Below the pieces are notes generated by a model, which saw nothing but the letters and a program-made list of their open reading frames with translations, was not told where the DNA came from and searched no databases. This document shows, one piece after another, positions 1 through 64,000 of a stretch of 64,000 nt of DNA (the first letter of the stretch is position 1; every line of letters begins with the position of its first letter). The stretch is from a virus. Where the stretch lies: IMG/VR virus record IMGVR_UViG_3300036760_000945, positions 18,852 through 82,851 of that record, one strand, 5' to 3'. The translations under genes were made by a program, and so were the position numbers.

Positions 1-217
1 GAGTAACATATCGAGGAGGCGTATACTCAACCATTACACCAATGGTGGTGGTTCTTGCCATATGAGGAGGCAAGTATTCAACTATTGCTCCGATATCGGT
101 AGTTCTGGCCTTGTGAACGGGCGCAAATTCAGCTATTGCTCCGATATTAGTAGTTCTTATTTTGCGGAGATCAACAAATTCGACTATTTCGCCGATATTG
201 GTAGTTCTTTTTGCCAT
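1..217 (-). CDS. Partial (runs off window edge) tail-region protein with 17-aa tandem repeats
   Basis: Not in ORF track. ATG at 217, just after the upstream stop; reads MAKRTTNIGEIVEFVDLRKI-RTTNIGAIAEFAPVHKA-RTTDIGAIVEYLPPHMA-RTTTIGVMVEYTPPRYVT, open to position 1. Confidence 0.7.
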   Translation of the reverse strand, partial: MAKRTTNIGEIVEFVDLRKIRTTNIGAIAEFAPVHKARTTDIGAIVEYLPPHMARTTTIGVMVEYTPPRYVT

Positions 218-220
218 AAG

Positions 221-1228
221 TTAGCTCCGGGTCTTGGGACCAACTTGTAAGGCATCTAATTCTGCTACTGTCCATGCAAGTCCAGTTTGTGGGTTGACAA
301 GATATTCGGTTCCGAAAATCCGTTTATTGTAAACACTTAACAATTCAACATCCGGACCCGCATACTCAACAGCATGTGTCTTCACCACAAGAGAAATCAG
401 ACCCCCCGCTGCAACAGTATCTTTTGCTCGTGCTTCTGCATAAACGCGGAAAATGGTTACGTTTGCCAGATTACTTGGCGATAAATTATATAAATCTTTT
501 TCATCAACAGTTGCTCCTTCAACATAGGTTGTGTCGCCGTCTGCCGGAATATCATCCACAAGCAAGTAATTATCAACCTGATTTGCATCTGAGCCCGTTA
601 ATTGAGAAAGATCACCATTGGCGTTTGGCCGCAACAATATAATCCTTCCGTCCCCACACCAAGAATCATCAACTCCTCCAGCCAAATCATTCAAAGCCAG
701 ATCGTCGAAATATTCAGTGGCATTATCTCCAAACATTAAATATACAATATCCGCAGATGATGCAGTGAATGTATCTCCAGTGAATGTTACATCCAGCACA
801 CCATCAATTCTCACCTCGACTATGCCTCCAACATTTGCTACCCCAATATGAATCTCTACTAGATGCCATTCATTTAGTGATATTGGAGTTGTGCCTCTTG
901 CTACTTCTGTTGGATTACCTCCGGCATCAAAAAGGACGATCCCTATACCAATGCTACCAATAGCATTGATTGAACACATCTTTTCTGTGGGAGTATGTCC
1001 AAATGCAAAAATCTCCTGTGCGTTGGATGCGGTATAGTAGGCAAAGCGTAGATAAAGTTCAGTTAGAGGAGCTATCTGTTTCATTGATGGCGTCTGTCCT
1101 AAAGAATTGGCAGACCAACTCACTAAACCTGATCTTATATGGGCTGAGGACAGCGAATCACCCACACCGACGTAAGTCCAGAATAGTTCGTCTTGCATTT
1201 CAAAACCTTCAGTAAATATTCTAGCCAT
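221..1228 (-). CDS. Minor tail / putative receptor-binding protein, LamG/ConA-like beta-sandwich (paralog 2)
   Basis: 335 aa; ELYLRFAY, LNEWHLVEIHI, YFDDLALND motifs; end of tail operon; paralog of 1274-2281. Confidence 0.6.
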   Translation of the reverse strand: MARIFTEGFEMQDELFWTYVGVGDSLSSAHIRSGLVSWSANSLGQTPSMKQIAPLTELYLRFAYYTASNAQEIFAFGHTPTEKMCSINAIGSIGIGIVLFDAGGNPTEVARGTTPISLNEWHLVEIHIGVANVGGIVEVRIDGVLDVTFTGDTFTASSADIVYLMFGDNATEYFDDLALNDLAGGVDDSWCGDGRIILLRPNANGDLSQLTGSDANQVDNYLLVDDIPADGDTTYVEGATVDEKDLYNLSPSNLANVTIFRVYAEARAKDTVAAGGLISLVVKTHAVEYAGPDVELLSVYNKRIFGTEYLVNPQTGLAWTVAELDALQVGPKTRS

Positions 1229-1273
1229 TTTTATACCTCTTTCTTGTATAAATTGGGATCATTTTCTCTAAAT

Positions 1274-2281
1274 TCATCGAATTATACATCCGGCCTGGAG
1301 TGCGTTCACACGCGCTTCTGTCCAGGCAGCCGAGTCCGCAGGATCTGTTAAATATTCAGCAGACAAATAGCGGGCATAGGCAAGTGTTAGGGCTTGATCT
1401 ACGCCCTGTTCGTCCGTTGTGGCGCTGCGCAAGAGTGTAGCGATTTTATCTCCGTCCGCTGCTGTTTCAAGTGCATCCACTTCTACCCACACACGAGCAA
1501 TGGAAGCGCCACTAGGCAGTCCGGCAATGTCGGACAAGAGATAAGTGGACTTTTTGTCCACTGTGGACTCGTAAACATAGTCTGTGCTGTTAGCTGGGAT
1601 TTCATTTACGCAATCCCAAGCGTTGCCGGTACTGGCAATCAAGTCGGCGTATTCGGCAGCGCCAGTAATAGGTACTAACGCCGCAAGTACACCGCCGTCA
1701 CCGATCCAAGAATTATCAACAGCGCCAGCAGTATCATTAAAGGCAATATCGTCAAAATAAGAGTTGTTACTTCCACTAGGAGCAGTAACAGAACGACAGT
1801 AGAATCTGTCCATTGCCGCCTGAGCATTTGTTGCACCAGACCAATCAAGGACAAGCGTACCATCGAATTTGACCTGGAAGATCCCATTGGGGGCCGCTGC
1901 AATTTTGACGTGGACTTCAAATACGTGCCATTCATTCAGGTTCATGGTGAATAAGGAACTTGTTGCCCTTAATGTAGTACCATCATACATCTCTATACTC
2001 GCTACTCCATTTCCAAACGTCTTAGTTCGCAACGATCCGGCCTCACTCGCACCATTATTCCATTGAAAGAACCGGCAAGCACTCGAAAGGTCCACGCGAA
2101 AGGCAAAGCGGATATAAAACTCTGTCATAGAGGTAAGAACTTTCAGCGCCGAGTGAGCAGAAGAAGCAATTCTATATGAATAATTTCCTGTTCGTCTTGT
2201 TGTACTGATAGATACTTCTTCAACACTTGTCAATCTCAACAGATCACCGCTTTCTGCACCGTCTGTAAATAGTCGAGTCAT
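1274..2281 (-). CDS. Minor tail / putative receptor-binding protein, LamG/ConA-like (paralog 1)
   Basis: 335 aa; EFYIRFAF, LNEWHVFEVHV, YFDDIAFND; GGAG RBS. Confidence 0.6.
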   Translation of the reverse strand: MTRLFTDGAESGDLLRLTSVEEVSISTTRRTGNYSYRIASSAHSALKVLTSMTEFYIRFAFRVDLSSACRFFQWNNGASEAGSLRTKTFGNGVASIEMYDGTTLRATSSLFTMNLNEWHVFEVHVKIAAAPNGIFQVKFDGTLVLDWSGATNAQAAMDRFYCRSVTAPSGSNNSYFDDIAFNDTAGAVDNSWIGDGGVLAALVPITGAAEYADLIASTGNAWDCVNEIPANSTDYVYESTVDKKSTYLLSDIAGLPSGASIARVWVEVDALETAADGDKIATLLRSATTDEQGVDQALTLAYARYLSAEYLTDPADSAAWTEARVNALQAGCIIR

Positions 2282-2290
2282 GTTATTCTC

Positions 2291-3436
2291 CTAGCTATAA
2301 ACCACGTGAACCGTTAGATTTTCGCCAGCGACAGAACTGCCAATTTGGTCAATATCTGCTGTCAGATACTCGCCATCTTCCAGGGTGATAACATCAATGG
2401 TTGTAGTATAACCCGTATGTTCTCCGGCTGCAACCTGTGGGCGATTCCCCTGAGCAGTAAAAATGGTCGTACCAGACTTGTGAATATCTACGATAATTGC
2501 CGCGCCCGTAGGTGCAGTGCCTACAGCAAGGAACACTTTTGAGATAGTTAGCGTTCCACCAAGATTGTTGTAGATGCGGATCGCGCCTATAGCCAGCGTT
2601 AGTACATCCTCATAAGTGAAAATAAACACGCGCTTTGACACCGTTGCATTAGTTTCAACGTAATATTCTATAATTAACCCATCACCAACCTCAGGCACAA
2701 AGTTCAATATCAATATAGGCTTGCCATAATCATCGGTGTCTAATATATATATCTCTGGTTCCTGACGCAAACCATTGTAGAACACAGAGACCTGCTCAGA
2801 AAATGGATCTCGGCTAAGGTCAAATGTATCTGTTATTCCATCAATTTGGCTAGTAAGATTTTCTATAAACCCAGAGAGGTTGCCTCCACCGCCAAGTGTA
2901 ACTACCGAGGCATCGCCTACCTCATCATCTTCCACCTGAACGTTGAGGCCAACGAAATTGAGTTTTGTACGTTGGGCAAGTGGTGTGCCCTCGTCTTGGA
3001 TGATATGGCCGCCGCCAGCTCCAAGATTTCCATGTTCGTCTTCTGTGAGATGATAATATTCTGCCGGTGTGCCCTCAGAGGGCGCCAACCCTCCCTGAAT
3101 GCCAGATAGATCATTATGCTGTCCACCATAAGGCGTGGGCTCGGTTGGCGGCGGTACCACGGGTGCTGGAACGAACGTTCTCCTCGCTGCCGTTGTTATT
3201 GCTGTATCAACATTCCCGCTTGCAGTATGAACTATGGGCGTGCCACTACGGTAATCTACATAGACAGAATCGCCGATGGAGGGAGAGGCACCTAAGAAGA
3301 TCAAGCCATGCAAGAGCTTTCCGACACCGCTAAGACGAACACTACAAAACCTTCCCAGCACATCGACTACAGTTGCGGGGATAATCTTTTGCTTGGAGAG
3401 CTTTGAGATCTCGGACGAAATTCTTGTGCGTGCCAT
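2291..3436 (-). CDS. Modular minor tail / fibre protein
   Basis: Modules typical of tail proteins (HNDLSGIQGG..YYHLT; IIQDEG..KLNFVG; VFYNGLRQ; TAPTGAAIIVDI..DIDQIGS); position after tail-tip genes. Confidence 0.6.
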   Translation of the reverse strand: MARTRISSEISKLSKQKIIPATVVDVLGRFCSVRLSGVGKLLHGLIFLGASPSIGDSVYVDYRSGTPIVHTASGNVDTAITTAARRTFVPAPVVPPPTEPTPYGGQHNDLSGIQGGLAPSEGTPAEYYHLTEDEHGNLGAGGGHIIQDEGTPLAQRTKLNFVGLNVQVEDDEVGDASVVTLGGGGNLSGFIENLTSQIDGITDTFDLSRDPFSEQVSVFYNGLRQEPEIYILDTDDYGKPILILNFVPEVGDGLIIEYYVETNATVSKRVFIFTYEDVLTLAIGAIRIYNNLGGTLTISKVFLAVGTAPTGAAIIVDIHKSGTTIFTAQGNRPQVAAGEHTGYTTTIDVITLEDGEYLTADIDQIGSSVAGENLTVHVVYS

Positions 3437-3438
3437 TG

Positions 3439-4401
3439 TTAGGTCTTCTTCCTACCAGAAACCGACATTCGATAAGCGCCGTCTTCTAATCTTATCTGGA
3501 TCCCCTCTACAATTATATTATCCTCTATGTGCCTGAGAGTACTGGTTGCGATCAAGTCCACAGCGAGAATGTCCCGCGCCTCGAGACGTGGATCCAACCG
3601 TGCGTCGACAGTTTTTTCATGCCTCTTCTGCAAAGCGGTAATTTGATATTTTCGCGCCGCCTCGATTGCGCCAGAGCTTAGCTCGCTTAGCCTATATAGC
3701 CTCGTGATTAAACCAACCTCTTCGGCGGTGGCCGCGTCTATCGCCAGGGCAACGTCCTCGCCCTGGATAATACCATCCGAGCTAAGTTGCAGATTGTCCT
3801 CTAGGGTATCTGCATATTGCTTGATGTGGTGCGCAAGCACAGTATCCTTTACTGCTGAGTAGGTGAATTCCAGGTTTCTGTCCACGCCGGCGTTTATCTC
3901 TATTGGGCGCTGCTGGATCACGGACTGGATCGCACTCTCGGTATTGGCCTCATAGTCAACATAAACTGCCTCGCGCTGATCGGCTAACTCCGAGCGGCAA
4001 ATATTTCCAAGCACGAGTGTACCAACGGTCACACTTAGACTGGCTGTTACCGTAGCCAGATAAGTAGCGGCCCCAACGGCATAGCTGTATACACAACACC
4101 CATTACAATACCCAGAAATATATTGGTCGTAGATGAAGATACGAATTTCAAAGTCCAAGGCTGCATCCTCTCCAAGTTGGAAGTTGGAGACATCAACAGT
4201 ATCGGCCCCCATAAGCGTCTTGAATTTCACATACCGATCGCCATCTATTGTCTCTGCCTCAACACTTACTTTGAGCGCAGCGGCCGCATCACCAGTAGTA
4301 TAGTAAGCAGGTAATGCCTGTATATCAGTAGTAAGCACAATGGTTCTTCCTACTACGGGTACAAAAGAGAAAAATACTTCGAGGCTGCCGTGTTCTGCCA
4401 T
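3439..4401 (-). CDS. Tail tip / hub-like protein
   Basis: 320 aa; C-terminal DPRLEARDIL..IVEGIQI resembles hub protein ends; TAATG coupling to upstream gene. Confidence 0.5.
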   Translation of the reverse strand: MAEHGSLEVFFSFVPVVGRTIVLTTDIQALPAYYTTGDAAAALKVSVEAETIDGDRYVKFKTLMGADTVDVSNFQLGEDAALDFEIRIFIYDQYISGYCNGCCVYSYAVGAATYLATVTASLSVTVGTLVLGNICRSELADQREAVYVDYEANTESAIQSVIQQRPIEINAGVDRNLEFTYSAVKDTVLAHHIKQYADTLEDNLQLSSDGIIQGEDVALAIDAATAEEVGLITRLYRLSELSSGAIEAARKYQITALQKRHEKTVDARLDPRLEARDILAVDLIATSTLRHIEDNIIVEGIQIRLEDGAYRMSVSGRKKT

Positions 4402-7400
4402 TAGAGCTCAAACTCCTCGCCAGGGCTATATGTACCATTAGCCAGGATAATATCTCCTGGAAAGGCTGCATCGGTGCCCGCTATTCTGCAAAACTTCTCC
4501 AAGAGTGAGGTAATGGAATTGTCGTGGTCATTGCTGGAGGCATAGAAACCCTTTAGTTCCACTGTATCCTTGGAGTGAATATAAACAAAAGTTCCTTCAG
4601 GATAAGAAACGCCCTCCGCCGGCGTGGCGATCAAGGAGACCCCGGTCAACCCATTGACAAGATACATTTTCTCAGAGCACGAGGCGGAGTAGTCTGGGAT
4701 ATCCTCTGAATAATGTCGCGCCCTTTCTCTTGCCCAGACAACCTGTCCAACAGTTGTAATCCACACCTTCCATTGTGTGTTCTGGTTCAGCCAAGCATAG
4801 CCAGCACTTGTGGCAACAATAGCACCCTCAAGATCATCTGAATGTGCGGCGCCATCGAGCCATTTGAATTGATAGAATTCTACTGCCATCCCGCCTTGGT
4901 AAGTATAGCCGCCACCGGGATCAGAGTTATATGGCGTGCCCCAATCTGTGTAGTTCCGCAACTGGAATGGCCCATTGGGTGGATTATCGACATCGTTGAA
5001 GAATTCGTTTTTCCCAGTATACTTATAGATCGTGCCGTCAATATCAACCTCTCCCGCTGTAGGGAAGTCAGTCACGAAGTCGGAGTCAAGGCTTGTATCA
5101 TCCATGTCCAATGGCAGGACAGGAATAATTGCCTCAGTGGAGCAAAAGCCGGTTGTTCTAAAGCGCGGCGGATCAATGAAGCCATAAATGCCAACATGGA
5201 ATATATCGTTAACTGTAACTATGCTGCCATCGGCTTCTAGCCAGGAGTATAGCAGTTGCGAGCCCCTGGTGGGCCATACTACAGTAGTGATCTCTTTTAC
5301 CTCAAGGCCGAAGAGGCCGTCTCTATGCCAAAGGCGCATATCGTAGTCAGTGCCTCCCACAATATCTCCGTTGTTCTGCTCGAGGAGGATTGTCTTCCGG
5401 CCACCGCGGATCTTGGCAAGACCCATCTTCCCCTCTGAGATATAGCCGAGAACGAAGTTGTCTTTGTCACTGCCAAGACCAAGAGGTCCAACGGACGTGT
5501 ATTCTCCTTTGAATTGTACCCTAACATCGCAGTCGAAATTCCAAGCCGAGAACGGGCGCGAGGAGAATAGGATTTGTGGGATACCCTTTACTTTACTTCT
5601 CATAACTGTTGGCAAGTCTCCGCCACCACCGACAGAGCCAGCAGTCACATTAATACTTGCTGCTATATATTTATTGGTATCCCAAAAAAGAGGTACTATG
5701 CCACCATCGATTGTGAACCAGTCGCCTGATTGTATATCAGTTTCGAAGGTGTGCTCGAAAGTATGACTGTAGGGGTTAGTGCGAGTAAAAACCTCACTAT
5801 AGGCATCCTCTACAATGGCGCCGAATTGTCCGCCTCTTTTATGTACAATATTATATTGAATTGTATTACCGCCGCCGGTTGGGCTTCCAGAGAAAGTAAT
5901 GCTAACTGTGACCTGGCCGCCAGTGCCGTGATTCGGACTTAATTCAAAGACGATCTTCTCGTCATCCCAACACAGGTAGTTCCAACCGTGTGGTCCGGCA
6001 AGATATTCAAGTGAGTCTGACCATATATTTGGGTCCCACGGATTTTCAGTCTCGCCGTTTATCTGATGAACACTTCCCACCTCTTCTTCGACCACAAAGC
6101 CAGGCTGATATGTTGACTCTATCGGTATCAGATTTACTGTGATGCCCGGCAGCTCAACACGCTCGGGATAATAAACCGTAGCACCACTATCTGATATTAC
6201 GCGTATGCCAACCTTGATGAGCTTCTTGCCCTCGCCTGGGTTTACCATTTGATAGACTACTGGGTATGAGCCCGCGCGTGCTCCTTCAGGGAAGTAGGTT
6301 TGCGGCGGATTTGAATAGCCACCATAGTCATCATCCAGCTCCTCGAGTGTAGACACAACTGTACTTTGTAAACCGTTTTCATCCTCTACCAATAAGAGTG
6401 CATAGAAGTCATCATTTGGCGAGTTGTGCGGTGTTGGATCATACGGATTGGGCTCCGGTGCGCCGCTGTCAATGCCGGCCCGGCTCCAACCGAAGCTGCG
6501 AACTTCTATGGTGGCCGCGTCATCGAGCACGGGATATTCTGTACAGAAAGTCTCAATATCAGCACACCAGTGATCTGTGGCAGTTGCAGCTTCGTGACAT
6601 TGATATCCAAGGCCGCCGCCTTCGGCTAGGATTTCTGGTGTCCAGAAGTCGCAGGACAATGTCCAGGTTGGACCAGCATCAGAGTTGACATCATAGAGAT
6701 TAGATTTATCCTTGACCAGGTCCAGAATAGACTGCTTGCCCTGCAGCTCCAGGTAAAAGGGGTGCGTCATTGAAGATGTATGCCACAGGCCATCGGGAAG
6801 AACAGAAAGATCATAGCCTCTTACACCATCCCCGAAGGATTTCACAATGCGTGCAATCACAACATCGTGATACTTGAGCCATTCCAAACCAGCAATTGTG
6901 TGAACACCAATTTCCAGCTTGGAATATGTGCCCGTGTCAAGGTAGGGATTGTCGAGGTAGAGCTCATCGCTGGCCTTCGCCTTTACTGCCCAGCCAGCCT
7001 GGGGATCGCCACTAATATTATCAAGGACAATGTCGACAGAGGGTGTATCCTCCCCAATAACCTGATACGGCGCAACGGTTCGATAGAGTTGTGTGTCTGT
7101 GAAAAAGACAATATCGCCACTTTCCTCATCGTAGCGCGCCGAGAAGCGAAGATCTACCTGGCTGACAAGTACTCTTCTATCAAGAGAGAAAACGATACCA
7201 TCGTCAGAATGGGACAATAGTGTATAGACAGTACTTGTCTCAAACTCTTCTTGTCGATAGAAACGACCAACCATGAACACGCGCTCGTTATATACAAAGA
7301 CGCCGGTTATGTCGAAATTGCTGAGGTCCTCGGGGATCGCAATAAAGAAGTCGGACCAGGAACCATCCTTGTTGTTAGTAGCCAATTTATAGTAAATACC

Positions 7401-7811
7401 CTGAACCGCCCCATCGTATCTAGTAAAGTAGGCAAAGATTTTGTCCCCAAAGATAGCGGCGCCAGAATTTATTAGTTGGGCAGAGTCGTCTTCATACTCG
7501 TCTATAAGAGGCAGAACGTTAACTGGGTCAAATATCCTTCCCGGAGAAATGTGGACAGCATCGTCGCCATCAATATAGGCAATTCTAACAGCCCCCTCAT
7601 CAAAGTAAAACCTGATCTTCTGTGTGGCCGATACCGGATGAGTAACATCGTCAACGCCAACTATAGTTGGAAGGGTTGGCGTATATACTTCATTTACGAG
7701 GTCCGCGGCATCGAAATAGACACGCGACTTATAGGCCGTAAGTCTGCCAGTTGCCTTGAAGCTCTCGGGAATAGTGATCGCATCTTCGAGTTCCGTGCCT
7801 GTTTGTCTCAT
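4401..7811 (-). CDS. Large tail-tip / baseplate structural protein
   Basis: ~1136 aa, acidic and beta-rich, two genes after TMP; start moved to ATG 7811, which overlaps the upstream TAA (TAATG). Confidence 0.6.
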   Translation of the reverse strand: MRQTGTELEDAITIPESFKATGRLTAYKSRVYFDAADLVNEVYTPTLPTIVGVDDVTHPVSATQKIRFYFDEGAVRIAYIDGDDAVHISPGRIFDPVNVLPLIDEYEDDSAQLINSGAAIFGDKIFAYFTRYDGAVQGIYYKLATNNKDGSWSDFFIAIPEDLSNFDITGVFVYNERVFMVGRFYRQEEFETSTVYTLLSHSDDGIVFSLDRRVLVSQVDLRFSARYDEESGDIVFFTDTQLYRTVAPYQVIGEDTPSVDIVLDNISGDPQAGWAVKAKASDELYLDNPYLDTGTYSKLEIGVHTIAGLEWLKYHDVVIARIVKSFGDGVRGYDLSVLPDGLWHTSSMTHPFYLELQGKQSILDLVKDKSNLYDVNSDAGPTWTLSCDFWTPEILAEGGGLGYQCHEAATATDHWCADIETFCTEYPVLDDAATIEVRSFGWSRAGIDSGAPEPNPYDPTPHNSPNDDFYALLLVEDENGLQSTVVSTLEELDDDYGGYSNPPQTYFPEGARAGSYPVVYQMVNPGEGKKLIKVGIRVISDSGATVYYPERVELPGITVNLIPIESTYQPGFVVEEEVGSVHQINGETENPWDPNIWSDSLEYLAGPHGWNYLCWDDEKIVFELSPNHGTGGQVTVSITFSGSPTGGGNTIQYNIVHKRGGQFGAIVEDAYSEVFTRTNPYSHTFEHTFETDIQSGDWFTIDGGIVPLFWDTNKYIAASINVTAGSVGGGGDLPTVMRSKVKGIPQILFSSRPFSAWNFDCDVRVQFKGEYTSVGPLGLGSDKDNFVLGYISEGKMGLAKIRGGRKTILLEQNNGDIVGGTDYDMRLWHRDGLFGLEVKEITTVVWPTRGSQLLYSWLEADGSIVTVNDIFHVGIYGFIDPPRFRTTGFCSTEAIIPVLPLDMDDTSLDSDFVTDFPTAGEVDIDGTIYKYTGKNEFFNDVDNPPNGPFQLRNYTDWGTPYNSDPGGGYTYQGGMAVEFYQFKWLDGAAHSDDLEGAIVATSAGYAWLNQNTQWKVWITTVGQVVWARERARHYSEDIPDYSASCSEKMYLVNGLTGVSLIATPAEGVSYPEGTFVYIHSKDTVELKGFYASSNDHDNSITSLLEKFCRIAGTDAAFPGDIILANGTYSPGEEFEL

Positions 7812-8260
7812 TATGAGGACTCCTCTGTAGGTCCTATAAACAGGAACGTACATTGTATCACATAGAAGGAGTATATGCCCTCTATCTCGATACCAAGGAT
7901 CTTCTCTGCAAAACTACCAACCATAAGTACATCATAGTCGTCACCGAAGTGTGTGGTCAGGACCAGGATATTCGAAGGTGTTCCGTTTGGATTATTATAG
8001 GAGAAGAACGTCTTTAGATCCTCGAGTGTTCCCCAGTCACTCTCTTCGTATTCGTCTTCTTCCTCGGTGTGCCGTACACGTACCAGGTATTCATGCTGCT
8101 CATAGAGCCCGCCCATGGACACATCAAGGCCGCCATCAAGCGTCCTGTCAACCGTTTGTGACTTTTCCATAGTAGGGTTATATCCCTCAAAAAGGACATG
8201 AAACCTTTTAGAGAGGGTGTCATTGCTATTTGTCAAAACGAAATATTTGTTCGTGGTCAT
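7811..8260 (-). CDS. Distal tail (Dit-like) protein
   Basis: 149 aa directly after TMP; RTLDG motif. Confidence 0.5.
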   Translation of the reverse strand: MTTNKYFVLTNSNDTLSKRFHVLFEGYNPTMEKSQTVDRTLDGGLDVSMGGLYEQHEYLVRVRHTEEEDEYEESDWGTLEDLKTFFSYNNPNGTPSNILVLTTHFGDDYDVLMVGSFAEKILGIEIEGIYSFYVIQCTFLFIGPTEESS

Positions 8261-8261
8261 G

Positions 8262-11200
8262 CTAGCTCCTCAGCTCCTTCGTGACCGCATCGAGGACAAA
8301 GGAAGAGAGTTTCTCGTTGCCAATATAGATGTTCACAATCTGTGGCGCACCGGCCTTCTTGCCGCCCATTGGAATATAGGATGAACCGCCAGCAATTGTT
8401 ACGCCGACAGGGCGCTGGAAAAGATTATGAATACGTTTCAGACTCTCCCATTCGCTGTGTGGAATTACACGGCCGCCGACGATGCCTTCAGTGCCCTGTT
8501 CGCCAACTTCGACTGCGCCACTAGCAAGACCTCGAAGAATACCACCTGCGGCTTTCATGCTTTCAAGGTTATGAGCCAATACTCCGCCAGCAAAATAGCT
8601 ATGTGTCTCGTCATCCGTTCCGAAGTTATAGGACGGTACCTGTTCTCCGTTCCAGGAAAGATCTGTTACAACAACGTCTTTTCCATCTTTGTCCAGTAGC
8701 GCATCTCCAAGTCGTAAAGTCTTGGCATGTGCCCACTCGCCATTAATAGACATTGGGTGTCCCGCTGTTACGCCAAGGTGCTTATTGATAGTAATATAGC
8801 CACAGTTGCTTTTAGCAGAGTGATGAAACACTTTATTGACCCTCGCATTTACCGGCTCGCGAGTCTTGATATTCATCGAGAGAACCATATCTCCAACCTG
8901 AACCTCTTCAATGGGTTTGGTCAAGCCGGCTACCATTGTTATCATTGTTCCTGCAATGAAGCATGGTGCATTTCCTTCACCTTCGCCATGCTCGGTTGTG
9001 ACTCCTGGCATCCGTAGAAGTTGATCAATCCACTTTTTGAGAATAGGTATAGAAGTGGACATGGCGGTTTGCCAATCCATTAGGGCATCGTCTGTCAATA
9101 GACTGAGTGCGCCCTTGGCATTATCGGCATAGATCTGGAACTTGACCATTGCGTCGTTCAGATCTTTTTGCTGTTTGGCATAGAAGGCAGTAATACCAGC
9201 CGACTCTTTCTCGAGCGCCATCTGCTGGATATACTGTGCGCGTTCGAGCTTGGTCTGCTCTTCCTGGAGTATCTTGTTCTGCTGGTAATACTCGATGGAC
9301 TTATCGAGTTGTTCCTGTTGCATCTTTAGATTCTCTTTGAACTGTTTGTTCTGAAGAGCAAAACGCTGATCTTCAAGTTTCCAGAGTTCCTTCTGCCTAT
9401 TCTTTTGTTTATCGATCTGCTCACCTTCAAGATCGTGCATAATTGTCTCGCGGCCCATTTGCCGTTCTGCAAGTTTGCGTTCACGCCCAGTCATGAAACG
9501 GATATTTTCGGCGTAGTCTTCCTGGCGCCAGCCCCACTGAAGTTCGCGTGTTTGGGTCTGATAGCCCCAGTCTTGCTGTGTCCAGCCGCGTTGCATTTGC
9601 GTACCGCGTTGATTGAGTGCCATGTTCTCCTGGAACTGCTGCGCGCCAAGGTTCATGCCTCTCTGCTGAAAACCGAATTGCCATCCCTGTTGTTGATAAC
9701 CAAGTGCGCGTTGTGCGTCCTGCAGACCCCAAGTACCGCCCTGGTACAACGGCCCAAACGGCTGCCCGGTCTGTGGATTGATTGTACCCGCATATTGTTG
9801 TATGCCAACGCCGGTCGTAAAGGCCAGATTCTGATTTACACGTTTCATCGCCAGGCCAGCAGAGGCCATTGCCTGATTGTACTGAGACTGGTTCTGCATG
9901 AACTGTAGTGCATACTGGCCACCAATATTGCCAATTGTTTCACCGCTGGCAAGTGTCATTGGCCCACCAGGAATTGCAATACCACCAGCCATGCCAGCAA
10001 TGAAGGGTGCAGCCAGGCCGGTAGAGGTTTGCCAGTTTCTACCCCAGATCTGTTGTGCAGTCTGGAGTCCAGTCTGGCCAACCTGTGCCAAACTACTCTG
10101 TCCCCAATTCAAACCTGTTGGCTGGTTGGTCCCCATACGTATATCGGTCAAGGCCATATTGTTAATACCCATAGTCTGGCCAGTGATCATGGGGAAGCGC
10201 TGGGCCATCAACTGTGGCGATATTCCGCCCGTTGCAGCAAGTGCAGCAACTGCAGTTGGTTGTGCATTATACAACTGGTTATAGAACCATTCCTGGCCTT
10301 TGGGCATTGCACCAGAAGTGAACTGTTGATATAACTGGTTGCCGAGTGCAGGACGGTTAAATTGATAGGCTTGCTGTTGTAACTGCGCACCAATACCAAT
10401 GCGATAATTGGCCTGAGCCTCCTGGGCACTCCAAGTCGCAGTCTGGCGAGCTGCTTCTTCTGGCAACATAGCGACAGCCTCACCACCAGATATATATTCT
10501 GTCTGAAGAGGTGCGGGAGTCCTAGTTAGACCTGCTGCGCGTTGTGCCATCCATGCAGAGTAACGCGCCTTATAAACATCTCCAGCGGGTTTATTGTAAA
10601 GAATACCATTGGCTATTTGGTTATCCAGATACTTTTTCATATCTGTGTCTGTTCGAAGTTGACTTGCCGTTGTGACATTTCCAGGAAGCCACGCTGCAGC
10701 TGCACCAAAACCACTCGTGTATTGTCCACCAAGTCCCAATAGTGCTTGTTGGTTTGCAGTTGGATAGTTTTTACTAATATAGTTGGCCAGAGCACCCTGA
10801 ACTGTAGTGGTTACCCCGGGAATAAGTGCAGTCCCTGCCGTTGTTTGTCCAAGAGCAGGCGGTCCCTGCAGGGTTCCATAAAGAGGAGCTGCCGCAAATG
10901 CACCTGCACCCATACCAGAGGCAGACAAAATACCTGCTGCCAGTTCACCTGGTTGCATACCTTGTTGATATTGTTCAGCAAAGCGCTGCCAATAACTCTG
11001 CGGAAGGTTTTGGTTTGAAACCAGAGTAAATGCTTTGGCAATTGCATCAGGAGCCAGATCTGTTCTTTGGCCCTGAGCGATCTGCATTGTTGTAGAAAGT
11101 GCTTTAACATATTGAGTTGTTCCAGGAAGAGTGCCAGCAAGTTGCCACATTTGTGCATTGGGCTGTCCTGACATCATCTGGCGTAGAACTGTCCATTTCG

Positions 11201-14200
11201 CTGTTTCTTTATCCTGATCGGTACCACCTAGGCCAGCAGCAATACCTGTCGTAGAAAAAACAGTCAGGAAATTCTGCAGGGAGGCATATGCCCCACCAGT
11301 AGCAGCAACCTTTGACATTTGGTAGGCCACGGTTTCGGGGGCTTGCATTTTTTGATAAGTTTGTGCAGCTATATTAAGTCCTGCAACGCCCGCAGCAAGC
11401 GCAATTGCACCGGGGCCCTTTGCAAAACTCATCATCCCCGTACCTTCACCTGCCCACTGGCCAAATTGTTGAGTAATAGCATAGGCACCAAGCCCAGCTA
11501 CTCCCGTAGAAGTAATGTCGGATAGTAATGGGTTTTGCGCTATTATCATCTTTCCAGCAGTTACTGGGTTGACCTGGGCACCATAAAGTGCAGTTATATT
11601 CTGTGCTGCACGTAATTGGTTATAGGGCACATAAGCAGCTCCACCTGCTTGCGAGGCAGCACCAGCAAAGGTATCTTGCATTGCCAACGCTTCTTGTTGA
11701 CCCTGTCCTACACCACCCGTTATCATCCCCGCAATACGGGCCATGTACATCATGCCCCAGCCCCCTAGCGCTCTCCTTAGAAAGGATCCTCTAAACAACT
11801 GTGGGGTACCGGTTATATCCTCCTGAAGTTCGCCCTCTTGCCTACCAAGACGACCCAATTCGCCTTCTGCTCTGCGTATCTTGCTGGGTAGACCAGGTTC
11901 TACTGCACCGGCTCTATATTGTTCACGATAACCAGCAAGTTCTGCTGTTACTGTTGCCCTTTGCTGCTGTACTTCAGCAAGTCTTATTTGCCGCTCAGAA
12001 TTCTCATACTGCTTGAGTTCGGCCTTGTTCATATTTTCAAGAGAACCGCCGGCCTTATCGAGTAAACCTTTCTGTCTCTCCATTAACTGGTTATATTTCT
12101 CGACAGACTCTATTGGCAACTGGATCAGCTCTTTGGCGCCCGCGCCACGTCCGCGGCCAGCACCGCCAGTAGTACCCAAGTCCTCACTTCTACCAAGAAT
12201 TGGGGAGCCAAACACACCCAGTTGCTGAAGTGCATCATAGGTCGCGCCGCCGGCTACAGCACCAGCCCGCAACATTTCATATTCTGCACCGGCACCCAGG
12301 CCCAGTTTCTCTGTAGCATATTTGAAAGCGCGTTGCACCTGTGGTGCATTTGCGCCAATGCCCTTAAGCAGTTTCTGCACAGGGGCAATAGCAGCGCCAA
12401 ACTGCTCAGGGGCATTCTCCAGGGCCCAGCCAATACGTTGGTACATCTCTCCTGCAGGTGCACCAAGTTGAGTTAAAACACCCTCAATGCCAGCCCGCAT
12501 AGGTTCAAGATATGGCCTGGCGCCCTGTAACCACGCTACAGTAGCTTGATAGTCACGCGAACTCATATAGGGAGGTTCTTGTAGTTCTCCAAAGGAACTC
12601 CATCCTCTGCCACCCCCACCGCCTCTACTTCCACCCGCGCCTCCACCCTGACCGCCACGCCAACCGCCGCCGCTCGGCGGTCTATTGCCGCCGCCGGCCA
12701 TCATTCGAAGATCGGCTTCTCTTTGTTGGGCCCGCGCCGATGGAATATCTTGCTCTCTGCGGAAGCGCTGATAGGCCTCAGCATCCATTTTCGTCTGCTC
12801 AGGCGTCTTTGTTGGATATTCAGTTGCCCTCTGTGGCGCACCTGTAACCGCAGTTGCCGCCTGGCGCTGGCGCTCAATCGCAGCCTCTATTTGCCGATTT
12901 AGCCCTTGGCTTTCTTCTACCTTGCCAGGATCAATTATATCGGTACCAGGAATAAATGTTGCAGTAAGTTTTGTTTTGAGAGAAGCAATTGTATCCTCTG
13001 CTACACCAAGAGGAATACCGGTGCCAGCAAGCATTGTTTCCCAGGGCGCTCGAGCGGCAGCAGGTAGAGTAGCCATGGCCGCTGTAATTTCATGTCCGCC
13101 AGGGATTTTGCCTGCCATAAGATTTGCAATTGTACCCGTGGCCTGCCACTGCTTATAGAGTTCAGGGAACTTCTCTTGGAACTTCGCTCCAAGTTGGAGA
13201 GCGCCAGCCTTTGTCGTCGCCATGCCGCCGAGAGCAGTCATGATAGGTAGTCCCATCATTTCGCCGTAGCCCTGTTTCTCTAGTTGTTGCCACAGGACTT
13301 CTTTTCTACCGGCAATTGGTACACCCTGGAGTTGCTTGAGCAAACCCTCATAGCCACTTGCAGGTGCAAACATACCCGCAAGCATCTCGCTTGCAATCGG
13401 GTAATACTCTTTGCCTTTCTCTACGATCGGACGTGTAGCAATATCGGCAATGCCATGTAGAAAGTTAGAAACCCCGCCTGCGGCAGCGCCCTCGGCACCT
13501 AATACATATTTGCTCTTGTAGCGTCCACCAGCACCCAACACGCCAGCCATTAGTTCGCCCTCGGGGGTAAACTTGGCACTACCAAGCAGAGAAGCAAAAG
13601 GTACGCCGCTCTTGCCTGTAAGCCACTTATCGAGACCTGTCTGGTAGGGCTGTATCAAGCTCTCTGATACATCTGCAATGGTTTTGGCAGAATAGCCAGC
13701 CATTTGCATTGCAGGATACATGGGATTGCGGATATTATAGGTCTGCCCCATAGTTGCCTGTGAATACACTGCCATTTGGCGGTGCACAGCCTGTGCCTCT
13801 TTCATACCGCCCCATTGTAGATCATTGCCCTTGCCAAGAGGATCAACGCCCTGAATAACATCCTTCATCGCATTGAAGGTCGAGGACGATCTCTGGTAAA
13901 TACCAACATCCTGGAAGCGTGCTTTTGCTATACCCGTGGCCTTTTCGGGGGTCAGGGCTGCATTTTCTTTCCAGAAATCCTCGGTTGCAAAAGTTTCTAG
14001 TTTGCCCTCTGGAGTTCTACGCAACATCTGAATTACCGTTGCGATATCCCTGTCCAGATCGCCCTGAGAGGCTTGCGTACCCGCGGCAAAACCAACAAAA
14101 GCGCCCCCTCTATTCTCGGGGTTTGCGAGTGCGGCAGCCGCGGCCTCAGAGCCAACGCGAGCCGCATATTCACCATAGCCAATTTCCCGCATGGCCAGAG

Positions 14201-17200
14201 AACTCTCCGCGCGCGAACCTACGGGAATACGGGTAAAGGTAGCTGCGAGTTTGCCAGATGTGGCAATAGTTTCATATTGCTGCCTGGCACCGGGCAGCTC
14301 GCTCTCCGCAAAACCAAGCCTGCGAAGCACCAGATCCCTTGTATCGGGAGCCATAAGCATTTCGTTTGTCTGTAATCCGGGCAGACTTGCATAACGCAAT
14401 GTTGCGCCACTCGGTACTTCCCTGGAGGCGATCTCTTTATAGGCCTCGCCTCGCTCAGAGAAGTTCTGTTTGAAGAGATTATATAGACCTGCAATACCAC
14501 CAAGGGCAGCAGTGCGAGAGCCGGCCTGCTCCGCTGCCACGGCAGCCCTAAGTGCCTTGAAATAAGTACGCCCACCACCGCCGATCTCGGTCCCAAGTGG
14601 TGCATACTGCAGTTCCTGCATTGCCCTGGGTGCCACAAGCGAAACACCTGTCCTTGGGAAATAAGGTACGCCAGCAGTCTCTCCGGCATCGCCAATAACA
14701 CCACGAAAAGCCTCAAGGCGCTCACGAGAAGGCATGCCTCGAGTGCCCTCTAGGACTGCCGAGGCCCGTTGCAGCAACGCGGGCGTCATCTCGATCGCGT
14801 TTTCTGGTCTATAGCCTTGCCCAGCCGCGACAGACTTGGTTTGTGCATAGAAGCCAAAGGCCTGTTTCCAGGCGCCCTGCATTCTTGTAGCGTCGCCGGG
14901 CACAGTATTCAGTAGGCCTAACCACTTTGACATCTCCGGCCATTTCTGCGATAGGCCAGCACCAAGTTCCATATTTACACGTGCGCGACCGGCATACTCG
15001 GGTACCATGTAGTTCATTGTTCTTGCATAGGGTACAGCACCTGCAGCAGTCTGTGTTAGAAGTGGATACTCGGCGCGGTTTCCCTCTACATCAGCCAAGA
15101 TGGAAGTTGCTATCTGACTAGGCGTACCACCCTCTGCAGAAGTAGAATATCTCTGTCTTGCAGCCGCCTCAAGTTGTGCCTCGGTAGCATTCTTGAATTC
15201 CGGCATAGTGCGCAGAACCTCTTTGGCCTGCATCGTCATGAAGTTGATCATGTCTGGTGAAGCACGATAAGAGAAGGAAGGATCTCGCACTAACCCAATC
15301 TCGTGTTCCCTTAGATGGCGAATATTCTCAGGAGACTCCGGCGTCACGCCCTTGAAGAAAACCGTATTGAAAATATCCGCAGCCGCCTCCATACCCGTAC
15401 CCGTGAAGGGCACATCGCTCTTTCGGGTCTGTCTTTGCCAGTATTGCCCAAGGCGTTCAAGATCTAACTGCATACCACCGGCGCCCTCGGGGAAATTCTT
15501 CCCAACCCAGCGAGACAACCTGGCTGCTTCTGGCGTACCAGTCTTACCTGCATATTCCTGGAAGATATTGAGGATCTGCGAGCGGGACTGCGCTGCCATG
15601 ATGCCCATAACGTCCATTATGCCGGCACCCTTGACCTCGCCATGTACGTCGGTCACTGGTAGGTTAAGACCGCCTTGCTGGACAGAAGCAGTTGTGCCGG
15701 CAGAGAAAGCACCGATTTTCTCCCCAAGTCCACGCGCCTTCGCGCCAACATCATAAGCCATGCCATAAGCAGAGAGGTTTACTGTACTGATGTTGGATCT
15801 GTTAATTATAAGATCGGGGTATTGTGCCTGGAGTTGTGCAACTAGAGGCTCGGTAGAAACTCCCTTCGCTACGGCCTTACCCGTTACCGGATCCCAGAAA
15901 GAGGGAATATTCAAGTAGGCGGCACGTACCTGGAAATTGCTAACAGAACCAGCCACGCCCATGAACTTACTGGGTTCGCCCACCTCGGTTGGGCGTCCAA
16001 TAATTTCCTCTTCACCCCTTGGTAGTCTGAACCTGCCAAGTGTCAAACCAGGACCGCCAGCAGGCACCGTTCTACCAACAAGTCCCTTCTGAATTGCCAG
16101 AGAGCCCGGCCCCTCACCAAGTAGGGTGCGTAAGTCCTCTACTGGAATATCGGGAGAGACATAGCGGCGTTGAAAACCAAAAGTCAGATTCTCGGGGCGT
16201 GCAGGATTCTCATAACTTACTGCTGCACCGGGGATGCCCGTGGGTGCAAACAGGGTTCTTCTAAGTTCACCAATGCGCCCCTCTTTCTCTCCGGGGTAGA
16301 GAATATTGGCTCTCGCAAGATATTGTTCTCCGCCCGGAGTAATAACCTCGGGCTTGATGGCCCTCAACATAGGCCGACCCGTAGAATAATCCATCACATA
16401 GGCATTGGCTTGCTGTGTGCCGAAGAAGAGAGAAGAGGATTTGAAGGTTTTCTCGGGCTCGCGTGGGCCGAGCATTTCCCTGGTCAGAACTGTTTGCTCG
16501 CCAGGCTGGCCCGCATAAGTACTTCTAACACCACCGGCACCACCAAAGGCCTGTGGCTCTAGCATCCCAGACTTGCCATACATGAGACCATATTTAGCCA
16601 GCTCGGTCCAAGTATATGGCTTGCCCTCTACGATTCTCCCTGAGAGAGAGGCAATCCTTGCCTCAATATCTTTCCCAACATTCCCAGGCACCCAGGGTGG
16701 TATATCTTCAGCCTTGCCAGTTGTACTCTCGAAAGCAAACTGAACACGCCCCTGCATTCTCTGTCTTTGTGCAGCGCCTTGTGGGTTCCAGACATCAAGA
16801 TATGCAGGGGGGATACCCAACATAGTATCGCCATAGGACAACAGTCTACTAAAGGCTTTCTCTGCTGTTTCCCCAGGCCGCTTTGTCCCAAATGCGCCAG
16901 AGACAGTCATTGCCAGGCGCTCCGCAGGAGAAAAGACCTGTGGTGTCTCAGCGTATTCTTCTGTCTTCGGATTTACGCGAAACTTGAAAAAGCCAGTTTC
17001 CACATAGGGTTGCTGGCCTGCTGTTTGCCTGCCGATAAGATAAGTCTGTCCTAGAGGCCCCCCATATCCTTCTGCAATATCCAAAGGCAGCGTTTCCCCA
17101 CTACCGCTCATTGTGATAAAGTAACGTGGATATTTCTCTACAAGCTGCCGCGAAATAGCATATTCGCCGCCCAGCATACTCCGTAATCTGGCAGTGATCG

Positions 17201-17240
17201 GATCGTTCTCTTGGCTGGAGAATGGAACTCTAAGTGGCAT
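8262..17240 (-). CDS. Tape measure protein with putative N-terminal two-barrel RNA polymerase and C-terminal Hint domain
   Basis: Follows tail chaperone pair; ~2990 aa; Ala/Gly/Gln-rich helical C-half; C-terminal AAGG..VGEQGTE..VIPH motif typical of TMPs; start set at ATG 17240 (AGGAG RBS) instead of 17276. Confidence 0.85.
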   Translation of the reverse strand: MPLRVPFSSQENDPITARLRSMLGGEYAISRQLVEKYPRYFITMSGSGETLPLDIAEGYGGPLGQTYLIGRQTAGQQPYVETGFFKFRVNPKTEEYAETPQVFSPAERLAMTVSGAFGTKRPGETAEKAFSRLLSYGDTMLGIPPAYLDVWNPQGAAQRQRMQGRVQFAFESTTGKAEDIPPWVPGNVGKDIEARIASLSGRIVEGKPYTWTELAKYGLMYGKSGMLEPQAFGGAGGVRSTYAGQPGEQTVLTREMLGPREPEKTFKSSSLFFGTQQANAYVMDYSTGRPMLRAIKPEVITPGGEQYLARANILYPGEKEGRIGELRRTLFAPTGIPGAAVSYENPARPENLTFGFQRRYVSPDIPVEDLRTLLGEGPGSLAIQKGLVGRTVPAGGPGLTLGRFRLPRGEEEIIGRPTEVGEPSKFMGVAGSVSNFQVRAAYLNIPSFWDPVTGKAVAKGVSTEPLVAQLQAQYPDLIINRSNISTVNLSAYGMAYDVGAKARGLGEKIGAFSAGTTASVQQGGLNLPVTDVHGEVKGAGIMDVMGIMAAQSRSQILNIFQEYAGKTGTPEAARLSRWVGKNFPEGAGGMQLDLERLGQYWQRQTRKSDVPFTGTGMEAAADIFNTVFFKGVTPESPENIRHLREHEIGLVRDPSFSYRASPDMINFMTMQAKEVLRTMPEFKNATEAQLEAAARQRYSTSAEGGTPSQIATSILADVEGNRAEYPLLTQTAAGAVPYARTMNYMVPEYAGRARVNMELGAGLSQKWPEMSKWLGLLNTVPGDATRMQGAWKQAFGFYAQTKSVAAGQGYRPENAIEMTPALLQRASAVLEGTRGMPSRERLEAFRGVIGDAGETAGVPYFPRTGVSLVAPRAMQELQYAPLGTEIGGGGRTYFKALRAAVAAEQAGSRTAALGGIAGLYNLFKQNFSERGEAYKEIASREVPSGATLRYASLPGLQTNEMLMAPDTRDLVLRRLGFAESELPGARQQYETIATSGKLAATFTRIPVGSRAESSLAMREIGYGEYAARVGSEAAAAALANPENRGGAFVGFAAGTQASQGDLDRDIATVIQMLRRTPEGKLETFATEDFWKENAALTPEKATGIAKARFQDVGIYQRSSSTFNAMKDVIQGVDPLGKGNDLQWGGMKEAQAVHRQMAVYSQATMGQTYNIRNPMYPAMQMAGYSAKTIADVSESLIQPYQTGLDKWLTGKSGVPFASLLGSAKFTPEGELMAGVLGAGGRYKSKYVLGAEGAAAGGVSNFLHGIADIATRPIVEKGKEYYPIASEMLAGMFAPASGYEGLLKQLQGVPIAGRKEVLWQQLEKQGYGEMMGLPIMTALGGMATTKAGALQLGAKFQEKFPELYKQWQATGTIANLMAGKIPGGHEITAAMATLPAAARAPWETMLAGTGIPLGVAEDTIASLKTKLTATFIPGTDIIDPGKVEESQGLNRQIEAAIERQRQAATAVTGAPQRATEYPTKTPEQTKMDAEAYQRFRREQDIPSARAQQREADLRMMAGGGNRPPSGGGWRGGQGGGAGGSRGGGGGRGWSSFGELQEPPYMSSRDYQATVAWLQGARPYLEPMRAGIEGVLTQLGAPAGEMYQRIGWALENAPEQFGAAIAPVQKLLKGIGANAPQVQRAFKYATEKLGLGAGAEYEMLRAGAVAGGATYDALQQLGVFGSPILGRSEDLGTTGGAGRGRGAGAKELIQLPIESVEKYNQLMERQKGLLDKAGGSLENMNKAELKQYENSERQIRLAEVQQQRATVTAELAGYREQYRAGAVEPGLPSKIRRAEGELGRLGRQEGELQEDITGTPQLFRGSFLRRALGGWGMMYMARIAGMITGGVGQGQQEALAMQDTFAGAASQAGGAAYVPYNQLRAAQNITALYGAQVNPVTAGKMIIAQNPLLSDITSTGVAGLGAYAITQQFGQWAGEGTGMMSFAKGPGAIALAAGVAGLNIAAQTYQKMQAPETVAYQMSKVAATGGAYASLQNFLTVFSTTGIAAGLGGTDQDKETAKWTVLRQMMSGQPNAQMWQLAGTLPGTTQYVKALSTTMQIAQGQRTDLAPDAIAKAFTLVSNQNLPQSYWQRFAEQYQQGMQPGELAAGILSASGMGAGAFAAAPLYGTLQGPPALGQTTAGTALIPGVTTTVQGALANYISKNYPTANQQALLGLGGQYTSGFGAAAAWLPGNVTTASQLRTDTDMKKYLDNQIANGILYNKPAGDVYKARYSAWMAQRAAGLTRTPAPLQTEYISGGEAVAMLPEEAARQTATWSAQEAQANYRIGIGAQLQQQAYQFNRPALGNQLYQQFTSGAMPKGQEWFYNQLYNAQPTAVAALAATGGISPQLMAQRFPMITGQTMGINNMALTDIRMGTNQPTGLNWGQSSLAQVGQTGLQTAQQIWGRNWQTSTGLAAPFIAGMAGGIAIPGGPMTLASGETIGNIGGQYALQFMQNQSQYNQAMASAGLAMKRVNQNLAFTTGVGIQQYAGTINPQTGQPFGPLYQGGTWGLQDAQRALGYQQQGWQFGFQQRGMNLGAQQFQENMALNQRGTQMQRGWTQQDWGYQTQTRELQWGWRQEDYAENIRFMTGRERKLAERQMGRETIMHDLEGEQIDKQKNRQKELWKLEDQRFALQNKQFKENLKMQQEQLDKSIEYYQQNKILQEEQTKLERAQYIQQMALEKESAGITAFYAKQQKDLNDAMVKFQIYADNAKGALSLLTDDALMDWQTAMSTSIPILKKWIDQLLRMPGVTTEHGEGEGNAPCFIAGTMITMVAGLTKPIEEVQVGDMVLSMNIKTREPVNARVNKVFHHSAKSNCGYITINKHLGVTAGHPMSINGEWAHAKTLRLGDALLDKDGKDVVVTDLSWNGEQVPSYNFGTDDETHSYFAGGVLAHNLESMKAAGGILRGLASGAVEVGEQGTEGIVGGRVIPHSEWESLKRIHNLFQRPVGVTIAGGSSYIPMGGKKAGAPQIVNIYIGNEKLSSFVLDAVTKELRS
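8568..8963 (-). other. Hint (intein-like, BIL-A/pretoxin type) domain, 132 aa, within TMP
   Basis: Block A CFIAGTMI, block B VTAGHP, blocks F/G SYNFGTD..HSYFAGGVLAHN; the next residue is Leu. Confidence 0.9.
14046..14237 (-). other. Putative RNAP catalytic barrel motifs (FTRIP ... GDLDRD)
   Basis: RxP at 14223-14231 and DxDxD at 14046-14060, in the order of beta' NRxP...NADFDGD. Confidence 0.65.
15717..15749 (-). other. Putative RNAP beta-like two-lysine motif (VGAKARGLGEK)
   Basis: Resembles GDKxAGRHGNKG of RNAP beta; lies N-terminal to the DxDxD motif. Confidence 0.55.
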
Positions 17241-17505
17241 TTGCAGAGGCTCCTGGTATACTTTCCATAATAGCAATTTGTTGTTCTATCACCGACCACT
17301 CCAAGAGCCAGATATGTGGTTGGTCGAGTACCCCACCGGCAACAAGTGGAAGGCCAGTAGATCTGCATCTTTCATACAAGGTCATAGCCTCAGGTTTTTC
17401 TGGGAAATCAACCTTGAGGCCTGCCTTCAGTTCATTGAGTAGACCATAATATTCTCTAATCTCGTCTCGTAACTTCTCCAATTTCCCCGCGACTAGGCTT
17501 CCCCC
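17230..17505 (-). CDS. Tail assembly chaperone, -1 frameshift extension (gpT-like)
   Basis: Open -1 frame overlapping the chaperone 3' end, between chaperone and TMP; GGVLDQP motif. Confidence 0.75.
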   Translation of the reverse strand, partial: GGSLVAGKLEKLRDEIREYYGLLNELKAGLKVDFPEKPEAMTLYERCRSTGLPLVAGGVLDQPHIWLLEWSVIEQQIAIMESIPGASANAT

Positions 17506-17912
17506 ATCGGCCCAGCCCACAGAGGATTCATCTCGAGGACTTTATCGTGGATCTCTTCGGCGACTATTGGAGGAAGCCCCGCCCAGCCTCTCTTGAAGGA
17601 GGCCGGATCTACCTTGCCGTCCTTGAAGAAGAAGGTCGGCTTCCCATTATCATTCTCGATATTGCAGCCCACCATTGTCAGCTCTACCTCTCTGCGATAG
17701 AGTTCCTCGGGGGAAAAGTGCTGAGATACAGTTAATTGGTCGCCATCGAAGACGCGGGTGAACTCCGACAGTAACGCATTGCGCACCTCACATTGGCCTT
17801 GAGTTGCCTGGCGGATACGGACAGTAGTATGATCATCCTTGACATCATATTCTTTGTCCGTCTTCTCGAGGATGAAGTCTTTCTCGATTGGTGCAGTTAG
17901 TTTTAGTGCCAT
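17493..17912 (-). CDS. Tail assembly chaperone (gpG-like)
   Basis: 139 aa between tail tube gene and TMP; AGGAG RBS. Confidence 0.8.
   Translation of the reverse strand: MALKLTAPIEKDFILEKTDKEYDVKDDHTTVRIRQATQGQCEVRNALLSEFTRVFDGDQLTVSQHFSPEELYRREVELTMVGCNIENDNGKPTFFFKDGKVDPASFKRGWAGLPPIVAEEIHDKVLEMNPLWAGPMGEA
17499..17505 (-). promoter_or_regulatory. Programmed -1 frameshift site G GGG GAA
   Basis: ATG GGG GAA GCC TAG; a -1 slip enters the downstream open frame. Confidence 0.75.
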
Positions 17913-17934
17913 TTGTTTCTCCTATAAGGCTATG

Positions 17935-17970
17935 GAGGGGGGGCAAGATATTGGTGCCATGCCCCCCCTC
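17935..17970. other. GC-rich stem-loop after major tail gene
   Basis: Perfect 11-bp inverted repeat GAGGGGGGGCA/TGCCCCCCCTC; no U-tract on the - strand. Confidence 0.6.
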
Positions 17971-17994
17971 TCTTGGGTTATCTATTTATCGTGC

Positions 17995-19071
17995 TTAGGT
18001 CGGCCAGATGTATTCCGGGACCAGGTTGCGCAGCGTGAAGGTTGCATAGGCGATATCGGGATCAGTCTCAAGTGCTACACCAGCAAAGCGCAGCAGGATA
18101 GACTGGTTGCCAGCCAGGGTAAGGCCGCCAACCTGTGACATCATGACTTTGTTAGCAGCAACCACCAGTGAATAGGGTTCAATGTCCTCGGGTGTATTCA
18201 TCGGAGAGACGGCCTTGACCTCGAAGGATGTGGTATACGGCTTGCCGGACCACTCAGTGCCAACAGCACTACCGGTCAGAAGGGCAGCATAAAGATCGGG
18301 GTTGTTCCATTTGACGGTCATATCGTAGGCCAAGCGCCGCTGAACGATCGTCACATCCTCAAGGAATGGACTGCCATAGACACGCTCTTGACGAATATCA
18401 AGAGGCACATTCTGGAAACCGACGGTTGCGGCAACCACAGGCAGCTCGTCGCCGCCATCGCCAATCTTGAGCCAGCCACCAGTCTGGCAACCTACGGGAA
18501 TTGATTCCCAGGACTCGAACTCGTTTTCCCATGACCACTGGTCCGGTGCATGATCGAGCTCGAACTCGCGCCCGAGCACATCGACACGCATCGTCAGTGG
18601 CGCGTCGTTGGGTAGTACCAGTGAAGCACCCACGATCTTGCAATCCCTGAAGATCTGGCCCAGATCGGTGGCCGGATTAGCCTCCTTGGGCGGGATATGC
18701 TTACGGAAACTCATCCAGGGGACATAAGATGGCTCAGCGGCAAAACCGAAGATATGCTTGACGATGTTCTCTGAATAGTCGTAGTCGTCATCATCACTAT
18801 CAACAGCACCCATGAGACCATACAGCAACCAGCCAAGTGTACTTTCAAGGCGCGGCTGGATCGTAAACCCGCCAGCAACCACGGGTCCGGCCTTATAGGG
18901 GAAAGTTGGCACGGGCACGCCGCCAATCTCCGGGACGCCTTCGCGAACTTCATCCATCACGTCCAGGTCGACCATGGTAGCCCGATGTTTGTACCAGTAG
19001 GGCGGACTGAAATCGCCCATGCCGGCTTGGGGGGCAAAGCCAATTATTGCCGAAGCAGCGGTAATTCCCAT
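17995..19071 (-). CDS. Major tail tube protein
   Basis: 358 aa upstream of chaperones; LGWLLYGLMG..KHIF, FRDCKI pattern; AAGGAG RBS. Confidence 0.8.
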   Translation of the reverse strand: MGITAASAIIGFAPQAGMGDFSPPYWYKHRATMVDLDVMDEVREGVPEIGGVPVPTFPYKAGPVVAGGFTIQPRLESTLGWLLYGLMGAVDSDDDDYDYSENIVKHIFGFAAEPSYVPWMSFRKHIPPKEANPATDLGQIFRDCKIVGASLVLPNDAPLTMRVDVLGREFELDHAPDQWSWENEFESWESIPVGCQTGGWLKIGDGGDELPVVAATVGFQNVPLDIRQERVYGSPFLEDVTIVQRRLAYDMTVKWNNPDLYAALLTGSAVGTEWSGKPYTTSFEVKAVSPMNTPEDIEPYSLVVAANKVMMSQVGGLTLAGNQSILLRFAGVALETDPDIAYATFTLRNLVPEYIWPT

Positions 19072-19119
19072 TGTAAAACTCCTTGCCTGTCATAGACAGG
19101 ACTTATAAAAAGATAAATG

Positions 19120-19659
19120 CTAGGGCCTTTCAGTAAGACATTGCCAGAGAACCTTGCCTCGGAAGATGAACTGTTTAGGCGGGCCACCGCTTTCAAAGAA
19201 AGTGTTGCCAAAACAGAACATCTTGATAGCATGTTCGCCGTAGTCGTCCGTCAGGCCGTATAAACTGGTATCTTCTATCGAACTCATCAATCTGCCAAGA
19301 ATATCATAGGCTGTTTCATGCGCCTCGTCCTCCGTGAGATTCTCGCGAATGAAGAAGCACTCAAGCCTTGCTACGCCTCTACGCCACCACATTTCCCCAC
19401 CACCTATTTCTCTGGCCGGTAGAGTAAAACCAATGTTGGGTAGCTTCTCAAGGGTCACAATGCCGTCAGTGTAAAGCGGATCCTCGTGATCACCGCCACT
19501 TACGCCGATCTGTATATTCTTCTGGGTCTTGTCGCTTTGGAGTAGACCCTTCTTAATAACATCGACATAGGTAGGATCGGTTTTACTAACATTGGTCTGC
19601 AGCACATCTGTGAGATGTGCCACCAGTGCATCGAGGATCAAGTTCACTACTTGTGTCAT
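19120..19659 (-). CDS. Tail terminator / completion protein
   Basis: Position before tail tube gene; 179 aa. Confidence 0.55.
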   Translation of the reverse strand: MTQVVNLILDALVAHLTDVLQTNVSKTDPTYVDVIKKGLLQSDKTQKNIQIGVSGGDHEDPLYTDGIVTLEKLPNIGFTLPAREIGGGEMWWRRGVARLECFFIRENLTEDEAHETAYDILGRLMSSIEDTSLYGLTDDYGEHAIKMFCFGNTFFESGGPPKQFIFRGKVLWQCLTERP

Positions 19660-20318
19660 TGTAATATGCCCTTTTGCCGTGTAGGTATCCTTTGCAGCTC
19701 GAGTTCGAAGCGCCGTAAGAAGAAGTCGGACATATCTTTCAACGGATTGTCAGTCGGTTGCCCGGAGTCAACTTTTGTGTCGAACTGCCGGATATTGGCT
19801 GAACCAACCGCTTTATTAAGTAGACAATAAGAGGCCGCAAATAAAACAAGAGCAGTGACTGTACTTTCCGGGGGTTCGAGAGCATCGTCGTCATCAGCCG
19901 GTTTAGTCCAGGAAGCACTATAGTAGATTTTTGCGCCGTCAGTGCCTAAAACATTGACGAAGGCGATCGTCCCTTCAGGATAGTCTGTCCAGGCATTCGT
20001 TTCAAATCCAACAAGAGTGTTCCTGTTTGCCTGTAGGCCCATCATTGGAAGGAATAAACCAACAGTCTTGTCATAAACGCCCTCAATGCCAATGGCATCT
20101 TCCGGGGCGTCATATTCAGACTCGCCGCCGCCAATTTCCTCTGTCTGAGACTTCCAAATTCTTACGGTTATTGCATCGAGTGCGGCACAGATCGCATCCT
20201 TTAGGGTATCGGCACTGTAAACAGTACCGCCAACAGTCTCGCCATAGTCTGGCTCAACTATATCGTCCGCCAGGATACGAATGACTTTCCTTTTCAGGTC
20301 GCCAAAATCAAGATCCAT
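19656..20318 (-). CDS. Head-tail adaptor protein
   Basis: Follows capsid gene; N-terminal FGDLKRKVIRIL helix and helical C-terminus typical of adaptors. Confidence 0.6.
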   Translation of the reverse strand: MDLDFGDLKRKVIRILADDIVEPDYGETVGGTVYSADTLKDAICAALDAITVRIWKSQTEEIGGGESEYDAPEDAIGIEGVYDKTVGLFLPMMGLQANRNTLVGFETNAWTDYPEGTIAFVNVLGTDGAKIYYSASWTKPADDDDALEPPESTVTALVLFAASYCLLNKAVGSANIRQFDTKVDSGQPTDNPLKDMSDFFLRRFELELQRIPTRQKGILQ

Positions 20319-20340
20319 GCCGCACTCCTATATACTTTGA

Positions 20341-21765
20341 TTAGCTGCCCAAATCAGGGGCAGGCGGTGCAATCACGCCACCGGGTTTCGGCAAGGTGAC
20401 TGCGGAGAAGTGGCACTCAAAGAGGGACGGTTCCCAAATATTGTAGCCAGCAATGATGTCCCAAACATAGCGCCAAACACTCTCGAAGTCGTCAACGGGC
20501 TTCGGTTCGTAGAACGCGAGCGGCTGGTTGACGTTGCCTTTGATGCCACCGCGAGAGCCCAGGACCAGGTTGAAGGCAACGTGCGTGCCCTTGGTCACAT
20601 AGGCAAATTCGTCGGTGCCCAGATCGACCGTATAGGGCTTCATGATCGGGCGATCAAACGATAGTGTCTTATCGCCATACTCGCCATCGTTAATATCCAC
20701 GATGCGGCGCACAATGGTCTTGCCACTCAGGAAGTTCACGCCGTTGACCACACCAAAGTCGCTGGTCCTCTGGGTATGGATGGATACCTGATCGTTCAAC
20801 TCGAAGATGGACATATCGGTGTCATCGGCCAACGTAATGAAGTGCGTAACGCCCCTCTGGCCGACATACCAAACATCGTCAACGGCAGTGTTTTCAGGAT
20901 CCGGACAACCATCGCCGCGGTTGATTGGCTCTTTGACAACGGCCTGGACAGCAATGGGACCAGCATTGTAGAGAATGGCTGAGTTCTGGCCATAGGTATC
21001 ATTCGGGCACTCGACGAAGCGAATGTTCTTGTAGACACCAATCTCGTACTGTAGCTTGTCCTTGTAAAGGGACGCATCGCGCCACATCTGGGCCTCACTC
21101 GTGCTGGCGCCGGCCAGCGATTCCTGGAAGTCATAGATGACGCCAGGAGGAACGATAGCGAGTTTCGCAGAAGCAGCGGTGCCAGGGATGATCGGCGTAC
21201 CGATATTGCCCAGGCGCAGGTTCCAGGCATTAACAGCACTCAAGGAGAACTTGTTTTCCGCGCTGAGATCTCCAAAGTCCTCGGCGCCACCGGCATAGGT
21301 CCAATAGGAACGAGGGCCGAGCAGGTGTGCATTACGTGCAAGGATCTCCAGCTTTCGGCGCACATTGTTGCCCAAGAGGCCACGCAGAAGCGGGCGCCAG
21401 TCGCGGCCACCGGACATCCGCCACATCTGGAAGACGCCGGAACTCTTGGCATATTGCACCTTGTCGCCATATCTTTTGACCATGAGCTTGCGCTGTCTGG
21501 AGTCGACGCCGGCAGGCTCGGGGATGTATTGGTCAGTGATTGCGATTTCATCATTGTCCACATCGCCCTCGAGCAGGTCAGTAAATATGGATGTTGAAGC
21601 TCCAGTCGCGCGGGACTGATCTACCCAGTCGATCAAGGGGGTATAGATAGTCGGGCCGCGCTGGAAGTTCAGGATAACCTCGGGGACCTTGTCGTCCCAA
21701 AGGTTCTGATCAACCACAGAAATCGGGTTGATATTGTAATAGTCTTCAAAAGTTAAATCAGCCAT
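20341..21765 (-). CDS. Major capsid protein
   Basis: ~474 aa after scaffold; GGAGG RBS before ATG 21765; YEIGVYKNIRFVE motif. Confidence 0.85.
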   Translation of the reverse strand: MADLTFEDYYNINPISVVDQNLWDDKVPEVILNFQRGPTIYTPLIDWVDQSRATGASTSIFTDLLEGDVDNDEIAITDQYIPEPAGVDSRQRKLMVKRYGDKVQYAKSSGVFQMWRMSGGRDWRPLLRGLLGNNVRRKLEILARNAHLLGPRSYWTYAGGAEDFGDLSAENKFSLSAVNAWNLRLGNIGTPIIPGTAASAKLAIVPPGVIYDFQESLAGASTSEAQMWRDASLYKDKLQYEIGVYKNIRFVECPNDTYGQNSAILYNAGPIAVQAVVKEPINRGDGCPDPENTAVDDVWYVGQRGVTHFITLADDTDMSIFELNDQVSIHTQRTSDFGVVNGVNFLSGKTIVRRIVDINDGEYGDKTLSFDRPIMKPYTVDLGTDEFAYVTKGTHVAFNLVLGSRGGIKGNVNQPLAFYEPKPVDDFESVWRYVWDIIAGYNIWEPSLFECHFSAVTLPKPGGVIAPPAPDLGS

Positions 21766-21794
21766 GACAGCCTCCAAAAATTGCTAAACAGGAT

Positions 21795-22463
21795 TTATGC
21801 TTTTTGGGTGGCCTTTACATACTTATCGTACAACTCATTGTACAACTTCTGGTCGCCAGCAATGGCGGCGGCATTGATCTGCAGCATTAGTGCCTTCGCG
21901 CCTTCGGGCTCCGTGGTCTTTGGCGGTGGAGGCGTGGTCACGCCGCCTTTCCCAAAGTCCTCTTTGCCCTTTTCTTTGATGACACCGAGCTTGGTCAAGA
22001 AGTTGCCGAAAGTCTCTTCGAGCTTTTCCTCTTCGGCCTCTGGAAGCAATCCATCAGCCTCAAAAGTTGCAAGTTCTGGAAACTTTCCCATAATGAGACT
22101 TGCTCGCTTATCCTTGCGGCGCAAGGTCTCCAACTCAATCTCCTGTCCAGTCTTCTCGGTTTCCAACTTGGAAAGGGTGTCCTGGAAGGAACTTTTTTCG
22201 CTGGTGAGCACGGTCAGTTCACCTCTGAGCTGTTCAAGTTCTGTTGTAGTCACCTTATGAGCATCTTGTTCTTTCTGGTATGTGACTTGCAGGCCAGCGC
22301 GCCTTTTTTCAGCAGTGTCCAATTCCTTGGTCGCTTTGGCTTGCGCTTCCTCATATAGTTTCTTGTAGTCTGTTTTATCCTGTTGACCAGCGATGTCGGA
22401 CGGAGTGGTGGTACCACCACCGGCGCCCGGATCCTGATCAAGGGTCGGGGAAGGGTTGGACAT
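21795..22463 (-). CDS. Capsid scaffolding protein
   Basis: Coiled-coil, charged, disordered N-terminus; between portal and capsid. Confidence 0.75.
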   Translation of the reverse strand: MSNPSPTLDQDPGAGGGTTTPSDIAGQQDKTDYKKLYEEAQAKATKELDTAEKRRAGLQVTYQKEQDAHKVTTTELEQLRGELTVLTSEKSSFQDTLSKLETEKTGQEIELETLRRKDKRASLIMGKFPELATFEADGLLPEAEEEKLEETFGNFLTKLGVIKEKGKEDFGKGGVTTPPPPKTTEPEGAKALMLQINAAAIAGDQKLYNELYDKYVKATQKA

Positions 22464-22481
22464 GATATTTCTCCTATAGAA

Positions 22482-22703
22482 CTAAATTAGTCCCGCCTTT
22501 TTGTCCTCTAGCCAGGCCTGATGAGCCATCTCGGGTACAAATTTAGCGGCGGCGCGGATTATCTTTCTACGCTCTTCCTTCGAGCGGGACTTACCACGTA
22601 ATTTCAGGGCACTGATAGCCTGTTGCTTGGTAGCAACAGGAAATCGGCCCCCTCCAACGGCAGAATGTTTCTTTCTATCCTCGGCATCTACATGAGCGGC
22701 CAT
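22482..22703 (-). CDS. Small basic head-associated protein
   Basis: 73 aa; AAGGAG RBS; RFPV..A.SA..KI..AA.KF pattern. Confidence 0.6.
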   Translation of the reverse strand: MAAHVDAEDRKKHSAVGGGRFPVATKQQAISALKLRGKSRSKEERRKIIRAAAKFVPEMAHQAWLEDKKAGLI

Positions 22704-22715
22704 AATTGCATCTCC

Positions 22716-24236
22716 TTAAGCTACGATAGGCTCGGTATCCTTTCGGATACCCGGTTTCTTGCTATTATCGGGCAGATTGCCTATGGGTTTTTGTGGTGCA
22801 GCCGCAGTCTCTTCCTTGATCTTAACCTTCTCTTCTTCGATGTCAGGAATGTCACCAAAGAGGGACATGAGATGCTCCTGCGAGCCTAACTTGTATTTCG
22901 CGCGGATGCCAGCCTCATTGATAAGTGCAGTACGATCTACAGGCAACATCGGTGCCCAGGAAATGATAAGCGGTGTAGCAATATGTTCCTCTGTGATCTC
23001 GTTGATACCCTTGATAGACATCATCTTCAATAAGATCCTGCAGAACTTAGCCAGGCCGACTGTCCAGAAGATGCGCTCCATCTCAGCGTGTGTGACCAGC
23101 GGCCACATCCTTGTAGAGAGGGTCAAGCTCGAACGTTGCGAACCCTCGTCTTCCCCATCTGCAACTGCCGGATGAATGGCCTCGCGGCGATAGATATCGT
23201 AAAGTTCTCCGCCAAGTCTAAGCATTACATCCGAAGCAGTTTTGAGAGAGACCGTCAGTAGGTCCGGGTTTGCCTCATTACCCGCAAGGCCTGTAGTACT
23301 GCCAAGGTCAAGGATGGGCCGGCCATCTATCTTCTTGACCTGTACAGCGCCTCTTACATTGCGCATTGCAATTGGCTGATGCGAGTCGTCGCTGACCGCA
23401 TCGCCGGTATCTGCCCAGCGTAAGTTTATTTCTCTGATAACACCCTTGATCATCTCAGAGATAATGGAGTTGCCAAGGAATGTAGTTGTCCGTAAGTGTG
23501 GGATATATTCTATTGGGACAACCCCAAAGGGATTTACGCCCTTTTGAGGCGTGTCACCGAACATGATTGTCTGCCCGTTGATCGCAATCTCGTATTCTTC
23601 TTCTGTCCAGTGTTCCGTATAGAAATACTTGAGGTCATTCTCGCTAAGGGCATACTCGGTCTTATAGGACTTGATATCGTCTTTGGTAATCTCCCTAACG
23701 ATCCAGGCCTCTCTTAGCTCCCAATAATTGGCGCCTTTGGGAAAACCGATGAACTCTTTTGGCGAGGGATTGAAAATGCCAATCCGCTTTTCTATTGGCA
23801 GCCAACTAGCACTAAAGACACAGCCGCGGAGGTATTGCGAGATAATTCCATTCGAGATGAATAATGCGCCGCCGCCGTTGTCTTCAAAGACATTTTTCAG
23901 TGCCTTCTCGACCGCCTTGCCTTGTGTTTTCTTGCCCTTCTCTACATCAGCCAATATTCTGACCGGTACGCCTCCGTAGTGAATGCTGTCCAGTGTCTGC
24001 CCGAATAACGCCGATGTATGTCGCTCACAGGTACCCTTCAGCGGATTGATCTTGATAGGGTATTTATCTATCTTCTTCCCGGAGGCAGTATCTACGGTGA
24101 AGTCGTCCAATTTGGCGCCGGAATACCAATCCTCGAGCATGGCATAGTTCTCGAGTTGGGTCATATAGGTCGTATACGGGAACCCCTTGAGTTCCTGAAG
24201 AGTAAAGGGTGCAGAGAAGTTTGTTAGCTCAGCCAT
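22716..24236 (-). CDS. Portal protein
   Basis: 506 aa between TerL and scaffold; NPFGVVPIEYIP; WAPMLPVD. Confidence 0.85.
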   Translation of the reverse strand: MAELTNFSAPFTLQELKGFPYTTYMTQLENYAMLEDWYSGAKLDDFTVDTASGKKIDKYPIKINPLKGTCERHTSALFGQTLDSIHYGGVPVRILADVEKGKKTQGKAVEKALKNVFEDNGGGALFISNGIISQYLRGCVFSASWLPIEKRIGIFNPSPKEFIGFPKGANYWELREAWIVREITKDDIKSYKTEYALSENDLKYFYTEHWTEEEYEIAINGQTIMFGDTPQKGVNPFGVVPIEYIPHLRTTTFLGNSIISEMIKGVIREINLRWADTGDAVSDDSHQPIAMRNVRGAVQVKKIDGRPILDLGSTTGLAGNEANPDLLTVSLKTASDVMLRLGGELYDIYRREAIHPAVADGEDEGSQRSSLTLSTRMWPLVTHAEMERIFWTVGLAKFCRILLKMMSIKGINEITEEHIATPLIISWAPMLPVDRTALINEAGIRAKYKLGSQEHLMSLFGDIPDIEEEKVKIKEETAAAPQKPIGNLPDNSKKPGIRKDTEPIVA

Positions 24237-24239
24237 AAT

Positions 24240-24292
24240 AAACGCAAAAAAGAGAACAGAATAGATATATCCCTCGTCTCGTCTGTTCTCTT
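24240..24292 (-). terminator. Intrinsic terminator-like hairpin directly upstream of portal start
   Basis: 11-bp stem AAGAGAACAGA/TCTGTTCTCTT followed by TTTTGCGTTT on the - strand; loop is large (21 nt). Confidence 0.5.
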
Positions 24293-24317
24293 CTAGTTTA
24301 CTTCTGGTCTAGGCTAG

Positions 24318-24346
24318 ATTATAAGGTGTTATCCTGAAAAAAGCAA
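24318..24346 (-). promoter_or_regulatory. Sigma70-type promoter
   Basis: TTGCTT-17 bp-TATAAT on the - strand. Confidence 0.6.
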
Positions 24347-24362
24347 GCTCCACCCGGAAATG

Positions 24363-24665
24363 TCAAATCTCCAACCTATCGCAGAGGCATCGGAGCCGTG
24401 AGTTCAGTATATCAATATATAGTATGTGCTTGCTTAATTCCTCTGCCATTTGCGATATCGGCAAGACTTTCTCTTGATTTTCATTGCAGCTCGGTGCTGG
24501 AATGGCAGGAACCAAGGCCGAACTAAGTCTATTCTCTAGTTTGCCAATGGTCTCCTCGAGTTCCGACAGACTCTTGGCAATTCCTTCCGAGTACATCGGG
24601 ATGTTCCTCTTTGCCTCAGGTCCTGAGGCTGGCACACACGCGGAAGACAAATTAGTGGTTGACAT
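24363..24665 (-). CDS. Hypothetical coiled-coil protein
   Basis: GAGGAG RBS before ATG 24665; TATGGTATAAT at 24701-24711. Confidence 0.6.
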   Translation of the reverse strand: MSTTNLSSACVPASGPEAKRNIPMYSEGIAKSLSELEETIGKLENRLSSALVPAIPAPSCNENQEKVLPISQMAEELSKHILYIDILNSRLRCLCDRLEI

Positions 24666-24896
24666 TTTACATCTCCTCTTGAATTTGGTTTGTTCCCTCA
24701 ATTATACCATACTCCCGAAAGTATCTACGAAAGAGTATTCTGGGCGGCCAAAATCTAATGGCCAGTATACCACAATGCCCAATGCAGACAATAAGATAAT
24801 AGGGGCCCTGGCGAAAATCGTCTATCTGATCATAGCCGATCAACTTCCTCATCTTGCTTTTCTCTGCTCCCTATCTATCGACCTTTCCTTTTTTCT

Positions 24897-27563
24897 CTAT
24901 CGAGGCCACGTCGTTGACGAACCTGCCTCGTCTCGCCTGCGGGTACGTACTTCATTTCTATCATGTCGGCGCCCCGAGACAAGTCCAGGGCTATCATCGC
25001 CAGTCTCGCTGCTGTTTTCCTCTCCAAAATCGCCATAATAAGCCCGGATCGCAAACGCACCCATTGCCAACGTTGCAACAACGTCTTGCGCCAGCTTGCC
25101 ACCACTTGCTTTATCCGCGATAGGATCATAGTTTTTTAGTTGGCTTCCTATGCCAGTACAGATCGAAGGCCATGAGAGCATCTTGCTTTCGAGCGATAGT
25201 CTCAGTGCAACAAGGTAACTATACCTTTTTGCGCCCGAAAAGTCAAGACCGGTTATTGAAATGACCGACTTCTTCTTGCCGTAGATATAATCCGTGCTGA
25301 TCAGCTCCGCCGTACTCTTCTGGGGCCCGGTATTGTCCACGGCAGCCAATATGGGTCCATAAGTATCGATCCACTCGATAAAACGGCTCACAAAAGGCAT
25401 GATCGAGCCTGCGCCATTACCCCACCAGAAAGCAACTATTGGACTATGCACTGGCGCCTCTGTGACATCAAAAACGATGATACAGGGAGCATTTCGGGAG
25501 GGTGCCACGCCTGTGCCTGGGTCGCCAATGATGAAATATTGGCGTCCTGCCTTACGTGGCTGTCTGAGATAGAACGCACCCATGTGCGGCAAGGTCTCCA
25601 TCTCATAACCAGCCTCGCCTTTGTCGATGGCATTCAGGACTATCTCTGATTGCCCGGCATCCAAGCAGGGATCAACAGTCGAGGCCGGGAAGTAAGAACC
25701 CTTACCCTGTGGGCGGTCCCCGGTCATGAAACGGTTGTGCAGTTCTTTGGGGATCATCTTCAGCGCAAAGCGGATCTGTTTATCGGTCGTATTCTTGTTA
25801 TACTTGGTGTCAATGTTGAATACCAGCCCGTCCTCTTTGTCCGCTGCTGCCATATCATAGAGTTGCCACAGCTCGGGGTTTTCCCACGGGTTAGAGATGA
25901 GCGAAAGCCGGCCTAGATAGGGGCGGTTCTCGGCAGTGCCGCCAGTAAGGCGGGTGACTAGGTTTGTCACCACCACCCCCAAATCGTCTATTTTCCCGGC
26001 TTCTTCGATATTGATCCAGTCGCCGCGGTAGGAAAAGATGTTTTCTGCAGTCCCCTCCTCACCCAATGTCTGAAATTCCAGAAGCGAGGAGAATTTCTTG
26101 GTGCCAATATAATACTCGAGGGCAACCTGCGGCCAGGGGCGCTTTGGCGCAGAGACAATGAGTTTTTCAAAGGGTGTGCCCTCGACCTGCTCCATTAGCG
26201 CTCGATACATAAGCATTGACTGCCAGGCACTGGGTGCAACATTCATAAACTTGAATAATTGCGTCAGCGCCGCATGATAGGCGGCACCCATCACCACGCC
26301 GACGGTTTTGCCAGAATTATGAGAGACAACACCCTCCATAACATAATTTTCGTAGCCGGGAACATGGATATCATATAGATCTATTTCTCCAACATCCTCT
26401 ATTTTAGTAATAATTGGTGTATAATAGTCCCACTTATTATTCTTGGGAGAGAAACATGGATCAGGAAGAACTTCAAATACTTGTTGATCAATTTGGGACA
26501 CAGACGGCTGTAGCAAAGCGCCTCGGGATAAGACAGCAAGATCTCTGGTATCTGGTAAAGAAAAATCACTGGCATATTCACTATGATATAACTCGCCGCA
26601 GAAAGAAGGGCTCGAAACTTGATCCTTATTCTCTAATACTGAAACATCTGGGAGATCTTGGTTGGAGTTGCCAGAGAATTGTTGATGCCCTCGAACTAAA
26701 GACCGATCCTGAGCACGTTCGTCGCTGGTTGGTTGTCCATTGTCCCCAAAAACGGAACAGGAAGCACGGTGGTGTGGGGGAAAGAAGTCCTGCCTTTGTC
26801 GATGGTGACTATTATAATAGGAAGGATAATTCTTATAACTTTGTACCCGCGCCAGAGGGGTATATGGGTCAGAAGAAATCAAATGGTTGGGTTGCAGAAC
26901 ATCGTCTTGTCGTTGAAAAGGAACTTGGCCGACTTCTTCATCCGGGCGAGGTTGTACATCATATTGATGGGGATGGAAAGAATAATCTCCCTGGAAACCT
27001 GATGACTTTCCCGACAAATCGCGAACATCTACTGTGGCACTGGGAGCAAATGCAGGCAAAATATGAGGAGCGATTAGAACATCTCCGAGCCGTAGATCGC
27101 GAGTACGTACAAACCCTTGGCTGGCAGTCATAAAACGATGATCCAGAGAGACGGTAATTGTATTACCATTAGAGAAGGAAAGTCTTTTTGCCCTGGCCTT
27201 TCCCTTGTAGAACGGCAGTGTTGCCTGGACCATTGCCCATCCTGATATGCCGCGGGCTAAAACAACTGGCGCCCTCTTATTATCAAGAAGCCACCTAAAT
27301 GATACATATCTCCCAAGTTCTACATCATAGAGATGACTATCAATGTCGGCGCAACTGATCCCACAGATGGCAACAATAAACGATTGCGTTGCCATACACA
27401 TTGTTTCTTGCCATTTACCCTCTGACTCGAAGTTCCAGTCCAGCATCCATCCGTGTTCTTGGTTTGGTTTTCTGAACCAGTAATCACAGAAAATATTGGG
27501 ATTGGCCGCCCCGGCCCTAAGAATTTCAATCTCGGCAGCAGTCATTGCGTGAATCGAGGGCAT
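24897..27563 (-). CDS. terL: Terminase large subunit (intein-containing)
   Basis: Walker A CGIS^SGKT split by intein; Walker B WINIEEAG; LISNP; nuclease motif IIGDPG; ~542 aa after splicing. Confidence 0.92.
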   Translation of the reverse strand: MPSIHAMTAAEIEILRAGAANPNIFCDYWFRKPNQEHGWMLDWNFESEGKWQETMCMATQSFIVAICGISCADIDSHLYDVELGRYVSFRWLLDNKRAPVVLARGISGWAMVQATLPFYKGKARAKRLSFSNGNTITVSLDHRFMTASQGFVRTRDLRLGDVLIAPHILPAFAPSATVDVRDLSGKSSGFQGDYSFHPHQYDVQPRPDEEVGQVPFQRQDDVLQPNHLISSDPYTPLARVQSYKNYPSYYNSHHRQRQDFFPPHHRASCSVFGDNGQPTSDERAQDRSLVRGHQQFSGNSNQDLPDVSVLENKDQVSSPSFCGELYHSEYASDFSLPDTRDLAVLSRGALLQPSVSQIDQQVFEVLPDPCFSPKNNKWDYYTPIITKIEDVGEIDLYDIHVPGYENYVMEGVVSHNSGKTVGVVMGAAYHAALTQLFKFMNVAPSAWQSMLMYRALMEQVEGTPFEKLIVSAPKRPWPQVALEYYIGTKKFSSLLEFQTLGEEGTAENIFSYRGDWINIEEAGKIDDLGVVVTNLVTRLTGGTAENRPYLGRLSLISNPWENPELWQLYDMAAADKEDGLVFNIDTKYNKNTTDKQIRFALKMIPKELHNRFMTGDRPQGKGSYFPASTVDPCLDAGQSEIVLNAIDKGEAGYEMETLPHMGAFYLRQPRKAGRQYFIIGDPGTGVAPSRNAPCIIVFDVTEAPVHSPIVAFWWGNGAGSIMPFVSRFIEWIDTYGPILAAVDNTGPQKSTAELISTDYIYGKKKSVISITGLDFSGAKRYSYLVALRLSLESKMLSWPSICTGIGSQLKNYDPIADKASGGKLAQDVVATLAMGAFAIRAYYGDFGEENSSETGDDSPGLVSGRRHDRNEVRTRRRDEAGSSTTWPR
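26316..27353 (-). mobile_element. Intein (346 aa) in TerL Walker A
   Basis: Starts with Cys (CADIDSHL); block B TVSLDHRF; block F LYDIHVPGYENY; ends SHN followed by +1 Ser. Confidence 0.92.
26456..27133 (+). CDS. HTH + HNH homing endonuclease encoded antisense within the intein
   Basis: 225 aa; GGGAGAG RBS; HTH TQTAVAKRLGI; HNH motif EHRLVVEKELGRLLHPGEVVHHIDGDGKNNLPGNL; GTGTATAAT -10 element at 26417-26425. Confidence 0.9.
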   Translation: MDQEELQILVDQFGTQTAVAKRLGIRQQDLWYLVKKNHWHIHYDITRRRKKGSKLDPYSLILKHLGDLGWSCQRIVDALELKTDPEHVRRWLVVHCPQKRNRKHGGVGERSPAFVDGDYYNRKDNSYNFVPAPEGYMGQKKSNGWVAEHRLVVEKELGRLLHPGEVVHHIDGDGKNNLPGNLMTFPTNREHLLWHWEQMQAKYEERLEHLRAVDREYVQTLGWQS

Positions 27564-27564
27564 C

Positions 27565-27870
27565 CTAGTTCCTTAGACTATCGCGTAAGAGTGCTAATCC
27601 GTTCTCCCAAATCTCGTCGGCCAGGAGTACATCCCGGTAGTCTGTTGGGAGTTCCATATTACTGAGCATCGCATCTTGCAGGAACCGGATTTCCTCCCTA
27701 TCGAAGACAAAGATCATCCGTCGGTCCTCACGTTCAAGGCATATCGGCTGGATCTTGTGAGAAAGGAAGTATTTGACTGTACCCTCACGGTCAAACTCTG
27801 CTCTATTCTCTGGTTTTACGGTCTTTCCAGGAGTAGTTGATAATACCAATCGTGCCATTTTGTTCTCCAT
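27565..27870 (-). CDS. Hypothetical protein upstream of terL
   Basis: ORF abutting terL start; start codon uncertain (27870 or 27858). Confidence 0.55.
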   Translation of the reverse strand: MENKMARLVLSTTPGKTVKPENRAEFDREGTVKYFLSHKIQPICLEREDRRMIFVFDREEIRFLQDAMLSNMELPTDYRDVLLADEIWENGLALLRDSLRN

Positions 27871-27926
27871 TGTCCCTCTACCGTGGGACATATATAGGGT
27901 TTTTTACTCTGCTTTATTCTTATCAT

Positions 27927-28823
27927 CTATTCTACTTCTTCCAGATAGACAACGAAGCCATTTTTGACGAGCACCCACAAATTCTCGCCAACCCTGCCAA
28001 ATTCCTGGCGATCAAGTTCGGTGGGGGCCTCAAGAAGTTTGATAATGTCTCCCTCGTGAAGTCTACCACGAATACTCGCGCCCAGAGTTGGACTTGAGCG
28101 CAGTGCCGTTGATTGTACACACTTCATCTTCCAGACCTTGGGAATTGACGATATTTCAGTGGCTTTCGCCTGCTCTTTGATAACTGTGCCCAAGATAGCG
28201 GTATAGGGGAACAGGAATACCTCATCGTAGTCCTGCCCCAGGGTCTTGAGTGTGATTTCCAGTTCTTCTGGGGTACAGGCACCCATAAAAATGCCTGGGA
28301 CCTGTTTATACCCACGTGCTTGTGGCTGATTTAGTGTTTTCCAAGAGAGTAAAGGCGAGAAATAGAGGTTATCTGGTCCAATTCTGTCTTTAAGGCCGCG
28401 GAATACCTGCCCGAGTGCTGTTTTTGTCATATTCGGGCTCGCAAGTGCACCGTAAACACAGATTTTTATGGGAAAACCCACATCGGCCAGAAATCTTGTC
28501 AGTCTTTCGGCTATATCTTCTGGTAAGGGGCCCAATGTCTCATAAACACGGACAAAAACACGCGGAATTTGGTATTTCTGGACCACATCGAGCATCGGTG
28601 CCAACCAGGCGAGTTTTCTTCTCCAGGTTGGAGAGAAAATCAAAGCCGCCTCAAGCTGGTTCCCCTTTATCTCCCAGAATAACCGTTCAATTTCCGGCAT
28701 CTTGGTGTCGGCGTCCACGCTGACTATAACGAAGTCAACCCCAGTGTTCGCGAGCCGTGGAACGGTATCCCCGGGCAATCCCTGTAGGATGTCATCCTTA
28801 CTGAGAAGTACACCTATTTTCAT
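27927..28823 (-). CDS. Protein with C-terminal SH3-like cell-wall-binding domain
   Basis: ALRSSPTLGASIRGRLHEGD..WV..YLE C-terminus. Confidence 0.55.
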   Translation of the reverse strand: MKIGVLLSKDDILQGLPGDTVPRLANTGVDFVIVSVDADTKMPEIERLFWEIKGNQLEAALIFSPTWRRKLAWLAPMLDVVQKYQIPRVFVRVYETLGPLPEDIAERLTRFLADVGFPIKICVYGALASPNMTKTALGQVFRGLKDRIGPDNLYFSPLLSWKTLNQPQARGYKQVPGIFMGACTPEELEITLKTLGQDYDEVFLFPYTAILGTVIKEQAKATEISSIPKVWKMKCVQSTALRSSPTLGASIRGRLHEGDIIKLLEAPTELDRQEFGRVGENLWVLVKNGFVVYLEEVE

Positions 28824-29367
28824 TGTGCCTCATTGCCAATATTACCTCAAGCTCTCTATCGAACTCATCAATGTTCGAAAATCTCGGTACCGAACTCGCT
28901 TCATTCCACGGTTGGGCAATCAAGAGTGCTGGAATGCCCAACTTCTTGGCTTTTAGGGCTACATCGGCAATATCGTCCACTATAAACAGTGGTTTTAGCG
29001 ATGCAATGATCTCCATCTTGTCTCCACCGTTCATCAGCAGTGTGCCTAACCGAAAATCCTCTGCATCCAGCCAGAACTGAGTTATACCAACGGCCTCTTT
29101 GGGCCGAGAGGTTACAAACCAGATCTTGAAATCTCTTGCAAGCAATTCGTTATAGACCTGTACGCCTAGAGAAATGGGCTTCAGATCGATATAGGTCTTG
29201 GGGTTGTCCACGAACCACTTTACTTCTTTCCTCCAGTACGGATGTCGCTGCTCAAGACTGACCAGGCGCCTATTTTCGTAGCCAAAGTTATAGCAATACT
29301 TCCCCTCGAAGTCGGCCAAAACCCCATCTATGTCCAGAACTACTTTCAGAGAATTGTTTCTATCCAT
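28798..29367 (-). CDS. HAD-family phosphatase / 5'-nucleotidase-like
   Basis: LDIDGVLADF, VTSR, FIVDD motifs. Confidence 0.85.
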   Translation of the reverse strand: MDRNNSLKVVLDIDGVLADFEGKYCYNFGYENRRLVSLEQRHPYWRKEVKWFVDNPKTYIDLKPISLGVQVYNELLARDFKIWFVTSRPKEAVGITQFWLDAEDFRLGTLLMNGGDKMEIIASLKPLFIVDDIADVALKAKKLGIPALLIAQPWNEASSVPRFSNIDEFDRELEVILAMRHNENRCTSQ

Positions 29368-29383
29368 CGTTTTAGTCTCTGCC

Positions 29384-30220
29384 TTATTCTTTCTTGAGAT
29401 ATTTCAGTCGTACCCAGCCGAGTGGTATCCTGGCCCAGTCATTTACAATATCGCTTACCACAACAATCTGCCCAATAGCTATGCGGCTAACTATTTTACA
29501 ATTGAGGCCATCGTTAGGGGTTTTAAAGATCCATGAGGCCGCCAAGACGGTATAGTTTCCTACTGGCGGGGGCGAAGGAGGAAGAATTGCCGGCGGCGTA
29601 GATGCGAATTTATACAATTCTTCTACGGTCCCGTGGAATAGGTTTTGATCTACGTCAAGACTTTCGCAACCGTATGCTTCGCCTTTACCTCTATCTGTAT
29701 ACTGCCAAAACGTCCATGTTGCCCATGGCCTGGGAGTCTTTATAAAGATTTCCCAACTATACCATGCCAGCCAGAATGGGAATATTTTCCAGCCAATGTC
29801 TACCGAACCAAATTCGTTCCAGTAATAATAACCGGAATAAATCGCGGGGATCTTCCCAAGTTTATCCTTTACATACTGTAGGAAGTTCCACAACCTCCCC
29901 CGTGCTTCGGCAGGACTTGGCTGGCCACTTGTTAACTTTTGCTCAAAGTCACAAACGGGCGGCAATTCACCGGGATCATCCTTGAGCAAACCCGTAAACA
30001 GCTTAGCCTGTTCGAGTTCACTCATTCTAAAATCCAGATAGTGATATGCACCGCGTAAAAGCCCTACTTTCTTTGCGGCTCTCCAGTATTCTAAGAAACG
30101 TAAATCTGCAATACGCTGAGACGCCTTGATATATACAAATGTTGCACCGTTCGCAAGCATTTTTGCAAAGTCTACTTCACCATCCCACCAACTTATGTCT
30201 ACGCCAATTGCTCTAGTCAT
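29384..30220 (-). CDS. Endolysin, GH25 muramidase + SH3-like domain
   Basis: GVDISWW, FVYIKAS, GAYHY, DFE, FWQYT, DVDQN; AAGGAG RBS before ATG 30220. Confidence 0.92.
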   Translation of the reverse strand: MTRAIGVDISWWDGEVDFAKMLANGATFVYIKASQRIADLRFLEYWRAAKKVGLLRGAYHYLDFRMSELEQAKLFTGLLKDDPGELPPVCDFEQKLTSGQPSPAEARGRLWNFLQYVKDKLGKIPAIYSGYYYWNEFGSVDIGWKIFPFWLAWYSWEIFIKTPRPWATWTFWQYTDRGKGEAYGCESLDVDQNLFHGTVEELYKFASTPPAILPPSPPPVGNYTVLAASWIFKTPNDGLNCKIVSRIAIGQIVVVSDIVNDWARIPLGWVRLKYLKKE

Positions 30221-30524
30221 GATTTTTCTCCTTGCTATCAAGATCTTTGAGTAACAACGAGGTATCCATGCCAATGTCTCCAAGAAACTGGTATAGCGAG
30301 GTTTCGAGGCCCGATATCTGCTCGTGGGGCAAACTAAACTGGAGATGATAATTTATCGCTTCAAGTACTTCGTGTAACACCGTTGACTCCTGCGACTGCC
30401 TGTGTTGGTCCGGGTCAACATTGATAATCTGTTTCACGGTATGGAGTCTCCCGGCCTGATCCATGCCGCCGTTCTCCATAGAGGGCGAATATTTCAATTT
30501 ATAATTGTAGCCGAATATTCTCAT
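30213..30524 (-). CDS. Small zincin-like protein (degenerate HExxH)
   Basis: STVLHEVLEAI motif. Confidence 0.55.
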   Translation of the reverse strand: MRIFGYNYKLKYSPSMENGGMDQAGRLHTVKQIINVDPDQHRQSQESTVLHEVLEAINYHLQFSLPHEQISGLETSLYQFLGDIGMDTSLLLKDLDSKEKNHD

Positions 30525-31126
30525 TTTGTCTCCTTCTTTCCTACTTTCTGCAGATAATTAATTGCACTTATTAGAATTTCTGTCGAGTCGTTGGCACTGC
30601 CAAGCATTGTATTGCATTTAGTACATAGAAATCCACGGATTTTACCCGTAGAATGATCATGATCTACGGCAAGATGTCTCCCATTGGGAGAACCGCCACA
30701 GATAGCGCAAATGCCTCCTTGATTAACAAGGATCACACTATATTCCTCAAGAGTTAGGCCATGGTCTCTTTTAAGACTGCCTCTTCTGCCTCTGATAGTA
30801 CCATTTTCTTTGTGGCTTCTGTGATATTCTCTGTTCTTGGCGCGAATTTCTTCTCCTTTTTCTTTATAATAACTGATCCCATAGGAGCATCTTTCCTTTT
30901 TATGCTCCTCATAATATTTTTTGCTACCGGCTACTATTTCTTCACTGTGCCTCTGGCGATATTCGGCTTGTTTAGCCAAAATAATTTCCTTATTCTTCTT
31001 ATAATAATTATGACTTCTGGAGGTAATTTTCCTCTTGTTTTCTATATAATACCTGGCATCATAGGCACTTGTTTCCTCTTTATGTTTCTTGCGATACTCT
31101 CTCTGATATTCTCTCCTATTTGCCAT
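30521..31126 (-). CDS. Endonuclease VII-family (HNH-like) endonuclease
   Basis: CAIC..LAVDHDHSTGKIRGFLCTKCN..LG; K/R/Y-rich helical repeats; AAGGAG RBS. Confidence 0.88.
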   Translation of the reverse strand: MANRREYQREYRKKHKEETSAYDARYYIENKRKITSRSHNYYKKNKEIILAKQAEYRQRHSEEIVAGSKKYYEEHKKERCSYGISYYKEKGEEIRAKNREYHRSHKENGTIRGRRGSLKRDHGLTLEEYSVILVNQGGICAICGGSPNGRHLAVDHDHSTGKIRGFLCTKCNTMLGSANDSTEILISAINYLQKVGKKETK

Positions 31127-31394
31127 CGGTCTTCTCCTTTTTTGATAGAAGCCAAAAAATAGCCAGGTATTGATCGGCAATGCGCCGATCGCTTTCTTTC
31201 TCTTGTTCACTCAGTTCCTTGTATTTCCGGGACATTTGCGCGGTCCAGCGATCAACGAAGTCCTTCGGCAGCGTCCAGGTGCCGTTATCGTTGAATACAC
31301 CCTTGCCGAACATATAACTGAGCCACTTCGTCCATACTCGGTGTGCGTGGTCTGCTATTGCCTCTCGCAGAGGTTGTTTGACATCATCGCCCAT
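31116..31394 (-). CDS. Hypothetical protein, RyR-repeat-like motif
   Basis: YKELSEQEKESDR; TATGGTATAAT at 31426-31436 upstream. Confidence 0.6.
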   Translation of the reverse strand: MGDDVKQPLREAIADHAHRVWTKWLSYMFGKGVFNDNGTWTLPKDFVDRWTAQMSRKYKELSEQEKESDRRIADQYLAIFWLLSKKEKTDGK

Positions 31395-31436
31395 GGCAAC
31401 CTGCCTTTTAGTATTCCTAGAGAAGATTATACCATA

Positions 31437-33458
31437 TTATCTAATTCGTATAGCACTCCACAAACGCTCGACTTGATTGAAAGAGGCCCAATTGCCGGTA
31501 GGTATTACTTCTTCATCTACAACCCTGCAGACACCAGGATATTTAGGCAACTCGTGATCGTGAAAAGCTATATAACCGCCAATCGGCACAAATTTATTCC
31601 AGGCAAGCCAATCGGCGTGCACGTCCTCATATTTGTGACTGCCATCGATAAACAATAGATTAATGGGCTTGCCGCGCTTGGCGGCGGCCCTTAGGCTGGT
31701 CGTCATGTGTGGATGTATAAAGGACGGGAAACTGCCAAAGATCGAGATAATCTGTTCTTTGAAGATCTTTGGGGTTTCGGGCAAATGATAACGTAATGAA
31801 CCGGTACGCCCCATGGTCCAAATATCGATAGTATGCAACACTGCAGTAGTGTTCTCCGCAATCACCAATCCCATCCCCAAATAGCACGTGGACATACCCC
31901 GATAGGGACCTATCTCGACAATCGCACCGTCCTTGGGAATTTGGGTTGCCAGGTATGTCAAATACTCACCCTCCATTGGACTGATCCTGCCGTCTAGCTG
32001 GGCCAGCTTCTTCTTTTTGTCAATTAGGTCTGGCGTAAACACCACCACCGGTTCATTGCGCGCTATCTTTCTCTGCATATTCACGATCGTATCGGGCACG
32101 ACCTCTTGCACGCGCGCAAGTAGTAAATCCATGTCGCCGTGCGCCCCAGTGGCATGAAATTCGCCGCGGATGGCCTTGATATGCTTGAGTGGGACTAAGT
32201 CTTCGAGTATCTCGTATTCTGCGCCCTCGCAATCTATTAAGAGTAAAGAAATGGGTCTTTTGGTGCCCGTTACGGTGCTCAAGATTTTAGACAATGTGAT
32301 TGAGGGTACTTCTGGATCCCCGCCGGCGCCATAGATATGATGAGCACCACTATTCTTGCCCATGCTCATCCTTATTTTACGCCCATCTTTGGTAACAGCT
32401 AGATGATGAACCTTGACGAGATCAGTCAGTTTATTCTGCTGGATATTCTTGATAAGCCTCCCATAATTGAAAGGTGACGCCTCAAAGACATAGACACGAC
32501 AGCCATACTTCTTTGCCAGGGTCATACTGACTTCGCCAACGTGTCCGCCAATCTCTATCACGATATCTTTGGGGCCAAGTCCCCAGGTATCGGTACGATA
32601 GTCCGTTTGTATCTCCTTTAGTATAACCTTCTCCTCCCAACCCGGGTCCGCAAATACAAGGCCCAATGGATTAAGTGGATCGGTCACTGCCCGCTTTCCT
32701 TTCATTTCCACCAATTTTGGTGATGGATAACCGTCCCTTGGTATTGGATGCAAATCCCTGGCTAGTCCCCACATGTGGTAGACGAGGGTGTTCTCGTCGG
32801 GACTATTGTTGTTCCAGTCATTAGTAAGTCTCAACACCTTGACATCAGGGCAATTCTTCATTGCCCGAAGAAACGCCATTTCTTCCTGCCAGTTAGGTAT
32901 ACGTTTCCATTGTCTGTACCATTCATCGAAGAGTGTCGCAAGGCGCTCGTTCTTGTGGAAGAAAATGACTCCTGAATTGATATATGGGTGTTTATCTGGC
33001 GGATATCCGGTAAGGAACTTGCTAGTATGGTCTCTTTCCTTCCTCGGCGCATTCCAGTCCGGCTTTTTATTGTCTGGCTTGAACAAGTCCTCCAACATCC
33101 ACCGACATCCCTTGGATATGCACATATCATATTCCTTGAGATAGTCAAACCCAGGCATTATATCCCCCCATACCTCGGTGTCTGCATCGAGATAAAGATT
33201 GTACTCGAATGGAGTATATTTGTACAAAAACGGCTTTACGTTGCCGGCCCAAAATCTAAGTCGTCCAGGCACCGTTTCTGGCCCCCAGGGATTATTCCCT
33301 TCCCATTGAATAAAAGTTGTTCCAGGTACTTTGTGTGTCCCTATAGAAATAACAGGAAGATCTATCTTCTGCGCCCTAACCGACTTAAGACTCTCGATGG
33401 CAGCAAGTACCGATACAGGACCAAAGGTCATATATATTATTCCGAGATTCTCGCTCAT
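31437..33458 (-). CDS. Tri-domain GT-A (GT8-like) glycosyltransferase + FkbM methyltransferase + class I methyltransferase
   Basis: LYLDADT/NSGVIFF; IEIGGHVG..IDCEGAEY; VEIGPYRGMS..IDGSHKYE..IAFHD. Confidence 0.85.
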   Translation of the reverse strand: MSENLGIIYMTFGPVSVLAAIESLKSVRAQKIDLPVISIGTHKVPGTTFIQWEGNNPWGPETVPGRLRFWAGNVKPFLYKYTPFEYNLYLDADTEVWGDIMPGFDYLKEYDMCISKGCRWMLEDLFKPDNKKPDWNAPRKERDHTSKFLTGYPPDKHPYINSGVIFFHKNERLATLFDEWYRQWKRIPNWQEEMAFLRAMKNCPDVKVLRLTNDWNNNSPDENTLVYHMWGLARDLHPIPRDGYPSPKLVEMKGKRAVTDPLNPLGLVFADPGWEEKVILKEIQTDYRTDTWGLGPKDIVIEIGGHVGEVSMTLAKKYGCRVYVFEASPFNYGRLIKNIQQNKLTDLVKVHHLAVTKDGRKIRMSMGKNSGAHHIYGAGGDPEVPSITLSKILSTVTGTKRPISLLLIDCEGAEYEILEDLVPLKHIKAIRGEFHATGAHGDMDLLLARVQEVVPDTIVNMQRKIARNEPVVVFTPDLIDKKKKLAQLDGRISPMEGEYLTYLATQIPKDGAIVEIGPYRGMSTCYLGMGLVIAENTTAVLHTIDIWTMGRTGSLRYHLPETPKIFKEQIISIFGSFPSFIHPHMTTSLRAAAKRGKPINLLFIDGSHKYEDVHADWLAWNKFVPIGGYIAFHDHELPKYPGVCRVVDEEVIPTGNWASFNQVERLWSAIRIR

Positions 33459-34051
33459 TTTTCACTCTCCGTTACTTTTCTCGAAGGTATTACTACTTGG
33501 TGTTGCACTGTCTTGAGATCGGGTTTCATGCGTTCAATGACCGACTTATAATTACCATGTCCGGCCATTAGTGTCCCCGATTCTCCGGCCTCGGGATCAA
33601 ATGTTCGCATATTTCCAACAAGCGAATCACAGCACGCAAAGATTATTTTGGTACATCCCATTACCTTAATAATTGCAATACCTACTCGAACACTCATTTC
33701 TCCCGCCGAAAGACCAAAATCATTGTGTACATCAATGAAAATTCTTCGCTTGTGCTTCGATAGACAAAACCTAGAATACTCAGCCAAAATCAGGGTTATG
33801 TCCTCAGAGGGATATGCCATTGGGGACTTGCATTCGTGATCCTGTATTCCGCGCAACTTGCAACCCTCTTTTTGCAATGAGTATATCGGATTGGGCAACC
33901 CAAGTTCTTGAACAACGAGAATTGCCTGATTCAATGTAATTACAGGACCAGGGCCAAAATAAGACGCATCAAGATACCATAAACTAGGTCCCTTGCCAAC
34001 CAAGTAAGCGGTACCATCGGGATATAAGTTTCGCAGTTCTTCGATCGTCAT
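33455..34051 (-). CDS. Maf/DUF115-like (sialyltransferase-like fold) protein
   Basis: LVGKGPSL, ITLN, MGCTKIIFACCD; GGAGG RBS. Confidence 0.65.
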   Translation of the reverse strand: MTIEELRNLYPDGTAYLVGKGPSLWYLDASYFGPGPVITLNQAILVVQELGLPNPIYSLQKEGCKLRGIQDHECKSPMAYPSEDITLILAEYSRFCLSKHKRRIFIDVHNDFGLSAGEMSVRVGIAIIKVMGCTKIIFACCDSLVGNMRTFDPEAGESGTLMAGHGNYKSVIERMKPDLKTVQHQVVIPSRKVTESEK

Positions 34052-34053
34052 AA

Positions 34054-34683
34054 TTATTCTTTGCCTCCTATAATATAGGGCGGTCTCTGCAGTATCCAGA
34101 CAAACTCGGCATATATACTTGGGCCAACAATGGACTTTACTATCCTGAAGCCGGCATTGACGATCCGTTGTTCCCACGATTCTCGATATAGATGCCATTC
34201 TACTTGTCGGTTGCCTTGATTGATACGCCGAAATCCCTCAATCTTCTCGCTCGATTTATAGGCAATACAGTTAGGGACTTCTACATACAAGATATTCCCA
34301 ACAAATGCGTGCAACCTTTCGAACATCGTGTCGTGATCCTCGATATGTTCAAGAACTCCGAGAGCTACAACAACATCAAACTTCCGGGGAGTGGCGTCCT
34401 CTATCGAAGAACACACAAAAGTGGCTTTTGGCACACGTCTTTTGGCGAGTTCTATTGCAACAGGAGATAGATCTAGGCCCCAGCATTCGGTGCTGGGCCA
34501 GCGCTCTGAAAACACCTCAACCGTGTGTCCATTGCCACAACCAATATCTAGGAATGTTTTGGGGGGACTACCAAGATATTCATTGATTGTCCTGAATGCA
34601 AATAGATCACGTGGTAGATCTGCCCAAAGATTGGGGTTTTTGGTGTAATACGCATCGTATTCTTCTATGGCCGTCTTGTCCAT
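34054..34683 (-). CDS. Class I SAM-dependent methyltransferase
   Basis: LDIGCGNG; FDVVVALGVLEHI; YVEVPN. Confidence 0.9.
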   Translation of the reverse strand: MDKTAIEEYDAYYTKNPNLWADLPRDLFAFRTINEYLGSPPKTFLDIGCGNGHTVEVFSERWPSTECWGLDLSPVAIELAKRRVPKATFVCSSIEDATPRKFDVVVALGVLEHIEDHDTMFERLHAFVGNILYVEVPNCIAYKSSEKIEGFRRINQGNRQVEWHLYRESWEQRIVNAGFRIVKSIVGPSIYAEFVWILQRPPYIIGGKE

Positions 34684-35402
34684 TATACGCTCTTCGCCTC
34701 AGGTAATATATGTCGATCTCTGGCATATCCCCACTTGTGCCAGATTATCTTTGGCTTAGCAGGATTTTGTTCATTCCAAATAGATGATAAATGCTTTATC
34801 TTTGTTTCAGGACAAGTATGTTCTGCTCGGAGAAAGGCAAATTGCTCATCCCATTGTTCCCATCTCAACCATTCCTCATGCCACTTTGTAAAGAATTTCT
34901 GGGATTGGGTGCTCTTCCTGAAGAAGATCACGCCCGAGTTTATTTCTTGGCTCTTGGACTTCCCAAGAAAGGCGGAAGTGAAATCGCGTTCCTCCCGCGC
35001 CCAGTTCCATGCCTTGCCGAGTTTGTTGTGTTTGTATGTATCCTCAATGAAACGCCTATCGTCTGCAATACAAATATCGTACTCCCGCAGAAAATCAAAA
35101 CCGGGCATTATATTCCCACAGATTTCCGTATCTGCATCCAGGTACAGGGTGTACTCAAAGGGGCTATAGTTGTAAAGAAGAGGTTTCACTTTTCCTGCAA
35201 GGAATCTTCGCCCTGGTTGTGTGCCTGTCCATGGAGATCCCGCTTTCCATTCAAGATGGTCAAGCCCGGGAACGGGGTGGGTGCCAATGGTAATTGCTGG
35301 AATACCCTCACCTATACTTGCCCTGACAGAACGATAACTTTCAAGAGCCGCAGCAGCGGACTTCTCCCCAAATACCGCATAAACGATGCCCTTTCTAGGC
35401 AC
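34683..35402 (-). CDS. GT-A (GT8-like) glycosyltransferase, paralog of the 31437-33458 N-terminus
   Basis: LYLDADT, NSGVIFF, DEQFAF; GGAG + GTG start at 35402. Confidence 0.8.
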   Translation of the reverse strand: MPRKGIVYAVFGEKSAAAALESYRSVRASIGEGIPAITIGTHPVPGLDHLEWKAGSPWTGTQPGRRFLAGKVKPLLYNYSPFEYTLYLDADTEICGNIMPGFDFLREYDICIADDRRFIEDTYKHNKLGKAWNWAREERDFTSAFLGKSKSQEINSGVIFFRKSTQSQKFFTKWHEEWLRWEQWDEQFAFLRAEHTCPETKIKHLSSIWNEQNPAKPKIIWHKWGYARDRHILPEAKSV

Positions 35403-35700
35403 TTGATTTCTCCAAGTCGGAAACTGATTTGCCGCAACTTCTACAATGGCCGCTCGCGGGAAATGGATAGCCACAATCACATAACCCGTAGTCTTGGGCC
35501 AACTCGTTGACAATTCGCCGGATCTCGTCCTTATTCGAGGCCTCTGCCTCCGAGATGCCGGTGTACGTCTCCAGATCGACTACTTTCTTGCACACCGGGC
35601 ATCTCCAGGTGCGAAATCCACACGTTGGAGCATAGGGGCAATTATCATCTATAAATCCACAACTTGGACACTCGACAATTATAATATAGCGATCTCCCAT
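35395..35700 (-). CDS. Small multi-CxxC zinc-binding protein
   Basis: CPSC, CPVC, CDC, CRSC; GGAGG RBS. Confidence 0.65.
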   Translation of the reverse strand: MGDRYIIIVECPSCGFIDDNCPYAPTCGFRTWRCPVCKKVVDLETYTGISEAEASNKDEIRRIVNELAQDYGLCDCGYPFPASGHCRSCGKSVSDLEKSSA

Positions 35701-36296
35701 AGCTTTCCTCCTTCAATTTTCTTAATATTTCGATGACAAGATACACACAATGTTGTTCCGTTTCCAGGATCCCACAATTCTTTACAGGACAAAGCGTCTT
35801 TAAGAGAAGATATGTGATTCTTTCTAAGAACTAAAGCAAATGGAGTTAAATGATGTGCATTCAACTTCACCAATCTTCCCCTTGCGCCACACTTTATACA
35901 GGTTTTCTTGTCACGCTTAAATACTTTTATTTTCCATTCCTTATAAATATCGGAATTTCTTACTTGCATATATAAAGACGTTATACCTCCTCTCCATCTA
36001 GGGCTTTTTTCTCCTGCCTGTACTCCCTTTAGTCCCCTATTCCATACACTATGTGTTCGACTCCAGTTTTTATCTCCTTTCTGGGCCACACCAGATAAAC
36101 TCAATAATCCTTGGGCGAACAGACCCTTCTTTGTATCAGAAATCTTCTTTTTCTTCTCTTTGCTACAAGGAATACCTGGCCTAACCCTTGAGTTATGCCC
36201 CGAGACAAATTGAGGAAGTCCGTAATATTTATGGTGTGGCCGAAATGCTATATTTTCACCACAGCCACATCCACAATATCTATCGCCCATTGACAT
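35679..36296 (-). CDS. HNH endonuclease with NUMOD3-like DNA-binding region
   Basis: CGCGCGE..GHN; CIKC..NAHH..NGTTLCVSCH. Confidence 0.88.
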   Translation of the reverse strand: MSMGDRYCGCGCGENIAFRPHHKYYGLPQFVSGHNSRVRPGIPCSKEKKKKISDTKKGLFAQGLLSLSGVAQKGDKNWSRTHSVWNRGLKGVQAGEKSPRWRGGITSLYMQVRNSDIYKEWKIKVFKRDKKTCIKCGARGRLVKLNAHHLTPFALVLRKNHISSLKDALSCKELWDPGNGTTLCVSCHRNIKKIEGGKLWEIAIL

Positions 36297-36323
36297 TCTC
36301 CTTCTTGGATAGGCATCTCCTTG

Positions 36324-36680
36324 TTATCGAGCCATGCTGCATACGGCATAACCTTCTTTCAGAAATTCCTGCCAAAGATTCATCATCTCTACAGGTAGAC
36401 GTTTTTGCATGATCCTCTCTGGGTCTACCGGGTCCAGATAGTGTGCCAACTCGTGTGATATTACGGGAACCAATCCCATGCGATACTTTGGTTCCAAAAT
36501 ACGCACATCACTATAGTGTAAGATTACTTTGAGGACTTTCCCGAAGAGTGCTCTACCCATCAATGCCCCCTCGAAGGATTCATCATACACAACCTCAAAA
36601 ACTGTGTCTTGAAGCTCGGGAAAGTATTTCTTCTGGACACTAGTCATTAAGTCGGCAATCTTCGTCTCGTTTTGGTTCAT
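36324..36680 (-). CDS. Putative Zn-metalloprotease-like protein
   Basis: ISHELAH (HExxH). Confidence 0.55.
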   Translation of the reverse strand: MNQNETKIADLMTSVQKKYFPELQDTVFEVVYDESFEGALMGRALFGKVLKVILHYSDVRILEPKYRMGLVPVISHELAHYLDPVDPERIMQKRLPVEMMNLWQEFLKEGYAVCSMAR

Positions 36681-36994
36681 ATATTAGATCCTTTCAATCT
36701 TGTCAACTGTTGTTGCCAAAATTCAGCTTCTTTCGGTGTAACAGCGGTAGTGATAAGTTCTTGCAAACTATTGGCGAGCATCTGAAGGGATTTATGGCGG
36801 TCCTCCTTTTGCTTTTGTGCTTGTGGATTGGAGCGGATTGTCTTGGGCCGAAATGTTTCTTTGGTTACGCCCTCGGGTCTGGCCCGTCCAATCCGTCCGC
36901 CGACGAAGACAAAACCCGATCTTGTGGCGGCTCGCATGGAACTGGGGAATTGCCGTTGGGGTTGGCGATTTGCTGGGGGGATATTGGTCAACAT
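36677..36994 (-). CDS. Hypothetical basic protein
   Basis: ORF coupled to downstream gene. Confidence 0.5.
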   Translation of the reverse strand: MLTNIPPANRQPQRQFPSSMRAATRSGFVFVGGRIGRARPEGVTKETFRPKTIRSNPQAQKQKEDRHKSLQMLANSLQELITTAVTPKEAEFWQQQLTRLKGSNI

Positions 36995-37013
36995 TCCAAC
37001 TCCTTCGGTGTCA

Positions 37014-37238
37014 TCATGATAGCTCCTCTTCGAGCGCTACCAGATAGTAGTCGGCCAGTGCCTGGTCTTCATCAATCGCGGCTATTGCAAGCCGCAATAA
37101 CTTTACATAGCCCTGGGATTTGGCAAAACTCTCGACCCTGCCTTTCCAAAGACAGTGTTGATTGATCGTGACGGCACAGTCATAGTTCCCTGTTTTATCG
37201 GTGCCCGTACTATCATTGCGAATCTTCAGTGTCAACAT
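37014..37238 (-). CDS. Hypothetical protein
   Basis: IRNDSTG..TGNYD motif; near the start of the leftward operon. Confidence 0.55.
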   Translation of the reverse strand: MLTLKIRNDSTGTDKTGNYDCAVTINQHCLWKGRVESFAKSQGYVKLLRLAIAAIDEDQALADYYLVALEEELS

Positions 37239-37484
37239 TAGATACTCTCAATTCTTCATCGTGCCCTAATCGCCCAGGTAGTGATTTGCACACATTGTCC
37301 GCCGTGTAAGCCGACGATACCACTGACGATTTTCGCGTCTAGGTTTACGCCTGTTACGCTCCGGGCAACGATCGGGAAACCCTGATCCATCAATCATACC
37401 AATTCTACCACAAAAGAACACCCGCCACAATTTGAGCTTGCAGACGCTCTGCGACTGCAGAGGCCTGGCGGGTATACTGTCCCC

Positions 37485-37521
37485 ATTCTACCATAGTCTC
37501 ACAATATGTCAAATGTGAGAC
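37485..37521 (-). promoter_or_regulatory. Leftward sigma70 promoter overlapped by an operator-like inverted repeat
   Basis: TTGACA (37507-37512), 16 bp, TAGAAT (37485-37490) with extended TG; GTCTCACA-N10-TGTGAGAC at 37496-37521. Confidence 0.65.
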
Positions 37522-38090
37522 ACAAAACGATTGGTATCTAATAGATGAGCCACAAAACCAGCCACCGCTTATCAACATAAGCAATGCCGATTAGCAATAT
37601 ACCGGCAAAGATTGTAAACATGGTGAGGGCTGCAAAACCCCCGAAGCTATTGGGAATTGTACAAGGCCAACCAACACACACCATCTTTGCACATGCGTGC
37701 TCGCGGCTCGAGGTAGAATGCTACCCAGCCACGCCTGCGGAGAAAGTTCGCCATCAGGCGATGGTGAAAAGCCGAGGCATTATGCAACCAAACTAAGATT
37801 CTGTCCATTTTATTATCCTTTCTCTGAGAAAGAGCCTACAAGATTTGAGGTAGAAGCATATTATACCATAGACCGGCAGTATAAAGCAGCAAGCAGTGCT
37901 CAATACCCCAAAAAACCTACGAGGGTGTAAAAGGGTAATAGTAGGGGAGAGAGAGGTGGGAAGTGAGCGGGGGGTATATATAAATATTTCCTGCGAGACA
38001 CAGGAGGCGGGGAGAGGCTCTCCCCCCGTGTCCTGTGGCCCGCAGGGCCAGCGCCCAGCAGCGAGCGCTGCTGGAGAAAGGAGGCACGCA

Positions 38091-38264
38091 ATGGCTACAA
38101 CTACATCAACCCTGAAGGCGGCTGCAGAGCAAGCCCTAAAAGAGGCTGGCGATGCGGCAAAGCGGGGGGAGTATCACAAAGTAAAAGAGTGGATGGCCAA
38201 GTACCAGGAGCGCCGTGCTCTATATCTTGCTGCCGTCCACAGTTGCCTAGTGCCCTTAGGCTAG
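38091..38264 (+). CDS. Hypothetical early protein
   Basis: AAAGGAGG RBS before ATG 38091. Confidence 0.6.
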   Translation: MATTTSTLKAAAEQALKEAGDAAKRGEYHKVKEWMAKYQERRALYLAAVHSCLVPLG

Positions 38265-38335
38265 GCGCGGCAGGACTTGGGGGACCTGCGTGGGCATGGT
38301 AAAATCAACCTATAAGCCCAGGAAAGGAGATCGAC

Positions 38336-38590
38336 ATGGCTGAGCAAGAACGCTCAAAGGGAGGGAAAGACAGCAAGAAGGTCAAGCGCGCACGGCGCCA
38401 TGCACATGGTGCATTCGTACCACGTGTGCACAATAAGACCAATTCTTTGCGGCGCATGATCCACAAGGGACAGGTCTTCAATGAGTATAAGGCGCGTGGC
38501 GAAAGCCCGTTCCTCATGCCCTTCGACAACTATCTGTGCCGCATGTTCGCATTCATGCGTGCACAAGGACTGCCCGCACCGCGCGGGTAG
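38336..38590 (+). CDS. Hypothetical basic early protein
   Basis: AAAGGAG RBS; TGGTAAAAT upstream. Confidence 0.6.
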   Translation: MAEQERSKGGKDSKKVKRARRHAHGAFVPRVHNKTNSLRRMIHKGQVFNEYKARGESPFLMPFDNYLCRMFAFMRAQGLPAPRG

Positions 38591-38596
38591 CTAGTG

Positions 38597-38668
38597 GCCC
38601 CTATAGCTCAATGGATAGAGCAACTGCCTTCTAAGCAGAGGGTCTGGGTTCGAGTCCCAGTAGGGGCA
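38597..38668 (+). tRNA. tRNA-Arg (anticodon UCU)
   Basis: Acceptor GCCCCTA/TAGGGGC; D arm GCTC/GAGC; anticodon loop CTTCTAA; T arm CTGGG-TTCGAGT-CCCAG; no encoded CCA. Confidence 0.93.
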
Positions 38669-38924
38669 TTAGGACAGGGACGTACCCTGCCCACATTCAA
38701 AGAAAGGAGTAAGAATGCTCAAATATCTGCTTCGCTTACTGCGGCAACTCTTGCATATCAGACAAGAGACTAGCAAGGGGGATATGTATTGTCCTCAGTG
38801 CGGTTGGGGGTACACTGAGATCGAGCACACGCAGCAATGCGGGTAAGACCATGATCGTCGAGCCTGTAGTGCGAGCAGGCTCACGAATATGGCACTTGCC
38901 ATAGACTGTTAGTAAGGAGGTCCT

Positions 38925-39110
38925 ATGATCAAGTTTGGCCTCAGCATCGAGGTCAAGCAGGAGAGGATTGGCAGTACCAATCCTTTCCCTGTGGTTTATG
39001 TGTACCAAGGGGGTGTACACATAAATCCTCTGGCACTTACAGATGGGGAAAATAAGACGCTGAAGAAACTATTAGCAGGGGTGAACTACAGGCTAATACG
39101 TTTGCCATAG
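38925..39110 (+). CDS. Hypothetical protein
   Basis: TAAGGAGG RBS. Confidence 0.55.
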   Translation: MIKFGLSIEVKQERIGSTNPFPVVYVYQGGVHINPLALTDGENKTLKKLLAGVNYRLIRLP

Positions 39111-39139
39111 ACTTAGACAAGGACCCTAAGGAGGTCAAT

Positions 39140-39385
39140 ATGTCTACTGTAGTTGCACACTTGGCTTCATTCGAGAAGCCAAGCCAAGTCCCATTGAATA
39201 GATGTCCAGTGGGACTGTCTCTTATCGTAGGGGGCAGGCTGATGTCTGTAGTCAGCCTGGGCAAGGGCAAGGCGCTGCACTCTGATGCGCCAATCCCTGC
39301 GCCAATCAAGCGCCCAGACGATGGGCGCACATTCGCGCGGGCACGCAAGAACAACTCGCCCGCAGTCTCAATGAAGGAGGAATAG
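39140..39385 (+). CDS. Hypothetical protein
   Basis: TAAGGAGG RBS. Confidence 0.5.
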   Translation: MSTVVAHLASFEKPSQVPLNRCPVGLSLIVGGRLMSVVSLGKGKALHSDAPIPAPIKRPDDGRTFARARKNNSPAVSMKEE

Positions 39386-39610
39386 CGTGTTGACAAGGCT
39401 CTTGGTACGCGGTCTATATCGCCTGCGCAGGCGATACTCTCAGGCTACATGCCTGAGGATAGGCAAGGAAGTCGCTTCCTATCCAGCGCTTCCATTCTAT
39501 GCAACAGTACTGTATCTGGCACTGTTCGTGTAATGGACTCCGCATCTGGGCTATGCGGGATAGAAATTAGCCCATTGTTTTTCTTTCGGCAGCACGTAAT
39601 CTACTCAAGG

Positions 39611-39746
39611 TGTTGCAGATGTTATGTTTATGTTGCATTTCATAGACATGTCATCCTCATCACATGTTGCAGTCTGTCAAGTCCATGTAATGTCAGCCCC
39701 ATAACAGGATCGCACTTGTTATGGGCATTATGCTGCAATGTTGCAG
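39611..39746. repeat. Cluster of TGTTGCA direct repeats
   Basis: Copies at 39611, 39631, 39665, 39731 (TGCTGCA), 39739. Confidence 0.6.
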
Positions 39747-40155
39747 TAGAGTGTACCAGCACTTCCTGGCCAAGAAAGGAGAATAAGATGTCAGATACAT
39801 ACTTTTTTGTGGGACAATCAACTACATTAATGCAGTATTCGTGATGTCTAACGAGACACACGACCGGCTTTTCCCCGTCTGTCACGTACCAAATGAGCCG
39901 GGGGACGAACAACTCGGGACATGCAGCATGGGGGTGTGGGGTGAACCGTCAAACTTTGAAGAGGCAGTAGAGTTGGCAATCCGCTCTGCCGCGGAGTCGA
40001 ACGCAGAGGTCTTCTTTCTCGCGTAAGCTCCTATCTCTTTCCGTGTGGCAGGTAATTGGCTCGAAGCCTGCGGAGAGGGACTAGTCGGGCTTGACCCGAT
40101 GAGCGACCTGGCGCTTTCCAGGTCTGTACGGCCATACTCATGAAAGGAGTTAACG

Positions 40156-40740
40156 ATGGCCAAAATGAAGGGTGTAAGTCTGCAAGAGGCTAAAGATCTG
40201 GTACCTCAGATCGAGCCCATCGTCCTTCCTATGGATTTCATCAATCTCCAGGAAGATAAAACTGCGCAAGCGCTGGAAGATGCAGCGCTGTTGCGCGGTC
40301 TTGCTTTCGAGTGCCTGAATCTGCGAAAGTCCGAGCTTGCAAAGCAGAAGGAAGCGCAGGGGAAACTCGAGATCTGGGAGTCCCGAACCAAGGAGAAACG
40401 TGCAGATGCCTGGAAGGCTTTCTGCACGCAGTATCCCGGCATGGCAGCGTTCATCTATTCCAATGCGCCCGGCGCTGAGAAGAAGAGGCACGAGATCAAT
40501 CAGCGGATTGATACTCTGCTGATCAGCGTCGATCGGGAATATGCCCGCTTCGTGGAACTCAAGGCAGAGGTGAACGCTATCGATGCCTGGCTTGGCTCGA
40601 AAGAAGCGCTGGCCTTCAAGACGCATTTCGAAGATGCAAGGAAGGCGTTGGAGAAAGTGGGCCTCGACTTCGATGAGATCTGGCCCTCTCGGAAGGCAGC
40701 CAAGGGGGAACAAATTGAGGCCGAGCAGAAGATGAAATAG
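40156..40740 (+). CDS. Hypothetical helical early protein
   Basis: 194 aa; AAAGGAG RBS. Confidence 0.75.
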   Translation: MAKMKGVSLQEAKDLVPQIEPIVLPMDFINLQEDKTAQALEDAALLRGLAFECLNLRKSELAKQKEAQGKLEIWESRTKEKRADAWKAFCTQYPGMAAFIYSNAPGAEKKRHEINQRIDTLLISVDREYARFVELKAEVNAIDAWLGSKEALAFKTHFEDARKALEKVGLDFDEIWPSRKAAKGEQIEAEQKMK

Positions 40741-40828
40741 TCGGCCTGCCATAACCGCACTGGACACGGGGGGCAAGTCCAGTGCGGGCAGGGGCAAACC
40801 GGCCCCACTTTCACGCAAGGAGGTAACT

Positions 40829-41740
40829 ATGGCACGTTCGAAGAAGACTAGTACCACAAGCAAGATCAAAGTTTCTACACCTGTTCAAAACAAGGAGGTA
40901 ACACCAATGTATGAGAATTTACCCGAGTTGAAATTCGCACCTGGCTATATCAGCATCGGCAAGTTTGGCGAAGGCGAGCCAATCATTCGCATCGACCAGT
41001 TCCGTGGCTTCAATAGCCGCGATCTGATCGTGGGCTTGCTGAATGGGATGTTCGATGCCAGCGCCGGCATCTATCCCGTGCTCGTGCCCGGCCTCCATCT
41101 AAAGCACACGATGGAAGAGTTGTGGGCGAAGGGATATGTGTCCAATGCTGGTTATGTCAATACCGAATATGCCGGCGAGTTTGCTGGTATGTTCGTAGAA
41201 CCGCTGCGCACTGGCTGGTGGAGCATCGGCTTCGTCGGCGGCCAGTTCGTATTCGAATGGCAGGCGAAGTATGTTGGCTATGTCGAAGGCGAGGCGCCGT
41301 GGGTACAGAAGTCCCGCAATGCCTTCTGCAAGCATGTCGGCCTCGAACTCCTGCTGAAGGGCAAGCCCATCATTCTTCACTACAACGTGAAGGATGAATG
41401 GATGTCCTCCAAAGTAGCCACCAAGGTTGCCCAGGCAGGGATGTCGGTTGCTGACCGGCTTATCGACATTCGCACGAAGGTCGCCCAGACACAGGCCTGG
41501 CGGGTAAACCAGCAAGTCGAGGCCATCTATGCCCAGCCCGACTATGCCCCGGTTGCACGCCTTGCAACTGTACGACTGCACGGTGGAGGCAATATGGAAC
41601 CAGAGGCGCTAGTTGGCCAGACGATCCTGAAGTGGATGGGTAACATCCGCGTCGGCGCAGTGGCGATTACTCCCGAGAACCTGCCAGCGCAGCTTGAAGT
41701 GCTGCGCCGCGGGCAAATGACCGTCGAGCTCGCCCAGTAA
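40829..41740 (+). CDS. Hypothetical early protein
   Basis: 303 aa; AAGGAGG RBS; a second strong RBS + ATG in frame (MYENL). Confidence 0.75.
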   Translation: MARSKKTSTTSKIKVSTPVQNKEVTPMYENLPELKFAPGYISIGKFGEGEPIIRIDQFRGFNSRDLIVGLLNGMFDASAGIYPVLVPGLHLKHTMEELWAKGYVSNAGYVNTEYAGEFAGMFVEPLRTGWWSIGFVGGQFVFEWQAKYVGYVEGEAPWVQKSRNAFCKHVGLELLLKGKPIILHYNVKDEWMSSKVATKVAQAGMSVADRLIDIRTKVAQTQAWRVNQQVEAIYAQPDYAPVARLATVRLHGGGNMEPEALVGQTILKWMGNIRVGAVAITPENLPAQLEVLRRGQMTVELAQ

Positions 41741-41780
41741 TTCCTGTCATGGAGGGAGAAAAGGGGGATCTCCCTCCCTC

Positions 41781-41791
41781 TGTGGTATAAT
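41781..41791 (+). promoter_or_regulatory. Extended -10 promoter TGTGGTATAAT after a hairpin
   Basis: Motif recurs across the window; GGAGGGAGA/TCTCCCTCC stem directly upstream. Confidence 0.6.
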
Positions 41792-42239
41792 ACGCCTGTA
41801 TAAAGGAGGCAGCAATGGAATGCGTATTTCTGCTTATAATGGTTTACTTTGCCGTTGAGCTAATCTGCTGGCTTACAGGAGCTGACAAGAGAGGAGGCTT
41901 TTAGCTATGTCCATAAAAGGCGGTTCGACCAAAAAGGGCACTCTGCCTAATCCTTCCAAGAAGACGGCTGTACCTGGCACTGGTCGCAATAGACCTGCCA
42001 AGGGCTATGATCCTGTAACCAAGACCTGGCATCAAAGGGAGCAAAGATGAAACGTATATGGGCGATCTGCCTTCTGATCTCTGCAATGCTTGCACTGCTC
42101 TGGGATATACTGCTTGCCTGCGTTCTTGTCTTCTTCAAGGTGCCACACATGTTCGTATATTTGTTCCTTAGCTTCAGCATCATCGTTCCTGCCTGCTTTC
42201 TTGTACTGGCTATGTGCGCTGCTGGAAGTGATGCAAGTT

Positions 42240-42623
42240 ATGGGTAAACGAATGCCTATACTTATGCTTACCAAACTCATTGGCAACAAGACTAATGCAA
42301 CGAGACTCGATGATGCGATGCGCGTCTGTAAGTACCTCTCCCTATATTTATCCAGGGCGCAGGCTGTTGTTCTATCCTTCAAGGGCATTCACACTGCTAG
42401 TCCCGAGTTTCTCAATGTTGCATTCGGGCAACTCTATGGCTCATTCGAGGGCGACTTCCTATCAAAGATGCTCTCTGTTGAAGATCTGCCTCCCTCGATA
42501 AGGCCAAAGCTGCGTAGAGCGATCAGTAATGCAAAGACATATTTCCAAGTTAGAAGCAAAGACATCCAGGAAGAGAAGACCCGCTTCGTAGATTGGCCCA
42601 CTCCAGATGAAAATGGTAGCTGA
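42240..42623 (+). CDS. STAS-like (DUF4325-type) protein
   Basis: VVLSFKGI..SPEFLNVAFGQLYG..RRAISNAKTYF. Confidence 0.7.
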   Translation: MGKRMPILMLTKLIGNKTNATRLDDAMRVCKYLSLYLSRAQAVVLSFKGIHTASPEFLNVAFGQLYGSFEGDFLSKMLSVEDLPPSIRPKLRRAISNAKTYFQVRSKDIQEEKTRFVDWPTPDENGS

Positions 42624-42763
42624 TAAGCGTATTGCACATTTGCTCGAACGCAACCGTCGGCGGGGAATAAACTTTACCCGCCGCATCCATGCTGAGACCA
42701 AAGCGCACCGTAAGCAAGCAAAATGTTCGCGCCGTATAAATAGGTGATGAAAGGAGAATAACT

Positions 42764-43006
42764 ATGACTAAGTCTATTACTGTAAAGGTACGCAAGATCG
42801 AAGATGGAACCACGGCTTACACAGAGGAACACCGAGATGCCTTTTATGTCGGGCATATGTATCCTGGTGAGACCATAAGCGTGATACCCAACGAAAACTG
42901 TCCAGGTTGGTATAAGAGCATAATAAATGGCTATAACTACCACAAGTCCTGGCTCATATTCCCCAAGGCCCGACATATTCGTGAAGGCGAATGTGCCAAA
43001 GCGTGA
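42764..43006 (+). CDS. Hypothetical protein (paralog of 43789-44190)
   Basis: MYPGETISVIPNENCPGWY..YHKSWL; AAAGGAG RBS. Confidence 0.65.
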   Translation: MTKSITVKVRKIEDGTTAYTEEHRDAFYVGHMYPGETISVIPNENCPGWYKSIINGYNYHKSWLIFPKARHIREGECAKA

Positions 43007-43508
43007 GGAGAGAATATTGATATCCTCGTATACATGTCCATACACAAGACTAGATAACAAGCAGCATTCTCGTATGATTAATATCTATGAGCGTCCTCTT
43101 ATGGGGCTTGCTGAACATAAATACTGGTGGCTCCCTATCTTCAGTATTTCCCGGGACAGAAGATTGAGGATCGACTGGCTGGTCTGGAATATCTATATAG
43201 GAAAGAGCAAATTATGGTGGCAATAGAGATTGAGATCGCAGATAGTACGATCGTTGAGTAAGGAAGAATTGATCATGTACGAATATGAAGGCTTCCGAAG
43301 GCAGGCTTATGAGGGGGGACTGTCATTTATACCAGTCTGTACTATCTGTGGCCGTTTCGTCAAGGCGGACGAAACTGTTGTTATAAATGGATTAGGCGAA
43401 TATGTCACTGAATTGAATGCTACCTGTTCTAAATGTGGCAGGGTAGAAATGCCATTCGAGGGCTTTTCTTAATAGGCGAGTTATGGCGATAAAGATAAGG
43501 AGAGACTA

Positions 43509-43805
43509 ATGAAGACAGAGATCTATTTTCACGGCCAGGGCTTCGCTGACCCACCTGCAGCATTGAATCAAGCGAAGAATGTCATGCGCCTTGTTATTAG
43601 CTTGGCAGCCAAACTTGATATTCCTCTGCAAGATGCTGTGGATTGGCTGTATGAAGGTGATATACTTACTGGTAATGAGACTGTTGAGAACCTGGTTTAC
43701 CAATGGAATAACGAAAATTGGCAACTGCAAGCCGAGGGATATTACGCAAGAGAATCAACTATAATCTCCAAGTTAGAAGGAGAGAACAATGACAATCAAA
43801 GTTAG
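43509..43805 (+). CDS. Hypothetical protein
   Basis: TAAGGAG RBS. Confidence 0.6.
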   Translation: MKTEIYFHGQGFADPPAALNQAKNVMRLVISLAAKLDIPLQDAVDWLYEGDILTGNETVENLVYQWNNENWQLQAEGYYARESTIISKLEGENNDNQS

Positions 43806-44190
43806 AGTACGTATGATCCCCAAGAGAACTCAATTAACGAAGGATGGCTGGACGGACGTATTCACAGGAGAAAATATGAGGCCCGGCGAAGTTATTGAGG
43901 TTGTTCCTAACCATTGCCCAGGCTGGTATAGGGATGTCCCTAAGTCAGGCTCCTCCTCATATCACTACCATGATTCCTGGCTAGACTTCGATTTCGATTA
44001 TACGCCTATAGCAGTGCCTGATAATTACTCAAAGGCCGCCCGGCTCTGGAAGGGACTACTGCAAAAGTACCTGATATCTACTATTGGTGGCCGGTCTGAC
44101 CATGGGCCTATCATTGATGAGATCGAGGCAGCACTAAATGAGAGTGCACAAGAAGCGCTTGCACTTAGCGGCATGCGGGAGTCTCTATGA
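43789..44190 (+). CDS. Hypothetical protein (paralog of 42764-43006)
   Basis: MRPGEVIEVVPNHCPGWY..YHDSWL. Confidence 0.65.
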   Translation: MTIKVRVRMIPKRTQLTKDGWTDVFTGENMRPGEVIEVVPNHCPGWYRDVPKSGSSSYHYHDSWLDFDFDYTPIAVPDNYSKAARLWKGLLQKYLISTIGGRSDHGPIIDEIEAALNESAQEALALSGMRESL

Positions 44191-44924
44191 CTGACACTGT
44201 TATAGGGAGATGGACAATGCATTATTACTTTAGAGATACATTGCCAATGGAATTTATAGGTGATCTCTATGATATTATGCGGGATCGGGATAATGATATG
44301 CTTACACCTGAGAGGCTAATTGACGACATTGTCGATTTGCTAAGGCGGTACATAGCTGCCCACTCAGAATCGCCTAAGGAGAAGTCAGATGAGACTAAAG
44401 GCTAGTAATATTATGCAGAAGGGGGATATTATCCACTATAAGAAGGGTTCACTAAACCGAGACATAATAGTTGATGGTTGGGCCGGGTCCCAAGTAAGTG
44501 AGCTATTCTATGATCGAATGCTCGATTATGTAGAGCGTCCTGCGCCAATAGTTCTCCCAAGTTGGTCCCCTTGGTCCTGGCTTCCTCTGTATCTGCTCTG
44601 GGTAGTTATGGCCATTATTGTTACGGCCATACCCCTTATCGTGGTCAGCCTCATTGTTGCCAGGTTTGTGCCCTAGGAAAGAGATAGGCAAATGAAACTA
44701 ATATTTTTCCTGCGCCCGCCCAGGTATTTCCTCCACAAAAACCGGTACGGCGTTCGTGCTTGCAATCTGTGGTATTGGCCATTCACGATATATATTTGGC
44801 TCTGTGATCTCGGCGCTACCACTTTTGGCTTTGCATGTGAGAAGAGGCCTAGAATATGAGAATTCGTGTGATTTTGTGTGATTTCCTTCCAACTTGGAAA
44901 ATGAGAGCCTACAAGGAGGACTAA

Positions 44925-45374
44925 ATGTCAGGAATGACTTGGATGAGAGAGCACTACCCAATAACTGCTGATGCAGCAGCCAGGCTTGGTCTGCTGGCTG
45001 CTGCCGAACACTCTTTACATAAGTGGGAGGGCTTTAGTAAAGAAGAGCGAAAGAAGCATAATGTCCACTTTGTCCATGGATATAGTATTACTTTAGCTGA
45101 TGCAACTGGGGAAGATATTATGAGCATGGGCAGCACTACGTGTGCATACTGTATACTCTTTTATGAATGTGGCGGGATTTGGTGCACAGGCTGTCCTTTG
45201 AGTGAGCTTCAGGAGAACTGTCTTGAGTCTGATAGTATCTATAAGTGGTTCATTTCTACCTTAGATCCTAGACCAATGATTAGACTACTCGAGAGAGCCC
45301 TCAGATTAGTAAAAGTAGATCTTATTATCTGTAGAAAGGGAAACCATCTACAGGGAGAGATTCTTGAGAAATAA
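44925..45374 (+). CDS. Cys-rich hypothetical protein (paralog of 46077-46478)
   Basis: EHSLHKWEG, CAYC, CTGCPL; AAGGAGG RBS. Confidence 0.7.
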   Translation: MSGMTWMREHYPITADAAARLGLLAAAEHSLHKWEGFSKEERKKHNVHFVHGYSITLADATGEDIMSMGSTTCAYCILFYECGGIWCTGCPLSELQENCLESDSIYKWFISTLDPRPMIRLLERALRLVKVDLIICRKGNHLQGEILEK

Positions 45375-45627
45375 GGAGACAAAATGCACCAATGCAACTT
45401 TTGCTCCCTGAGAAGTTTACAAGAACAATACGGTGATAACCTCATCTCTTATAAGGGAAGGTACTATAAAAAGAATTCGCCTCCATGCGAAGGACAGGGT
45501 GAACCTTTGAAACTCCCAGATGGTACTCCAATCTGCTTCCTGGCTTGGTTTATGGAAGTAGGAATAGACTGTACTTGTGATAGCTTTGATCCTAATTATG
45601 ATTTAGGAGATTACTAAAGGAGATGAA

Positions 45628-46062
45628 ATGCAAAGAGCTAATGTTTTCCGCCTGACCAATCAAATGATCTCACTGACTGAGATTTTACCTCCAGACACGC
45701 TTATCTGCCTGGCGCCAGAACCAGTGAAGAACTTTATGCACCTGTCTCTAACACATCTCTTAGAGGAAACCAGGTGGTTACTCCAGGAGGTTGCAAAGCA
45801 GCCCGAGTTTAATGCCTTGACCCCGGTCTATATCATCCTAGAGAATACTAAGAACGCTTGGATTGCCTCAAGGATGATCGAGGCAGCCTTCGCGCGGTTC
45901 AATAATGATCCAAAGATCTGGATCATACAGGGTGATTTCCGTGAGTTTGTTGATCTACAGAGGTTTATCGTGGAGGGAATAGATTTTGCTCAAACCTATG
46001 AATATGATCGCCGCAACCAAGTTGCTGAGTACCCAGGGCTGTCCTTTATTGACTGTCCCTAG
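45628..46062 (+). CDS. Hypothetical protein
   Basis: AAGGAG RBS; 144 aa. Confidence 0.6.
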   Translation: MQRANVFRLTNQMISLTEILPPDTLICLAPEPVKNFMHLSLTHLLEETRWLLQEVAKQPEFNALTPVYIILENTKNAWIASRMIEAAFARFNNDPKIWIIQGDFREFVDLQRFIVEGIDFAQTYEYDRRNQVAEYPGLSFIDCP

Positions 46063-46076
46063 AAGGAGAAAATAAT

Positions 46077-46478
46077 ATGTCTGGCAAAACCTGGCTCGCA
46101 GAATTTTATCCTGAGGAAGCTGCAGAGGCAGCTAAAAGGGGTATGATTGCTGCTGGAGAGCACTGCCTCCAAAAATGGTTAGGCTATACTCCCGAGGCGC
46201 TAAAGAAACACAATCTACGCTTTGATAAGTGGATCGGGGGCACCATATTAGCCTACAAGGACGATGTGGTTATACATGCGGGCCCCGGTGCTTGCGCCTA
46301 TTGCCAAGTGCCGGGGAATCAGCTAGAAGGTTGCAAAAGTTGCCCTCTAGCCAATGTGGCCCCCTGTTGCTTTGTCCTAAATGGTCCCTATCAGGAATTC
46401 CTAAGCACTCTCGATCCCAGTGGATTAATAAAAGCGTTGAGGGAAGCACTTGCCTGGGCACAGAAATCTGCAAAGTAG
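46077..46478 (+). CDS. Cys-rich hypothetical protein (paralog of 44925-45374)
   Basis: EHCLQKWLG, CAYC, CKSCPL. Confidence 0.7.
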   Translation: MSGKTWLAEFYPEEAAEAAKRGMIAAGEHCLQKWLGYTPEALKKHNLRFDKWIGGTILAYKDDVVIHAGPGACAYCQVPGNQLEGCKSCPLANVAPCCFVLNGPYQEFLSTLDPSGLIKALREALAWAQKSAK

Positions 46479-46481
46479 AGG

Positions 46482-47594
46482 CTAGTCCTTAGTTGGGGGC
46501 TTTATATCTCCGCACTGCACACCCTTTACGAAGTTTATGATCGCTCGTGCTGCTACCTGTGCGCTACTTCCCAAGAAGGGATATAGTTCCTTAACTGCTC
46601 TCTTTCTGGGTTCTGCGAAGTGTGTTCTGTCCTTGAGCGCTCGCTCGATACAACCTCGTAGATCTTGAGGGCGCTCACACTGAGGCCCAATATCAGTGTA
46701 ATCCCACCAGCGAATACCGAAGTCTACAGTCTTGCGAAACCAGGGCGCGTTCAAGATTACTACTGGTCGATCAACACAAGCAAATTCATAAAGCGTACTG
46801 GACGAATCGTTGAGATAAATATCTGCTCTAGCCAAAACCTCTTCGAAAGAGGTAACTACTTCAATGCCCATTCCTTTGTACAGAGGTGCTAGCTTATCAA
46901 TGATCTTGGGATGCCCATGGCCAAGCACATGATAATGCTTGGTAAGACTTGGAAGAACGCCTTTGTAATATTCCCAAGCATTGCCGGCCTCAGGGCAAAC
47001 CCTCTTCCCATCCCAGTGAAACGCAACTGCGATTGTGGGTGGGTCATCTTGCACCTTTTTAGGTATATCTGCCCACTTATCCATCTTTGGCGTGCCCACA
47101 ACTATCTGAAAAGCACCCGGGAATGTCTTAGCGGTTTTCTTGCGAATGACCTCATTGGGAGCTAAGAATAAGCAAACATTGCAGCGTATCCCGCCTCCAC
47201 CGGCATAGCCAGGTGCATGTTCCGGGAAAGACAGTCCTACGCCGTGTTCCATAAGGATCTGTGGGCGCTTCGGGTTTTTACGAATACCCATTTTAGTATC
47301 CCCATAGGCACAAGTTACCAATGGCCCATCACCATCAGGCGTTATCTTCGCCGGGTCCCTGCTTGTGCGTTGGAACGGGGCTAATCCGGTTACTTCCTGG
47401 ATACCCAAACCGCGAGTATAATCTTTCAGGGAGATGGGCACATAGAAAGTTCCCCTCATAGTTACTGGAATGTTGTTCCAGATAGGCGCCAAGTGATCAA
47501 TAAAGTGAATCCGCCTGGCAAAGAAATCAATTGGCTTGAAGAAGTTCTGCCTGTTAAAAGTAGGGGTCCATACTGGTGATAGTCTACTCTTCAT
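46482..47594 (-). CDS. GT-B fold glycosyltransferase (CDP-glycerol glycerophosphotransferase-like)
   Basis: MEHG, VVGTPKMD, GHPK, ADIYLNDSSSTLYEF..RPVV; AGGAG before ATG 47594; TATAAT upstream. Confidence 0.8.
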   Translation of the reverse strand: MKSRLSPVWTPTFNRQNFFKPIDFFARRIHFIDHLAPIWNNIPVTMRGTFYVPISLKDYTRGLGIQEVTGLAPFQRTSRDPAKITPDGDGPLVTCAYGDTKMGIRKNPKRPQILMEHGVGLSFPEHAPGYAGGGGIRCNVCLFLAPNEVIRKKTAKTFPGAFQIVVGTPKMDKWADIPKKVQDDPPTIAVAFHWDGKRVCPEAGNAWEYYKGVLPSLTKHYHVLGHGHPKIIDKLAPLYKGMGIEVVTSFEEVLARADIYLNDSSSTLYEFACVDRPVVILNAPWFRKTVDFGIRWWDYTDIGPQCERPQDLRGCIERALKDRTHFAEPRKRAVKELYPFLGSSAQVAARAIINFVKGVQCGDIKPPTKD

Positions 47595-48538
47595 CCTCTT
47601 GCTCCTGTTAGGCTGTTCAATATCTCTACCTTGCATTATAATCTATATTCGATAGGAGATAAGGATGAAAATAAAGGACTGCATTTTACTTACAATAGAG
47701 GGAGCACAAGAGGCTGAACGCCTAGAGCTAGCTGAAAGCAAGAATTGGACACCACTACTAATTTATATTCATGTAACTCGAATAACCATTGGTGCCATAA
47801 TTGGTTTCCTGGTGGGTATTAGCTTGATACCAGCACTATTAGTACTCCTAGGGAGATAATATAGAATAGGCTATACTATATGTTTCACTAGTTAGATGCT
47901 ATTTGTCTGATATTAATAGATTTAGCCCCCTGGGGTGTAGAGCGAGCCTTCTATGCTAACACCAAAGGTTCCCGAAAGGAGAACGGGTAGCCCTATGACT
48001 ATTAACGAAGAAGAGAACGATAAGAGGAAAAAGGACTTAAGGGACTTCATATTATCCGAGGCCACAAAGGGCAATATTGTGCTTACGACTATTGGGGGTT
48101 TAATGGTAGCAAATCTCAATGAGTTTGTTAAGCAATCAACTGAGGGGCTTCTATATGATCTCAATCGCGATAAGGCTACAGTTATAACATTCCTCTACGA
48201 TTCGAAATGGATAAATGATTTTGCAGTAGCACTTGTCATCGAGAGGTTGAAAACTATCATTGAGGAGTACGAAAATGAGAGCAACAAGAACCCAACGGGA
48301 GTATGAGGAAGATGACTACGAGATCTCGTCAGTGCAACGTATATATGGCAAGAGTGGTACCTGTTATACCGTTCCCCCTCATGGAAGTATCCTGTATTCC
48401 TCCACTGAGTTAGATTATGTCTTCCTTTCCCATAAGGGACAATTGGTATTAATTATTGAAGAAGAAGAGATTGAAGCATTTGTGTATGATTTAGAGTATA
48501 TTAGAGTCTAATTCAAACTTTCAAAAGGAGAAAACAAA

Positions 48539-48598
48539 ATGTCTATTCATAAGGTAATCGCAGCAGGTTATTTGGGTCGTGATCCTGAAATGCCTTGA
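48539..48598 (+). pseudogene. Truncated 5' fragment of ssb (MSIHKVIAAGYLGRDPEMP*)
   Basis: AAAGGAG RBS; 16 of the first 18 aa identical to the ssb N-terminus at 49092. Confidence 0.9.
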
Positions 48599-48623
48599 CC
48601 CCGAAAAGAAAATATGATATATT
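48595..48623 (+). promoter_or_regulatory. Sigma70 promoter at the start of the HNH cassette
   Basis: TTGACC-17 bp-TATATT with extended TG. Confidence 0.65.
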
Positions 48624-48640
48624 GAACAAGGAGATAAATT

Positions 48641-49105
48641 ATGAAGTCTTGTTCAGTATGTCATATCCCTAAATCGCTTGAGGAGTTTAATAAACGGAGA
48701 TACTCCTCAGATGGTTATCGTTCTGAGTGTCGGGAGTGTCAGCACAAGGCACACCAGGCTTATTACTATATTGGGGGAGGCAAGAACCTAAAAGAGCAGT
48801 ATTATCTTGTCCATCGAGAGGAATTGCTACCCAGGCTACGACTCCACAGTGGTCCAACTCACTATAATCCCGAGACAGCTCCTGCACATAAAGCTGTTCT
48901 TCAAGCGCTACATCAAGGTACTCTTGTTCGTCCTAGTAACTGTGAAAATTGTAGTATTCCCTGTAAGCCGCAAGCTCACCATCATCATGGGTATGATGAA
49001 GAATATCATCTTGATATTATATGGCTTTGCATACCCTGTCATAGTTTAGCAGACAATTCTGGGTTTGCAAGCAGACTAAAGGAGAATAATAATGAGCATC
49101 CATAA
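48641..49105 (+). CDS. HNH homing endonuclease
   Basis: CSVC..F..CREC zinc finger; CENC..AHHHHGY..WLCIPCH; AAGGAG RBS. Confidence 0.88.
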   Translation: MKSCSVCHIPKSLEEFNKRRYSSDGYRSECRECQHKAHQAYYYIGGGKNLKEQYYLVHREELLPRLRLHSGPTHYNPETAPAHKAVLQALHQGTLVRPSNCENCSIPCKPQAHHHHGYDEEYHLDIIWLCIPCHSLADNSGFASRLKENNNEHP

Positions 49106-49526
49106 AATTATCGCAGTAGGGTACTTAGGCAGAGATCCAGAGATGAAATACTTGCCCAGCGGTACTGCCGTAGTTAACTTCTCTATCGCAACCGATCGTG
49201 TATGGACTAATACTGAAGGCGAGAAGGTCAAGGTTACTAGTTGGTTCCGTGTCTCGGTCTTCGGAAAGATGGCCGAGAATTGCAATCAGTATCTCAGGAA
49301 GGGCAGCCAAGTCTTTGTCGAAGGACACCTGACTTCTGATCCTACTACTGGTGGCCCCAAGGTGTTCACAAGGCAGGATGGGACTATTGGTTCTTCCTAT
49401 GAACTCTTCGCAGAGACAGTAAACTTCCTGAGCAAGGCTCCTAGTAATGATAGTGCTGAGGGCGCTACTCAAACAACACTGCCCACAGCCACGGCGCCAG
49501 CCGGCGAAGAGGATGTACCATTCTAG
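49092..49526 (+). CDS. ssb: Single-stranded DNA-binding protein
   Basis: GYLGRDPE, WFRVSVFG, YLRKGSQVFVEG, acidic C-terminus EEDVPF. Confidence 0.95.
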   Translation: MSIHKIIAVGYLGRDPEMKYLPSGTAVVNFSIATDRVWTNTEGEKVKVTSWFRVSVFGKMAENCNQYLRKGSQVFVEGHLTSDPTTGGPKVFTRQDGTIGSSYELFAETVNFLSKAPSNDSAEGATQTTLPTATAPAGEEDVPF

Positions 49527-50047
49527 GTTATCTCTCTAACCTTGCCCTCGATTACTTCTTGGGGCTGGTCAGCAGTGATTTCGACAGTTGTTACTCTTTC
49601 CCTCTGTGTAATAACCGCTGTGCCCGGACGGAGCGTAGGCCCCGTGAGTTTCTTTAGATACTCTTCAGCTATTCTGCTGGACTCCGGGGTTGGCCCGCCT
49701 TTCTCTCCAAGTTGGAGTGCCAATCTATCCTCAATCTGGGCAAGCCTGAGCTCAAGTGACAGCACATCCCCTTGAGACAGGTTGGCCTCAGCAGCACGGG
49801 CTAATAGCTTATGAAGCAAGCCCCGATGCACCTCTTGAACCTTCTCGTAGTCTTCCCTCAACATTGCGCTTCGTTGCTGCACAAGTGGCGCTGCTATATC
49901 GGGATCTTCGTTCAAGCATTTACTCAATGTCCAGGCACTGATCCCTGCTTTCTTACAAGCATCTGCCTTCGTCATTCCCTCGTCGCCAACAAGGCGCAAT
50001 GCTTCAAGAACCTTCGCTCGCTTCATTTTCTTCAGTTGCTCGTTCAT
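49523..50047 (-). CDS. Probable terminase small subunit (HTH)
   Basis: ACKKAGIS..T..EDP HTH, helical middle, EVIEG C-terminus; TATGGTATAAT at 50056-50066. Confidence 0.5.
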   Translation of the reverse strand: MNEQLKKMKRAKVLEALRLVGDEGMTKADACKKAGISAWTLSKCLNEDPDIAAPLVQQRSAMLREDYEKVQEVHRGLLHKLLARAAEANLSQGDVLSLELRLAQIEDRLALQLGEKGGPTPESSRIAEEYLKKLTGPTLRPGTAVITQRERVTTVEITADQPQEVIEGKVREIT

Positions 50048-50633
50048 AGTTTATAATTATACCATAGCACAATATCTTTCTATAGGAGGTAAAGTGAAGG
50101 CTACCGAGATACTAGAGTTGTTCGATCAGATTATTATTCGAAAGGTCAACGGGGAATATTATGCTGCCCTTGAGACAGTCAAGCCACCCAATCAACGCCA
50201 TGCTATATTAGCAAGCGGGGAGTCTAGCCCAAGTCCCACGGAGGCATTGAAGAGATTACTTGATCAAGAGATTGTTCGCTGCCCAGAATGCCAAAATCGT
50301 ATGGAGTGGGCCAATCAACAGACAAGGGACGGGATTGAATTTCTACCCAGATGTCCTTCTTGTAAAAGGATCGGTAGTATGGAACTGCAAGCGGAAGGAG
50401 TAACTATATGAGTAGACCAGTGCCAGCAATAGAACCCATTGATGGTATGGGGGTATTCTGTAGGTACTTCAATGTTACTGGAAGGCTTCTCAATGACTGT
50501 GTATCAATCACCGCGAAAACTACAGCGAAGAAGACCAAGCAGCTATTCGCTTCAGATTTCTATATTATCTCGAGCGCAGCACTTCGGGTTGCCGCGGAAA
50601 TTCGCTTACATCAGAGAAAGATAGGAGGCTAGC

Positions 50634-51026
50634 ATGGGCACGAGAGGAATACGTCTCTCAAAGAAACATGGTGTTAACCCATCTCTAATAACCTGCTTTT
50701 ACTGTGGTGAGGACAGTGGGGTAGTGCTCTTTGGACACTTGCCCAATGATGCAGAGGCTCCTCATAGGGCCGGCTGTATAGATAGGCAGCCCTGTCCCAA
50801 ATGTGTGGAACGGATGAAGCAGGGGATTATTCTCATCTCGGTACGCGATGGTGAAGAGGGGGATAATCCATATCGTACTGGTGGCTGGGTACTGCTGAAG
50901 GAGGAGGCACTTCTTCGAGTGGGCATTCATCCACAAGAATTGCTAGATGATATTCTAAAGAGGCGAGTGGCTTTTATCCCAGATAATACCTGGGCAATGC
51001 TTGGCCTACCGAAGATAGGAGAGTGA
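50634..51026 (+). CDS. Hypothetical Zn-binding protein
   Basis: HGVNPS..CFYCG..PCPKC; GGAGG RBS. Confidence 0.7.
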   Translation: MGTRGIRLSKKHGVNPSLITCFYCGEDSGVVLFGHLPNDAEAPHRAGCIDRQPCPKCVERMKQGIILISVRDGEEGDNPYRTGGWVLLKEEALLRVGIHPQELLDDILKRRVAFIPDNTWAMLGLPKIGE

Positions 51027-51597
51027 AATATGCCCGAGACAGTGAGCGTACTCAAGGTTCGAGTGGTAGGATACTATACTGTTCCAGAGGCCGAGACCAC
51101 AGATTGTATATGCTGTCACGATGCTGATTGGGCCGATGTGTTAATCGAGGGTATCTGTGGCAGATGTCTCTTGGAGGCTTACCATGAAAGGGAGAAGCAA
51201 TGCGTCGAGGCAAGCGCGTAAAAGTCGTAGAATTGCCAAAGGCTGATCCTGTTGAGATCCACTATGTGGTACAGCCAGGTATCCCCGTAGAGATCCCTGT
51301 TATGGAGCCCGTGAAAGTTGAAACTATCAAGAGCCCAGAAAGGAAGTTTGTGCGAAGATGAAAAGGAATCTCACAACACGTAATAAATTTGACGCCAATT
51401 ATGTCCTTAAGGTACTCAAGACAACTTCTCCAGATCTTCTGGATCAAACCCCCGAACTCCGGCGGGTACTGGAAGAGGCATGTCACCTTATACTTATGCT
51501 AAACAATATGCTGGGCGAGATAGGCCTATGGTACAGAGACGCCCCGGAATGGATAGAATGAGGACTCTCTTTTATCTAAATAGCTCAAAGGAGAGCA

Positions 51598-52107
51598 GTG
51601 GCAACCTTATTTCTAAAAACGATCGCGTATGACGCAGACCGCAAAGGCTTTTATTCTCCAAGTTGGAGAGATTTCCTGTGGTCCCCGGAAATTGTTGTAG
51701 CCCAATGTGAAAAGTGTGCACCTACTGGAGAGATAGGGCTAAATTGTACTTGCGGTATCTATGGCAGCCCAAATATTGAGACGCTAGAGGAATATCACAA
51801 GTATCCCAATAGTGTTGTTGCAATCATGGCCGCCTATGGGCGCTTTGATATCTGGACGGGACCAGCAGATCTCGCTGCATTCTATGTAATCCGCTGCTGG
51901 GGCGCTAAGATAGTCAGCATCCTGATCACTGATATAGTCACAAAGTATAATGTTTCAGGTCAGCGCGCCATGAGTTTTGTGCGTGCCCTGGAGATGTTCA
52001 ATATCGAGGAGGGGAAGCAATTCTATCTTGCTAAAGAAATGGTACGCCAAAGCTGGCTCAAGACAGTGAATATCGATCCATTTATGCCCTATAAGGAGGA
52101 AGAATGA
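51598..52107 (+). CDS. Hypothetical protein
   Basis: CTCGIY motif; AAGGAG RBS. Confidence 0.65.
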   Translation: MATLFLKTIAYDADRKGFYSPSWRDFLWSPEIVVAQCEKCAPTGEIGLNCTCGIYGSPNIETLEEYHKYPNSVVAIMAAYGRFDIWTGPADLAAFYVIRCWGAKIVSILITDIVTKYNVSGQRAMSFVRALEMFNIEEGKQFYLAKEMVRQSWLKTVNIDPFMPYKEEE

Positions 52108-52837
52108 CCAAGGAGATGATTTGGGTAATGCCTGAGGCTATAGCAATGCTCTTTGAGGAGACTCTACAAATGGATTCAGAGTCTTCTTGGTTTGATCCAG
52201 AGTTGCGGACTCAACTAAAGCATGAACTTCAGGTAGGTAAACAATATACCGAAGAGAATTATCGCGAACTTGTCCTAAAGAAGATAGCGAAGGAGACAGG
52301 AGAATAAATGAATACAATTGAGGCACGTAGTGAAATCGAGAGACTTTTAGCTTCTGGCGTTTGTATTGCTATTGCGGGGAATCCAACCCCAGGCATCCCA
52401 ACTATCCAGGCGCTACCCGAGGCAGAACACTGTGGCTTTGGCTACTTTATAGGCAGCACCAAGACGGGGAAGAAATTCTCCTTTGATGGCGGTGGTGCAA
52501 TGCGCTCAGTTTATAAGGGCAAGGAGTGGCTCTTTTGTTGGACTTCAGTAACTGGCAAAGAAGCATATCCCGAGCTAGGCTTATCCCCGGTTGCTCAACA
52601 GCTTGAACTGGATCAACTCTTTGAGGATAACAAAGGAGACTAAATGGAAAGGTTTGCTGTTGAGGAGTTTGATAAGAACACCTATCAGATCATTGATCGG
52701 TTCGGCAATTTTGAGCTCTGCCGCTGCAACAATTTTGAGGGTCACGAAAATGCAAAGCACAGGGCTAAAACAATAGCAGCATCGCTAAATTTGCTTGAAC
52801 TTTTAGTTGCCAAGCTAATCGAGGAGATAGAGCTAGA

Positions 52838-53629
52838 ATGACAAACCAGATCCATATCATAAAACGTGGTTGTGGCTGGCCGGTCGCCGGAAAAATTTAT
52901 ATGAGTGTGCCAGCCACTGAAGAGAAAGGCGGCTTTTATGGCACGCCCATTTGGGACTTCGTTGTCTGCCCTACGGCGCCTCTTGGTACTTTCGAGATAT
53001 CTGCACAAGGCATGACTGATGTAAGCCGGCAGTGTACTAATGCCGAGGGTAAAGAGATCTTCGATATCTGGGACTGGATTGGCGCAAGTAACTATCCTAA
53101 TCCTACCGACTGGCTCTTGGAGGCAGACAAGTTTGGCTTCCATCAGTTGATCGAGCGTACATTCCCCTTCGAGAAGTTGACGCCTGAGTCTATGTATCTC
53201 GCAGTGCATCCGCGAGCCGGCATCAAGGATATTGTACCCTACTATCATAATAGGATACACACAGACTATCCTGATTGCCCCCAGAATCACGAGCTGCATA
53301 TCACACCCACGGAGGAGTGGCTCAATCTAATGCCTGATACTTGCGCTGGTCTGTTCTTCAATGATCTCGTTGAGGGCAATAAGCTCGCCGGTGCCCGGGA
53401 AGTAGAACGGGCAATGCCAAGTTTCAATTACCAAGGCTTTTCAGCACCCATTAAAAGCCTAGAGGATAGTGAAAATCATTATCCCGCGATCTTCTTTAAG
53501 CTGCCAATTGGGCGAATCGGCGATTGGCTAGTTTATGAGGATAGCGCCGAGAAAACACACGAGGATGCACTGAAGGAATTAGAGCGATTAGATAAGAAGC
53601 TGCAAAGGATACAAATTGTCCAGCTATAG
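52838..53629 (+). CDS. Hypothetical protein
   Basis: 263 aa; RGCG, DWIG..YP motifs; ATGA coupling. Confidence 0.7.
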   Translation: MTNQIHIIKRGCGWPVAGKIYMSVPATEEKGGFYGTPIWDFVVCPTAPLGTFEISAQGMTDVSRQCTNAEGKEIFDIWDWIGASNYPNPTDWLLEADKFGFHQLIERTFPFEKLTPESMYLAVHPRAGIKDIVPYYHNRIHTDYPDCPQNHELHITPTEEWLNLMPDTCAGLFFNDLVEGNKLAGAREVERAMPSFNYQGFSAPIKSLEDSENHYPAIFFKLPIGRIGDWLVYEDSAEKTHEDALKELERLDKKLQRIQIVQL

Positions 53630-53648
53630 TTTCCAACCTGGAGGATAA

Positions 53649-53909
53649 ATGGCACCCAAATTCAGCTTAGGCCAACTTGTAGCAACCCCTGGCGTATTAG
53701 GACTGGGGATAGATCTAACTCCCTATTTAGATCGTCATGTAAGTGGTGACTGGGGGGACTTAGAAGAGGAAGATAAAGCCGAGAACGAACTATCGCTGAA
53801 GGAAGGCTTTCGCTTGCTTTCGGCCTATAATACTATTGCTGGTAAATTTTGGATTATCACAGAGGCCGATCGTTCCTCAACGTGCTGCCTTTTACCTGAA
53901 GAATACTAG
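53649..53909 (+). CDS. Conserved plasmid/phage early protein
   Basis: VATPG..RH..GDWG..WIITEADRS..LLPEEY. Confidence 0.75.
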   Translation: MAPKFSLGQLVATPGVLGLGIDLTPYLDRHVSGDWGDLEEEDKAENELSLKEGFRLLSAYNTIAGKFWIITEADRSSTCCLLPEEY

Positions 53910-53921
53910 AAGGAGGATAAT

Positions 53922-54539
53922 GTGGAACCAATTGAGACCATCGAATATAAAGAGCACACTATTGAAATTCACTATGATCTGGACCCTGAGGATCCCCGTG
54001 AGTGGGAGAATCTGGCTACAATGTTTTGCCTCCATCACCGCTATAATCTGGGCGATAAACACAGCCACGAAACTGTCGAAACCTGGCTCGAAGAGTTAGC
54101 TTGCCCGGGCATAGAGGCAGATGAGCTGGAGGATCTCACAGAGGAACAACTATGGGAGCTTATAGACAAGCACTATATGTGGCTTCCCTTGTATCTCTAT
54201 GATCACAGCGGTATCACCATAAGCACCTCCCACCAATATCCCTATAATGATCGCTGGGATGCTGGGCAGGTAGGGTATATATATGTGAGCAAGGAAAAAG
54301 CATTGAAAGAGTATAACAAAAAGCGCTGGTCAAAGAAATTTGAGGCTGTAATTGTACACGCGCTTGAGACTGAGGTAGAAGTATATGATAATTACCTTTG
54401 CAATGAGGTCTATGGTTATATACTCAAGGACCAAAACGATAAAGAAGTAGACTCCTGCTGGGGCTACTATGGCGATACGGGCAAGAAGCAGATGATTCAA
54501 GAATGTAAAGAGGCGATTGATCGCCGCGAACGCAATTAA
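53922..54539 (+). CDS. Conserved acidic phage early protein
   Basis: PREW..RYNLGD..LYDHSG..WDAGQVG..SCWGYYG. Confidence 0.75.
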   Translation: MEPIETIEYKEHTIEIHYDLDPEDPREWENLATMFCLHHRYNLGDKHSHETVETWLEELACPGIEADELEDLTEEQLWELIDKHYMWLPLYLYDHSGITISTSHQYPYNDRWDAGQVGYIYVSKEKALKEYNKKRWSKKFEAVIVHALETEVEVYDNYLCNEVYGYILKDQNDKEVDSCWGYYGDTGKKQMIQECKEAIDRRERN

Positions 54540-54577
54540 GTACATAGTAAAACTCTCAGATTCATAAGGAGGCTGCT

Positions 54578-54931
54578 TTGGGTTACGACACTTATCACCG
54601 ACTGATTGTTCTTGAGGAAGATGGAGTAACTGAAGTCCACGATTTACTACTCAATGATGAGCTTGTCGATGGAGATAGTACAACTATTGGCAATCTCATT
54701 AACGGCAACGTAGACGCTTGTCACTGGTATAATTCCCAAGAAGAAATGACTGTACTCTCTAAGAAGTACCCTCATTACATCTTTGACCTGACTGGGGACG
54801 GTGAGGATCAAGGAGATATTTGGAATGCGTTTTACTGGAATGGTCGTTCCTATAGGTGGAACCTGGAATATCAGATGCCACAGGTGGATGTGGAGCGGCT
54901 GAAGCAAGCTCCACTTGTTTTAGAGGAATAG
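54578..54931 (+). CDS. Hypothetical protein
   Basis: WY..LSKKYP..GDGE..DIW; TAAGGAGG RBS. Confidence 0.65.
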   Translation: MGYDTYHRLIVLEEDGVTEVHDLLLNDELVDGDSTTIGNLINGNVDACHWYNSQEEMTVLSKKYPHYIFDLTGDGEDQGDIWNAFYWNGRSYRWNLEYQMPQVDVERLKQAPLVLEE

Positions 54932-54934
54932 CTA

Positions 54935-55108
54935 ATGAAATGCCCTATTTGCGAAGGCAAAGGTGGCTGGGATGAAAATCATGGCGAGGGCACAGTTATC
55001 CATGAGGCTTGCCCTAACTGTGACGACACTGGCAGGGTTGGTCTCTTTAACTGGCTCTGGCTCTGGCTTTTCAATCAGGGCCTGCTAGATTTTCTCTATG
55101 ATAGATAG
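54935..55108 (+). CDS. Small CxxCxGxG zinc-finger protein
   Basis: MKCPICEGKG..CPNCDDTG; below the ORF-track cutoff. Confidence 0.6.
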   Translation: MKCPICEGKGGWDENHGEGTVIHEACPNCDDTGRVGLFNWLWLWLFNQGLLDFLYDR

Positions 55109-55277
55109 GAGCAAAAATGGAGAAAGTTGACTTAATTGCAAGCGGTTATGAATGGGAATGCCTAGAGTGTAAAGCACTCAACCATGAAATCGAGGCTCTG
55201 GAAGAAGTTATTTGTGCAAACTGTGGAGCTAAATTTGATACTGATTTAGTGGAGCACGCTTACCCATAGGAGGAACT

Positions 55278-55613
55278 ATGTATCAATACCAGCTTGATGA
55301 GATGGCAAATGTAATTGCTAGGAAGATAGCTGTTGTTTATGATGTTTTCGCTGGAGATGAGATAGAGGAGAATGTTCTTGACCTCAAGAAGCATATCCAG
55401 GCTGCGCTTGAGGAATACTGGGCAGGCAAAATAGCGCTTGTTTGGTGCATCGAGGATGTACTTGACAAAGCAGACGAACTAGGGATAGCGCTCTCAAATG
55501 AGGAAGCAGAGAATATCCTCGATGATATTTTTGATCACCACGACTGTGAGATGGGTGTATCTTGGGTCACTCTAGGCTGTGCTATTGAGGACTATCCTAG
55601 AAATGGAGAATAA
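55278..55613 (+). CDS. Hypothetical acidic protein
   Basis: GGAGG RBS; WCIEDV..HDCEMGVSW. Confidence 0.65.
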   Translation: MYQYQLDEMANVIARKIAVVYDVFAGDEIEENVLDLKKHIQAALEEYWAGKIALVWCIEDVLDKADELGIALSNEEAENILDDIFDHHDCEMGVSWVTLGCAIEDYPRNGE

Positions 55614-55992
55614 TGCCTACCTTTCAACTTGATTTTGAGGTCCTTTGTGCCTGTGGTGCTGGCCTCTGCTCAGTAAGTAGAGTATCTTATAACAGAGGTT
55701 ATCCTCAGGTAAAAGTAGAACCTTGTGAGAGGTGTTTAGAGAAAGCTGAAAACAAAGGCTTTGAAAACGGCTATGACAAAGCCCTAGAAGATCACCCTCA
55801 AGAAGGAGACTAAGATGATGAGTAAGAAATTCCTGAAAGAGCAGGCCACTGTTCTATATAAGATAATTACCAGCCAGACAGATGTTGAGAATGTGTTCGA
55901 GGGGCTCTTTGCTCTCGGTATCTTCATGACGGAATCGGGGCTAGAACTCACAGATCTAAGGTCAGAAAAGGACATAGCCAAAGGAGACAAAA

Positions 55993-56775
55993 ATGATTGA
56001 CATTTCCAAGCTCGTTGTTGAAATATGGGACTGCGATGATATACGCCTGCCCTTGAGTGGAGAGCTTACGCGTACTCCACCGGACATGGCGTTCATTCAG
56101 TCAATGATCGATCCTGGGCAGCTAGAACCTATTCTGGTTTGCCTTGATGCGGCAAACTATTTCTTAGCTTTTGGCAGGCGCCGGCTTCTGGCAGCCAGAT
56201 ATATTAAGGCTAACAATCTAGGCACAGGCGAGATCCTGGTGCGCGTGGTTGAGGCTGACCAAAATAATGTGATGCTATTCGGGCTCATTGAGAATGCACA
56301 GCGTAATGCCAACGGCATCTCCGACTATGTTGCGATCAAGACTATCTTAGAACGCGACAAGACTGCAACCTATAAAAGTATTGCTAAGGCGATTTGCAAG
56401 ACCGAGGCCTATGTCAAAACAATTGACAAGAAGTATGCCCGGGTTCCAGATTGGGCCCTGGAGGCCACACTCCAAGGCAAGATAGCAGAGACTACTGCTA
56501 TTCTTGTTGGCTCCTTCAGGCCCGCGGAGCAGAAGCAATGCCGCAATATGCTCAAGGAGAAAGACAAGCTCTCCCATGAAGAAGCGCAAAGCATCCGCAG
56601 GTTTGTCCAGAAAGAGGCCGTGGCAAGCATAATGCCTAGCCTTGGGCTGACTCCTGCTACTCCCACTAAGCAAGCCTTCTTCCCACGCAATAATATTGAG
56701 AAGATTGCCGAGCTACTCGAGGCCAAGAAGTATCCTGAGCTGCGCAAGTTTGTGGTACAATTGCTCTCTCAATAG
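55993..56775 (+). CDS. ParB/Srx-domain protein
   Basis: GQLEPILV..GRRRLLA..IENAQR followed by HTH. Confidence 0.85.
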   Translation: MIDISKLVVEIWDCDDIRLPLSGELTRTPPDMAFIQSMIDPGQLEPILVCLDAANYFLAFGRRRLLAARYIKANNLGTGEILVRVVEADQNNVMLFGLIENAQRNANGISDYVAIKTILERDKTATYKSIAKAICKTEAYVKTIDKKYARVPDWALEATLQGKIAETTAILVGSFRPAEQKQCRNMLKEKDKLSHEEAQSIRRFVQKEAVASIMPSLGLTPATPTKQAFFPRNNIEKIAELLEAKKYPELRKFVVQLLSQ

Positions 56776-56803
56776 TTTCTAAGTCGGCAACTTAGGAGGT
56801 CGC

Positions 56804-57790
56804 ATGACTAAAGTAAACATACCAGCACCACTCAGCTATGAACCGCCGAGGTGGTACCTTGAGGATTTTGATAGCATGGATGAGGCTATCGCAAAGGATA
56901 TCACAAGTGCCATCTACTGGCGAAGAGTACACCAACTAGAAGAAGAGGGCAAGAGTTTCTCCGAAGGCGATGAAGTAGCCAGCGCAACACTGCTTGCCAA
57001 TGCCATTCTCTCTTCTGCGCTCCAGGCCGATAATATTTCTGATGGTGCACACCGCGCAATGCTGCGCCAACTATGGGAGGTACAGCGGAATGGACTCTTC
57101 CACATGGCGCCCGAGGAGTACGGCTCAGTCCAAGAATGGCTGATGGATCGTATTCCCAGGCTTTCCCCCACAAGTGGCGAGCTATCTGATGTAATGTTCC
57201 TATTGGAACATCTCTTCCCGATGCTTGAGAGAATAGGTAATGGCTGGGATCCAGCTACCCTGCTCTCATTCAAAGAGCACTGGTCTAAAACAAGGGCGGC
57301 TATCCCTTATATGCGGATGATCACCAAGCAAATGAATGCTGCACTAAGTGAGATTGATTCGCGTCTCGAGGAGGAGAAAAGAATTCTCTCATCTCTGGTT
57401 ATAGCCGGCGAAGAACCAGAGGCCATAGAGCACGAACGGCGAATACTGATAGCTGTTGGAGAAGAAAAGCGCGAGGCCGAAGAGAGGGAACTAAAAGACT
57501 GGCGCGAGGGCATCGAGAAAGCACTAAACGTCATTGCAAATCCAGAGATACCGGCCGGCGATGATAGGCAAATCAAGTCGGTGTTGTTTGGAGAGGGGAA
57601 ATATAGTTACTCTTTCACAGGAATGAAAGCGCTAGTCGGGAACAAGACCGCATACTATGTCGAGATTGATAAGGACTATGAACGCGCGATCGAGTCGGCC
57701 CTGCGCACAATCGTGGACTTCCAACTCACCGATCTCGCTGTTATTCATAACCAAATCAATACACACTTCAAACTCTTCAAAGGAGGCTGA
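56804..57790 (+). CDS. Hypothetical helical protein
   Basis: 328 aa; TAGGAGG RBS. Confidence 0.7.
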   Translation: MTKVNIPAPLSYEPPRWYLEDFDSMDEAIAKDITSAIYWRRVHQLEEEGKSFSEGDEVASATLLANAILSSALQADNISDGAHRAMLRQLWEVQRNGLFHMAPEEYGSVQEWLMDRIPRLSPTSGELSDVMFLLEHLFPMLERIGNGWDPATLLSFKEHWSKTRAAIPYMRMITKQMNAALSEIDSRLEEEKRILSSLVIAGEEPEAIEHERRILIAVGEEKREAEERELKDWREGIEKALNVIANPEIPAGDDRQIKSVLFGEGKYSYSFTGMKALVGNKTAYYVEIDKDYERAIESALRTIVDFQLTDLAVIHNQINTHFKLFKGG

Positions 57791-58890
57791 ATGAAAGTAC
57801 AACTCTATGGTTGGTCTGTCAGAGGCCCAGAGAACCTTTTTCTTTATGAGAACCCAGGGCCAAAATATATAGTAGTGCTAGTCCGTTTCCCCGAGAGGGC
57901 CTTCTTAGCAGAGAACTTCCGCGATTCACTGGGGACAGTCCTTGAGACAGGCAAGATCTCATTTCATAATGACAGGAGCAAGAAATTCAAACTATCAGAA
58001 GAACAAATGAAGTGGCTGAAAATGGTTTCGGTGCTCGAGTGCCGAGTTATCAAAGTGACTGTTTAGCTTAGAACATTTGAGTGGTATAATAGTAGAAAGA
58101 GAGCAAAGATGAATAGAATAAAAAGGGTGCAACTCTATACCTGGGGGTTTGAGAACCATGGTGGTATCTTCTCGCGTGTAACTATGACCTTTATACGACA
58201 AAAATGTGCTCGCTGCTATGTACGCAGGCCACAGAATACATGGGTAAAGAAAGCACGCACCCTAAGCCATCCAGTACGCGGCACCAACGAGCTTCGTATC
58301 CCTGGCGGTTACATAGAAGGAGAATACCTATGAGCGCATTAGGCGACCTGGTTCATAATGCAGTCAGAGGCGGCGATATCGATGGGACAGCATATTCCTA
58401 TGCAGCAATGGCAGATATATCAGTTGAGGATGCAAGACAGATAATTCTGGGTGTTATACGATCATTCAAGGAGGCTACGCATGATAGAAAAGACGACTGC
58501 CCTCACAGAGAAGGCACTGGAAGCACTGTTAATCCTAACCGCGCGTGATGAAGAGACTGTTACACCACAGGACCTAGAGGCTGATCTTTGGCATATGGTC
58601 GAGTGCTTTTGCCCGGACCTAATCAATCAACAACACCAAATGGAATACAACTAATGAATAAAACACAGATGACAGACGCACTTGAATTCTTTGTTGATCT
58701 GGCCAAAGAGTGGAGTGAGGGGGAGGAACCATGCCAGCTAAGCCTGCTAGTAAACATTGATGGCTCCGGGGTTCTCTATTCCCGGAAGATGTCTAGCCGC
58801 TACCCAATAACGCAACTCATTTTCTACACGATAGAAGAACTTGCGAACTATCTGGCAAACTCTTTTGACTGGCCCGATTAGGAGATAGCC

Positions 58891-59433
58891 ATGAATGAGG
58901 AACAGATACGACGTGAGTTTCAGCAAGCAATGATAAATGTTGGCCTGGAGGTGTATCATCCACCTGATATACGCCAGACCGAAACAGCACGACCAGACAT
59001 ACTCTCGATCAACGGTGTTGTAGTTGAGTGTAAGACCATGAAGCCCAAGGAGAGGATAGAGCCCTGGTTCGATCCGAAGGAGATCAGCAATGGGCAGCGC
59101 AAGCACCTTGACTACTATTGCTGGGCCCGACACTTCCTTACATTCTTAGTGATCGGTACGCTCTGGAGACCACGCAGGCTATGGTGCATACCCTGGAAGG
59201 AATGGGTAGACATGGAGCACGTCGTGTCAAACCATGCAGAGAATCTAGCCTTCCGCATTAGCCTTTCCAAGTTGGAGGAGTTTCCCCAATATGAGCTTCC
59301 TTGGAGTCCAATAACTCACTTCTGGGTCTTCCCAGAAGGCCATCCAATCACACTTGCGCACAATCGCGGCCCTCATTTCCCTAGCGATTGGCTCCCCTAC
59401 TCGATACGATTCCCTGAGGAGAAAACAAAGTGA
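58891..59433 (+). CDS. PD-(D/E)XK nuclease, Holliday junction resolvase-like
   Basis: RPDIL..VECKT..ISNGQ. Confidence 0.7.
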   Translation: MNEEQIRREFQQAMINVGLEVYHPPDIRQTETARPDILSINGVVVECKTMKPKERIEPWFDPKEISNGQRKHLDYYCWARHFLTFLVIGTLWRPRRLWCIPWKEWVDMEHVVSNHAENLAFRISLSKLEEFPQYELPWSPITHFWVFPEGHPITLAHNRGPHFPSDWLPYSIRFPEEKTK

Positions 59434-59569
59434 GAAATGAAGAAGAGATCAGGCATAAGCTCGCCGAGATCGAGGCAGATGAACGTATCCATTACCCAAG
59501 CGCTACCATATTCGAGAATTCGCCACTTGCGCTCATACAGGCAGAAGTGGACCAAAGTATGGAGGACAA

Positions 59570-59902
59570 ATGATAAAAATTGAGATCACCAAAGACGCAA
59601 TTGTGTACCTCGCAAGTTATGCTGAAACAGATCTTGAAGACGCAAAAGCTGCACTACAGATAGCCATTGGCATGTGCTATATCGCAGGCGCCAAAGATAG
59701 AGAATGGTTCAATGCGAAGACTATAAAGCCAAAATCTGGGCTCGCGGTCCTCGGCCACATTGTCGATGAAATGGGGCAATTTGTAGATATTGTCAAGTAT
59801 AACAACAGTGATAAGAGCTGGTATAGTGTTGATGACGAGTTAGGAGAAGTTCCTGTTGCCCACTGGATGTTATTTCCCAAGCCGCCAGATACAAAGGAAT
59901 AG
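59570..59902 (+). CDS. DUF551-like protein
   Basis: C-terminal VAHWMLFPKPP. Confidence 0.6.
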   Translation: MIKIEITKDAIVYLASYAETDLEDAKAALQIAIGMCYIAGAKDREWFNAKTIKPKSGLAVLGHIVDEMGQFVDIVKYNNSDKSWYSVDDELGEVPVAHWMLFPKPPDTKE

Positions 59903-59947
59903 GGGTAATAAAACTTACCCTTGAGTATATCCCTGACGAGAAGGAGA

Positions 59948-60409
59948 ATGATGGATAAAACCAAAGAGAAGATCCTACAGATAGCCAGGACCTGGGCGGG
60001 CCTGGACGAGAAGGCATTTATTGCCCTAGTAAAAGAAAAGAAGATCGATGGCAAGTTCAATCCCGCTAACTGGGATAAATATATGGCGGCCATCAAGAGC
60101 ATAGCAATGAGGCCCACCAAGGAGCCCAGGTGTGAGATCTGCCAAGCGCCAATGAGAAGGAGACACCAGGGTGGTTCCTTCCCCCAACAATGGACCTGCT
60201 CCGCAGTGGCAACCCATACCTTCGTCTGCCGTACCGCCAATCTCGCTCAGGCATTCAATCCAGGGCTCGATCGCGAGACAGCCTTGAAGTGGGCAACGGG
60301 CAAGAACTGCAAACACAAGATCCCGCTGTCTGAATGCCGAGAGTGTGGTATGGTGGCAATGCAAGCGAATATCAAGAAAAACTCACCTATAAAAGAAGAG
60401 GAGATATAG
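59948..60409 (+). CDS. Hypothetical Zn-binding protein
   Basis: CEIC, CKH..CREC; AAGGAG RBS. Confidence 0.55.
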   Translation: MMDKTKEKILQIARTWAGLDEKAFIALVKEKKIDGKFNPANWDKYMAAIKSIAMRPTKEPRCEICQAPMRRRHQGGSFPQQWTCSAVATHTFVCRTANLAQAFNPGLDRETALKWATGKNCKHKIPLSECRECGMVAMQANIKKNSPIKEEEI

Positions 60410-60410
60410 A

Positions 60411-60935
60411 ATGTCAGAACAGATTTATACTGTCGATGGTAAAATTCTTGGCCCTGATGGTAACTCAGTTGAGTGGATAGAGCGAGAAATTAGTTTTGAT
60501 ATAAACGACAAAGATTGGGAATGCCTATGCTCGTTCCCCCCGGAGAGAAGCGAAGATATTACATCTGCTAAAGTCCGCAGCCTGGCGCTGCTTGGTGCCG
60601 CAGTTGTACTCCTCCACAACGGTGAAATCCAAAGCCTCCCTTGTTATCTGCCCCGGTGCGTGCCCAAAAATATACAAGAAGCCATTAAGAAAGCTATACC
60701 CAATAAGGAAAAAGAGATAATGCCGCTGATCGAAAGCTGCCCCTACTGCCAACAGCAGAATGTGGAGCTGGTCGAGGCATGGTCTGAGAATTTCCAAGAG
60801 AAGGGGCCGGCGGTAGAATGTATTGACTGCGGGCTGCGTGGCATGATTGCCCAGCAAGGCGACGATAGAACAGCAATTGAAGCCTGGAACGAGATAGCCG
60901 GTCTATTCGCAAGACACAGTGAGGAGCTGACATAG
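60411..60935 (+). CDS. Protein with C-terminal Lar-like zinc domain
   Basis: CPYC..VECIDCG..AIEAWN. Confidence 0.6.
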   Translation: MSEQIYTVDGKILGPDGNSVEWIEREISFDINDKDWECLCSFPPERSEDITSAKVRSLALLGAAVVLLHNGEIQSLPCYLPRCVPKNIQEAIKKAIPNKEKEIMPLIESCPYCQQQNVELVEAWSENFQEKGPAVECIDCGLRGMIAQQGDDRTAIEAWNEIAGLFARHSEELT

Positions 60936-61011
60936 TAAAGATGGAGATGAATGAGGACAACGAACTTACAGAGGCGCTCCTTAGGAGAGCCAAACTCAAG
61001 GAGATAATCAA

Positions 61012-61584
61012 ATGAGCGGACAAGGCAAAAGAGTTAGCGAACTACCGAAAGAACTCCAAGGTTTCTTCGCGCCCCAAGGCGGAGTAAAAGAGCCAAATGA
61101 GCCAGTTTATTCAAAGTTCACTCCCAGTTTTACGTTTGACTATATGATGTTCGAGCGCATCCTTGAGCATGGCTGGTATAAGGACCTGGAGGCACTGCGC
61201 AAGTACCTCAAGGCTGCGGTCGGGTACTACTGGGATATGAATGTGTTTAGGTTTTCGGATATCTATGGCCACGAATATTCGTTTGGCGTTTGCCTGGGCG
61301 CCGGAAAGCAACTAGGCAAAGATACAGTAACCATCTTCTCTGCTACGGGCAGCCACAATCTAGGCACATTCCTCATTGAGCCTGGTGTGACCAAGAAGCT
61401 CCTCAAAATAGCCGAGAAGTATACCGAGGGATTCTGCGCCTGTTCCCTGTGCGGGGAAATGATAAAGAAAGTGGATATTGCGGGCAGCTATTTCGGCGGA
61501 TGTTACTGTGTAAGCTGCTGGGAGACAGGCTATCAAGGCCATGAGTCAATGAAGGCGGTTGAGGCCAGAGAGAGCTACAATTAA
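61012..61584 (+). CDS. Hypothetical protein with C-terminal zinc finger
   Basis: CSLC..CVSCW; AAGGAG RBS. Confidence 0.65.
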   Translation: MSGQGKRVSELPKELQGFFAPQGGVKEPNEPVYSKFTPSFTFDYMMFERILEHGWYKDLEALRKYLKAAVGYYWDMNVFRFSDIYGHEYSFGVCLGAGKQLGKDTVTIFSATGSHNLGTFLIEPGVTKKLLKIAEKYTEGFCACSLCGEMIKKVDIAGSYFGGCYCVSCWETGYQGHESMKAVEARESYN

Positions 61585-61662
61585 GGAGAAAACCATGAAC
61601 AGTACTCTATCCCAACTGCCACTCTCAGACAGATACATACAAGGGCAAGAACAGGAGAAAAA

Positions 61663-62240
61663 ATGTTCACTAGCATTGGAGGCTCGGGTGTCGGCGGAAT
61701 ATTCTTTACTGCCGACACCCACTGAATTTTGGCCACACTAACATTTTGAAATACTGCAATCGTCCCTTCCACAGTATATGGGATATGGACGAGACGCTTA
61801 TCTCACGCTGGAATAATGAGGTTGGAGAGAAGGACGAAATCTACTGCCTTGGCGATTTCTGCTTTGGCAATCCCGTGAAATATCTTACGCGCCTTAGCGG
61901 GATCATCCATATCGTTCCCGGCTCTCACGATAGGGAGCTTCTGCACAAAAAAGAGTTCGCTTATTGGCTATGCCCACCGCTGTTCTCGATTGCACCAGAG
62001 GAACTTATAGATGAATATGGCAAACAGCGCACGATTACTCTTTGCCACTACTCGATGAGAAGCTGGCCCAGGTCGCACTATGCTTCCTGGCATCTCTGGG
62101 GACATTCTCATGGCCGGCTGGAGCCTTATGGCCTTTCCTTCGATGTAGGCGTAGACAGCCACGACCTCAGGCCCTGGTCACTCGAGGAAGTCCAAGAGAA
62201 GATGAAGACACTGCGTCCTATTGTCGATCTCCGCAAATGA
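61663..62240 (+). pseudogene. Calcineurin-like metallophosphoesterase interrupted by stop/frameshift at 61723-61727
   Basis: IFFTADTH* in one frame; FGHTNILKYCNRPF..LGDF..GSHD..CHY..GHSH in another. Confidence 0.75.
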
Positions 62241-62536
62241 CAGTACCCCCACTGAGGAGGGCAGCGGGGGCACGGTCTAAGGAGGTCGCAGCCGCAGAAG
62301 AAAGGAGTAAACTTCTGTGGCAGGACATGATTATACCACAAGGAGGTAGAAAATGTTTACAAGACTTTGTGAGATATGTCGAGAAGACTCAGCAGTTATT
62401 CAGTGTGACAACCTGCTGTGGCTGTGCAAAAATTGTGCCATAAGCGCAGGCTATGACTACCAGGTTTATGATCTGCCAGATAAGCCCGACGAAGATGAGG
62501 AAGAGGAAGAAGACGACGAAGAAAGCGAGGATAGTG

Positions 62537-62782
62537 ATGAATACGAAAGTGAAACACAACCGTGGTGAGGTGCTAGAATATATTATTCGCTGTTGGGAGT
62601 ATAAACATTTCCCTCCATCAACAAGAGAGATCTGTACCTTCTGTGGTGTCTCCTCAACTTCCGCGACGAGGCACATCTTGAGAGCGCTTGAGCGCGAGGG
62701 GAGCCTTATTTTACTTCCAGGAATATCGCGGGGCATCATACCCACAGGTATTGCCATTTCGGTTTCCAAGTCGGAGGAGTAA
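62537..62782 (+). CDS. LexA-type DNA-binding domain protein (no peptidase domain)
   Basis: FPPSTREIC..GVSSTS..LRALEREG..SRGI. Confidence 0.85.
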   Translation: MNTKVKHNRGEVLEYIIRCWEYKHFPPSTREICTFCGVSSTSATRHILRALEREGSLILLPGISRGIIPTGIAISVSKSEE

Positions 62783-63241
62783 ATGACCAAAGGAGTTCAG
62801 CTCCATCTTTGGATTCTAAATGAGAAGCGGTATTACAGGGGACTGGGCGTCGTCTCTGGAGAGACGCTTGCGGAGGCCGTTGCAAAGTATGGCAAGGTAG
62901 CATATAAGCAGGGCTTTACAAAATATAGACCAGATGGTAGCTTCGGCTACTACGAAGACGAGAAAGGCAGAAGACTTTACGCCAGCTTCAAGAAGAGGAG
63001 ACCATGAAACAGTCCTGGTACACAATCTATGCGAGGAAGATGGATTCTGATTTCGCGAGAGTTGCCCAACTTAAGGGGGAAAACCTAACAGAACTTGTAC
63101 TTTCCGCGCTCTGGTCCGTTTATGGGAAAGCCAATGTCTGCGGCCTGCAGGGTCGCTGGCCGAATAATGAGGTAAAGAGGCTTATAAAGACGGGGATGCC
63201 TCTTCCTCTTGCAGAGTAACCATGCAAACAAAGGAGAAACA

Positions 63242-63595
63242 ATGACAGTGTTGGTCGAAAACAAGAAACAACGCGTAAGCTATGGTGGAGTGTGGCCCAC
63301 GAAAGAGAGGCACCAGGTCCGCCATTATGAATGCGCGGGCGCACCCGAGTATCAAGTCGTGCTCAACAAAATGTATATCAACAACAAGAAGTGGCTCTAC
63401 TCTTGCACAATAGAAAGAAATATCGGCGATGTCATTGAGAGTTTCACTTTGCATATTGGCGGCAGTAACTACTGGGGAGGGAACAGACCGTGGGAATTTG
63501 CAGAGGGGCAGATAGGATACTACATCGCCCAATATCTAAAGGAGAAGGAAGGAGAACGGCCATGCCCAATAGAGAACCAACAGACGAAGAGCTAG
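63242..63595 (+). CDS. Hypothetical protein
   Basis: AAGGAG RBS. Confidence 0.55.
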   Translation: MTVLVENKKQRVSYGGVWPTKERHQVRHYECAGAPEYQVVLNKMYINNKKWLYSCTIERNIGDVIESFTLHIGGSNYWGGNRPWEFAEGQIGYYIAQYLKEKEGERPCPIENQQTKS

Positions 63596-63849
63596 AGAGA
63601 ATTAAAAACTGGGGACCGCTGGATCCGCGGGGGCTCATTGAGTTCATCAAGGACATTTGGTGGGAGCCTGACTGGGGCTTCAGACTGAAAGGCAAGCGAA
63701 TACTAAGGCTGGAGCTACACACTGGCGGCATGTCAGACAATGAGGCTATCATTGAAGCACTCCAGAGCAACTGGTTATTCTGGTCCCTATACTGGCGGCG
63801 CTCTGACTGTGGTGGGCACTATTACTTCAGGGTCTACCCACTTAAGTAG
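63562..63849 (+). CDS. Conserved phage protein
   Basis: HTGGMSDNE..FW..GGHYYF; AAGGAG RBS. Confidence 0.7.
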   Translation: MPNREPTDEELERIKNWGPLDPRGLIEFIKDIWWEPDWGFRLKGKRILRLELHTGGMSDNEAIIEALQSNWLFWSLYWRRSDCGGHYYFRVYPLK

Positions 63850-64000
63850 ATATCTGATATAATACAGGTGTACGAAAGAAGAATGAAACCATGATAAAGA
63901 ACATCTTCTCAAAGAAGAAGCACAAGATCGGAGAGAAATTTACTATTACGAATAGACGTACTGGCCAACAAATGGAGGCAACGGTTATCAGGGACTACGG

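Follow-up and report, generated by a model that had tools for sequence, protein, structure and literature searches.

A putative two-barrel RNA polymerase, highly divergent in sequence, at the N-terminus of a siphovirus tape measure protein

What is the N-terminal half of this tape measure protein, and what might it do? The gene lies in a 64,000-nucleotide stretch of an IMG/VR virus record (IMGVR_UViG_3300036760_000945, positions 18,852 to 82,851), referred to here as the window. The initial annotation, made from the sequence alone, had proposed a divergent RNA polymerase on the strength of the order of three short motifs and the motifs themselves, VGAKARGLGEK (15717-15749), FTRIP (14223-14237) and DLDRD (14046-14060), all of which are present in the translated protein. 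The analysis reported here leads us to conclude, with a probability of roughly 0.7, that the N-terminal ∼1400-1500 residues form a single-chain RNA polymerase of the two-barrel type, very divergent in sequence and fused to a siphovirus tape measure protein, a reading that draws on residue conservation, a predicted fold and analogy with a characterised phage enzyme. The predicted structure probably places it in the superfamily that includes the cellular β and β' subunits, QDE-1, gp66 of crAss-like phages, and gp96 and gp64 of phage P23-45.

The gene and its tail-module setting

The whole gene, which like all features described here is on the minus strand, spans 8262..17240 and encodes 2992 residues comprising an RNA polymerase-like domain, a Gly-rich linker, the tape measure half, a Hint domain and a C-terminal piece. 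The frame remains open upstream of the ATG at 17240 as far as a TTG at 17276, giving an ORF (8262..17276) of 3004 residues. The ATG is the likely start codon, since AGGAG is found 9 nt upstream and translation from this point matches the MPLRVPF start of an 87%-identical homolog. Residue numbers follow the longer protein (P0001, counted from the TTG); subtracting 12 gives the count from the ATG.

The order of genes is terminase, portal, capsid, adaptor, tube, a G/GT-like pair, the tape measure gene and a 1150-residue distal tail protein. The tail tube protein (17995..19071) is identified by Pfam Phage_tube_2 (E=2e-5) and PHROG 290, and directly upstream of the tape measure gene a 139-residue ORF and an overlapping −1-frame ORF (17230..17912) have the layout of the G/GT tail assembly chaperones. 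The tape measure gene is the longest tail gene, and is located between the tube and chaperone pair on one side and the distal tail proteins on the other. The 2992-residue protein matches no tape measure family in Pfam or PHROGs, and its identification as a siphovirus tail tape measure protein is made from synteny, size and an Ala/Gly/Gln-rich, coiled-coil-like composition. The phage is an uncultured one, and no relative of its portal protein was found among isolated phages. One sediment sequencing run contains the whole stretch and is possibly where it came from, the remaining runs containing small shares only, and there is no RNA run among those listed as containing it.

The tape measure half itself (aa 1560-2771, 8964..12599), delineated by its composition and by gene order, has a conserved hydrophobic segment of the GGFGLMYM type and a Q/E/K-rich, coiled-coil-like end. 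It is joined to the polymerase-like half, as the initial annotation had noted, by a Gly-rich linker (aa 1528-1559, 12600..12695) in which 18 of 30 residues are Gly. Towards the C-terminus is a Hint domain (CFIAGT...VLAHN, 8568..8963), matched over aa 2778-2902 by Pfam PT-HINT with E=1e-12 and a score of 48.9 bits (cut-off 27.7). It has the Cys1 and terminal His-Asn of the Hint signature, as do bacterial intein-like and pretoxin Hint domains, but is found here inside a tape measure protein. The His-Asn is followed by Leu, rather than by a Cys, Ser or Thr that could act as the +1 nucleophile, making classical splicing unlikely. A three-part architecture of polymerase, tape measure and Hint domain had been envisaged for this protein; the Hint domain is real, but it is present in only about 5 of the 13 full-length family clusters, and as judged from these sequences it is a variable add-on outside any fixed architecture. 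The last 101 residues (8265..8567) form a C-terminal piece that is kept even in relatives without Hint.

Conservation and predicted fold of the N-terminal half

With HMMER, 15 distant relatives (25-33% identity) were retrieved from 1.84 billion protein representatives, all of them from metagenomes and nearly all of 2.7-3.5 kaa, and a profile search of a 5.8-billion-protein set included the query protein and its 87%-identical relative among the matches listed. One family member, P0013, carries motifs resembling those of DEDDh exonucleases at its N-terminus. Mean column identity is 22%, and just 8 columns of the 1200-column alignment are invariant, three of them being the Asp residues of GDxDxD. 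The chance expectation for a DxDxD in 3000 residues is ∼0.3, so that a single occurrence is not beyond chance; its conservation at the homologous position in all 16 family members is. Conservation of the Asp residues was one of the points on which the initial annotation had staked its proposal. The other invariant or near-invariant residues are R1016 (15 of 16), P1018 (16 of 16), G1072, D1216, G1224 and K549 (14 of 14), and G957 and the GRY/LP block are also conserved. Conservation had likewise been expected of the Lys residues and holds for K/R513 and K520 as well as for K549, all of which fall in a strand-loop-strand-strand-helix unit.

No sequence method that we tried links this domain to a known polymerase. 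For the N-terminal half there was no match in Pfam or PHROGs, whether for the query protein or for any family member, and none in phmmer and profile searches of the PDB, which did not return 8h2n. With two family members as queries, tblastn gave no match in 50,697 phage records, and hhalign gave a probability of 0.3% for the family profile against aa 1-1300 of P23-45 gp96 and no match against Escherichia coli β' and β. Pfam RNA_pol_Rpb2_6 was not found in the record, and ESM Atlas gave no usable lead for the homologs P0009 and P0016.

The predicted structure, on the other hand, points to a single superfamily. An AlphaFold2 (AF2) model of aa 301-1500 has a pLDDT of 66.7 overall and 78-91 across the putative catalytic barrel, where a double-psi β-barrel (DPBB) with a DxDxD loop of the metal-binding type is predicted at aa 952-1095. 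All of the best 50 matches in a Foldseek search of the PDB are RNA polymerase β'-type chains, AR9/phiKZ phage polymerases or QDE-1, and in a wider structure search, with 48,161 unbiased comparisons, the 14 highest-ranking matches are all members of a single superfamily, the two-barrel RNA polymerases, with the RNA-dependent polymerases QDE-1 and RDR2 as the best matches. The matched regions span 200-390 residues, extending beyond the ∼90-residue barrel to include clamp-like and post-barrel helices. In BFVD there are matches, among others, to giant crAss-like phage proteins, to a 'minor tail protein' and to RNA polymerases of viruses, LEF-9 and poxvirus Rpo147 among them. With matches by Foldseek and VIA-align to RNA polymerases only, the two-barrel RNA polymerase-like catalytic module is placed at about aa 450-1400 (13077..15929); it is preceded by a family-conserved N-terminal region (aa 13-449, 15930..17240) that is β-rich in the model.

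The putative catalytic barrel, DPBB-A (13992..14423), contains G957xxLRY...LP, FTRIP (aa 1014-1018, with R1016 and P1018) and GDLDRD, whose Asp residues are D1073, D1075 and D1077 (aa 1073-1077). The motifs follow the predicted secondary structure, with GxxGRY...LP and RxP succeeded by a strand, a short helix, GDxDxD and a further strand. GR...LP and R-x-P, which we take to be β'-type motifs by comparison with the β' sequence, are found upstream of the Asp triad on predicted strands in the β' order. The fourth position of the DxDxD motif is not the usual Gly. Downstream of this barrel (13623..13757) are ATMGQTYNIRN (aa 1174-1184) and PYQTGLD, in which D1216 is invariant. From the resemblance of MGQxYNxR and YQxxLD to motifs listed for other polymerases (PMC10770324, Suppl. 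Fig. 9), we infer that these segments are bridge-helix-like and trigger-loop-like, respectively; the structural alignments continue beyond the bridge helix and trigger loop of QDE-1, as far as its residue ∼1143-1156.

A candidate for the second barrel, DPBB-B, is found at aa 489-580 (15537..15812), where the most conserved block of the domain begins. In the AF2 model it comprises, in order, a strand, the basic loop VGAKARGLGEK (aa 510-520, with K513, R515 and K520), two strands, the GEVKG motif that holds K549 (15627-15641), and a helix. This unit resembles the GDKxAGRHGNKG...PSRMN and K-G motifs listed in PMC10770324 (Suppl. Fig. 8), and the conserved basic residues and predicted strand/helix order are consistent with a Lys-bearing second barrel. 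A separate model of aa 470-955, the construct for which cut through the candidate barrel, matched helical bundles only. Structural alignments begin variously at aa 521 and, for some with QDE-1, at ∼677, the latter suggesting a different placement of the second barrel. Between the candidate barrel and DPBB-A lies a mostly helical connector (aa 581-951, 14424..15536), defined by structural alignment and conserved motifs (NxRNLxxYGxG, ExxGxxxxNxE, FPxxG and LQYxPxGxExGG), with a variable insert at aa 709-750; in the structural alignments its final ∼135 residues correspond to the N-terminal clamp part of β'. Of the two barrels foreseen in the initial annotation, the Asp-bearing one is predicted, whereas the Lys-bearing one was not shown by the fold search. 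The more general proposal, of a highly divergent RNA polymerase, is supported by structural matches to RNA polymerases only and by the conserved RxP...GDxDxD.

A complete relative, possible functions and a proposed mechanism

A related genome, G001, is complete (100%) at 88.7 kb. Queried with the catalytic barrel, it gave the tape measure gene as the sole match, and no other DxDxD was found in its ORFs of at least 250 residues. Its large ORFs include portal, fibre and methylases, with no recognisable DNA polymerase among them. Within the reach of this search, that is ORFs of at least 250 residues with DxDxD or barrel similarity, no second polymerase like gp64 of P23-45 is recognisable. A repeat search recognised no repeated promoter motif specific to the early region, where σ70-like promoters are mildly enriched (32 compared with 22.4 ± 4.6), pointing clearly to a part for host transcription. 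Palindromes of the form TCCAA(S)TTGGA are over-represented and might mark transcription starts or stops.

Could the domain be something other than a virion transcriptase? It might be an RNA polymerase by descent that has lost the ability to polymerise and acts as a 'pilot', structural or DNA-binding, by which the leading DNA end is held or escorted, or as a tail plug. The second barrel is as yet a candidate, with the aa 470-955 model leading to helical bundles only, polymerase activity is argued by analogy, the middle residues of DxDxD are unusual, and G001 shows neither a dedicated set of polymerase promoters nor a partner polymerase, all of which would suit such a role. The three Asp residues are nevertheless invariant, and RxP, K549 and D1216 invariant or nearly so, in a family with so low a mean identity, implying selection on a catalytic site rather than on a scaffold, and we regard a non-polymerising pilot as unlikely. 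Alternatively, an active two-barrel polymerase could have another job, as a primase-like, a DNA-synthesising (PolD-like) or an RNA-templated (QDE-1-like) enzyme. The sole characterised tape measure fusion, gp96, is however a transcriptase (PMC10770324). In favour of another job are the RNA-dependent enzymes as best structural matches, the lack of a recognisable DNA polymerase among the large ORFs of G001 and the exonuclease-like motifs of P0013. Against it, QDE-1 also uses DNA templates, some of the PDB matches contain a DNA template, and PolD is absent from the best 50 matches of the wide structure search. Another job of this kind is, in our view, distinctly unlikely.

Tape measure proteins often carry cell-wall-cutting DPBB enzymes, and in a domain of the MltA, RlpA or 3D type the Asp residues could in principle cleave peptidoglycan. 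This is highly improbable, given that the long polymerase matches rank above every generic DPBB, that no lytic transglycosylase is found in the best 50 structure matches and there is no Pfam match, and that RxP...GDxDxD and GR...LP are signatures of β'-type barrels. It is harder still to believe that a large, otherwise unrelated virion protein acquired these motifs by coincidence, with a misleading model, when the top 14 of the 48,161 comparisons and the best 50 Foldseek matches all fall in one superfamily and the invariant residues coincide exactly with the catalytic signature of that superfamily.

Returning to a virion RNA polymerase as the preferred reading, its activity, its use of DNA as template, its presence in the virion and its injection are proposed by analogy with gp96. 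The protein would be built into the tail lumen, with the flexible Gly-rich linker tying the polymerase module to the length-determining half, and at infection, as for P23-45 gp96, it would be expelled before the DNA leaves. Its N-terminal polymerase could then arrive in the cytoplasm beside the first-entering DNA end and transcribe the first phage genes independently of the host polymerase. The Asp triad (D1073, D1075 and D1077) would bind the catalytic Mg2+, and the basic residues K/R513, K520 and K549, from the upstream barrel, would make contact with the NTP and with the 3' end of the RNA. Since G001 has no second polymerase that could be recognised, transcription of later genes would fall to the host enzyme or to the tape-measure-fused polymerase itself.

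Comparison with known systems

To our knowledge, the tape-measure-fused virion RNA polymerases described to date are confined to a single small group of Thermus phages. The protein described here very likely represents a new family of such enzymes, unrelated in sequence to gp96 and the second after that of P23-45. We suggest more tentatively, at odds a little short of even, that it is an independent second origin of the fusion, structurally closer to the QDE-1/crAss clade than to gp96, and the sole recognisable polymerase of an ∼89-kb genome. If so, a two-barrel enzyme of ∼1500 residues would have to pass through the tail tube, or unfold within it, and then start infection alone, and tail-delivered transcription would be a recurrent strategy of long-tailed phages, beyond those of Thermus. 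A second, sequence-unrelated family from mesophilic sediment metagenomes would mean that the tail-delivered transcriptase has arisen, or been retained, in a wider range of phages. The two-barrel polymerase tree would gain a deeply divergent branch, with a bearing on the origin of eukaryotic RNA-silencing polymerases, and the question would arise of how an enzyme module of ∼150 kDa is stored in, and passes, a tail channel of ∼4 nm. The 16 sequences, with their very few invariant residues, should be useful in choosing sites for mutagenesis and in the search for other hidden polymerases.

Several relationships to other members of the superfamily can be drawn. QDE-1 and RDR2 are enzymes of eukaryotic cells, and gp66 of the crAss-like phages is a capsid-packaged protein of podovirus-like phages; the present domain has no sequence similarity to any of them and is fused to a tail protein. 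It also contrasts with cellular β' and the split β' of AR9/phiKZ in being a single chain, for which hhalign gave no match and in which their zinc motifs and sigma-binding elements are not recognised.

The closest precedent, cited in the initial annotation and confirmed here, is gp96 of P23-45, an active virion-borne RNA polymerase that is fused to the tape measure N-terminus (Chaban et al. 2024, PMC10770324; PDB 8h2n), with fusions of the same type in P74-26, G20c and TSP4 (PMC10770324). In both systems the polymerase module is at the N-terminus of a tape measure ORF within the tail gene module, with no detectable sequence or profile similarity between them. The differences are marked. The module described here is larger, with DxDxD at aa ∼1073 compared with 779 in gp96, and ∼400 residues extend from the candidate Lys loop to the catalytic barrel, whereas the gp96 connector is short and disordered and the molecule as a whole is flat and clamp-less. 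The catalytic motif is DxD[R/K/x]D here and DFDGD in gp96. No metallopeptidase domain was found in the present protein, which has the C-terminal Hint domain, and P23-45 has in gp64 a second polymerase for which G001 gave no counterpart. Finally, P23-45 infects a hot-spring Thermus host, whereas the source of the present virus is a sediment metagenome.

Gene and genomic setting

P0001, the protein studied here, is encoded by one open frame on the minus strand (8262..17276) and has 3004 aa counted from a TTG codon. Translation probably begins at the ATG at 17240; AGGAG lies 9 nt 5' of this codon, and the 87%-identical homolog P0003 opens with the same MPLRVPF. Residues are numbered from the TTG, so that ATG-based numbers are lower by 12. 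The gene occupies the place that is canonical for siphovirus tape measure genes, in a same-strand order of terminase with intein, SPP1-type portal, probable capsid gene (478 aa) and adaptor, tail tube protein, a 139-aa ORF overlapped at its end by a -1-frame ORF in a G/GT chaperone arrangement, P0001, a 149-aa ORF and a 1150-aa tail protein. The overlapping ORF (window 17230-17912) has 96 aa, with ATGGGGGAAGCC at the overlap, and the two look like a programmed-frameshift G/GT tail chaperone pair. The window comprises bases 18852-82851 of an IMG/VR virus record 82,851 bp long; one sediment metagenome run contains it entirely and may be its source.

P0001 matches no curated tape measure family in Pfam or PHROGs, and its sole Pfam match over the entire protein is a Hint domain (aa 2771-2905; window 8568-8963) within the tape measure C-terminus. 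This domain has Cys1...His-Asn followed by Leu, which is not a nucleophile; it is likely to cleave itself rather than to splice. It occurs in roughly 5 of 13 full-length family clusters; most members lack it, their flanks being contiguous. Inteins are present in the large terminase (24897-27563; Pfam Intein_splicing E=5e-12) and, as a LAGLIDADG intein, in a DUF5131 gene of the gp37/gp68 type that lies outside the window (L002, C1:10778-12544). With GIY-YIG and several HNH genes also present, the genome is therefore unusually rich in selfish elements. A methyltransferase/glycosyltransferase-like cluster at 31437-35513, between packaging and early genes, includes a 673-aa protein with FkbM and Methyltransf_24 domains.

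The palindrome CCAA[C/G]TTGG occurs 10 times in the 82.9-kb record (window 4172, 13189, 22163, 44557, 44889, 49707, 51658 and 59267, with a further two copies ahead of the window), 9 of these reading TCCAA[C/G]TTGGA. The related 88.7-kb genome G001 (L008-L012) has 17 copies of CCAATTGG, 13-15 of them as TTCCAATTGGAA; it retains the half-site but has a spacing different by one base. The chance expectation is below 0.2 copies. Copies of this strongly over-represented element lie in coding and intergenic DNA, one within the tape measure gene of each genome and some directly 5' of an RBS and ATG. The element may serve as a regulator site, or signal to the phage polymerase as a hairpin.

Family conservation and predicted fold of the catalytic barrel

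A HMMER search with aa 301-1500 against one representative per 50% cluster of ~15 billion proteins found 15 relatives of 25-33% identity, all metagenomic and from clusters of 1-3 members. Nearly all are 2.7-3.5 thousand residues long, implying that the family's proteins are, as a rule, fusions. One homolog, P0013, has ~170 extra residues ahead of the polymerase-like module (aa 1-190, outside the window), with three DEDDh exonuclease-like motifs, YFDLETNG, FNGSTFD and AHKFGD. This extension has a weak Pfam match (PF10108, E=0.077) and none in the PDB; if real, it would be a second nucleic-acid enzyme on the same protein.

The initial annotation had proposed a virion RNA polymerase fused to the tape measure N-terminus from short motifs and a linker, all of which lie where it placed them: VGAKARGLGEK (aa 510-520), FTRIP (aa 1014-1018), QGDLDRDIATV (aa 1071-1081) and the Gly-rich linker (aa 1528-1559). 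A single DxDxD in 3000 residues could arise by chance, whereas its family-wide conservation cannot be so explained. Every member keeps the Asp triad at the homologous site, as that proposal implied, while both middle residues vary freely (DLDRD, DFDYD, DWDKD, DFDAD and others). In an alignment with a mean column identity of 22%, the few invariant or near-invariant positions of the N-terminal half are K549, P824, R1016, P1018, G1072, D1073, D1075, D1077, D1216, G1224 and G1240. The signature of a β'-type catalytic barrel is R-x-P, then G-D-x-D-x-D ~55 residues downstream. N-terminal to this signature is a conserved block, K947...S-R...G957-x-x-(G/L)-R-Y...L...E..L-P-P..R..L-R-x-M-G-F, which parallels β' GKRVDYSGRSVI...GLP.

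An AlphaFold2 model of aa 301-1500, built from a 16-sequence alignment, has a mean pLDDT of 66.7 and a pTM of 0.56, with block means of 78-91 over aa 952-1095. The local order is a strand (AFVG), a short helix, GDLDRD and a strand (DIATVIQ), with R1016 ending a separate strand; NADFDGD and NRAPTLH have the same context in β'. Among the best 50 Foldseek matches in the PDB (E = 5e-4 to 1e-2) are only RNA polymerase β'-type chains, the AR9/phiKZ split β' and QDE-1. A separate, unbiased comparison with 48,161 chain representatives, independent of Foldseek, likewise placed only two-barrel RNA polymerases at ranks 1-14: QDE-1 (9.3), M. tuberculosis β' (8.5), plastid, Pol I, maize RDR2 (8.2), vaccinia, Pol II, AR9 (8.0), archaeal, phiKZ (7.4), ASFV and Pol III enzymes. 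Ranks 15-22 include generic double-psi β-barrels (DPBBs), namely the Cdc48 N-domain (6.6) and a designed DPBB (6.3; 84/86 residues laid on aa 956-1084, rmsd 2.3), together with two enzymes of the P23-45 group, P74-26 gp62 (6.5) and P23-45 gp96 (6.0). The DPBB anticipated around the Asp triad is thus predicted, with two-barrel RNA polymerases as its best matches.

Among predicted viral structures (BFVD) the best matches are long, and include giant crAss-like phage proteins and the viral RNA polymerases LEF-9, pithovirus and poxvirus Rpo147. Three others match the model at E 3e-8 to 5e-6 and may contain polymerase domains of this kind that have gone unannotated: uncharacterised proteins of Microcystis phage MaMV-DC (A0A075BUT7) and Acinetobacter phage vB_AbaM_ME3 (A0A172Q021), and a 'minor tail protein' of Siphoviridae sp. 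ctnpt50 (A0A8S5SD80).

Candidate second barrel and downstream elements

Two barrels define this polymerase superfamily, the second supplying basic residues (PMC7824862). Around the Lys motif the model has a strand (aa 499-507), a low-confidence loop (aa 509-521) holding K513, R515 and K520, a strand at 521-525, strands at 531-534 and 537-547, K549 and helices. Essentially all members have K or R at position 513, K520 is near-invariant, K549 is invariant, and the most conserved block of the entire domain begins at aa 529-575. In order and spacing this unit resembles the β subunit, with GDK-x-AGRHGNKG, two strands, PSRMN and a helix. Its GE-x-K-G resembles the K-G motif at the start of Lys-barrel strand 4 in gp96 (AGLKG), gp64 (AWKG), QDE-1 (SAKG), β and PolD (Suppl. 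Fig. 8, PMC10770324). Two structural alignments start at aa 521-522, opposite the first Lys-barrel residues of gp96 (480) and QDE-1 (680), but most QDE-1 and RDR2 alignments start instead at aa ~677, which would suit a barrel at aa 660-770. Two features argue against that region: conservation within the domain is lowest there, at aa 709-750, and it contains no basic residue that is conserved. A separate model of aa 470-955 matched helical bundles only, a flawed test of the first candidate because the construct cut off its N-terminal strands. The putative Lys barrel is likely to lie at the VGAKARGLGEK unit, as originally placed.

C-terminal to the catalytic barrel the family keeps (A/G)-M-G-Q/x-x-Y-N-x-R (aa 1174-1184) and, ~21 residues past the helix that follows, Y-Q-x-x-L-D1216 with G1224. 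In a structure-based alignment A-G-Q occurs within the bridge helix of both gp96 and gp64; h-(V/T)-D-x-x-K/R is common to the trigger loops of gp96, gp64, QDE-1 and gp66, with Q four residues before the Asp in both P23-45 enzymes (PMC10770324). The resemblance of the P0001 motifs to a bridge helix and trigger loop is suggestive only.

Proposed mechanism and comparison with P23-45

The proposed fusion of an RNA polymerase to the tape measure protein holds up in kinship at the levels of fold and motif and in the conserved fusion. We put the probability of homology between the domain and two-barrel polymerases at roughly 0.85-0.9; its activity as a virion transcriptase is less secure, though more likely than not. 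By analogy, P0001 would assemble inside the tail lumen, tail length being set by its C-terminal half, and be ejected at infection, when the N-terminal polymerase would arrive with the leading DNA end and make the first transcripts. The Gly linker would free the enzyme from the channel-forming half, and the Hint domain may release the C-terminal 101 aa by cleavage. Host polymerase probably takes over later, since sigma-70-like sites are present and mildly enriched.

The known counterpart is Thermus phage P23-45, in which the N-terminal 1200 aa of the 5002-aa tape measure protein, gp96, are an active RNA polymerase, carried in virions within the full-length protein (Chaban et al., PMC10770324). 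It transcribes the pre-early genes, which lie at the end of the genome that enters first, and it has a paralog, gp64, that is a non-virion polymerase (PMC10770324). G001 (88,723 bp, rated 100% complete) carries the same fused gene, with no other ORF of at least 250 aa containing DxDxD and no match to the catalytic-barrel query outside that gene; its large ORFs comprise portal, collagen-like fibre and methylases. A gp64-like partner therefore seems to be missing from this lineage.

P0001 shares the architecture of gp96 but does not belong to its family by sequence (hhalign probability 0.3%), and tblastn with family members found no match in any isolated phage. In P0001 ~400 residues, partly aligning with the β' clamp, separate the candidate Lys loop from the catalytic barrel, whereas gp96 is clamp-less; no metallopeptidase domain was found in P0001, which has a C-terminal Hint domain, followed by Leu. 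We conclude that the P0001 family is not categorically new, but is a new, sequence-unrelated form of the recently described fusion represented by P23-45 gp96.

Follow-up and report, generated by a model that had tools for sequence, protein, structure and literature searches.

The 64,000-nucleotide stretch of phage DNA analysed here (the window) contains a probable large terminase gene (terL) that is interrupted by an intein, and sequence comparisons support the existence of a second, separately selected gene encoding a nuclease on the opposite strand of the intein DNA. It is very likely that the two make up a composite selfish element, in which a spliced terminase intein and an antisense HTH-HNH_3 homing gene occupy one stretch of DNA. 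Comparison with related sequences indicates that this layout is genuine, is maintained by selection and occurs widely in uncultured phages. A sequence-only reading of the window had recognised the arrangement and knew of no described equivalent. That claim did not hold, since antisense LAGLIDADG and VSR-like intein nucleases have been published (bioRxiv 10.1101/2025.01.02.630785); the HNH_3 type in the antisense-intein role, and how common it is, apparently are undescribed.

The terminase precursor is encoded on the minus strand by one unbroken 888-aa open reading frame (24897..27563) that consists of an N-extein, the intein and a C-extein. The N-extein (70 aa; 27354..27563, minus strand) ends with the first half of the Walker A motif, AICGIS, and the C-extein (472 aa; 24897..26315, minus strand) begins with the second half, SGKTVG; the intein interrupts the P-loop (Walker A, ATP-binding loop) codons. 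The reading frame is probably that of a phage large terminase, an identity assigned from its gene order, its motifs and a look-alike found with a language model. A portal gene (22716..24236; phrog_64, 5e-12) lies directly downstream of terL, and an intein-less homologue, L001, to which the N-extein is 67% identical, resembles Terminase_6N clusters in the ESM Atlas with a score of 0.98. Moreover, homologous inteins are present in bona fide Terminase_3 and Terminase_6 proteins. Sequence searches with Pfam, PHROGs and the PDB returned no terminase match for the exteins or for the L001 protein; the only PHROG terminase match, phrog_17415, is limited to residues 381-441 around the C-terminal junction, and the whole precursor had no tblastn match among 50,697 phage records. 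A chimeric assembly had been raised as a concern. A second assembly, from Logan, was available for the single run that contains this DNA (probably the source sample, a DNA run from a sediment metagenome). It matches 25500..28200 with zero differences in a 22.6-kb contig, so an assembler chimera at the intein locus is unlikely.

The intein is 346 aa long (26316..27353, minus strand) and runs from C1 (AICGIS/CADIDSH, at 27353) to VVSHN/SGKT (at 26316), slashes marking the junctions, with Ser as the +1 residue. It has the features of a class-1 intein, namely a C1 nucleophile, a block B His, an HN/S end, a HINT fold and an in-frame insertion at a conserved site. Pfam Intein_splicing matches it above the cut-off (4.8e-13 to 5e-12) and leaves the long middle unmatched. 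H72, V331, Y337 and N346 are invariant among 31 intein relatives, and C1, D328, N336 and H345 are nearly so (at least 90% for C1 and H345); the complete relatives all end in N followed by S, T or C, and nearly all in HN. The TxxH motif of block B reads SLDH in the window intein, with Ser69, a conservative variant, at the Thr position. An AlphaFold2 (AF2) model places the N-terminal splicing half (residues 1-100, blocks A and B; 27054..27353, minus strand) in a HINT fold with a pLDDT of 92-98, and the C-terminal half (residues 310-346, blocks F and G, ending in VVSHN; 26316..26426, minus strand) has a pLDDT of 96-98. The two halves superpose on the Ssp DnaB mini-intein (1mi8) with a Z score of 21.4 and an rmsd of 1.7 Å over 135 residues, and are predicted to form a complete mini-intein fold, in agreement with the earlier description of intact splicing blocks. 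By contrast, the central segment (residues 101-309; 26427..27053, minus strand), which is the stop-free antisense shadow of the nuclease gene, has a pLDDT of 36-54 and zero predicted secondary structure. These about 200 residues had been described as unlike any endonuclease, and they are both unmatched by Pfam and predicted to be unstructured.

The nuclease gene lies antisense inside the intein, on the plus strand (26456..27133), and encodes an HTH-HTH-HNH_3 endonuclease of 225 aa from its ATG. The product matches Pfam HNH_3 (PF13392) at 7.5e-9, with 35.5 bits against a cut-off of 24.8 (37.2 bits in a genome search), and 11 PHROG HNH endonuclease families, the best at 2e-17. The catalytic core (residues 149-191; 26900..27028, plus strand) reads EHRLV...EVVHHIDGDGKNNLPGNL...REH. 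Thirteen of its residues, H149, R159, E165, V166, V167, H168, H169, D171, N176, N177, N181, L182 and H191, are invariant across 30 antisense-encoded HNH homologues. The AF2 model of this frame has a mean pLDDT of 88.2 and contains the strand-strand-helix arrangement (strands 166-169 and 182-185, helix 188-220). The N-terminal part is predicted to hold two three-helix DNA-binding modules at residues about 3-36 and 56-95 (26462..26740, plus strand), with helices at 3-13, 16-23 and 27-36, and at 56-67, 72-79 and 85-95. The HTH component of the original HTH-HNH assignment is recovered with weak Pfam matches (YdaS, 1e-3; P22_Cro, 0.04), and the similarity of these modules to HTH domain structures is likewise weak (Z 3.5-5.4). 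The stop codon (27131..27133) lies immediately 3' to the codon for block B His72, and therefore the C-terminus of the nuclease overlaps the conserved intein segment FMTASQGFVRTRDLRLGD, as had been noted from the sequence.

The best structural match to residues 124-198, ranked first of 48,161 chains, is I-HmuI (1u3e), at a modest Z score of 6.1 (rmsd 2.7 Å, 65 residues, 26% identity); Foldseek comparison of the model with the PDB gave no match at E<=0.001. I-HmuI and other HNH_3 homing or nicking enzymes share with the window nuclease an HNH_3 motif joined to helix-turn-helix modules. The nuclease domain of I-HmuI is N-terminal to its HTH and the enzyme is intron-encoded, whereas the window enzyme has its nuclease domain after two HTH modules and is encoded antisense within an intein. 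A tblastn search with the HNH protein against the 50,697 phage records gave only partial matches of <60% identity. A single-sequence pattern scan yielded no confirmed relative in viral contigs and one partial relative in genome contigs; further relatives surfaced only with an alignment query. The HNH of one protein, P0001, is 53% identical to that of the window.

Sequence features upstream of the nuclease gene support its having its own translation signal. A Shine-Dalgarno sequence, GGGAG (26445..26449, plus strand), is located 6 nt upstream of the ATG, and 22 of 31 related elements have a Shine-Dalgarno match of at least 5 nt in this position, as compared to 4% of random positions. The gene probably also has its own -10 promoter: a -10-like TATAAT (26420..26425, plus strand) lies 31-36 nt before the ATG, within intein codons Y310-Y311 of WDYYTP, and a perfect TATAAT occurs 24-51 nt upstream of the HNH start in 14 of the 31 related elements, as compared to 1.2% of random positions. 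Both signals, the latter in the intein codons for YYTP, had been reported in the sequence-only reading, and both are present as described. The TATAAT box of the window has no -35 partner and hence was not called by a generic promoter scan, which found sites no more numerous than in shuffled sequence and no terminator; nor does the box have an extended -10 (TGn). No RNA run was found to contain this DNA among the runs on record.

The intein frame contains no stop codon across the nuclease gene, and this openness is not a product of chance. Synonymous resampling predicts 5.2-5.5 stops (P(0) = 0.0012 and 0.0004), and shuffling of codon order predicts 9.1, with none of 5,000 shuffles being stop-free; the earlier estimate of roughly 10 was thus of the right order. 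None of the 40 hazard codons (NTT, NCT or NTC) in the window is followed by A. Homologues with stops in the intein frame were also sought, and 44 unique antisense elements contain 0 antisense stops in 10,087 codons, with about 330 expected; free-standing HNH relatives have stops at a rate of 3.3% per codon (0.033) in the corresponding antisense frame. These counts bear on an alternative in which the terminase gene is fractured, a split intein joins two polypeptides in trans, the HNH gene lies between them, and the continuous frame is incidental. In its layout the locus recalls the fractured genes of Dassa et al. 2009, and the central segment is predicted to be unstructured. However, an open frame would then be unselected, and both the complete lack of stops in the 44 elements and the window alone, with a probability of about 0.001 for a stop-free frame, speak against this explanation, which is extremely improbable. 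Assignment of the locus to the Dassa-type fractured genes was considered and rejected: there is one 888-aa open reading frame, and the open frame is kept in 44 elements.

Further evidence for a composite element came from comparing the two frames over identical nucleotides, as the earlier reading had suggested. Among relatives, the HNH frame has an omega of 0.10-0.18 and the intein frame one of 1.2-3.4; dN/dS is biased in overlapping frames, such that only the contrast between frames is meaningful. Pairs of relatives differ at HNH codon positions 1/2/3 by 4/10/57, 15/12/57 and 8/3/17 nucleotides. The window lineage has one close comparator, the identical element shared by L007 and L008 (HNH 63-65% identical to that of the window), and synonymous sites are saturated in this comparison, in which substitutions between the window and L008 number 67/58/118 by HNH codon position and amino acid identity is 64.7% in the HNH frame and 34.7% in the intein frame. 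These sequence data support the conclusion that the opposite strand carries the nuclease as a gene of its own, maintained by selection. They also fit the earlier suggestion that its antisense translation is spliced out as filler: the middle of the intein frame is stop-free, fast-evolving and, in the AF2 model, unstructured, supporting its interpretation as a filler that would be removed with the intein.

Selection on the nuclease frame also bears on whether the element is a relic, its nuclease inactive or unexpressed, that persists by vertical descent only and is hard to lose precisely from an essential P-loop. The window lineage has few close relatives, and some non-canonical inteins are inherited vertically (Gosselin et al., bioRxiv 10.1101/2025.01.02.630785), both of which are consistent with a relic. 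A dead antisense reading frame, however, would quickly gain stops, and the HNH frame instead shows purifying selection (omega 0.10-0.18), invariant catalytic residues and conserved Shine-Dalgarno and -10 sequences. In addition, the element is distributed sporadically across exteins, and unrelated host genes carry the module. A relic is accordingly an improbable account of the locus.

The distribution of related elements is best described from 139 unique relatives of the window HNH, all from public viral and metagenome contigs; the identical layout and relative frame are present in 44 of them. The relative frame is common to all related elements, with the third HNH codon position facing the second of the intein, and the junctions are canonical (X/C...HN/ followed by S, T or C). 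Empty alleles are found among the closest terminase relatives: L001-L004, with C-exteins 77% identical to that of the window, have an uninterrupted IIAICGIA/SGKTLGTI from which the intein is exactly absent. Intein-bearing L008 and L009 have C-exteins 49-51% identical to that of the window, and exteins at 28-33% identity also carry the element. The HNH, at about 65% identity to that of L008, is more similar than the C-extein, at 49%. Homologous intein and HNH modules are present in Terminase_3, Terminase_6 and unclassified terminases and in SNF2 helicases. A profile of the "shadow" peptide matched 704 protein cluster representatives, 318 of them at E<=1e-10, including Strawberry-notch-type, SNF2, RecD2-like and other helicases. 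The insertion points are always P-loop codons, with the consensus GGNGGNAAYCGN/TCNGGNAARAC or GGNAAA/ACN.

This distribution is informative about another possible role for the nuclease. HNH genes reportedly often adjoin terminase genes and are said to be required for cos cleavage. Instead of a homing enzyme, the nuclease could be a domesticated packaging factor, comparable to the HNH proteins that help terminases at cos sites in HK97-like phages, with the intein as a mere landing pad; HNH genes located next to cos sites and terminase genes, as described in the abstract of PMC3592412, are consistent with this idea. Yet L001-L004, which lack the intein, have no HNH match within 6-9 kb of the locus, and the intein and HNH module is also found in SNF2, Sno-like and RecD2-like helicases, which package no DNA. 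Moreover, the combination of two HTH modules with HNH_3 is that of homing enzymes, and I-HmuI, the best structural match, is such an enzyme. A packaging role is thus very improbable.

The composite homing element, the favoured explanation, would work as follows. On the minus strand, the intein would be translated within the 888-aa precursor and excise itself, joining ...AICGIS to SGKTVG...; the 209-residue middle would be an unstructured loop whose only constraint is the lack of stop codons. The plus-strand gene would supply a free-standing-type HTH-HNH_3 endonuclease from its own Shine-Dalgarno sequence and probably its own -10 promoter. During co-infection, this nuclease may nick or cut terminase alleles that lack the intein, within or close to the P-loop codons, and repair would then copy the intein together with the nuclease gene into the empty site, i.e., homing. 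Occupied alleles would be immune because the target site is split by the element. The most likely origin is that a free-standing HNH gene invaded a mini-intein in reverse orientation, after which stops would have been purged. All relatives share one relative frame, which suggests that the arrangement arose once and then spread among P-loop NTPase genes.

A regulatory extension of this model has also been considered. Transcription of the HNH gene from its own promoter would run head-on into terL, and the resulting RNA could pair with about 680 nt of terL mRNA; the disordered loop of roughly 200 residues might delay or condition splicing. Together, these effects would act as a timing switch on terminase production, with an early nuclease and delayed packaging. 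Such a switch is unlikely. Were it real, it could explain the spread of one frame arrangement to hundreds of P-loop NTPase genes, as an intein type that has escaped annotation and apparently dominates in environmental phages.

There are parallels with inteins of actinophages, terminase inteins included, for which Gosselin, Arsenault and Gogarten described antisense LAGLIDADG and VSR-like endonucleases (bioRxiv 10.1101/2025.01.02.630785). Those inteins likewise have an opposite-strand endonuclease reading frame between the splicing blocks, an intein frame that is open across the gene and a central part with no recognisable structure; the large terminase is often the host gene, and the proposed origin, a free-standing endonuclease gene invading an intein, matches the one proposed here. 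One difference is the nuclease, which is HTH-HNH_3 here and LAGLIDADG or VSR-like (EDxHD) in the antisense members of that survey, where HNH appears solely as a domain in the intein frame. The hosts differ as well, an uncultured phage from a sediment metagenome as opposed to actinophages. Gosselin et al. call such architectures rare, whereas the present family is large, with 44 of 139 unique HNH relatives and 704 cluster representatives. The same preprint lists antisense LAGLIDADG genes in Synechocystis DnaX and a Chloroflexus SpoVR-like gene, attributed to Gorbalenya 1998 and Gogarten 2002; of two Gogarten-laboratory preprints, one cites the Gorbalenya 1998 finding as antisense and the other as an alternative reading frame. 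No published report of an antisense HNH form in inteins was found in the literature; one candidate paper, PMC6669764, proved to be unrelated.

Three other systems share some of these features. Phillips, DeSimone and Gogarten described a cyanobacterial dnaX intein with an out-of-frame LAGLIDADG (bioRxiv 10.64898/2026.09.14.751524), which resembles the window element in its overlapping coding, in a dN/dS that over the overlap is low for the nuclease frame and inflated for the intein frame, and in its sporadic distribution. Its nuclease is in a +2 reading frame, read as the same strand, and its host is a chromosomal replication gene, as opposed to an opposite-strand HNH_3 in a phage packaging gene. 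In the fractured genes that Dassa et al. 2009 described (PMC2677866), a free-standing-type endonuclease gene also lies between splicing halves in a phage or environmental gene, but the host gene is split into two reading frames, whereas here there is one, with read-through under selection. The third system, ShiLan (Arsenault et al. 2025, PMC11855218), is a phage DNA methylase gene with an insertion that can be read through without stops in the host frame and hides an HNH in another frame. According to its abstract, the ShiLan insertion has no detectable intein splicing domains, while the window intein has a complete HINT splicing domain, and the ShiLan HNH starts and stops inside the insertion and is read as being on the same strand, while the window HNH is antisense.

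The window element provides a clear case of which overlapping antisense gene is under selection, and suggests that an essential enzyme can apparently tolerate a "nonsense" peptide of 200 residues if it is spliced out. HNH_3 can now be counted among the nuclease types that have entered inteins as antisense genes of their own, in support of the "splicing first, nuclease invades later" model. A layout called rare in surveys of cultured actinophages appears to be common in uncultured phages, with hundreds of clusters at 50% identity. Gene callers annotate such a locus as a single long "hypothetical protein" and overlook the nuclease, leading to mis-annotation of both terminases and homing genes. 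Nucleases that would target conserved P-loop DNA and inteins that apparently tolerate a large unstructured insert are both candidate material for enzyme and protein engineering.

The window comes from an 82.9-kb viral contig of a sediment metagenome, about 53% complete according to CheckV. On its minus strand, one uninterrupted ORF (24897..27563) encodes an 888-aa precursor, whose translation places the N-terminal junction of a 346-aa insert at 27353 ("...FIVAICGIS/CADIDSH...") and the C-terminal junction at 26316 ("...MEGVVSHN/SGKTVG..."). This insert in the Walker A motif bears hallmarks that mark it as a putative class-1 intein. Intein_splicing was the sole Pfam domain found (E-value 5e-12 with the precursor as query and 4.8e-13 with only the intein), its match divided by a long unmatched middle. 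The exteins had no match in profile databases or among PDB sequences; the host protein was identified as a probable TerL because of its Walker A context, because the portal gene lies directly downstream, because ESM Atlas look-alikes of an intein-less homologue are Terminase_6N clusters (0.98), and because homologous inteins sit in recognised terminases. An endolysin gene (29384..30283, minus strand; 6e-27) just upstream of the packaging module and a 673-aa protein (31437..33458, minus strand) matching two PHROG methyltransferase families (3e-19 and 2e-18) are ordinary phage content. Amid structural genes of this viral contig, a 3004-aa ORF of polymorphic-toxin architecture (8262..17276, minus strand) has Pretoxin-HINT (PF07591, 1e-12) near its C-terminus (residues 2778-2902; 8571..8945), and about 100 residues beyond that domain are unassigned; the genome search had a second, weak HINT match at this place. 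Directly downstream, a 149-aa ORF (7811..8260, minus strand) could be the cognate immunity gene.

Opposite the middle of the intein, a plus-strand gene (26456..27133) encodes a 225-aa protein that matches HNH_3 (7.5e-9; 35.5 bits, curated threshold 24.8 bits) and 11 PHROG HNH endonuclease families, with weak HTH matches at its N-terminus; a genome search found it to be the only HNH_3 gene of the record. HNH codon positions 1, 2 and 3 face intein positions 1, 3 and 2, and the HNH stop falls just past the codon for block B His72, so the HNH C-terminus overlaps "FMTASQGFVRTRDLRLGD". Sequence inspection showed GGGAG 6 nt 5' of the HNH ATG, and TATAAT (26420..26425, plus strand) lies inside the intein codons for "YY" of "WDYYTP". 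ORF, domain and motif checks bore out every statement on the sequence itself that the sequence-only reading had made. The assembler chimera that it had named as a threat to its proposal is unlikely: 25500..28200 was reproduced exactly, within a 22.6-kb contig, by an independent assembly built from the sole run containing window DNA, which is probably the source sample.

With the HNH protein held constant and synonymous codons resampled, 5.2 antisense stops were expected under window codon usage (P(0) = 0.0012) and 5.5 under that of the gene itself (P(0) = 0.0004). With codon order shuffled, the expectation rose to 9.1, and none of 5000 trials was stop-free. Forty HNH codons end in TT, CT or TC, which creates an antisense stop if A comes next; A is next in 0 of the 40. 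A split intein is contradicted by this open frame, which is under selection.

The C-extein search matched five viral contigs. Four (L001-L004) are 77% identical to the window C-extein, and their 538-aa protein reads "IIAICGIA/SGKTLGTI" uninterrupted; the intein is absent, and there was no HNH match in the 6-9 kb examined. The fifth (L005), with a 50% identical C-extein, has both the intein and the antisense HNH ORF. Searching viral and metagenome contigs with an alignment of three HNH proteins yielded another 160 loci. Counting the window, 44 of 139 unique HNH ORFs are stop-free over the whole ORF in the same relative antisense frame. In total, these 44 elements have 0 stops in 10,087 codons of that frame. 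Free-standing HNH relatives have 0.033 stops per codon there, and the 44 themselves have 0.033-0.059 in their two remaining antisense frames. Intein_splicing is present in nine of ten long antisense ORFs tested. Of the 44 elements, 38 have both junctions within the contig, and the long antisense ORF has canonical ones (X/C ... HN/S, T or C) in 37 of these. The exception, L087 (479..1555, minus strand), has Ser at the intein start ("GGFA/STDID"). The intein of L088 (24..857, minus strand) apparently starts with Thr ("GGYG/TSDID"), a boundary placed by alignment only; a Thr1 nucleophile, if so, would be unusual.

Differences between elements concentrate at the third position of HNH codons, which corresponds to the second position of intein codons. 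By HNH codon position they number 4/10/57 for loci L131 and L147, 15/12/57 for L042 and L067, 8/3/17 for L071 and L084, and 67/58/118 for the window and L008; in this last pair, amino-acid identity is 64.7% when the HNH frame is translated, compared with 34.7% for the intein frame. The dN/dS comparison of both frames, suggested by the sequence-only reading, gave Nei-Gojobori omega values, from the same nucleotides, of 0.10-0.18 for the HNH frame as against 1.2-3.4 for the intein frame; such estimates are biased in overlapping frames, so that only the between-frame contrast is meaningful. Thirteen residues are invariant in 30 antisense-encoded HNH proteins (H149, R159, E165, V166, V167, H168, H169, D171, N176, N177, N181, L182 and H191). 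Together, the third-position bias, omega contrast and invariant residues indicate that the nuclease is the selected product and that the central intein peptide is constrained solely against stops.

Expression signals are conserved as well. Among 31 related elements, the distance between the HNH start and the intein C-terminal end is mostly 107-164 nt. Of the 31, 22 have a Shine-Dalgarno match of at least 5 nt before this start (random positions: 4%), 14 have an exact TATAAT 24-51 nt upstream (random: 1.2%), and 20 have a match of 5/6 or better (random: 12%). The window gene has a Shine-Dalgarno and TATAAT; a -35 element is absent, and a generic promoter scan of the window did not list the TATAAT site. 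From these signals we infer that the HNH gene is expressed; among sequencing runs containing this DNA, none is catalogued as RNA. An inactive relic is contradicted both by this conservation and by purifying selection on the HNH frame.

AlphaFold2, using a 31-sequence alignment, modelled intein residues 1-100 and 310-346 at pLDDT 92-98; residues 101-309 reached 36-54 and lack secondary structure in the model. The two well-modelled segments can be superposed on mini-inteins, with Z 21.4 and an rmsd of 1.7 A over 135 residues for Ssp DnaB (1mi8). In the HNH model (AlphaFold2, mean pLDDT 88.2) there are two modules of three helices each, a nuclease core of strand-strand-helix form and, at the C-terminus, one long helix. 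Foldseek found no significant PDB match for it; an exhaustive structural aligner ranked the homing endonuclease I-HmuI first, a modest match over 65 residues at 26% identity (Z 6.1, rmsd 2.7 A).

Hosts of the intein with HNH include Terminase_3, Terminase_6, unclassified terminases like that of the window, and one SNF2 helicase, and insertion is always at P-loop codons (GGNGGNAAYCGN/TCNGGNAARAC or GGNAAA/ACN). A profile of the intein-frame peptides opposite HNH only (the "shadow"), with splicing blocks left out, was searched against 1.84 billion cluster representatives: 704 matched at E<=0.001, and 318 did so at E<=1e-10. Most are proteins of 750-900 aa matched at about residues 150-320. Intein_splicing flanks the shadow in eight of nine matches tested; the exception is a RecD2-like helicase, in which the shadow directly precedes the AAA domain and Intein_splicing had no match. 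Hosts among the nine include Strawberry-notch-type helicases within large polyvalent proteins, a fusion of topoisomerase and helicase, an SNF2 helicase and one more helicase. A canonical LAGLIDADG intein is present as well in two of the nine. Vertical descent cannot account for the presence of the module in unrelated P-loop NTPase genes, so the module has moved between them. A packaging-helper role for HNH is contradicted by these non-terminase hosts and by the close relatives that had no HNH match in 6-9 kb.

Two matched proteins of about 1,200 aa (P0029, P0040) have the shadow intein near residues 160-340 and, beyond it, another intein of canonical LAGLIDADG type, so different homing systems coexist in one host gene. 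In P0073 and P0131 (4,000-4,700 aa), which also have LPD1, LPD37, LPD38 and InPase domains, the shadow intein lies in the P-loop of a Strawberry-notch-type helicase domain; the family is therefore not confined to terminases or phage structural modules. A 1327-aa antisense-open ORF of locus L024 (1122..5102, minus strand) has an HNH-shadow intein at residues 135-479 and a weak Hint_2 match at residues 937-974, possibly another intein or HINT domain of that protein.

The best reading of the intein and HNH module is a composite homing element. Splicing would rescue the host protein, the nested antisense gene would supply a nuclease that cuts empty P-loop alleles, and repair would then copy the whole module into the cut allele. 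A free-standing HNH gene may have invaded a mini-intein once, the module spreading thereafter; a single invasion fits because the relative frame is uniform even though any of the three antisense frames could in principle be used. The mechanism proposed from sequence was supported at every point testable by sequence.

Its claim of no described equivalent did not hold. Gosselin, Arsenault and Gogarten (bioRxiv 10.1101/2025.01.02.630785) described actinophage inteins, terminase inteins included, with antisense LAGLIDADG and antisense VSR-like endonucleases, as well as a frame-3 endonuclease VII-like gene. The authors noted that the in-frame middle of such inteins lacks recognisable structure, and they proposed that free-standing endonuclease genes invade inteins; for antisense LAGLIDADG they cite Gorbalenya 1998 and Gogarten 2002. 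Cyanobacterial dnaX inteins have an out-of-frame LAGLIDADG with frame-specific dN/dS (Phillips et al., bioRxiv 10.64898/2026.09.14.751524), the same pattern as in the window element. Arsenault et al. 2025 (PMC11855218) describe a methylase insert without splicing domains that hides an out-of-frame HNH. In these papers, HNH occurs in inteins only as an in-frame domain, whereas the window HNH is antisense, and full-text literature searches turned up no description of an intein with an antisense HNH. The novelty is narrower than claimed: this non-canonical intein layout is known, and the window element is an HNH variant of it that is new and apparently common.

Follow-up and report, generated by a model that had tools for sequence, protein, structure and literature searches.

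A probable homing element that would occupy the 5′ end of a phage ssb gene without breaking it

Free-standing homing endonuclease genes are thought to persist in coding regions with the help of an intron or intein, or else by splitting the gene that they enter. A further solution, in which the endonuclease gene brings along a spare end of its target gene, has so far been described for the 3′ ends of genes in yeast and in fungal mitochondria. In the WHO elements of Torulaspora and Lachancea yeasts (Coughlan et al. 2020, eLife, PMC7282813) an endonuclease gene lies between the full-length target gene, the nuclear gene FBA1, and a stranded fragment of its 3′ end. No splicing is involved: each homing event swaps the gene end for the donor's diverged, resistant version, and the old end becomes a fragment and later a homology arm (PMC7282813). 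The WHO nuclease resembles inteins and combines LAGLIDADG with a zinc finger. Mobile endonuclease ORFs of fungal mitochondria, which form ‘gene hybrids’ in atp6 of Allomyces macrogynus and in atp6, atp9, cox2 and nad3 of Glomus (PMC3630166), also travel with a foreign gene end and leave the native end stranded alongside. Partial duplications of atp6 and cob have been found beside GIY-YIG and LAGLIDADG ORFs in fungal mitochondria as well (PMC6279837, PMC7487136). The fungal mobile ORFs mostly concern C-terminal ends, often joined as in-frame fusions, and they reside in organelle genomes and encode LAGLIDADG or GIY-YIG enzymes.

In phages, free-standing endonuclease genes within conserved coding regions are known from mobE in nrdA of Aeh1, mobA in gene 60/39 of T4 and a seg gene in gene 43 of Aeromonas phage 25 (PMC2988022). 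Function is kept in these cases without splicing, by two gene pieces whose products reassemble. T4 segG, which encodes a GIY-YIG enzyme, is intergenic and has no duplicated gene end; it lies directly upstream of gene 32, the gene of the phage single-strand-binding protein, and this gene is the target of SegG (PMC2988022). Promoters of the essential downstream gene are contained within segG, and retention of the endonuclease gene is therefore favoured (PMC2988022). An engineered solution is given by the HomeR drives, which by design combine a nuclease cassette in an essential gene with a recoded, cleavage-resistant rescue copy (PMC7968924); they are synthetic, CRISPR-guided and were built in insects.

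In this study we describe a phage locus in which an HNH endonuclease gene lies between a full-length ssb gene and a stranded piece of the 5′ end of that same gene (Table 1). The locus was found in a window of 64,000 nucleotides, which is the whole stretch of DNA analysed. A first-pass annotation had described the layout as a ribosome-binding site (RBS) with 18 ssb codons, followed by CCT TGA, the HNH gene and a second RBS with a full ssb, and this was borne out by direct reading. The end coordinate that it gave, 49145, is correct for the 18 codons of the second copy, but the ssb gene itself extends to 49526. The stop codon of the stub (TGA) occupies 48596-48598, the 3′ end of the HNH gene and the complete ssb overlap by 14 nt, and the start regions of both the stub and the functional ssb are predicted to be unstructured. 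We consider it probable, at roughly two chances in three, that the locus is a homing genetic element which has settled at the 5′ end of ssb and leaves the gene unbroken.

Table 1. Positions of the features of the locus within the window.
Feature	Position	Strand	Remarks
Stub Shine-Dalgarno AAGGAG	48525-48530	+	8 nt 5′ of ATG; read directly; within similarity block
Stranded ssb stub	48539-48598	+	ATG at 48539, 18 ssb codons (48539-48592, MSIHKVIAAGYLGRDPEM), then CCT TGA
Promoter-like site	48595-48623	+	TTGACC, 17 nt, TATATT; TG at 48615-48616; consensus scan
RNA hairpin, 20 base pairs	48612-48666	+	arms 48612-48631 and 48647-48666; inverted repeat I1
HNH Shine-Dalgarno AAGGAG	48628-48633	+	7 nt 5′ of HNH ATG; read directly
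HNH (beta-beta-alpha-metal) endonuclease gene, 154 aa	48641-49105	+	N-terminal four-cysteine zinc ribbon and C-terminal nuclease domain
Functional ssb Shine-Dalgarno AAGGAG	49079-49084	+	inside last HNH codons (Lys-Glu of RLKE)
Second copy of ssb codons 1-18, in functional gene	49092-49145	+	MSIHKIIAVGYLGRDPEM
Complete ssb gene, 144 aa	49092-49526	+	starts MSIHKIIAVGYLGRDPEMKY; acidic C-terminal tip EEDVPF

The layout is not an artefact of a single assembler, because 46500-50506 is spanned with zero differences by a Logan contig (11,898 nt) of a sequencing run that is possibly that of the source sample. The genes neighbouring the locus gave no PHROG or Pfam match and showed no synteny with any of the loci fetched. 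When the literature was searched, with subscription journals thinly covered, no phage report of a stub, an endonuclease gene and a restored gene in this layout was found.

No Rfam intron family matched the region 48200-49700 at E values up to 1. HNH and ssb do not share a reading frame, stop codons flank the HNH gene on either side, and no Hint domain is present. Readings of the insert as an intron or an intein were rejected on these grounds. The first-pass annotation had proposed that a free-standing HNH gene was inserted after codon 18 of ssb, with no splicing involved and a complete gene behind it, and this proposal holds, given that intron and intein are lacking and that the same boundary recurs in a homologous protein (P0122, discussed below).

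The stub and the functional copy are identical at 16 of 18 residues and at 38 of 54 bases, and 10 of the 16 shared residues use different codons; the residue and codon counts had been given before and were reproduced. The block of nucleotide similarity (48524-48592 versus 49078-49145) begins at the RBS and ends exactly after codon 18. Apart from ssb itself, the stub alone matched SSB in a tblastn search of the 82.9-kb contig (E 3e-7; 0.18 for the next best hit). When N-termini were anchored at their start codons and compared, the stub/ssb pair scored 83, with none of 142,799 non-neighbouring pairs reaching 30. At 14 degenerate positions where both copies encode the same residue, 10 codons differ versus 9.3 expected for random synonymous choice. 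Since synonymous sites are thus saturated, the two copies are 5′ ends of diverged lineages and not the products of a local duplication. Furthermore, the 16 base differences lead to only 2 residue changes, and this, together with the saturation, means that both copies were working gene starts while they evolved in lineages apart from each other. In neutral simulations with 16 substitutions, 0 of 300,000 runs gave four or fewer residue changes. By the saturated sites and by the simulations, stub and functional end are diverged alleles under protein constraint. To call the functional 5′ end ‘recoded’, as the first-pass annotation did, is too strong, as the codon differences match those of orthologues of about 80% protein identity; its overall interpretation is supported in part, chiefly as regards the splicing-free insertion.

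The direct repeat that flanks the insert might also suggest that the ssb start was duplicated in tandem on the spot during insertion, similar to a long target-site duplication, and that the copies diverged in place afterwards. A copy stranded in this way should drift neutrally, yet its 16 base changes yield 2 residue changes, an outcome that the simulated drift did not approach, and the switches between TCT and AGC for Ser and between CGT and AGA for Arg need several steps each. Duplication in place followed by drift is rejected by the neutral simulation, and we give this origin next to no credence.

We propose that the mobile unit is made up of a free-standing HNH gene under a control region of its own, followed directly by an RBS and a foreign copy of at least the first 18 ssb codons in frame with the rest of the gene, and that the previous ssb 5′ end was left upstream as a dead stub of 19 codons. 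In a mixed infection the HNH enzyme would cut or nick an HNH-free ssb near codon 18/19, a site that encodes the conserved stretch G-x-L-G-x-D-P-E-M, and the break would be repaired from the HNH-bearing genome. The left end would pair with the upstream gene and the stub and the right end with ssb beyond the break, so that the HNH gene and the spare 5′ end would be copied in and the old start of the recipient would become the new stub. Stub and functional copy differ at 9 of the final 27 bases before the junction. These differences could make the functional copy a poor substrate for the predicted nuclease, and the same differences would disfavour deletion by recombination between the repeats. 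Cleavage, resistance, the direction of import, the use of the promoter and the length of the imported tract are what we infer in this scheme, and the import may reach beyond codon 18, possibly over the whole gene.

The best reading of the locus is that of a 5′ mirror image of the yeast WHO elements and the fungal mitochondrial mobile ORFs. The exchange of a gene end for a diverged and resistant version, and the fate of the old end as a fragment and homology arm, are proposed here in the same form as described for WHO. The locus differs from WHO in that the 5′ end of a gene is concerned, with an HNH nuclease and in a phage. As it is the 5′ end that is replaced, the unit must also supply an RBS and a start codon. 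In the degree of divergence between the two ends the locus can be compared with Glomus atp6, where they share 63.5% nucleotide and 91% amino-acid identity (PMC3630166), with 70% and 89% found here. For Allomyces and Glomus, sister species revealed which copy is native, whereas here only the proteins of relatives were compared. The gene-splitting insertions of phages share with our locus the free-standing endonuclease gene within a conserved coding region, but here the gene is rebuilt whole and the piece that was cut off is discarded.

The position of the HNH gene directly upstream of the gene of a single-strand-binding protein, with ssb as its proposed target, resembles that of segG, and a signal of the downstream gene lies within the endonuclease gene in this phage as well, namely its RBS. 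T4 gp32, however, is unrelated in sequence to the bacterial-type SSB. Moreover, WHO has been demonstrated to cleave in an allele-specific manner, and experiments with SegG have established cleavage as well as co-conversion, whereas the HNH enzyme described here is known from its sequence. The HomeR drives are alike in their working, with the resistance of the rescue copy being a proposal in our case, and have no evolutionary relation to the locus.

The functional ssb matches the Pfam family SSB (PF00436, 2.7e-29) over model positions 2-104 of 104 and phrog_44 with 2.2e-35. The nearest SSB relative, P0002, is 78% identical; others reach about 55-66%, and the named ones among them are from Chloroflexota. 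When the first 18 residues are compared at the protein level, P0274 is identical to the functional copy at 18/18 and to the stub at 16/18, and P0002 is identical to both at 17/18. Judged by these sequences, the functional copy is at least as close to the proteins of relatives as the stub is, a point against the proposed scheme.

This similarity could also be accounted for by a one-off displacement of the whole gene, in which the HNH gene arrived together with a complete foreign ssb, by one-sided illegitimate repair or by module exchange, and the resident ssb was replaced but for its first 18 codons. The locus would then be a scar and not a self-propagating unit. Such an event would fit the similarity of the functional ssb to P0274, which runs without a break at codon 18/19 and amounts to identity over residues 1-40, and one-sided illegitimate repair in homing has been documented in T4 (PMC2988022). 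It would also fit the GC content at third codon positions (GC3), which is 0.50 in codons 1-18 of the functional gene and 0.51 in its rest, and in the stub is 0.28 and thus like that of the AT-rich upstream region. However, 18 codons hold too little signal for an argument from GC3 or codon usage, 9-11% of random 18-codon windows being equally low. The stub moreover keeps an intact RBS, start codon and reading frame, and the same codon boundary in a protein with the start of another SSB family, P0122, points to a site-specific, repeated process and not to a random scar. We therefore regard the displacement as unlikely, although not far-fetched. It differs from the homing element that we prefer mainly in the length of the converted tract.

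P0122 and P0272 are the closest homologues of the HNH protein (50% identity). Both start with MASLNKWEIIGHLGSDPEM and then run directly into HNH. The first 19 residues of P0122 are from a different SSB family: they are identical to those of the SSB P0286 at 18/19 and to those of an intact SSB in locus L102 (4001-4351) at 17/19. In both cases SSB is broken after the Met that follows D-P-E, which is codon 18 in this phage and codon 19 in P0122. Hence the same insertion point is found in diverged versions of a conserved target gene, as is expected of a homing endonuclease. Of the SSB family of P0122, 17 clusters were found as stand-alone proteins of 110-131 aa and one cluster with HNH. In L102, the sole locus read in this family, a 72-aa ORF lies directly upstream of ssb and there is no HNH. 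For the SSB group of the phage described here, a related HNH is not on record.

The HNH protein matches phrog_2340 ‘endonuclease’ with 3.6e-18; Pfam HNH models gave no match to it. Its full-length alignment holds 9,182 homologues. Across 35 homologues aligned, C4, C7, C30, C33, C101, C104, H114, C130, C133 and H134 are invariant and H113 is nearly so; the two CxxC pairs C101/C104 and C130/C133 are thus preserved as in a zinc site. The structural model (pLDDT 91.8) contains a beta-beta-alpha element at residues 111-138, with H113/H114 at the strand 111-113, followed by another strand (127-129) and by a helix (131-138) that bears H134. Its best PDB match is Gme HNH (4h9d; Z 5.6, rmsd 5.3, 79 residues aligned), and Hpy99I, McrA and GVE2 HNH follow with Z values of 4.0-4.2; these matches agree with an HNH nuclease but are of middling strength. 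With its CxxC pairs, its His-His motif and its modelled beta-beta-alpha fold, the HNH gene looks intact. Its base composition is foreign to the genome: GC3 is 0.32 versus 0.51 for the ORFs of the genome, which places it in the lowest 5%, like the other endonuclease genes of this genome.

HNH proteins also act in phage packaging and in other roles. It might be that the HNH gene is a relic or has been domesticated, and that it no longer homes but is inactive or has some other use for the phage, such as DNA processing or competition with co-infecting phages; in that case the stub would be the fossil of an old event. Recent spread is indeed not visible among about 15 billion proteins, where at the 90% cluster level the HNH of this phage is the sole copy and the best other match is 50% identical. 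Against this, the ORF is of full length and all its conserved Cys and His residues are kept, the gene has an elaborate hairpin control typical of active T4 homing endonucleases, and the stub, whose frame is undamaged and which has no private residue change other than, at most, Ala9, suggests a recent event. In our opinion a relic is improbable, and the proposal of a homing element seems to describe this gene better.

Regarding the expression of the HNH gene, the first-pass annotation had taken TTGACC, which overlaps the stop codon of the stub, as the -35 element of a new promoter. A site is indeed present there, with TTGACC at 48595-48600, 10 of 12 consensus matches and a TG before the -10, but the call is a mere match to a sigma-70-type consensus, which may not be the promoter type of the host, and 10 such sites occur in the region versus 5.2 ± 2.2 in shuffled sequences. 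The idea of a promoter gains weight because the -10 (48618-48623) falls within one arm, the 5′ one, of a strong hairpin in which the RBS of HNH is hidden. The hairpin has a folding energy of -22.9 kcal/mol (z -6.2), and 0 of 200 shuffled sequences fold as well. It pairs four of the six bases of the HNH AAGGAG (AAGG, 48628-48631) and holds the HNH AUG in its loop. The first-pass annotation makes no mention of this hairpin.

Control by a hairpin and a promoter has been documented for I-TevI, I-TevII, I-TevIII and segB of T4 and for mobE of Aeh1 (PMC2988022). In these systems a very stable hairpin sequesters the endonuclease RBS on read-through transcripts, and a promoter is positioned so that the gene's own transcripts lack the inhibitory arm. 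The phage described here may have the same type of switch: operon read-through transcripts would fold the 20-bp hairpin and hide the HNH RBS, and transcripts from the putative promoter in the 5′ arm would lack that arm, so that HNH could be translated. The comparison differs from T4 in that hairpin and promoter are read here from the DNA only, and in the host, which is probably not a proteobacterium since the named SSB relatives are from Chloroflexota.

The base of the hairpin follows 13 nt after the stop codon of the stub, and the start region of the stub is intact, is predicted to be unstructured and includes a good Shine-Dalgarno sequence. Hence the stub could have been kept as a functional short upstream ORF, the translation of which opens the mRNA or tunes the expression of HNH and ssb. 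Selection for translation would not preserve the amino-acid sequence of SSB, however, and in P0122 the stub is simply fused to HNH, so that we think such a role very improbable as the reason for its presence. As an add-on, an upstream ORF would be compatible with the homing element.

The layout appears to be confined to a small HNH subclade, because no duplicated gene start was found at 10 loci with distant HNH homologues (local alignment scores of 17-29 versus 88 here), nor among 43 further loci with HNH homologues, none of which has ssb beside HNH and 18 of which have an identifiable downstream gene without a duplicated start. An SSB-like start was also absent from the N-terminal extensions of 22 other members of the HNH family. 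In three Vequintavirinae phages an HNH homologue lies right after the primase/helicase gene and upstream of the DNA polymerase gene, which it adjoins only in GAP31; no duplication is annotated in these three phages and none was found in the N-terminus scan. A nucleotide search of a phage collection gave no match to the locus, and scans of viral contigs with SSB, HNH, P0122 and two alignments as queries gave distant relatives only. Nothing was found in a scan of prokaryote genomes, and among the matches listed from a metagenome scan there were only SSBs of at most 53% identity. The contigs of the sole run with the locus, which as contigs drop rare variants, held no HNH-free variant of ssb and no HNH-free joint.

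A unit with a spare gene start would be a further way for an endonuclease to reside inside a gene without splicing, and its layout is the natural counterpart of engineered home-and-rescue gene drives. If true, it would account for chimeric 5′ ends and for short orphan ‘starts’ among the genes of phages, and it would drive the exchange of gene ends between distant phages. The locus is compact and well suited to tests, with an enzyme of 154 aa, a defined junction at codons 18/19 and a clear hairpin switch.

It might be possible that we see here a general third way for phage homing endonucleases, beside introns or inteins and gene splitting, to reside in essential genes, by a self-contained ‘home-and-rescue’ unit made of a nuclease gene, an RBS and a nuclease-resistant spare 5′ end, with the old start as left homology arm. 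A small HNH lineage would track the G-x-L-G-x-D-P-E-M stretch of ssb across diverged phage groups, and several unrelated endonuclease genes (HNH, GIY-YIG) of this genome would behave alike; we see the chances of this wider picture as evenly balanced. In the same genome, a gene with GIY-YIG and NUMOD3 lies between MDQDQIKAFVISSR and MEQKVKEFIISVR in the same layout, and an HNH_2 gene and its neighbour both start with MGDRY. An RNA ligase of this genome is likewise accompanied by a stranded start, with MEHISSY... versus MQHISSY... in the two copies.

The stranded ssb start (the stub), an HNH endonuclease gene and a complete ssb follow one another on the same strand (Table). This is the order that the first-pass annotation had claimed, with a second ribosome-binding site before the full ssb, and it is borne out by the open reading frames and AAGGAG sites read directly. 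The HNH gene begins 42 nt after the stub and overlaps the complete ssb by 14 nt. The 144-aa product is a complete bacterial-type SSB (Pfam PF00436, 2.7e-29, model positions 2-104 of 104) with the acidic C-terminal tip EEDVPF. Over 18 codons each, the stub and the start of the complete gene (the functional copy) agree at 16 of 18 residues and 38 of 54 bases, and other codons are used for 10 of the 16 conserved residues; direct comparison thereby confirmed both counts made before. In the nucleotide alignment the similarity runs from the ribosome-binding site (48524 and 49078) to exactly the end of codon 18. Outside the complete gene the contig holds a single SSB-like stretch, the stub (E 3e-7; next best match 0.18), and in a genome-wide start-anchored comparison of N-termini the pair scored 83, a comparison in which 0 of 142,799 non-neighbouring pairs reached 30. 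The region 46500-50506 is matched without difference by an 11,898-nt Logan contig from a sediment metagenome run, so the arrangement is not the product of one assembler. This metagenome is the only public run with the locus and possibly the source sample; the parent IMG/VR viral contig has 82,851 bases, of which the window takes up 18852-82851, with completeness estimated at about half.

Coordinates of the ssb cassette and of other endonuclease or duplicated-start loci (L111, part of this phage's contig lying before the window)
Feature	Position	Strand	Details
Stub Shine-Dalgarno	48525-48530	+	AAGGAG; read from sequence
ssb stub	ATG at 48539	+	18 codons MSIHKVIAAGYLGRDPEM, then CCT TGA; read from sequence
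Promoter-like site	48595-48600; 48618-48623	+	TTGACC, 17 nt, TG-n-TATATT; sequence match
HNH ORF, 154 aa	48641-49105	+	own AAGGAG at 48628-48633
Complete ssb, 144 aa	49092-49526	+	start MSIHKIIAVGYLGRDPEMKY; AAGGAG at 49079-49084
HNH_2-family gene, 203 aa	35679-36290	-	locus 35395-36290 with 101-aa Cys-rich gene downstream
GIY-YIG+NUMOD3 gene	contig 3624-4253		within L111 576-1594 (contig 3575-4593); between MDQDQIKAFVISSR and MEQKVKEFIISVR
RNA ligase	contig 6115-7023		within L111 2912-4024 (contig 5911-7023); Pfam RNA_ligase 7.5e-17

How did one gene come by two starts? The 16 base differences between them lead to only 2 residue changes, and when neutral drift was simulated 300,000 times with 16 substitutions, no run had four or fewer. 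Among degenerate codons for the same residue 10 of 14 differ, against 9.3 under random synonymous choice, so that synonymous sites are saturated and the protein is conserved. A duplication of the ssb start in place is ruled out by this combination, with which the neutral simulations are incompatible. The stub and the functional copy are best read as orthologous starts of diverged lineages, and both would have been working gene starts during nearly all of their divergence. The 5' end had been called 'recoded', but its codon differences call for no particular account: orthologues of roughly 80% protein identity, such as the functional SSB and its closest relative, P0002 (78%), would show the same pattern.

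As far as sequence and structural model tell, the insert encodes an HNH-type nuclease that is intact and belongs to a mobile family. A Pfam search of the 154-aa protein gave no significant match; PHROG 2340 'endonuclease' matches it over its full length (3.6e-18), and an exhaustive profile search returned 9,182 homologues. Among 35 aligned homologues C4, C7, C30, C33, C101, C104, H114, C130, C133 and H134 are invariant and H113 nearly so; the first four form an N-terminal zinc ribbon. The AlphaFold model (pLDDT 91.8) places the conserved nuclease-domain residues on a beta-beta-alpha element at residues 111-138. Among solved structures the best matches are HNH nucleases, Gme HNH 4h9d (Z 5.6, rmsd 5.3, 79 residues aligned) first and then Hpy99I, McrA, GVE2 HNH and Cap5; all these scores are middling but consistent. 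Sf6 gene 26 belongs to the family, and in the Vequintavirinae phages inspected a homologue directly follows the primase/helicase gene and lies 5' of the DNA polymerase gene. Varied genomic placement is a habit of mobile endonuclease genes. The GC3 of the HNH gene, 0.32, ranks among the lowest 5% for ORFs of this genome, whose mean is 0.51; the genome's other endonuclease genes are similar in this.

The closest HNH homologue anywhere, P0122 (50% identity; near-twin P0272), begins with MASLNKWEIIGHLGSDPEM and passes directly into the HNH protein, its KECSSCH... aligning with MKSCSVCH of the window HNH. These first 19 residues represent the N-terminus of another SSB family, identical at 18 of 19 positions to SSB P0286 and at 17 of 19 to the uninterrupted SSB encoded on viral contig L102 (MPSLNKWEIIGHLGSEPEM, then RFTPSG); in L102 ssb directly adjoins a 72-aa ORF and no HNH gene is present. 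In 17 clusters of this SSB family the protein stands alone, with a length of 110-131 aa. Two mutually nearest nucleases hence interrupt two diverged ssb families at one codon boundary, after the Met that follows D-P-E within the most conserved stretch of SSB, and many ssb alleles appear uninterrupted there. Such a pattern is characteristic of homing endonucleases whose lineage is bound to a single target site. The stubs are handled differently: that of P0122 is read in frame into the HNH, whereas in the window TGA terminates the stub and the HNH gene starts from a region of its own.

Similar arrangements might occur elsewhere in the family. In the members P0172 and P0181 the zinc ribbon is preceded by 89 and 48 extra N-terminal residues, unrelated in sequence; like the first residues of P0122, these may derive from the start of a target gene, joined in frame. 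A distant homologue lies just 5' of the same gene, with the start MLP(Y/F)QMIAGG, in each of three unrelated viral contigs (L104 ~4540, L105 ~2620, L106 ~3766), suggesting a second lineage tied to a different target gene. An (R/K)-L-x-E motif is kept near the C-terminus of the closest homologues; in the window HNH the codons for its Lys-Glu, AAG GAG, double as the ssb Shine-Dalgarno, and the Glu conserved in the relatives may likewise stem from the start of a following gene set within the nuclease gene.

The start of the HNH gene, in a feature absent from the first-pass annotation, is predicted to fold into a 20-bp RNA hairpin (48612-48631 with 48647-48666, plus strand; -22.9 kcal/mol, z -6.2); none of 200 shuffles was as stable. 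Its stem contains four of six bases of the HNH Shine-Dalgarno and its loop the start codon; fold prediction found no structure in either ssb start region. The promoter-like TTGACC claimed at the stub stop is present, and the -10 falls within the 5' arm of the hairpin, so a transcript beginning a few bases 3' of it would lack this arm. This supports, but does not prove, a real promoter and an actively regulated endonuclease. The style resembles that of T4 I-TevI and Aeh1 mobE; such control by hairpin and promoter is described for T4 I-TevI, I-TevII, I-TevIII and segB and for Aeh1 mobE (PMC2988022). The hairpin lies in a phage whose SSB best resembles SSBs of which the named ones come from Chloroflexota.

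An Rfam scan of 48200-49700 gave no family, intron or other, beyond noise, and an intein was rejected because the HNH gene lies in a different frame from ssb and is bounded by stops; the insertion is splicing-free, as had been proposed. The layout is the 5' mirror image of yeast WHO elements and fungal mitochondrial mobile ORFs. At each WHO homing event the FBA1 3' end is replaced, which renders FBA1 resistant to the element's nuclease, and the old end stays as a fragment that serves as homology arm (PMC7282813). Fungal mobile ORFs bring in a C-terminal gene end of foreign origin and leave the native end stranded, with nucleotide and protein identities between the two ends close to those of the ssb pair (PMC3630166). 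By analogy, the HNH would cut an empty ssb near codon 18/19; the left end of the break would pair with upstream gene plus stub, the right end with ssb, and the HNH with its spare ssb start would be copied into the recipient. The first such unit could have arisen by one-sided illegitimate repair, as documented in T4 (PMC2988022). Nine differences lie within the last 27 bases ahead of the junction; they could confer resistance to the HNH and might also hinder deletion between the repeats. The structural core of the first-pass reading is supported; its biochemical core, cleavage and resistance, is a proposal. In the literature, of which our coverage was incomplete, we found no phage description of a stub/nuclease/complete-gene layout. 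The kind of homing element is already known; this case differs in its position at a gene 5' end, the phage setting, the HNH nuclease and the ssb target.

Which start was imported? A diverged direct repeat around an insert can be described as either 'HNH plus new start' or 'old start plus HNH'. At the protein level the start of P0274 matches the functional copy at 18/18 and the stub at 16/18, and those of P0002 and P0273 match each at 17/18, so that the relatives' proteins do not decide between the descriptions. The imported tract may be the whole ssb gene; hints from composition are too weak at 18 codons. No HNH related to the window's is on record near the P0002 group, which suggests, without proving, that those alleles are empty.

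Across this genome, six neighbouring pairs have start-anchored matches scoring at least 25, against 0.8 expected; two of the six are whole-gene paralogue pairs. At the GIY-YIG locus a start stranded 5' of the nuclease in another frame (MDQDQIKAFVISSR) and a 118-aa gene 3' of it (MEQKVKEFIISVR) repeat the layout seen at ssb, with more divergence and one indel; a modest hairpin (z -1.9) covers the Shine-Dalgarno of the nuclease. The HNH_2 gene and its Cys-rich neighbour have the common start MGDRY, with different Gly and Arg codons, and the start and GGAGG of the neighbour lie inside the HNH_2 3' end; this nuclease seems to begin at what was originally the start of the target gene. The RNA ligase begins with MQHISSYCEVYQLGH. 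Roughly 200 nt 5' of it lies an ORF of 21 codons, preceded by a strong ribosome-binding site, whose translation is MEHISSYPWPLVVYLGHGNIH up to the stop (MEHISSY...VYLGH against MQHISSY..VYQLGH in the ligase). The interval holds only one ORF, of 50 aa, which matched no family, and the stub may be a remnant after loss of an endonuclease gene. Around its ribosome-binding site (GGAGAAAAACAAAATG) this stub is closely similar to the ssb stub.

Two full-length paralogues of 149 and 133 aa (44925-45374 and 46077-46478, plus strand) have the common start MSGxTW..YP..A..AA and are separated by ORFs of 77 and 144 aa; the 149-aa paralogue and the 144-aa ORF had no match in PHROGs. This pair looks like a whole-gene duplication or a pair of alleles, with no stub. 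In a 225-aa ORF at 26456-27133 (plus strand) an HNH_3 domain (7.5e-9) is accompanied by a helix-turn-helix-like match at the N-terminus.
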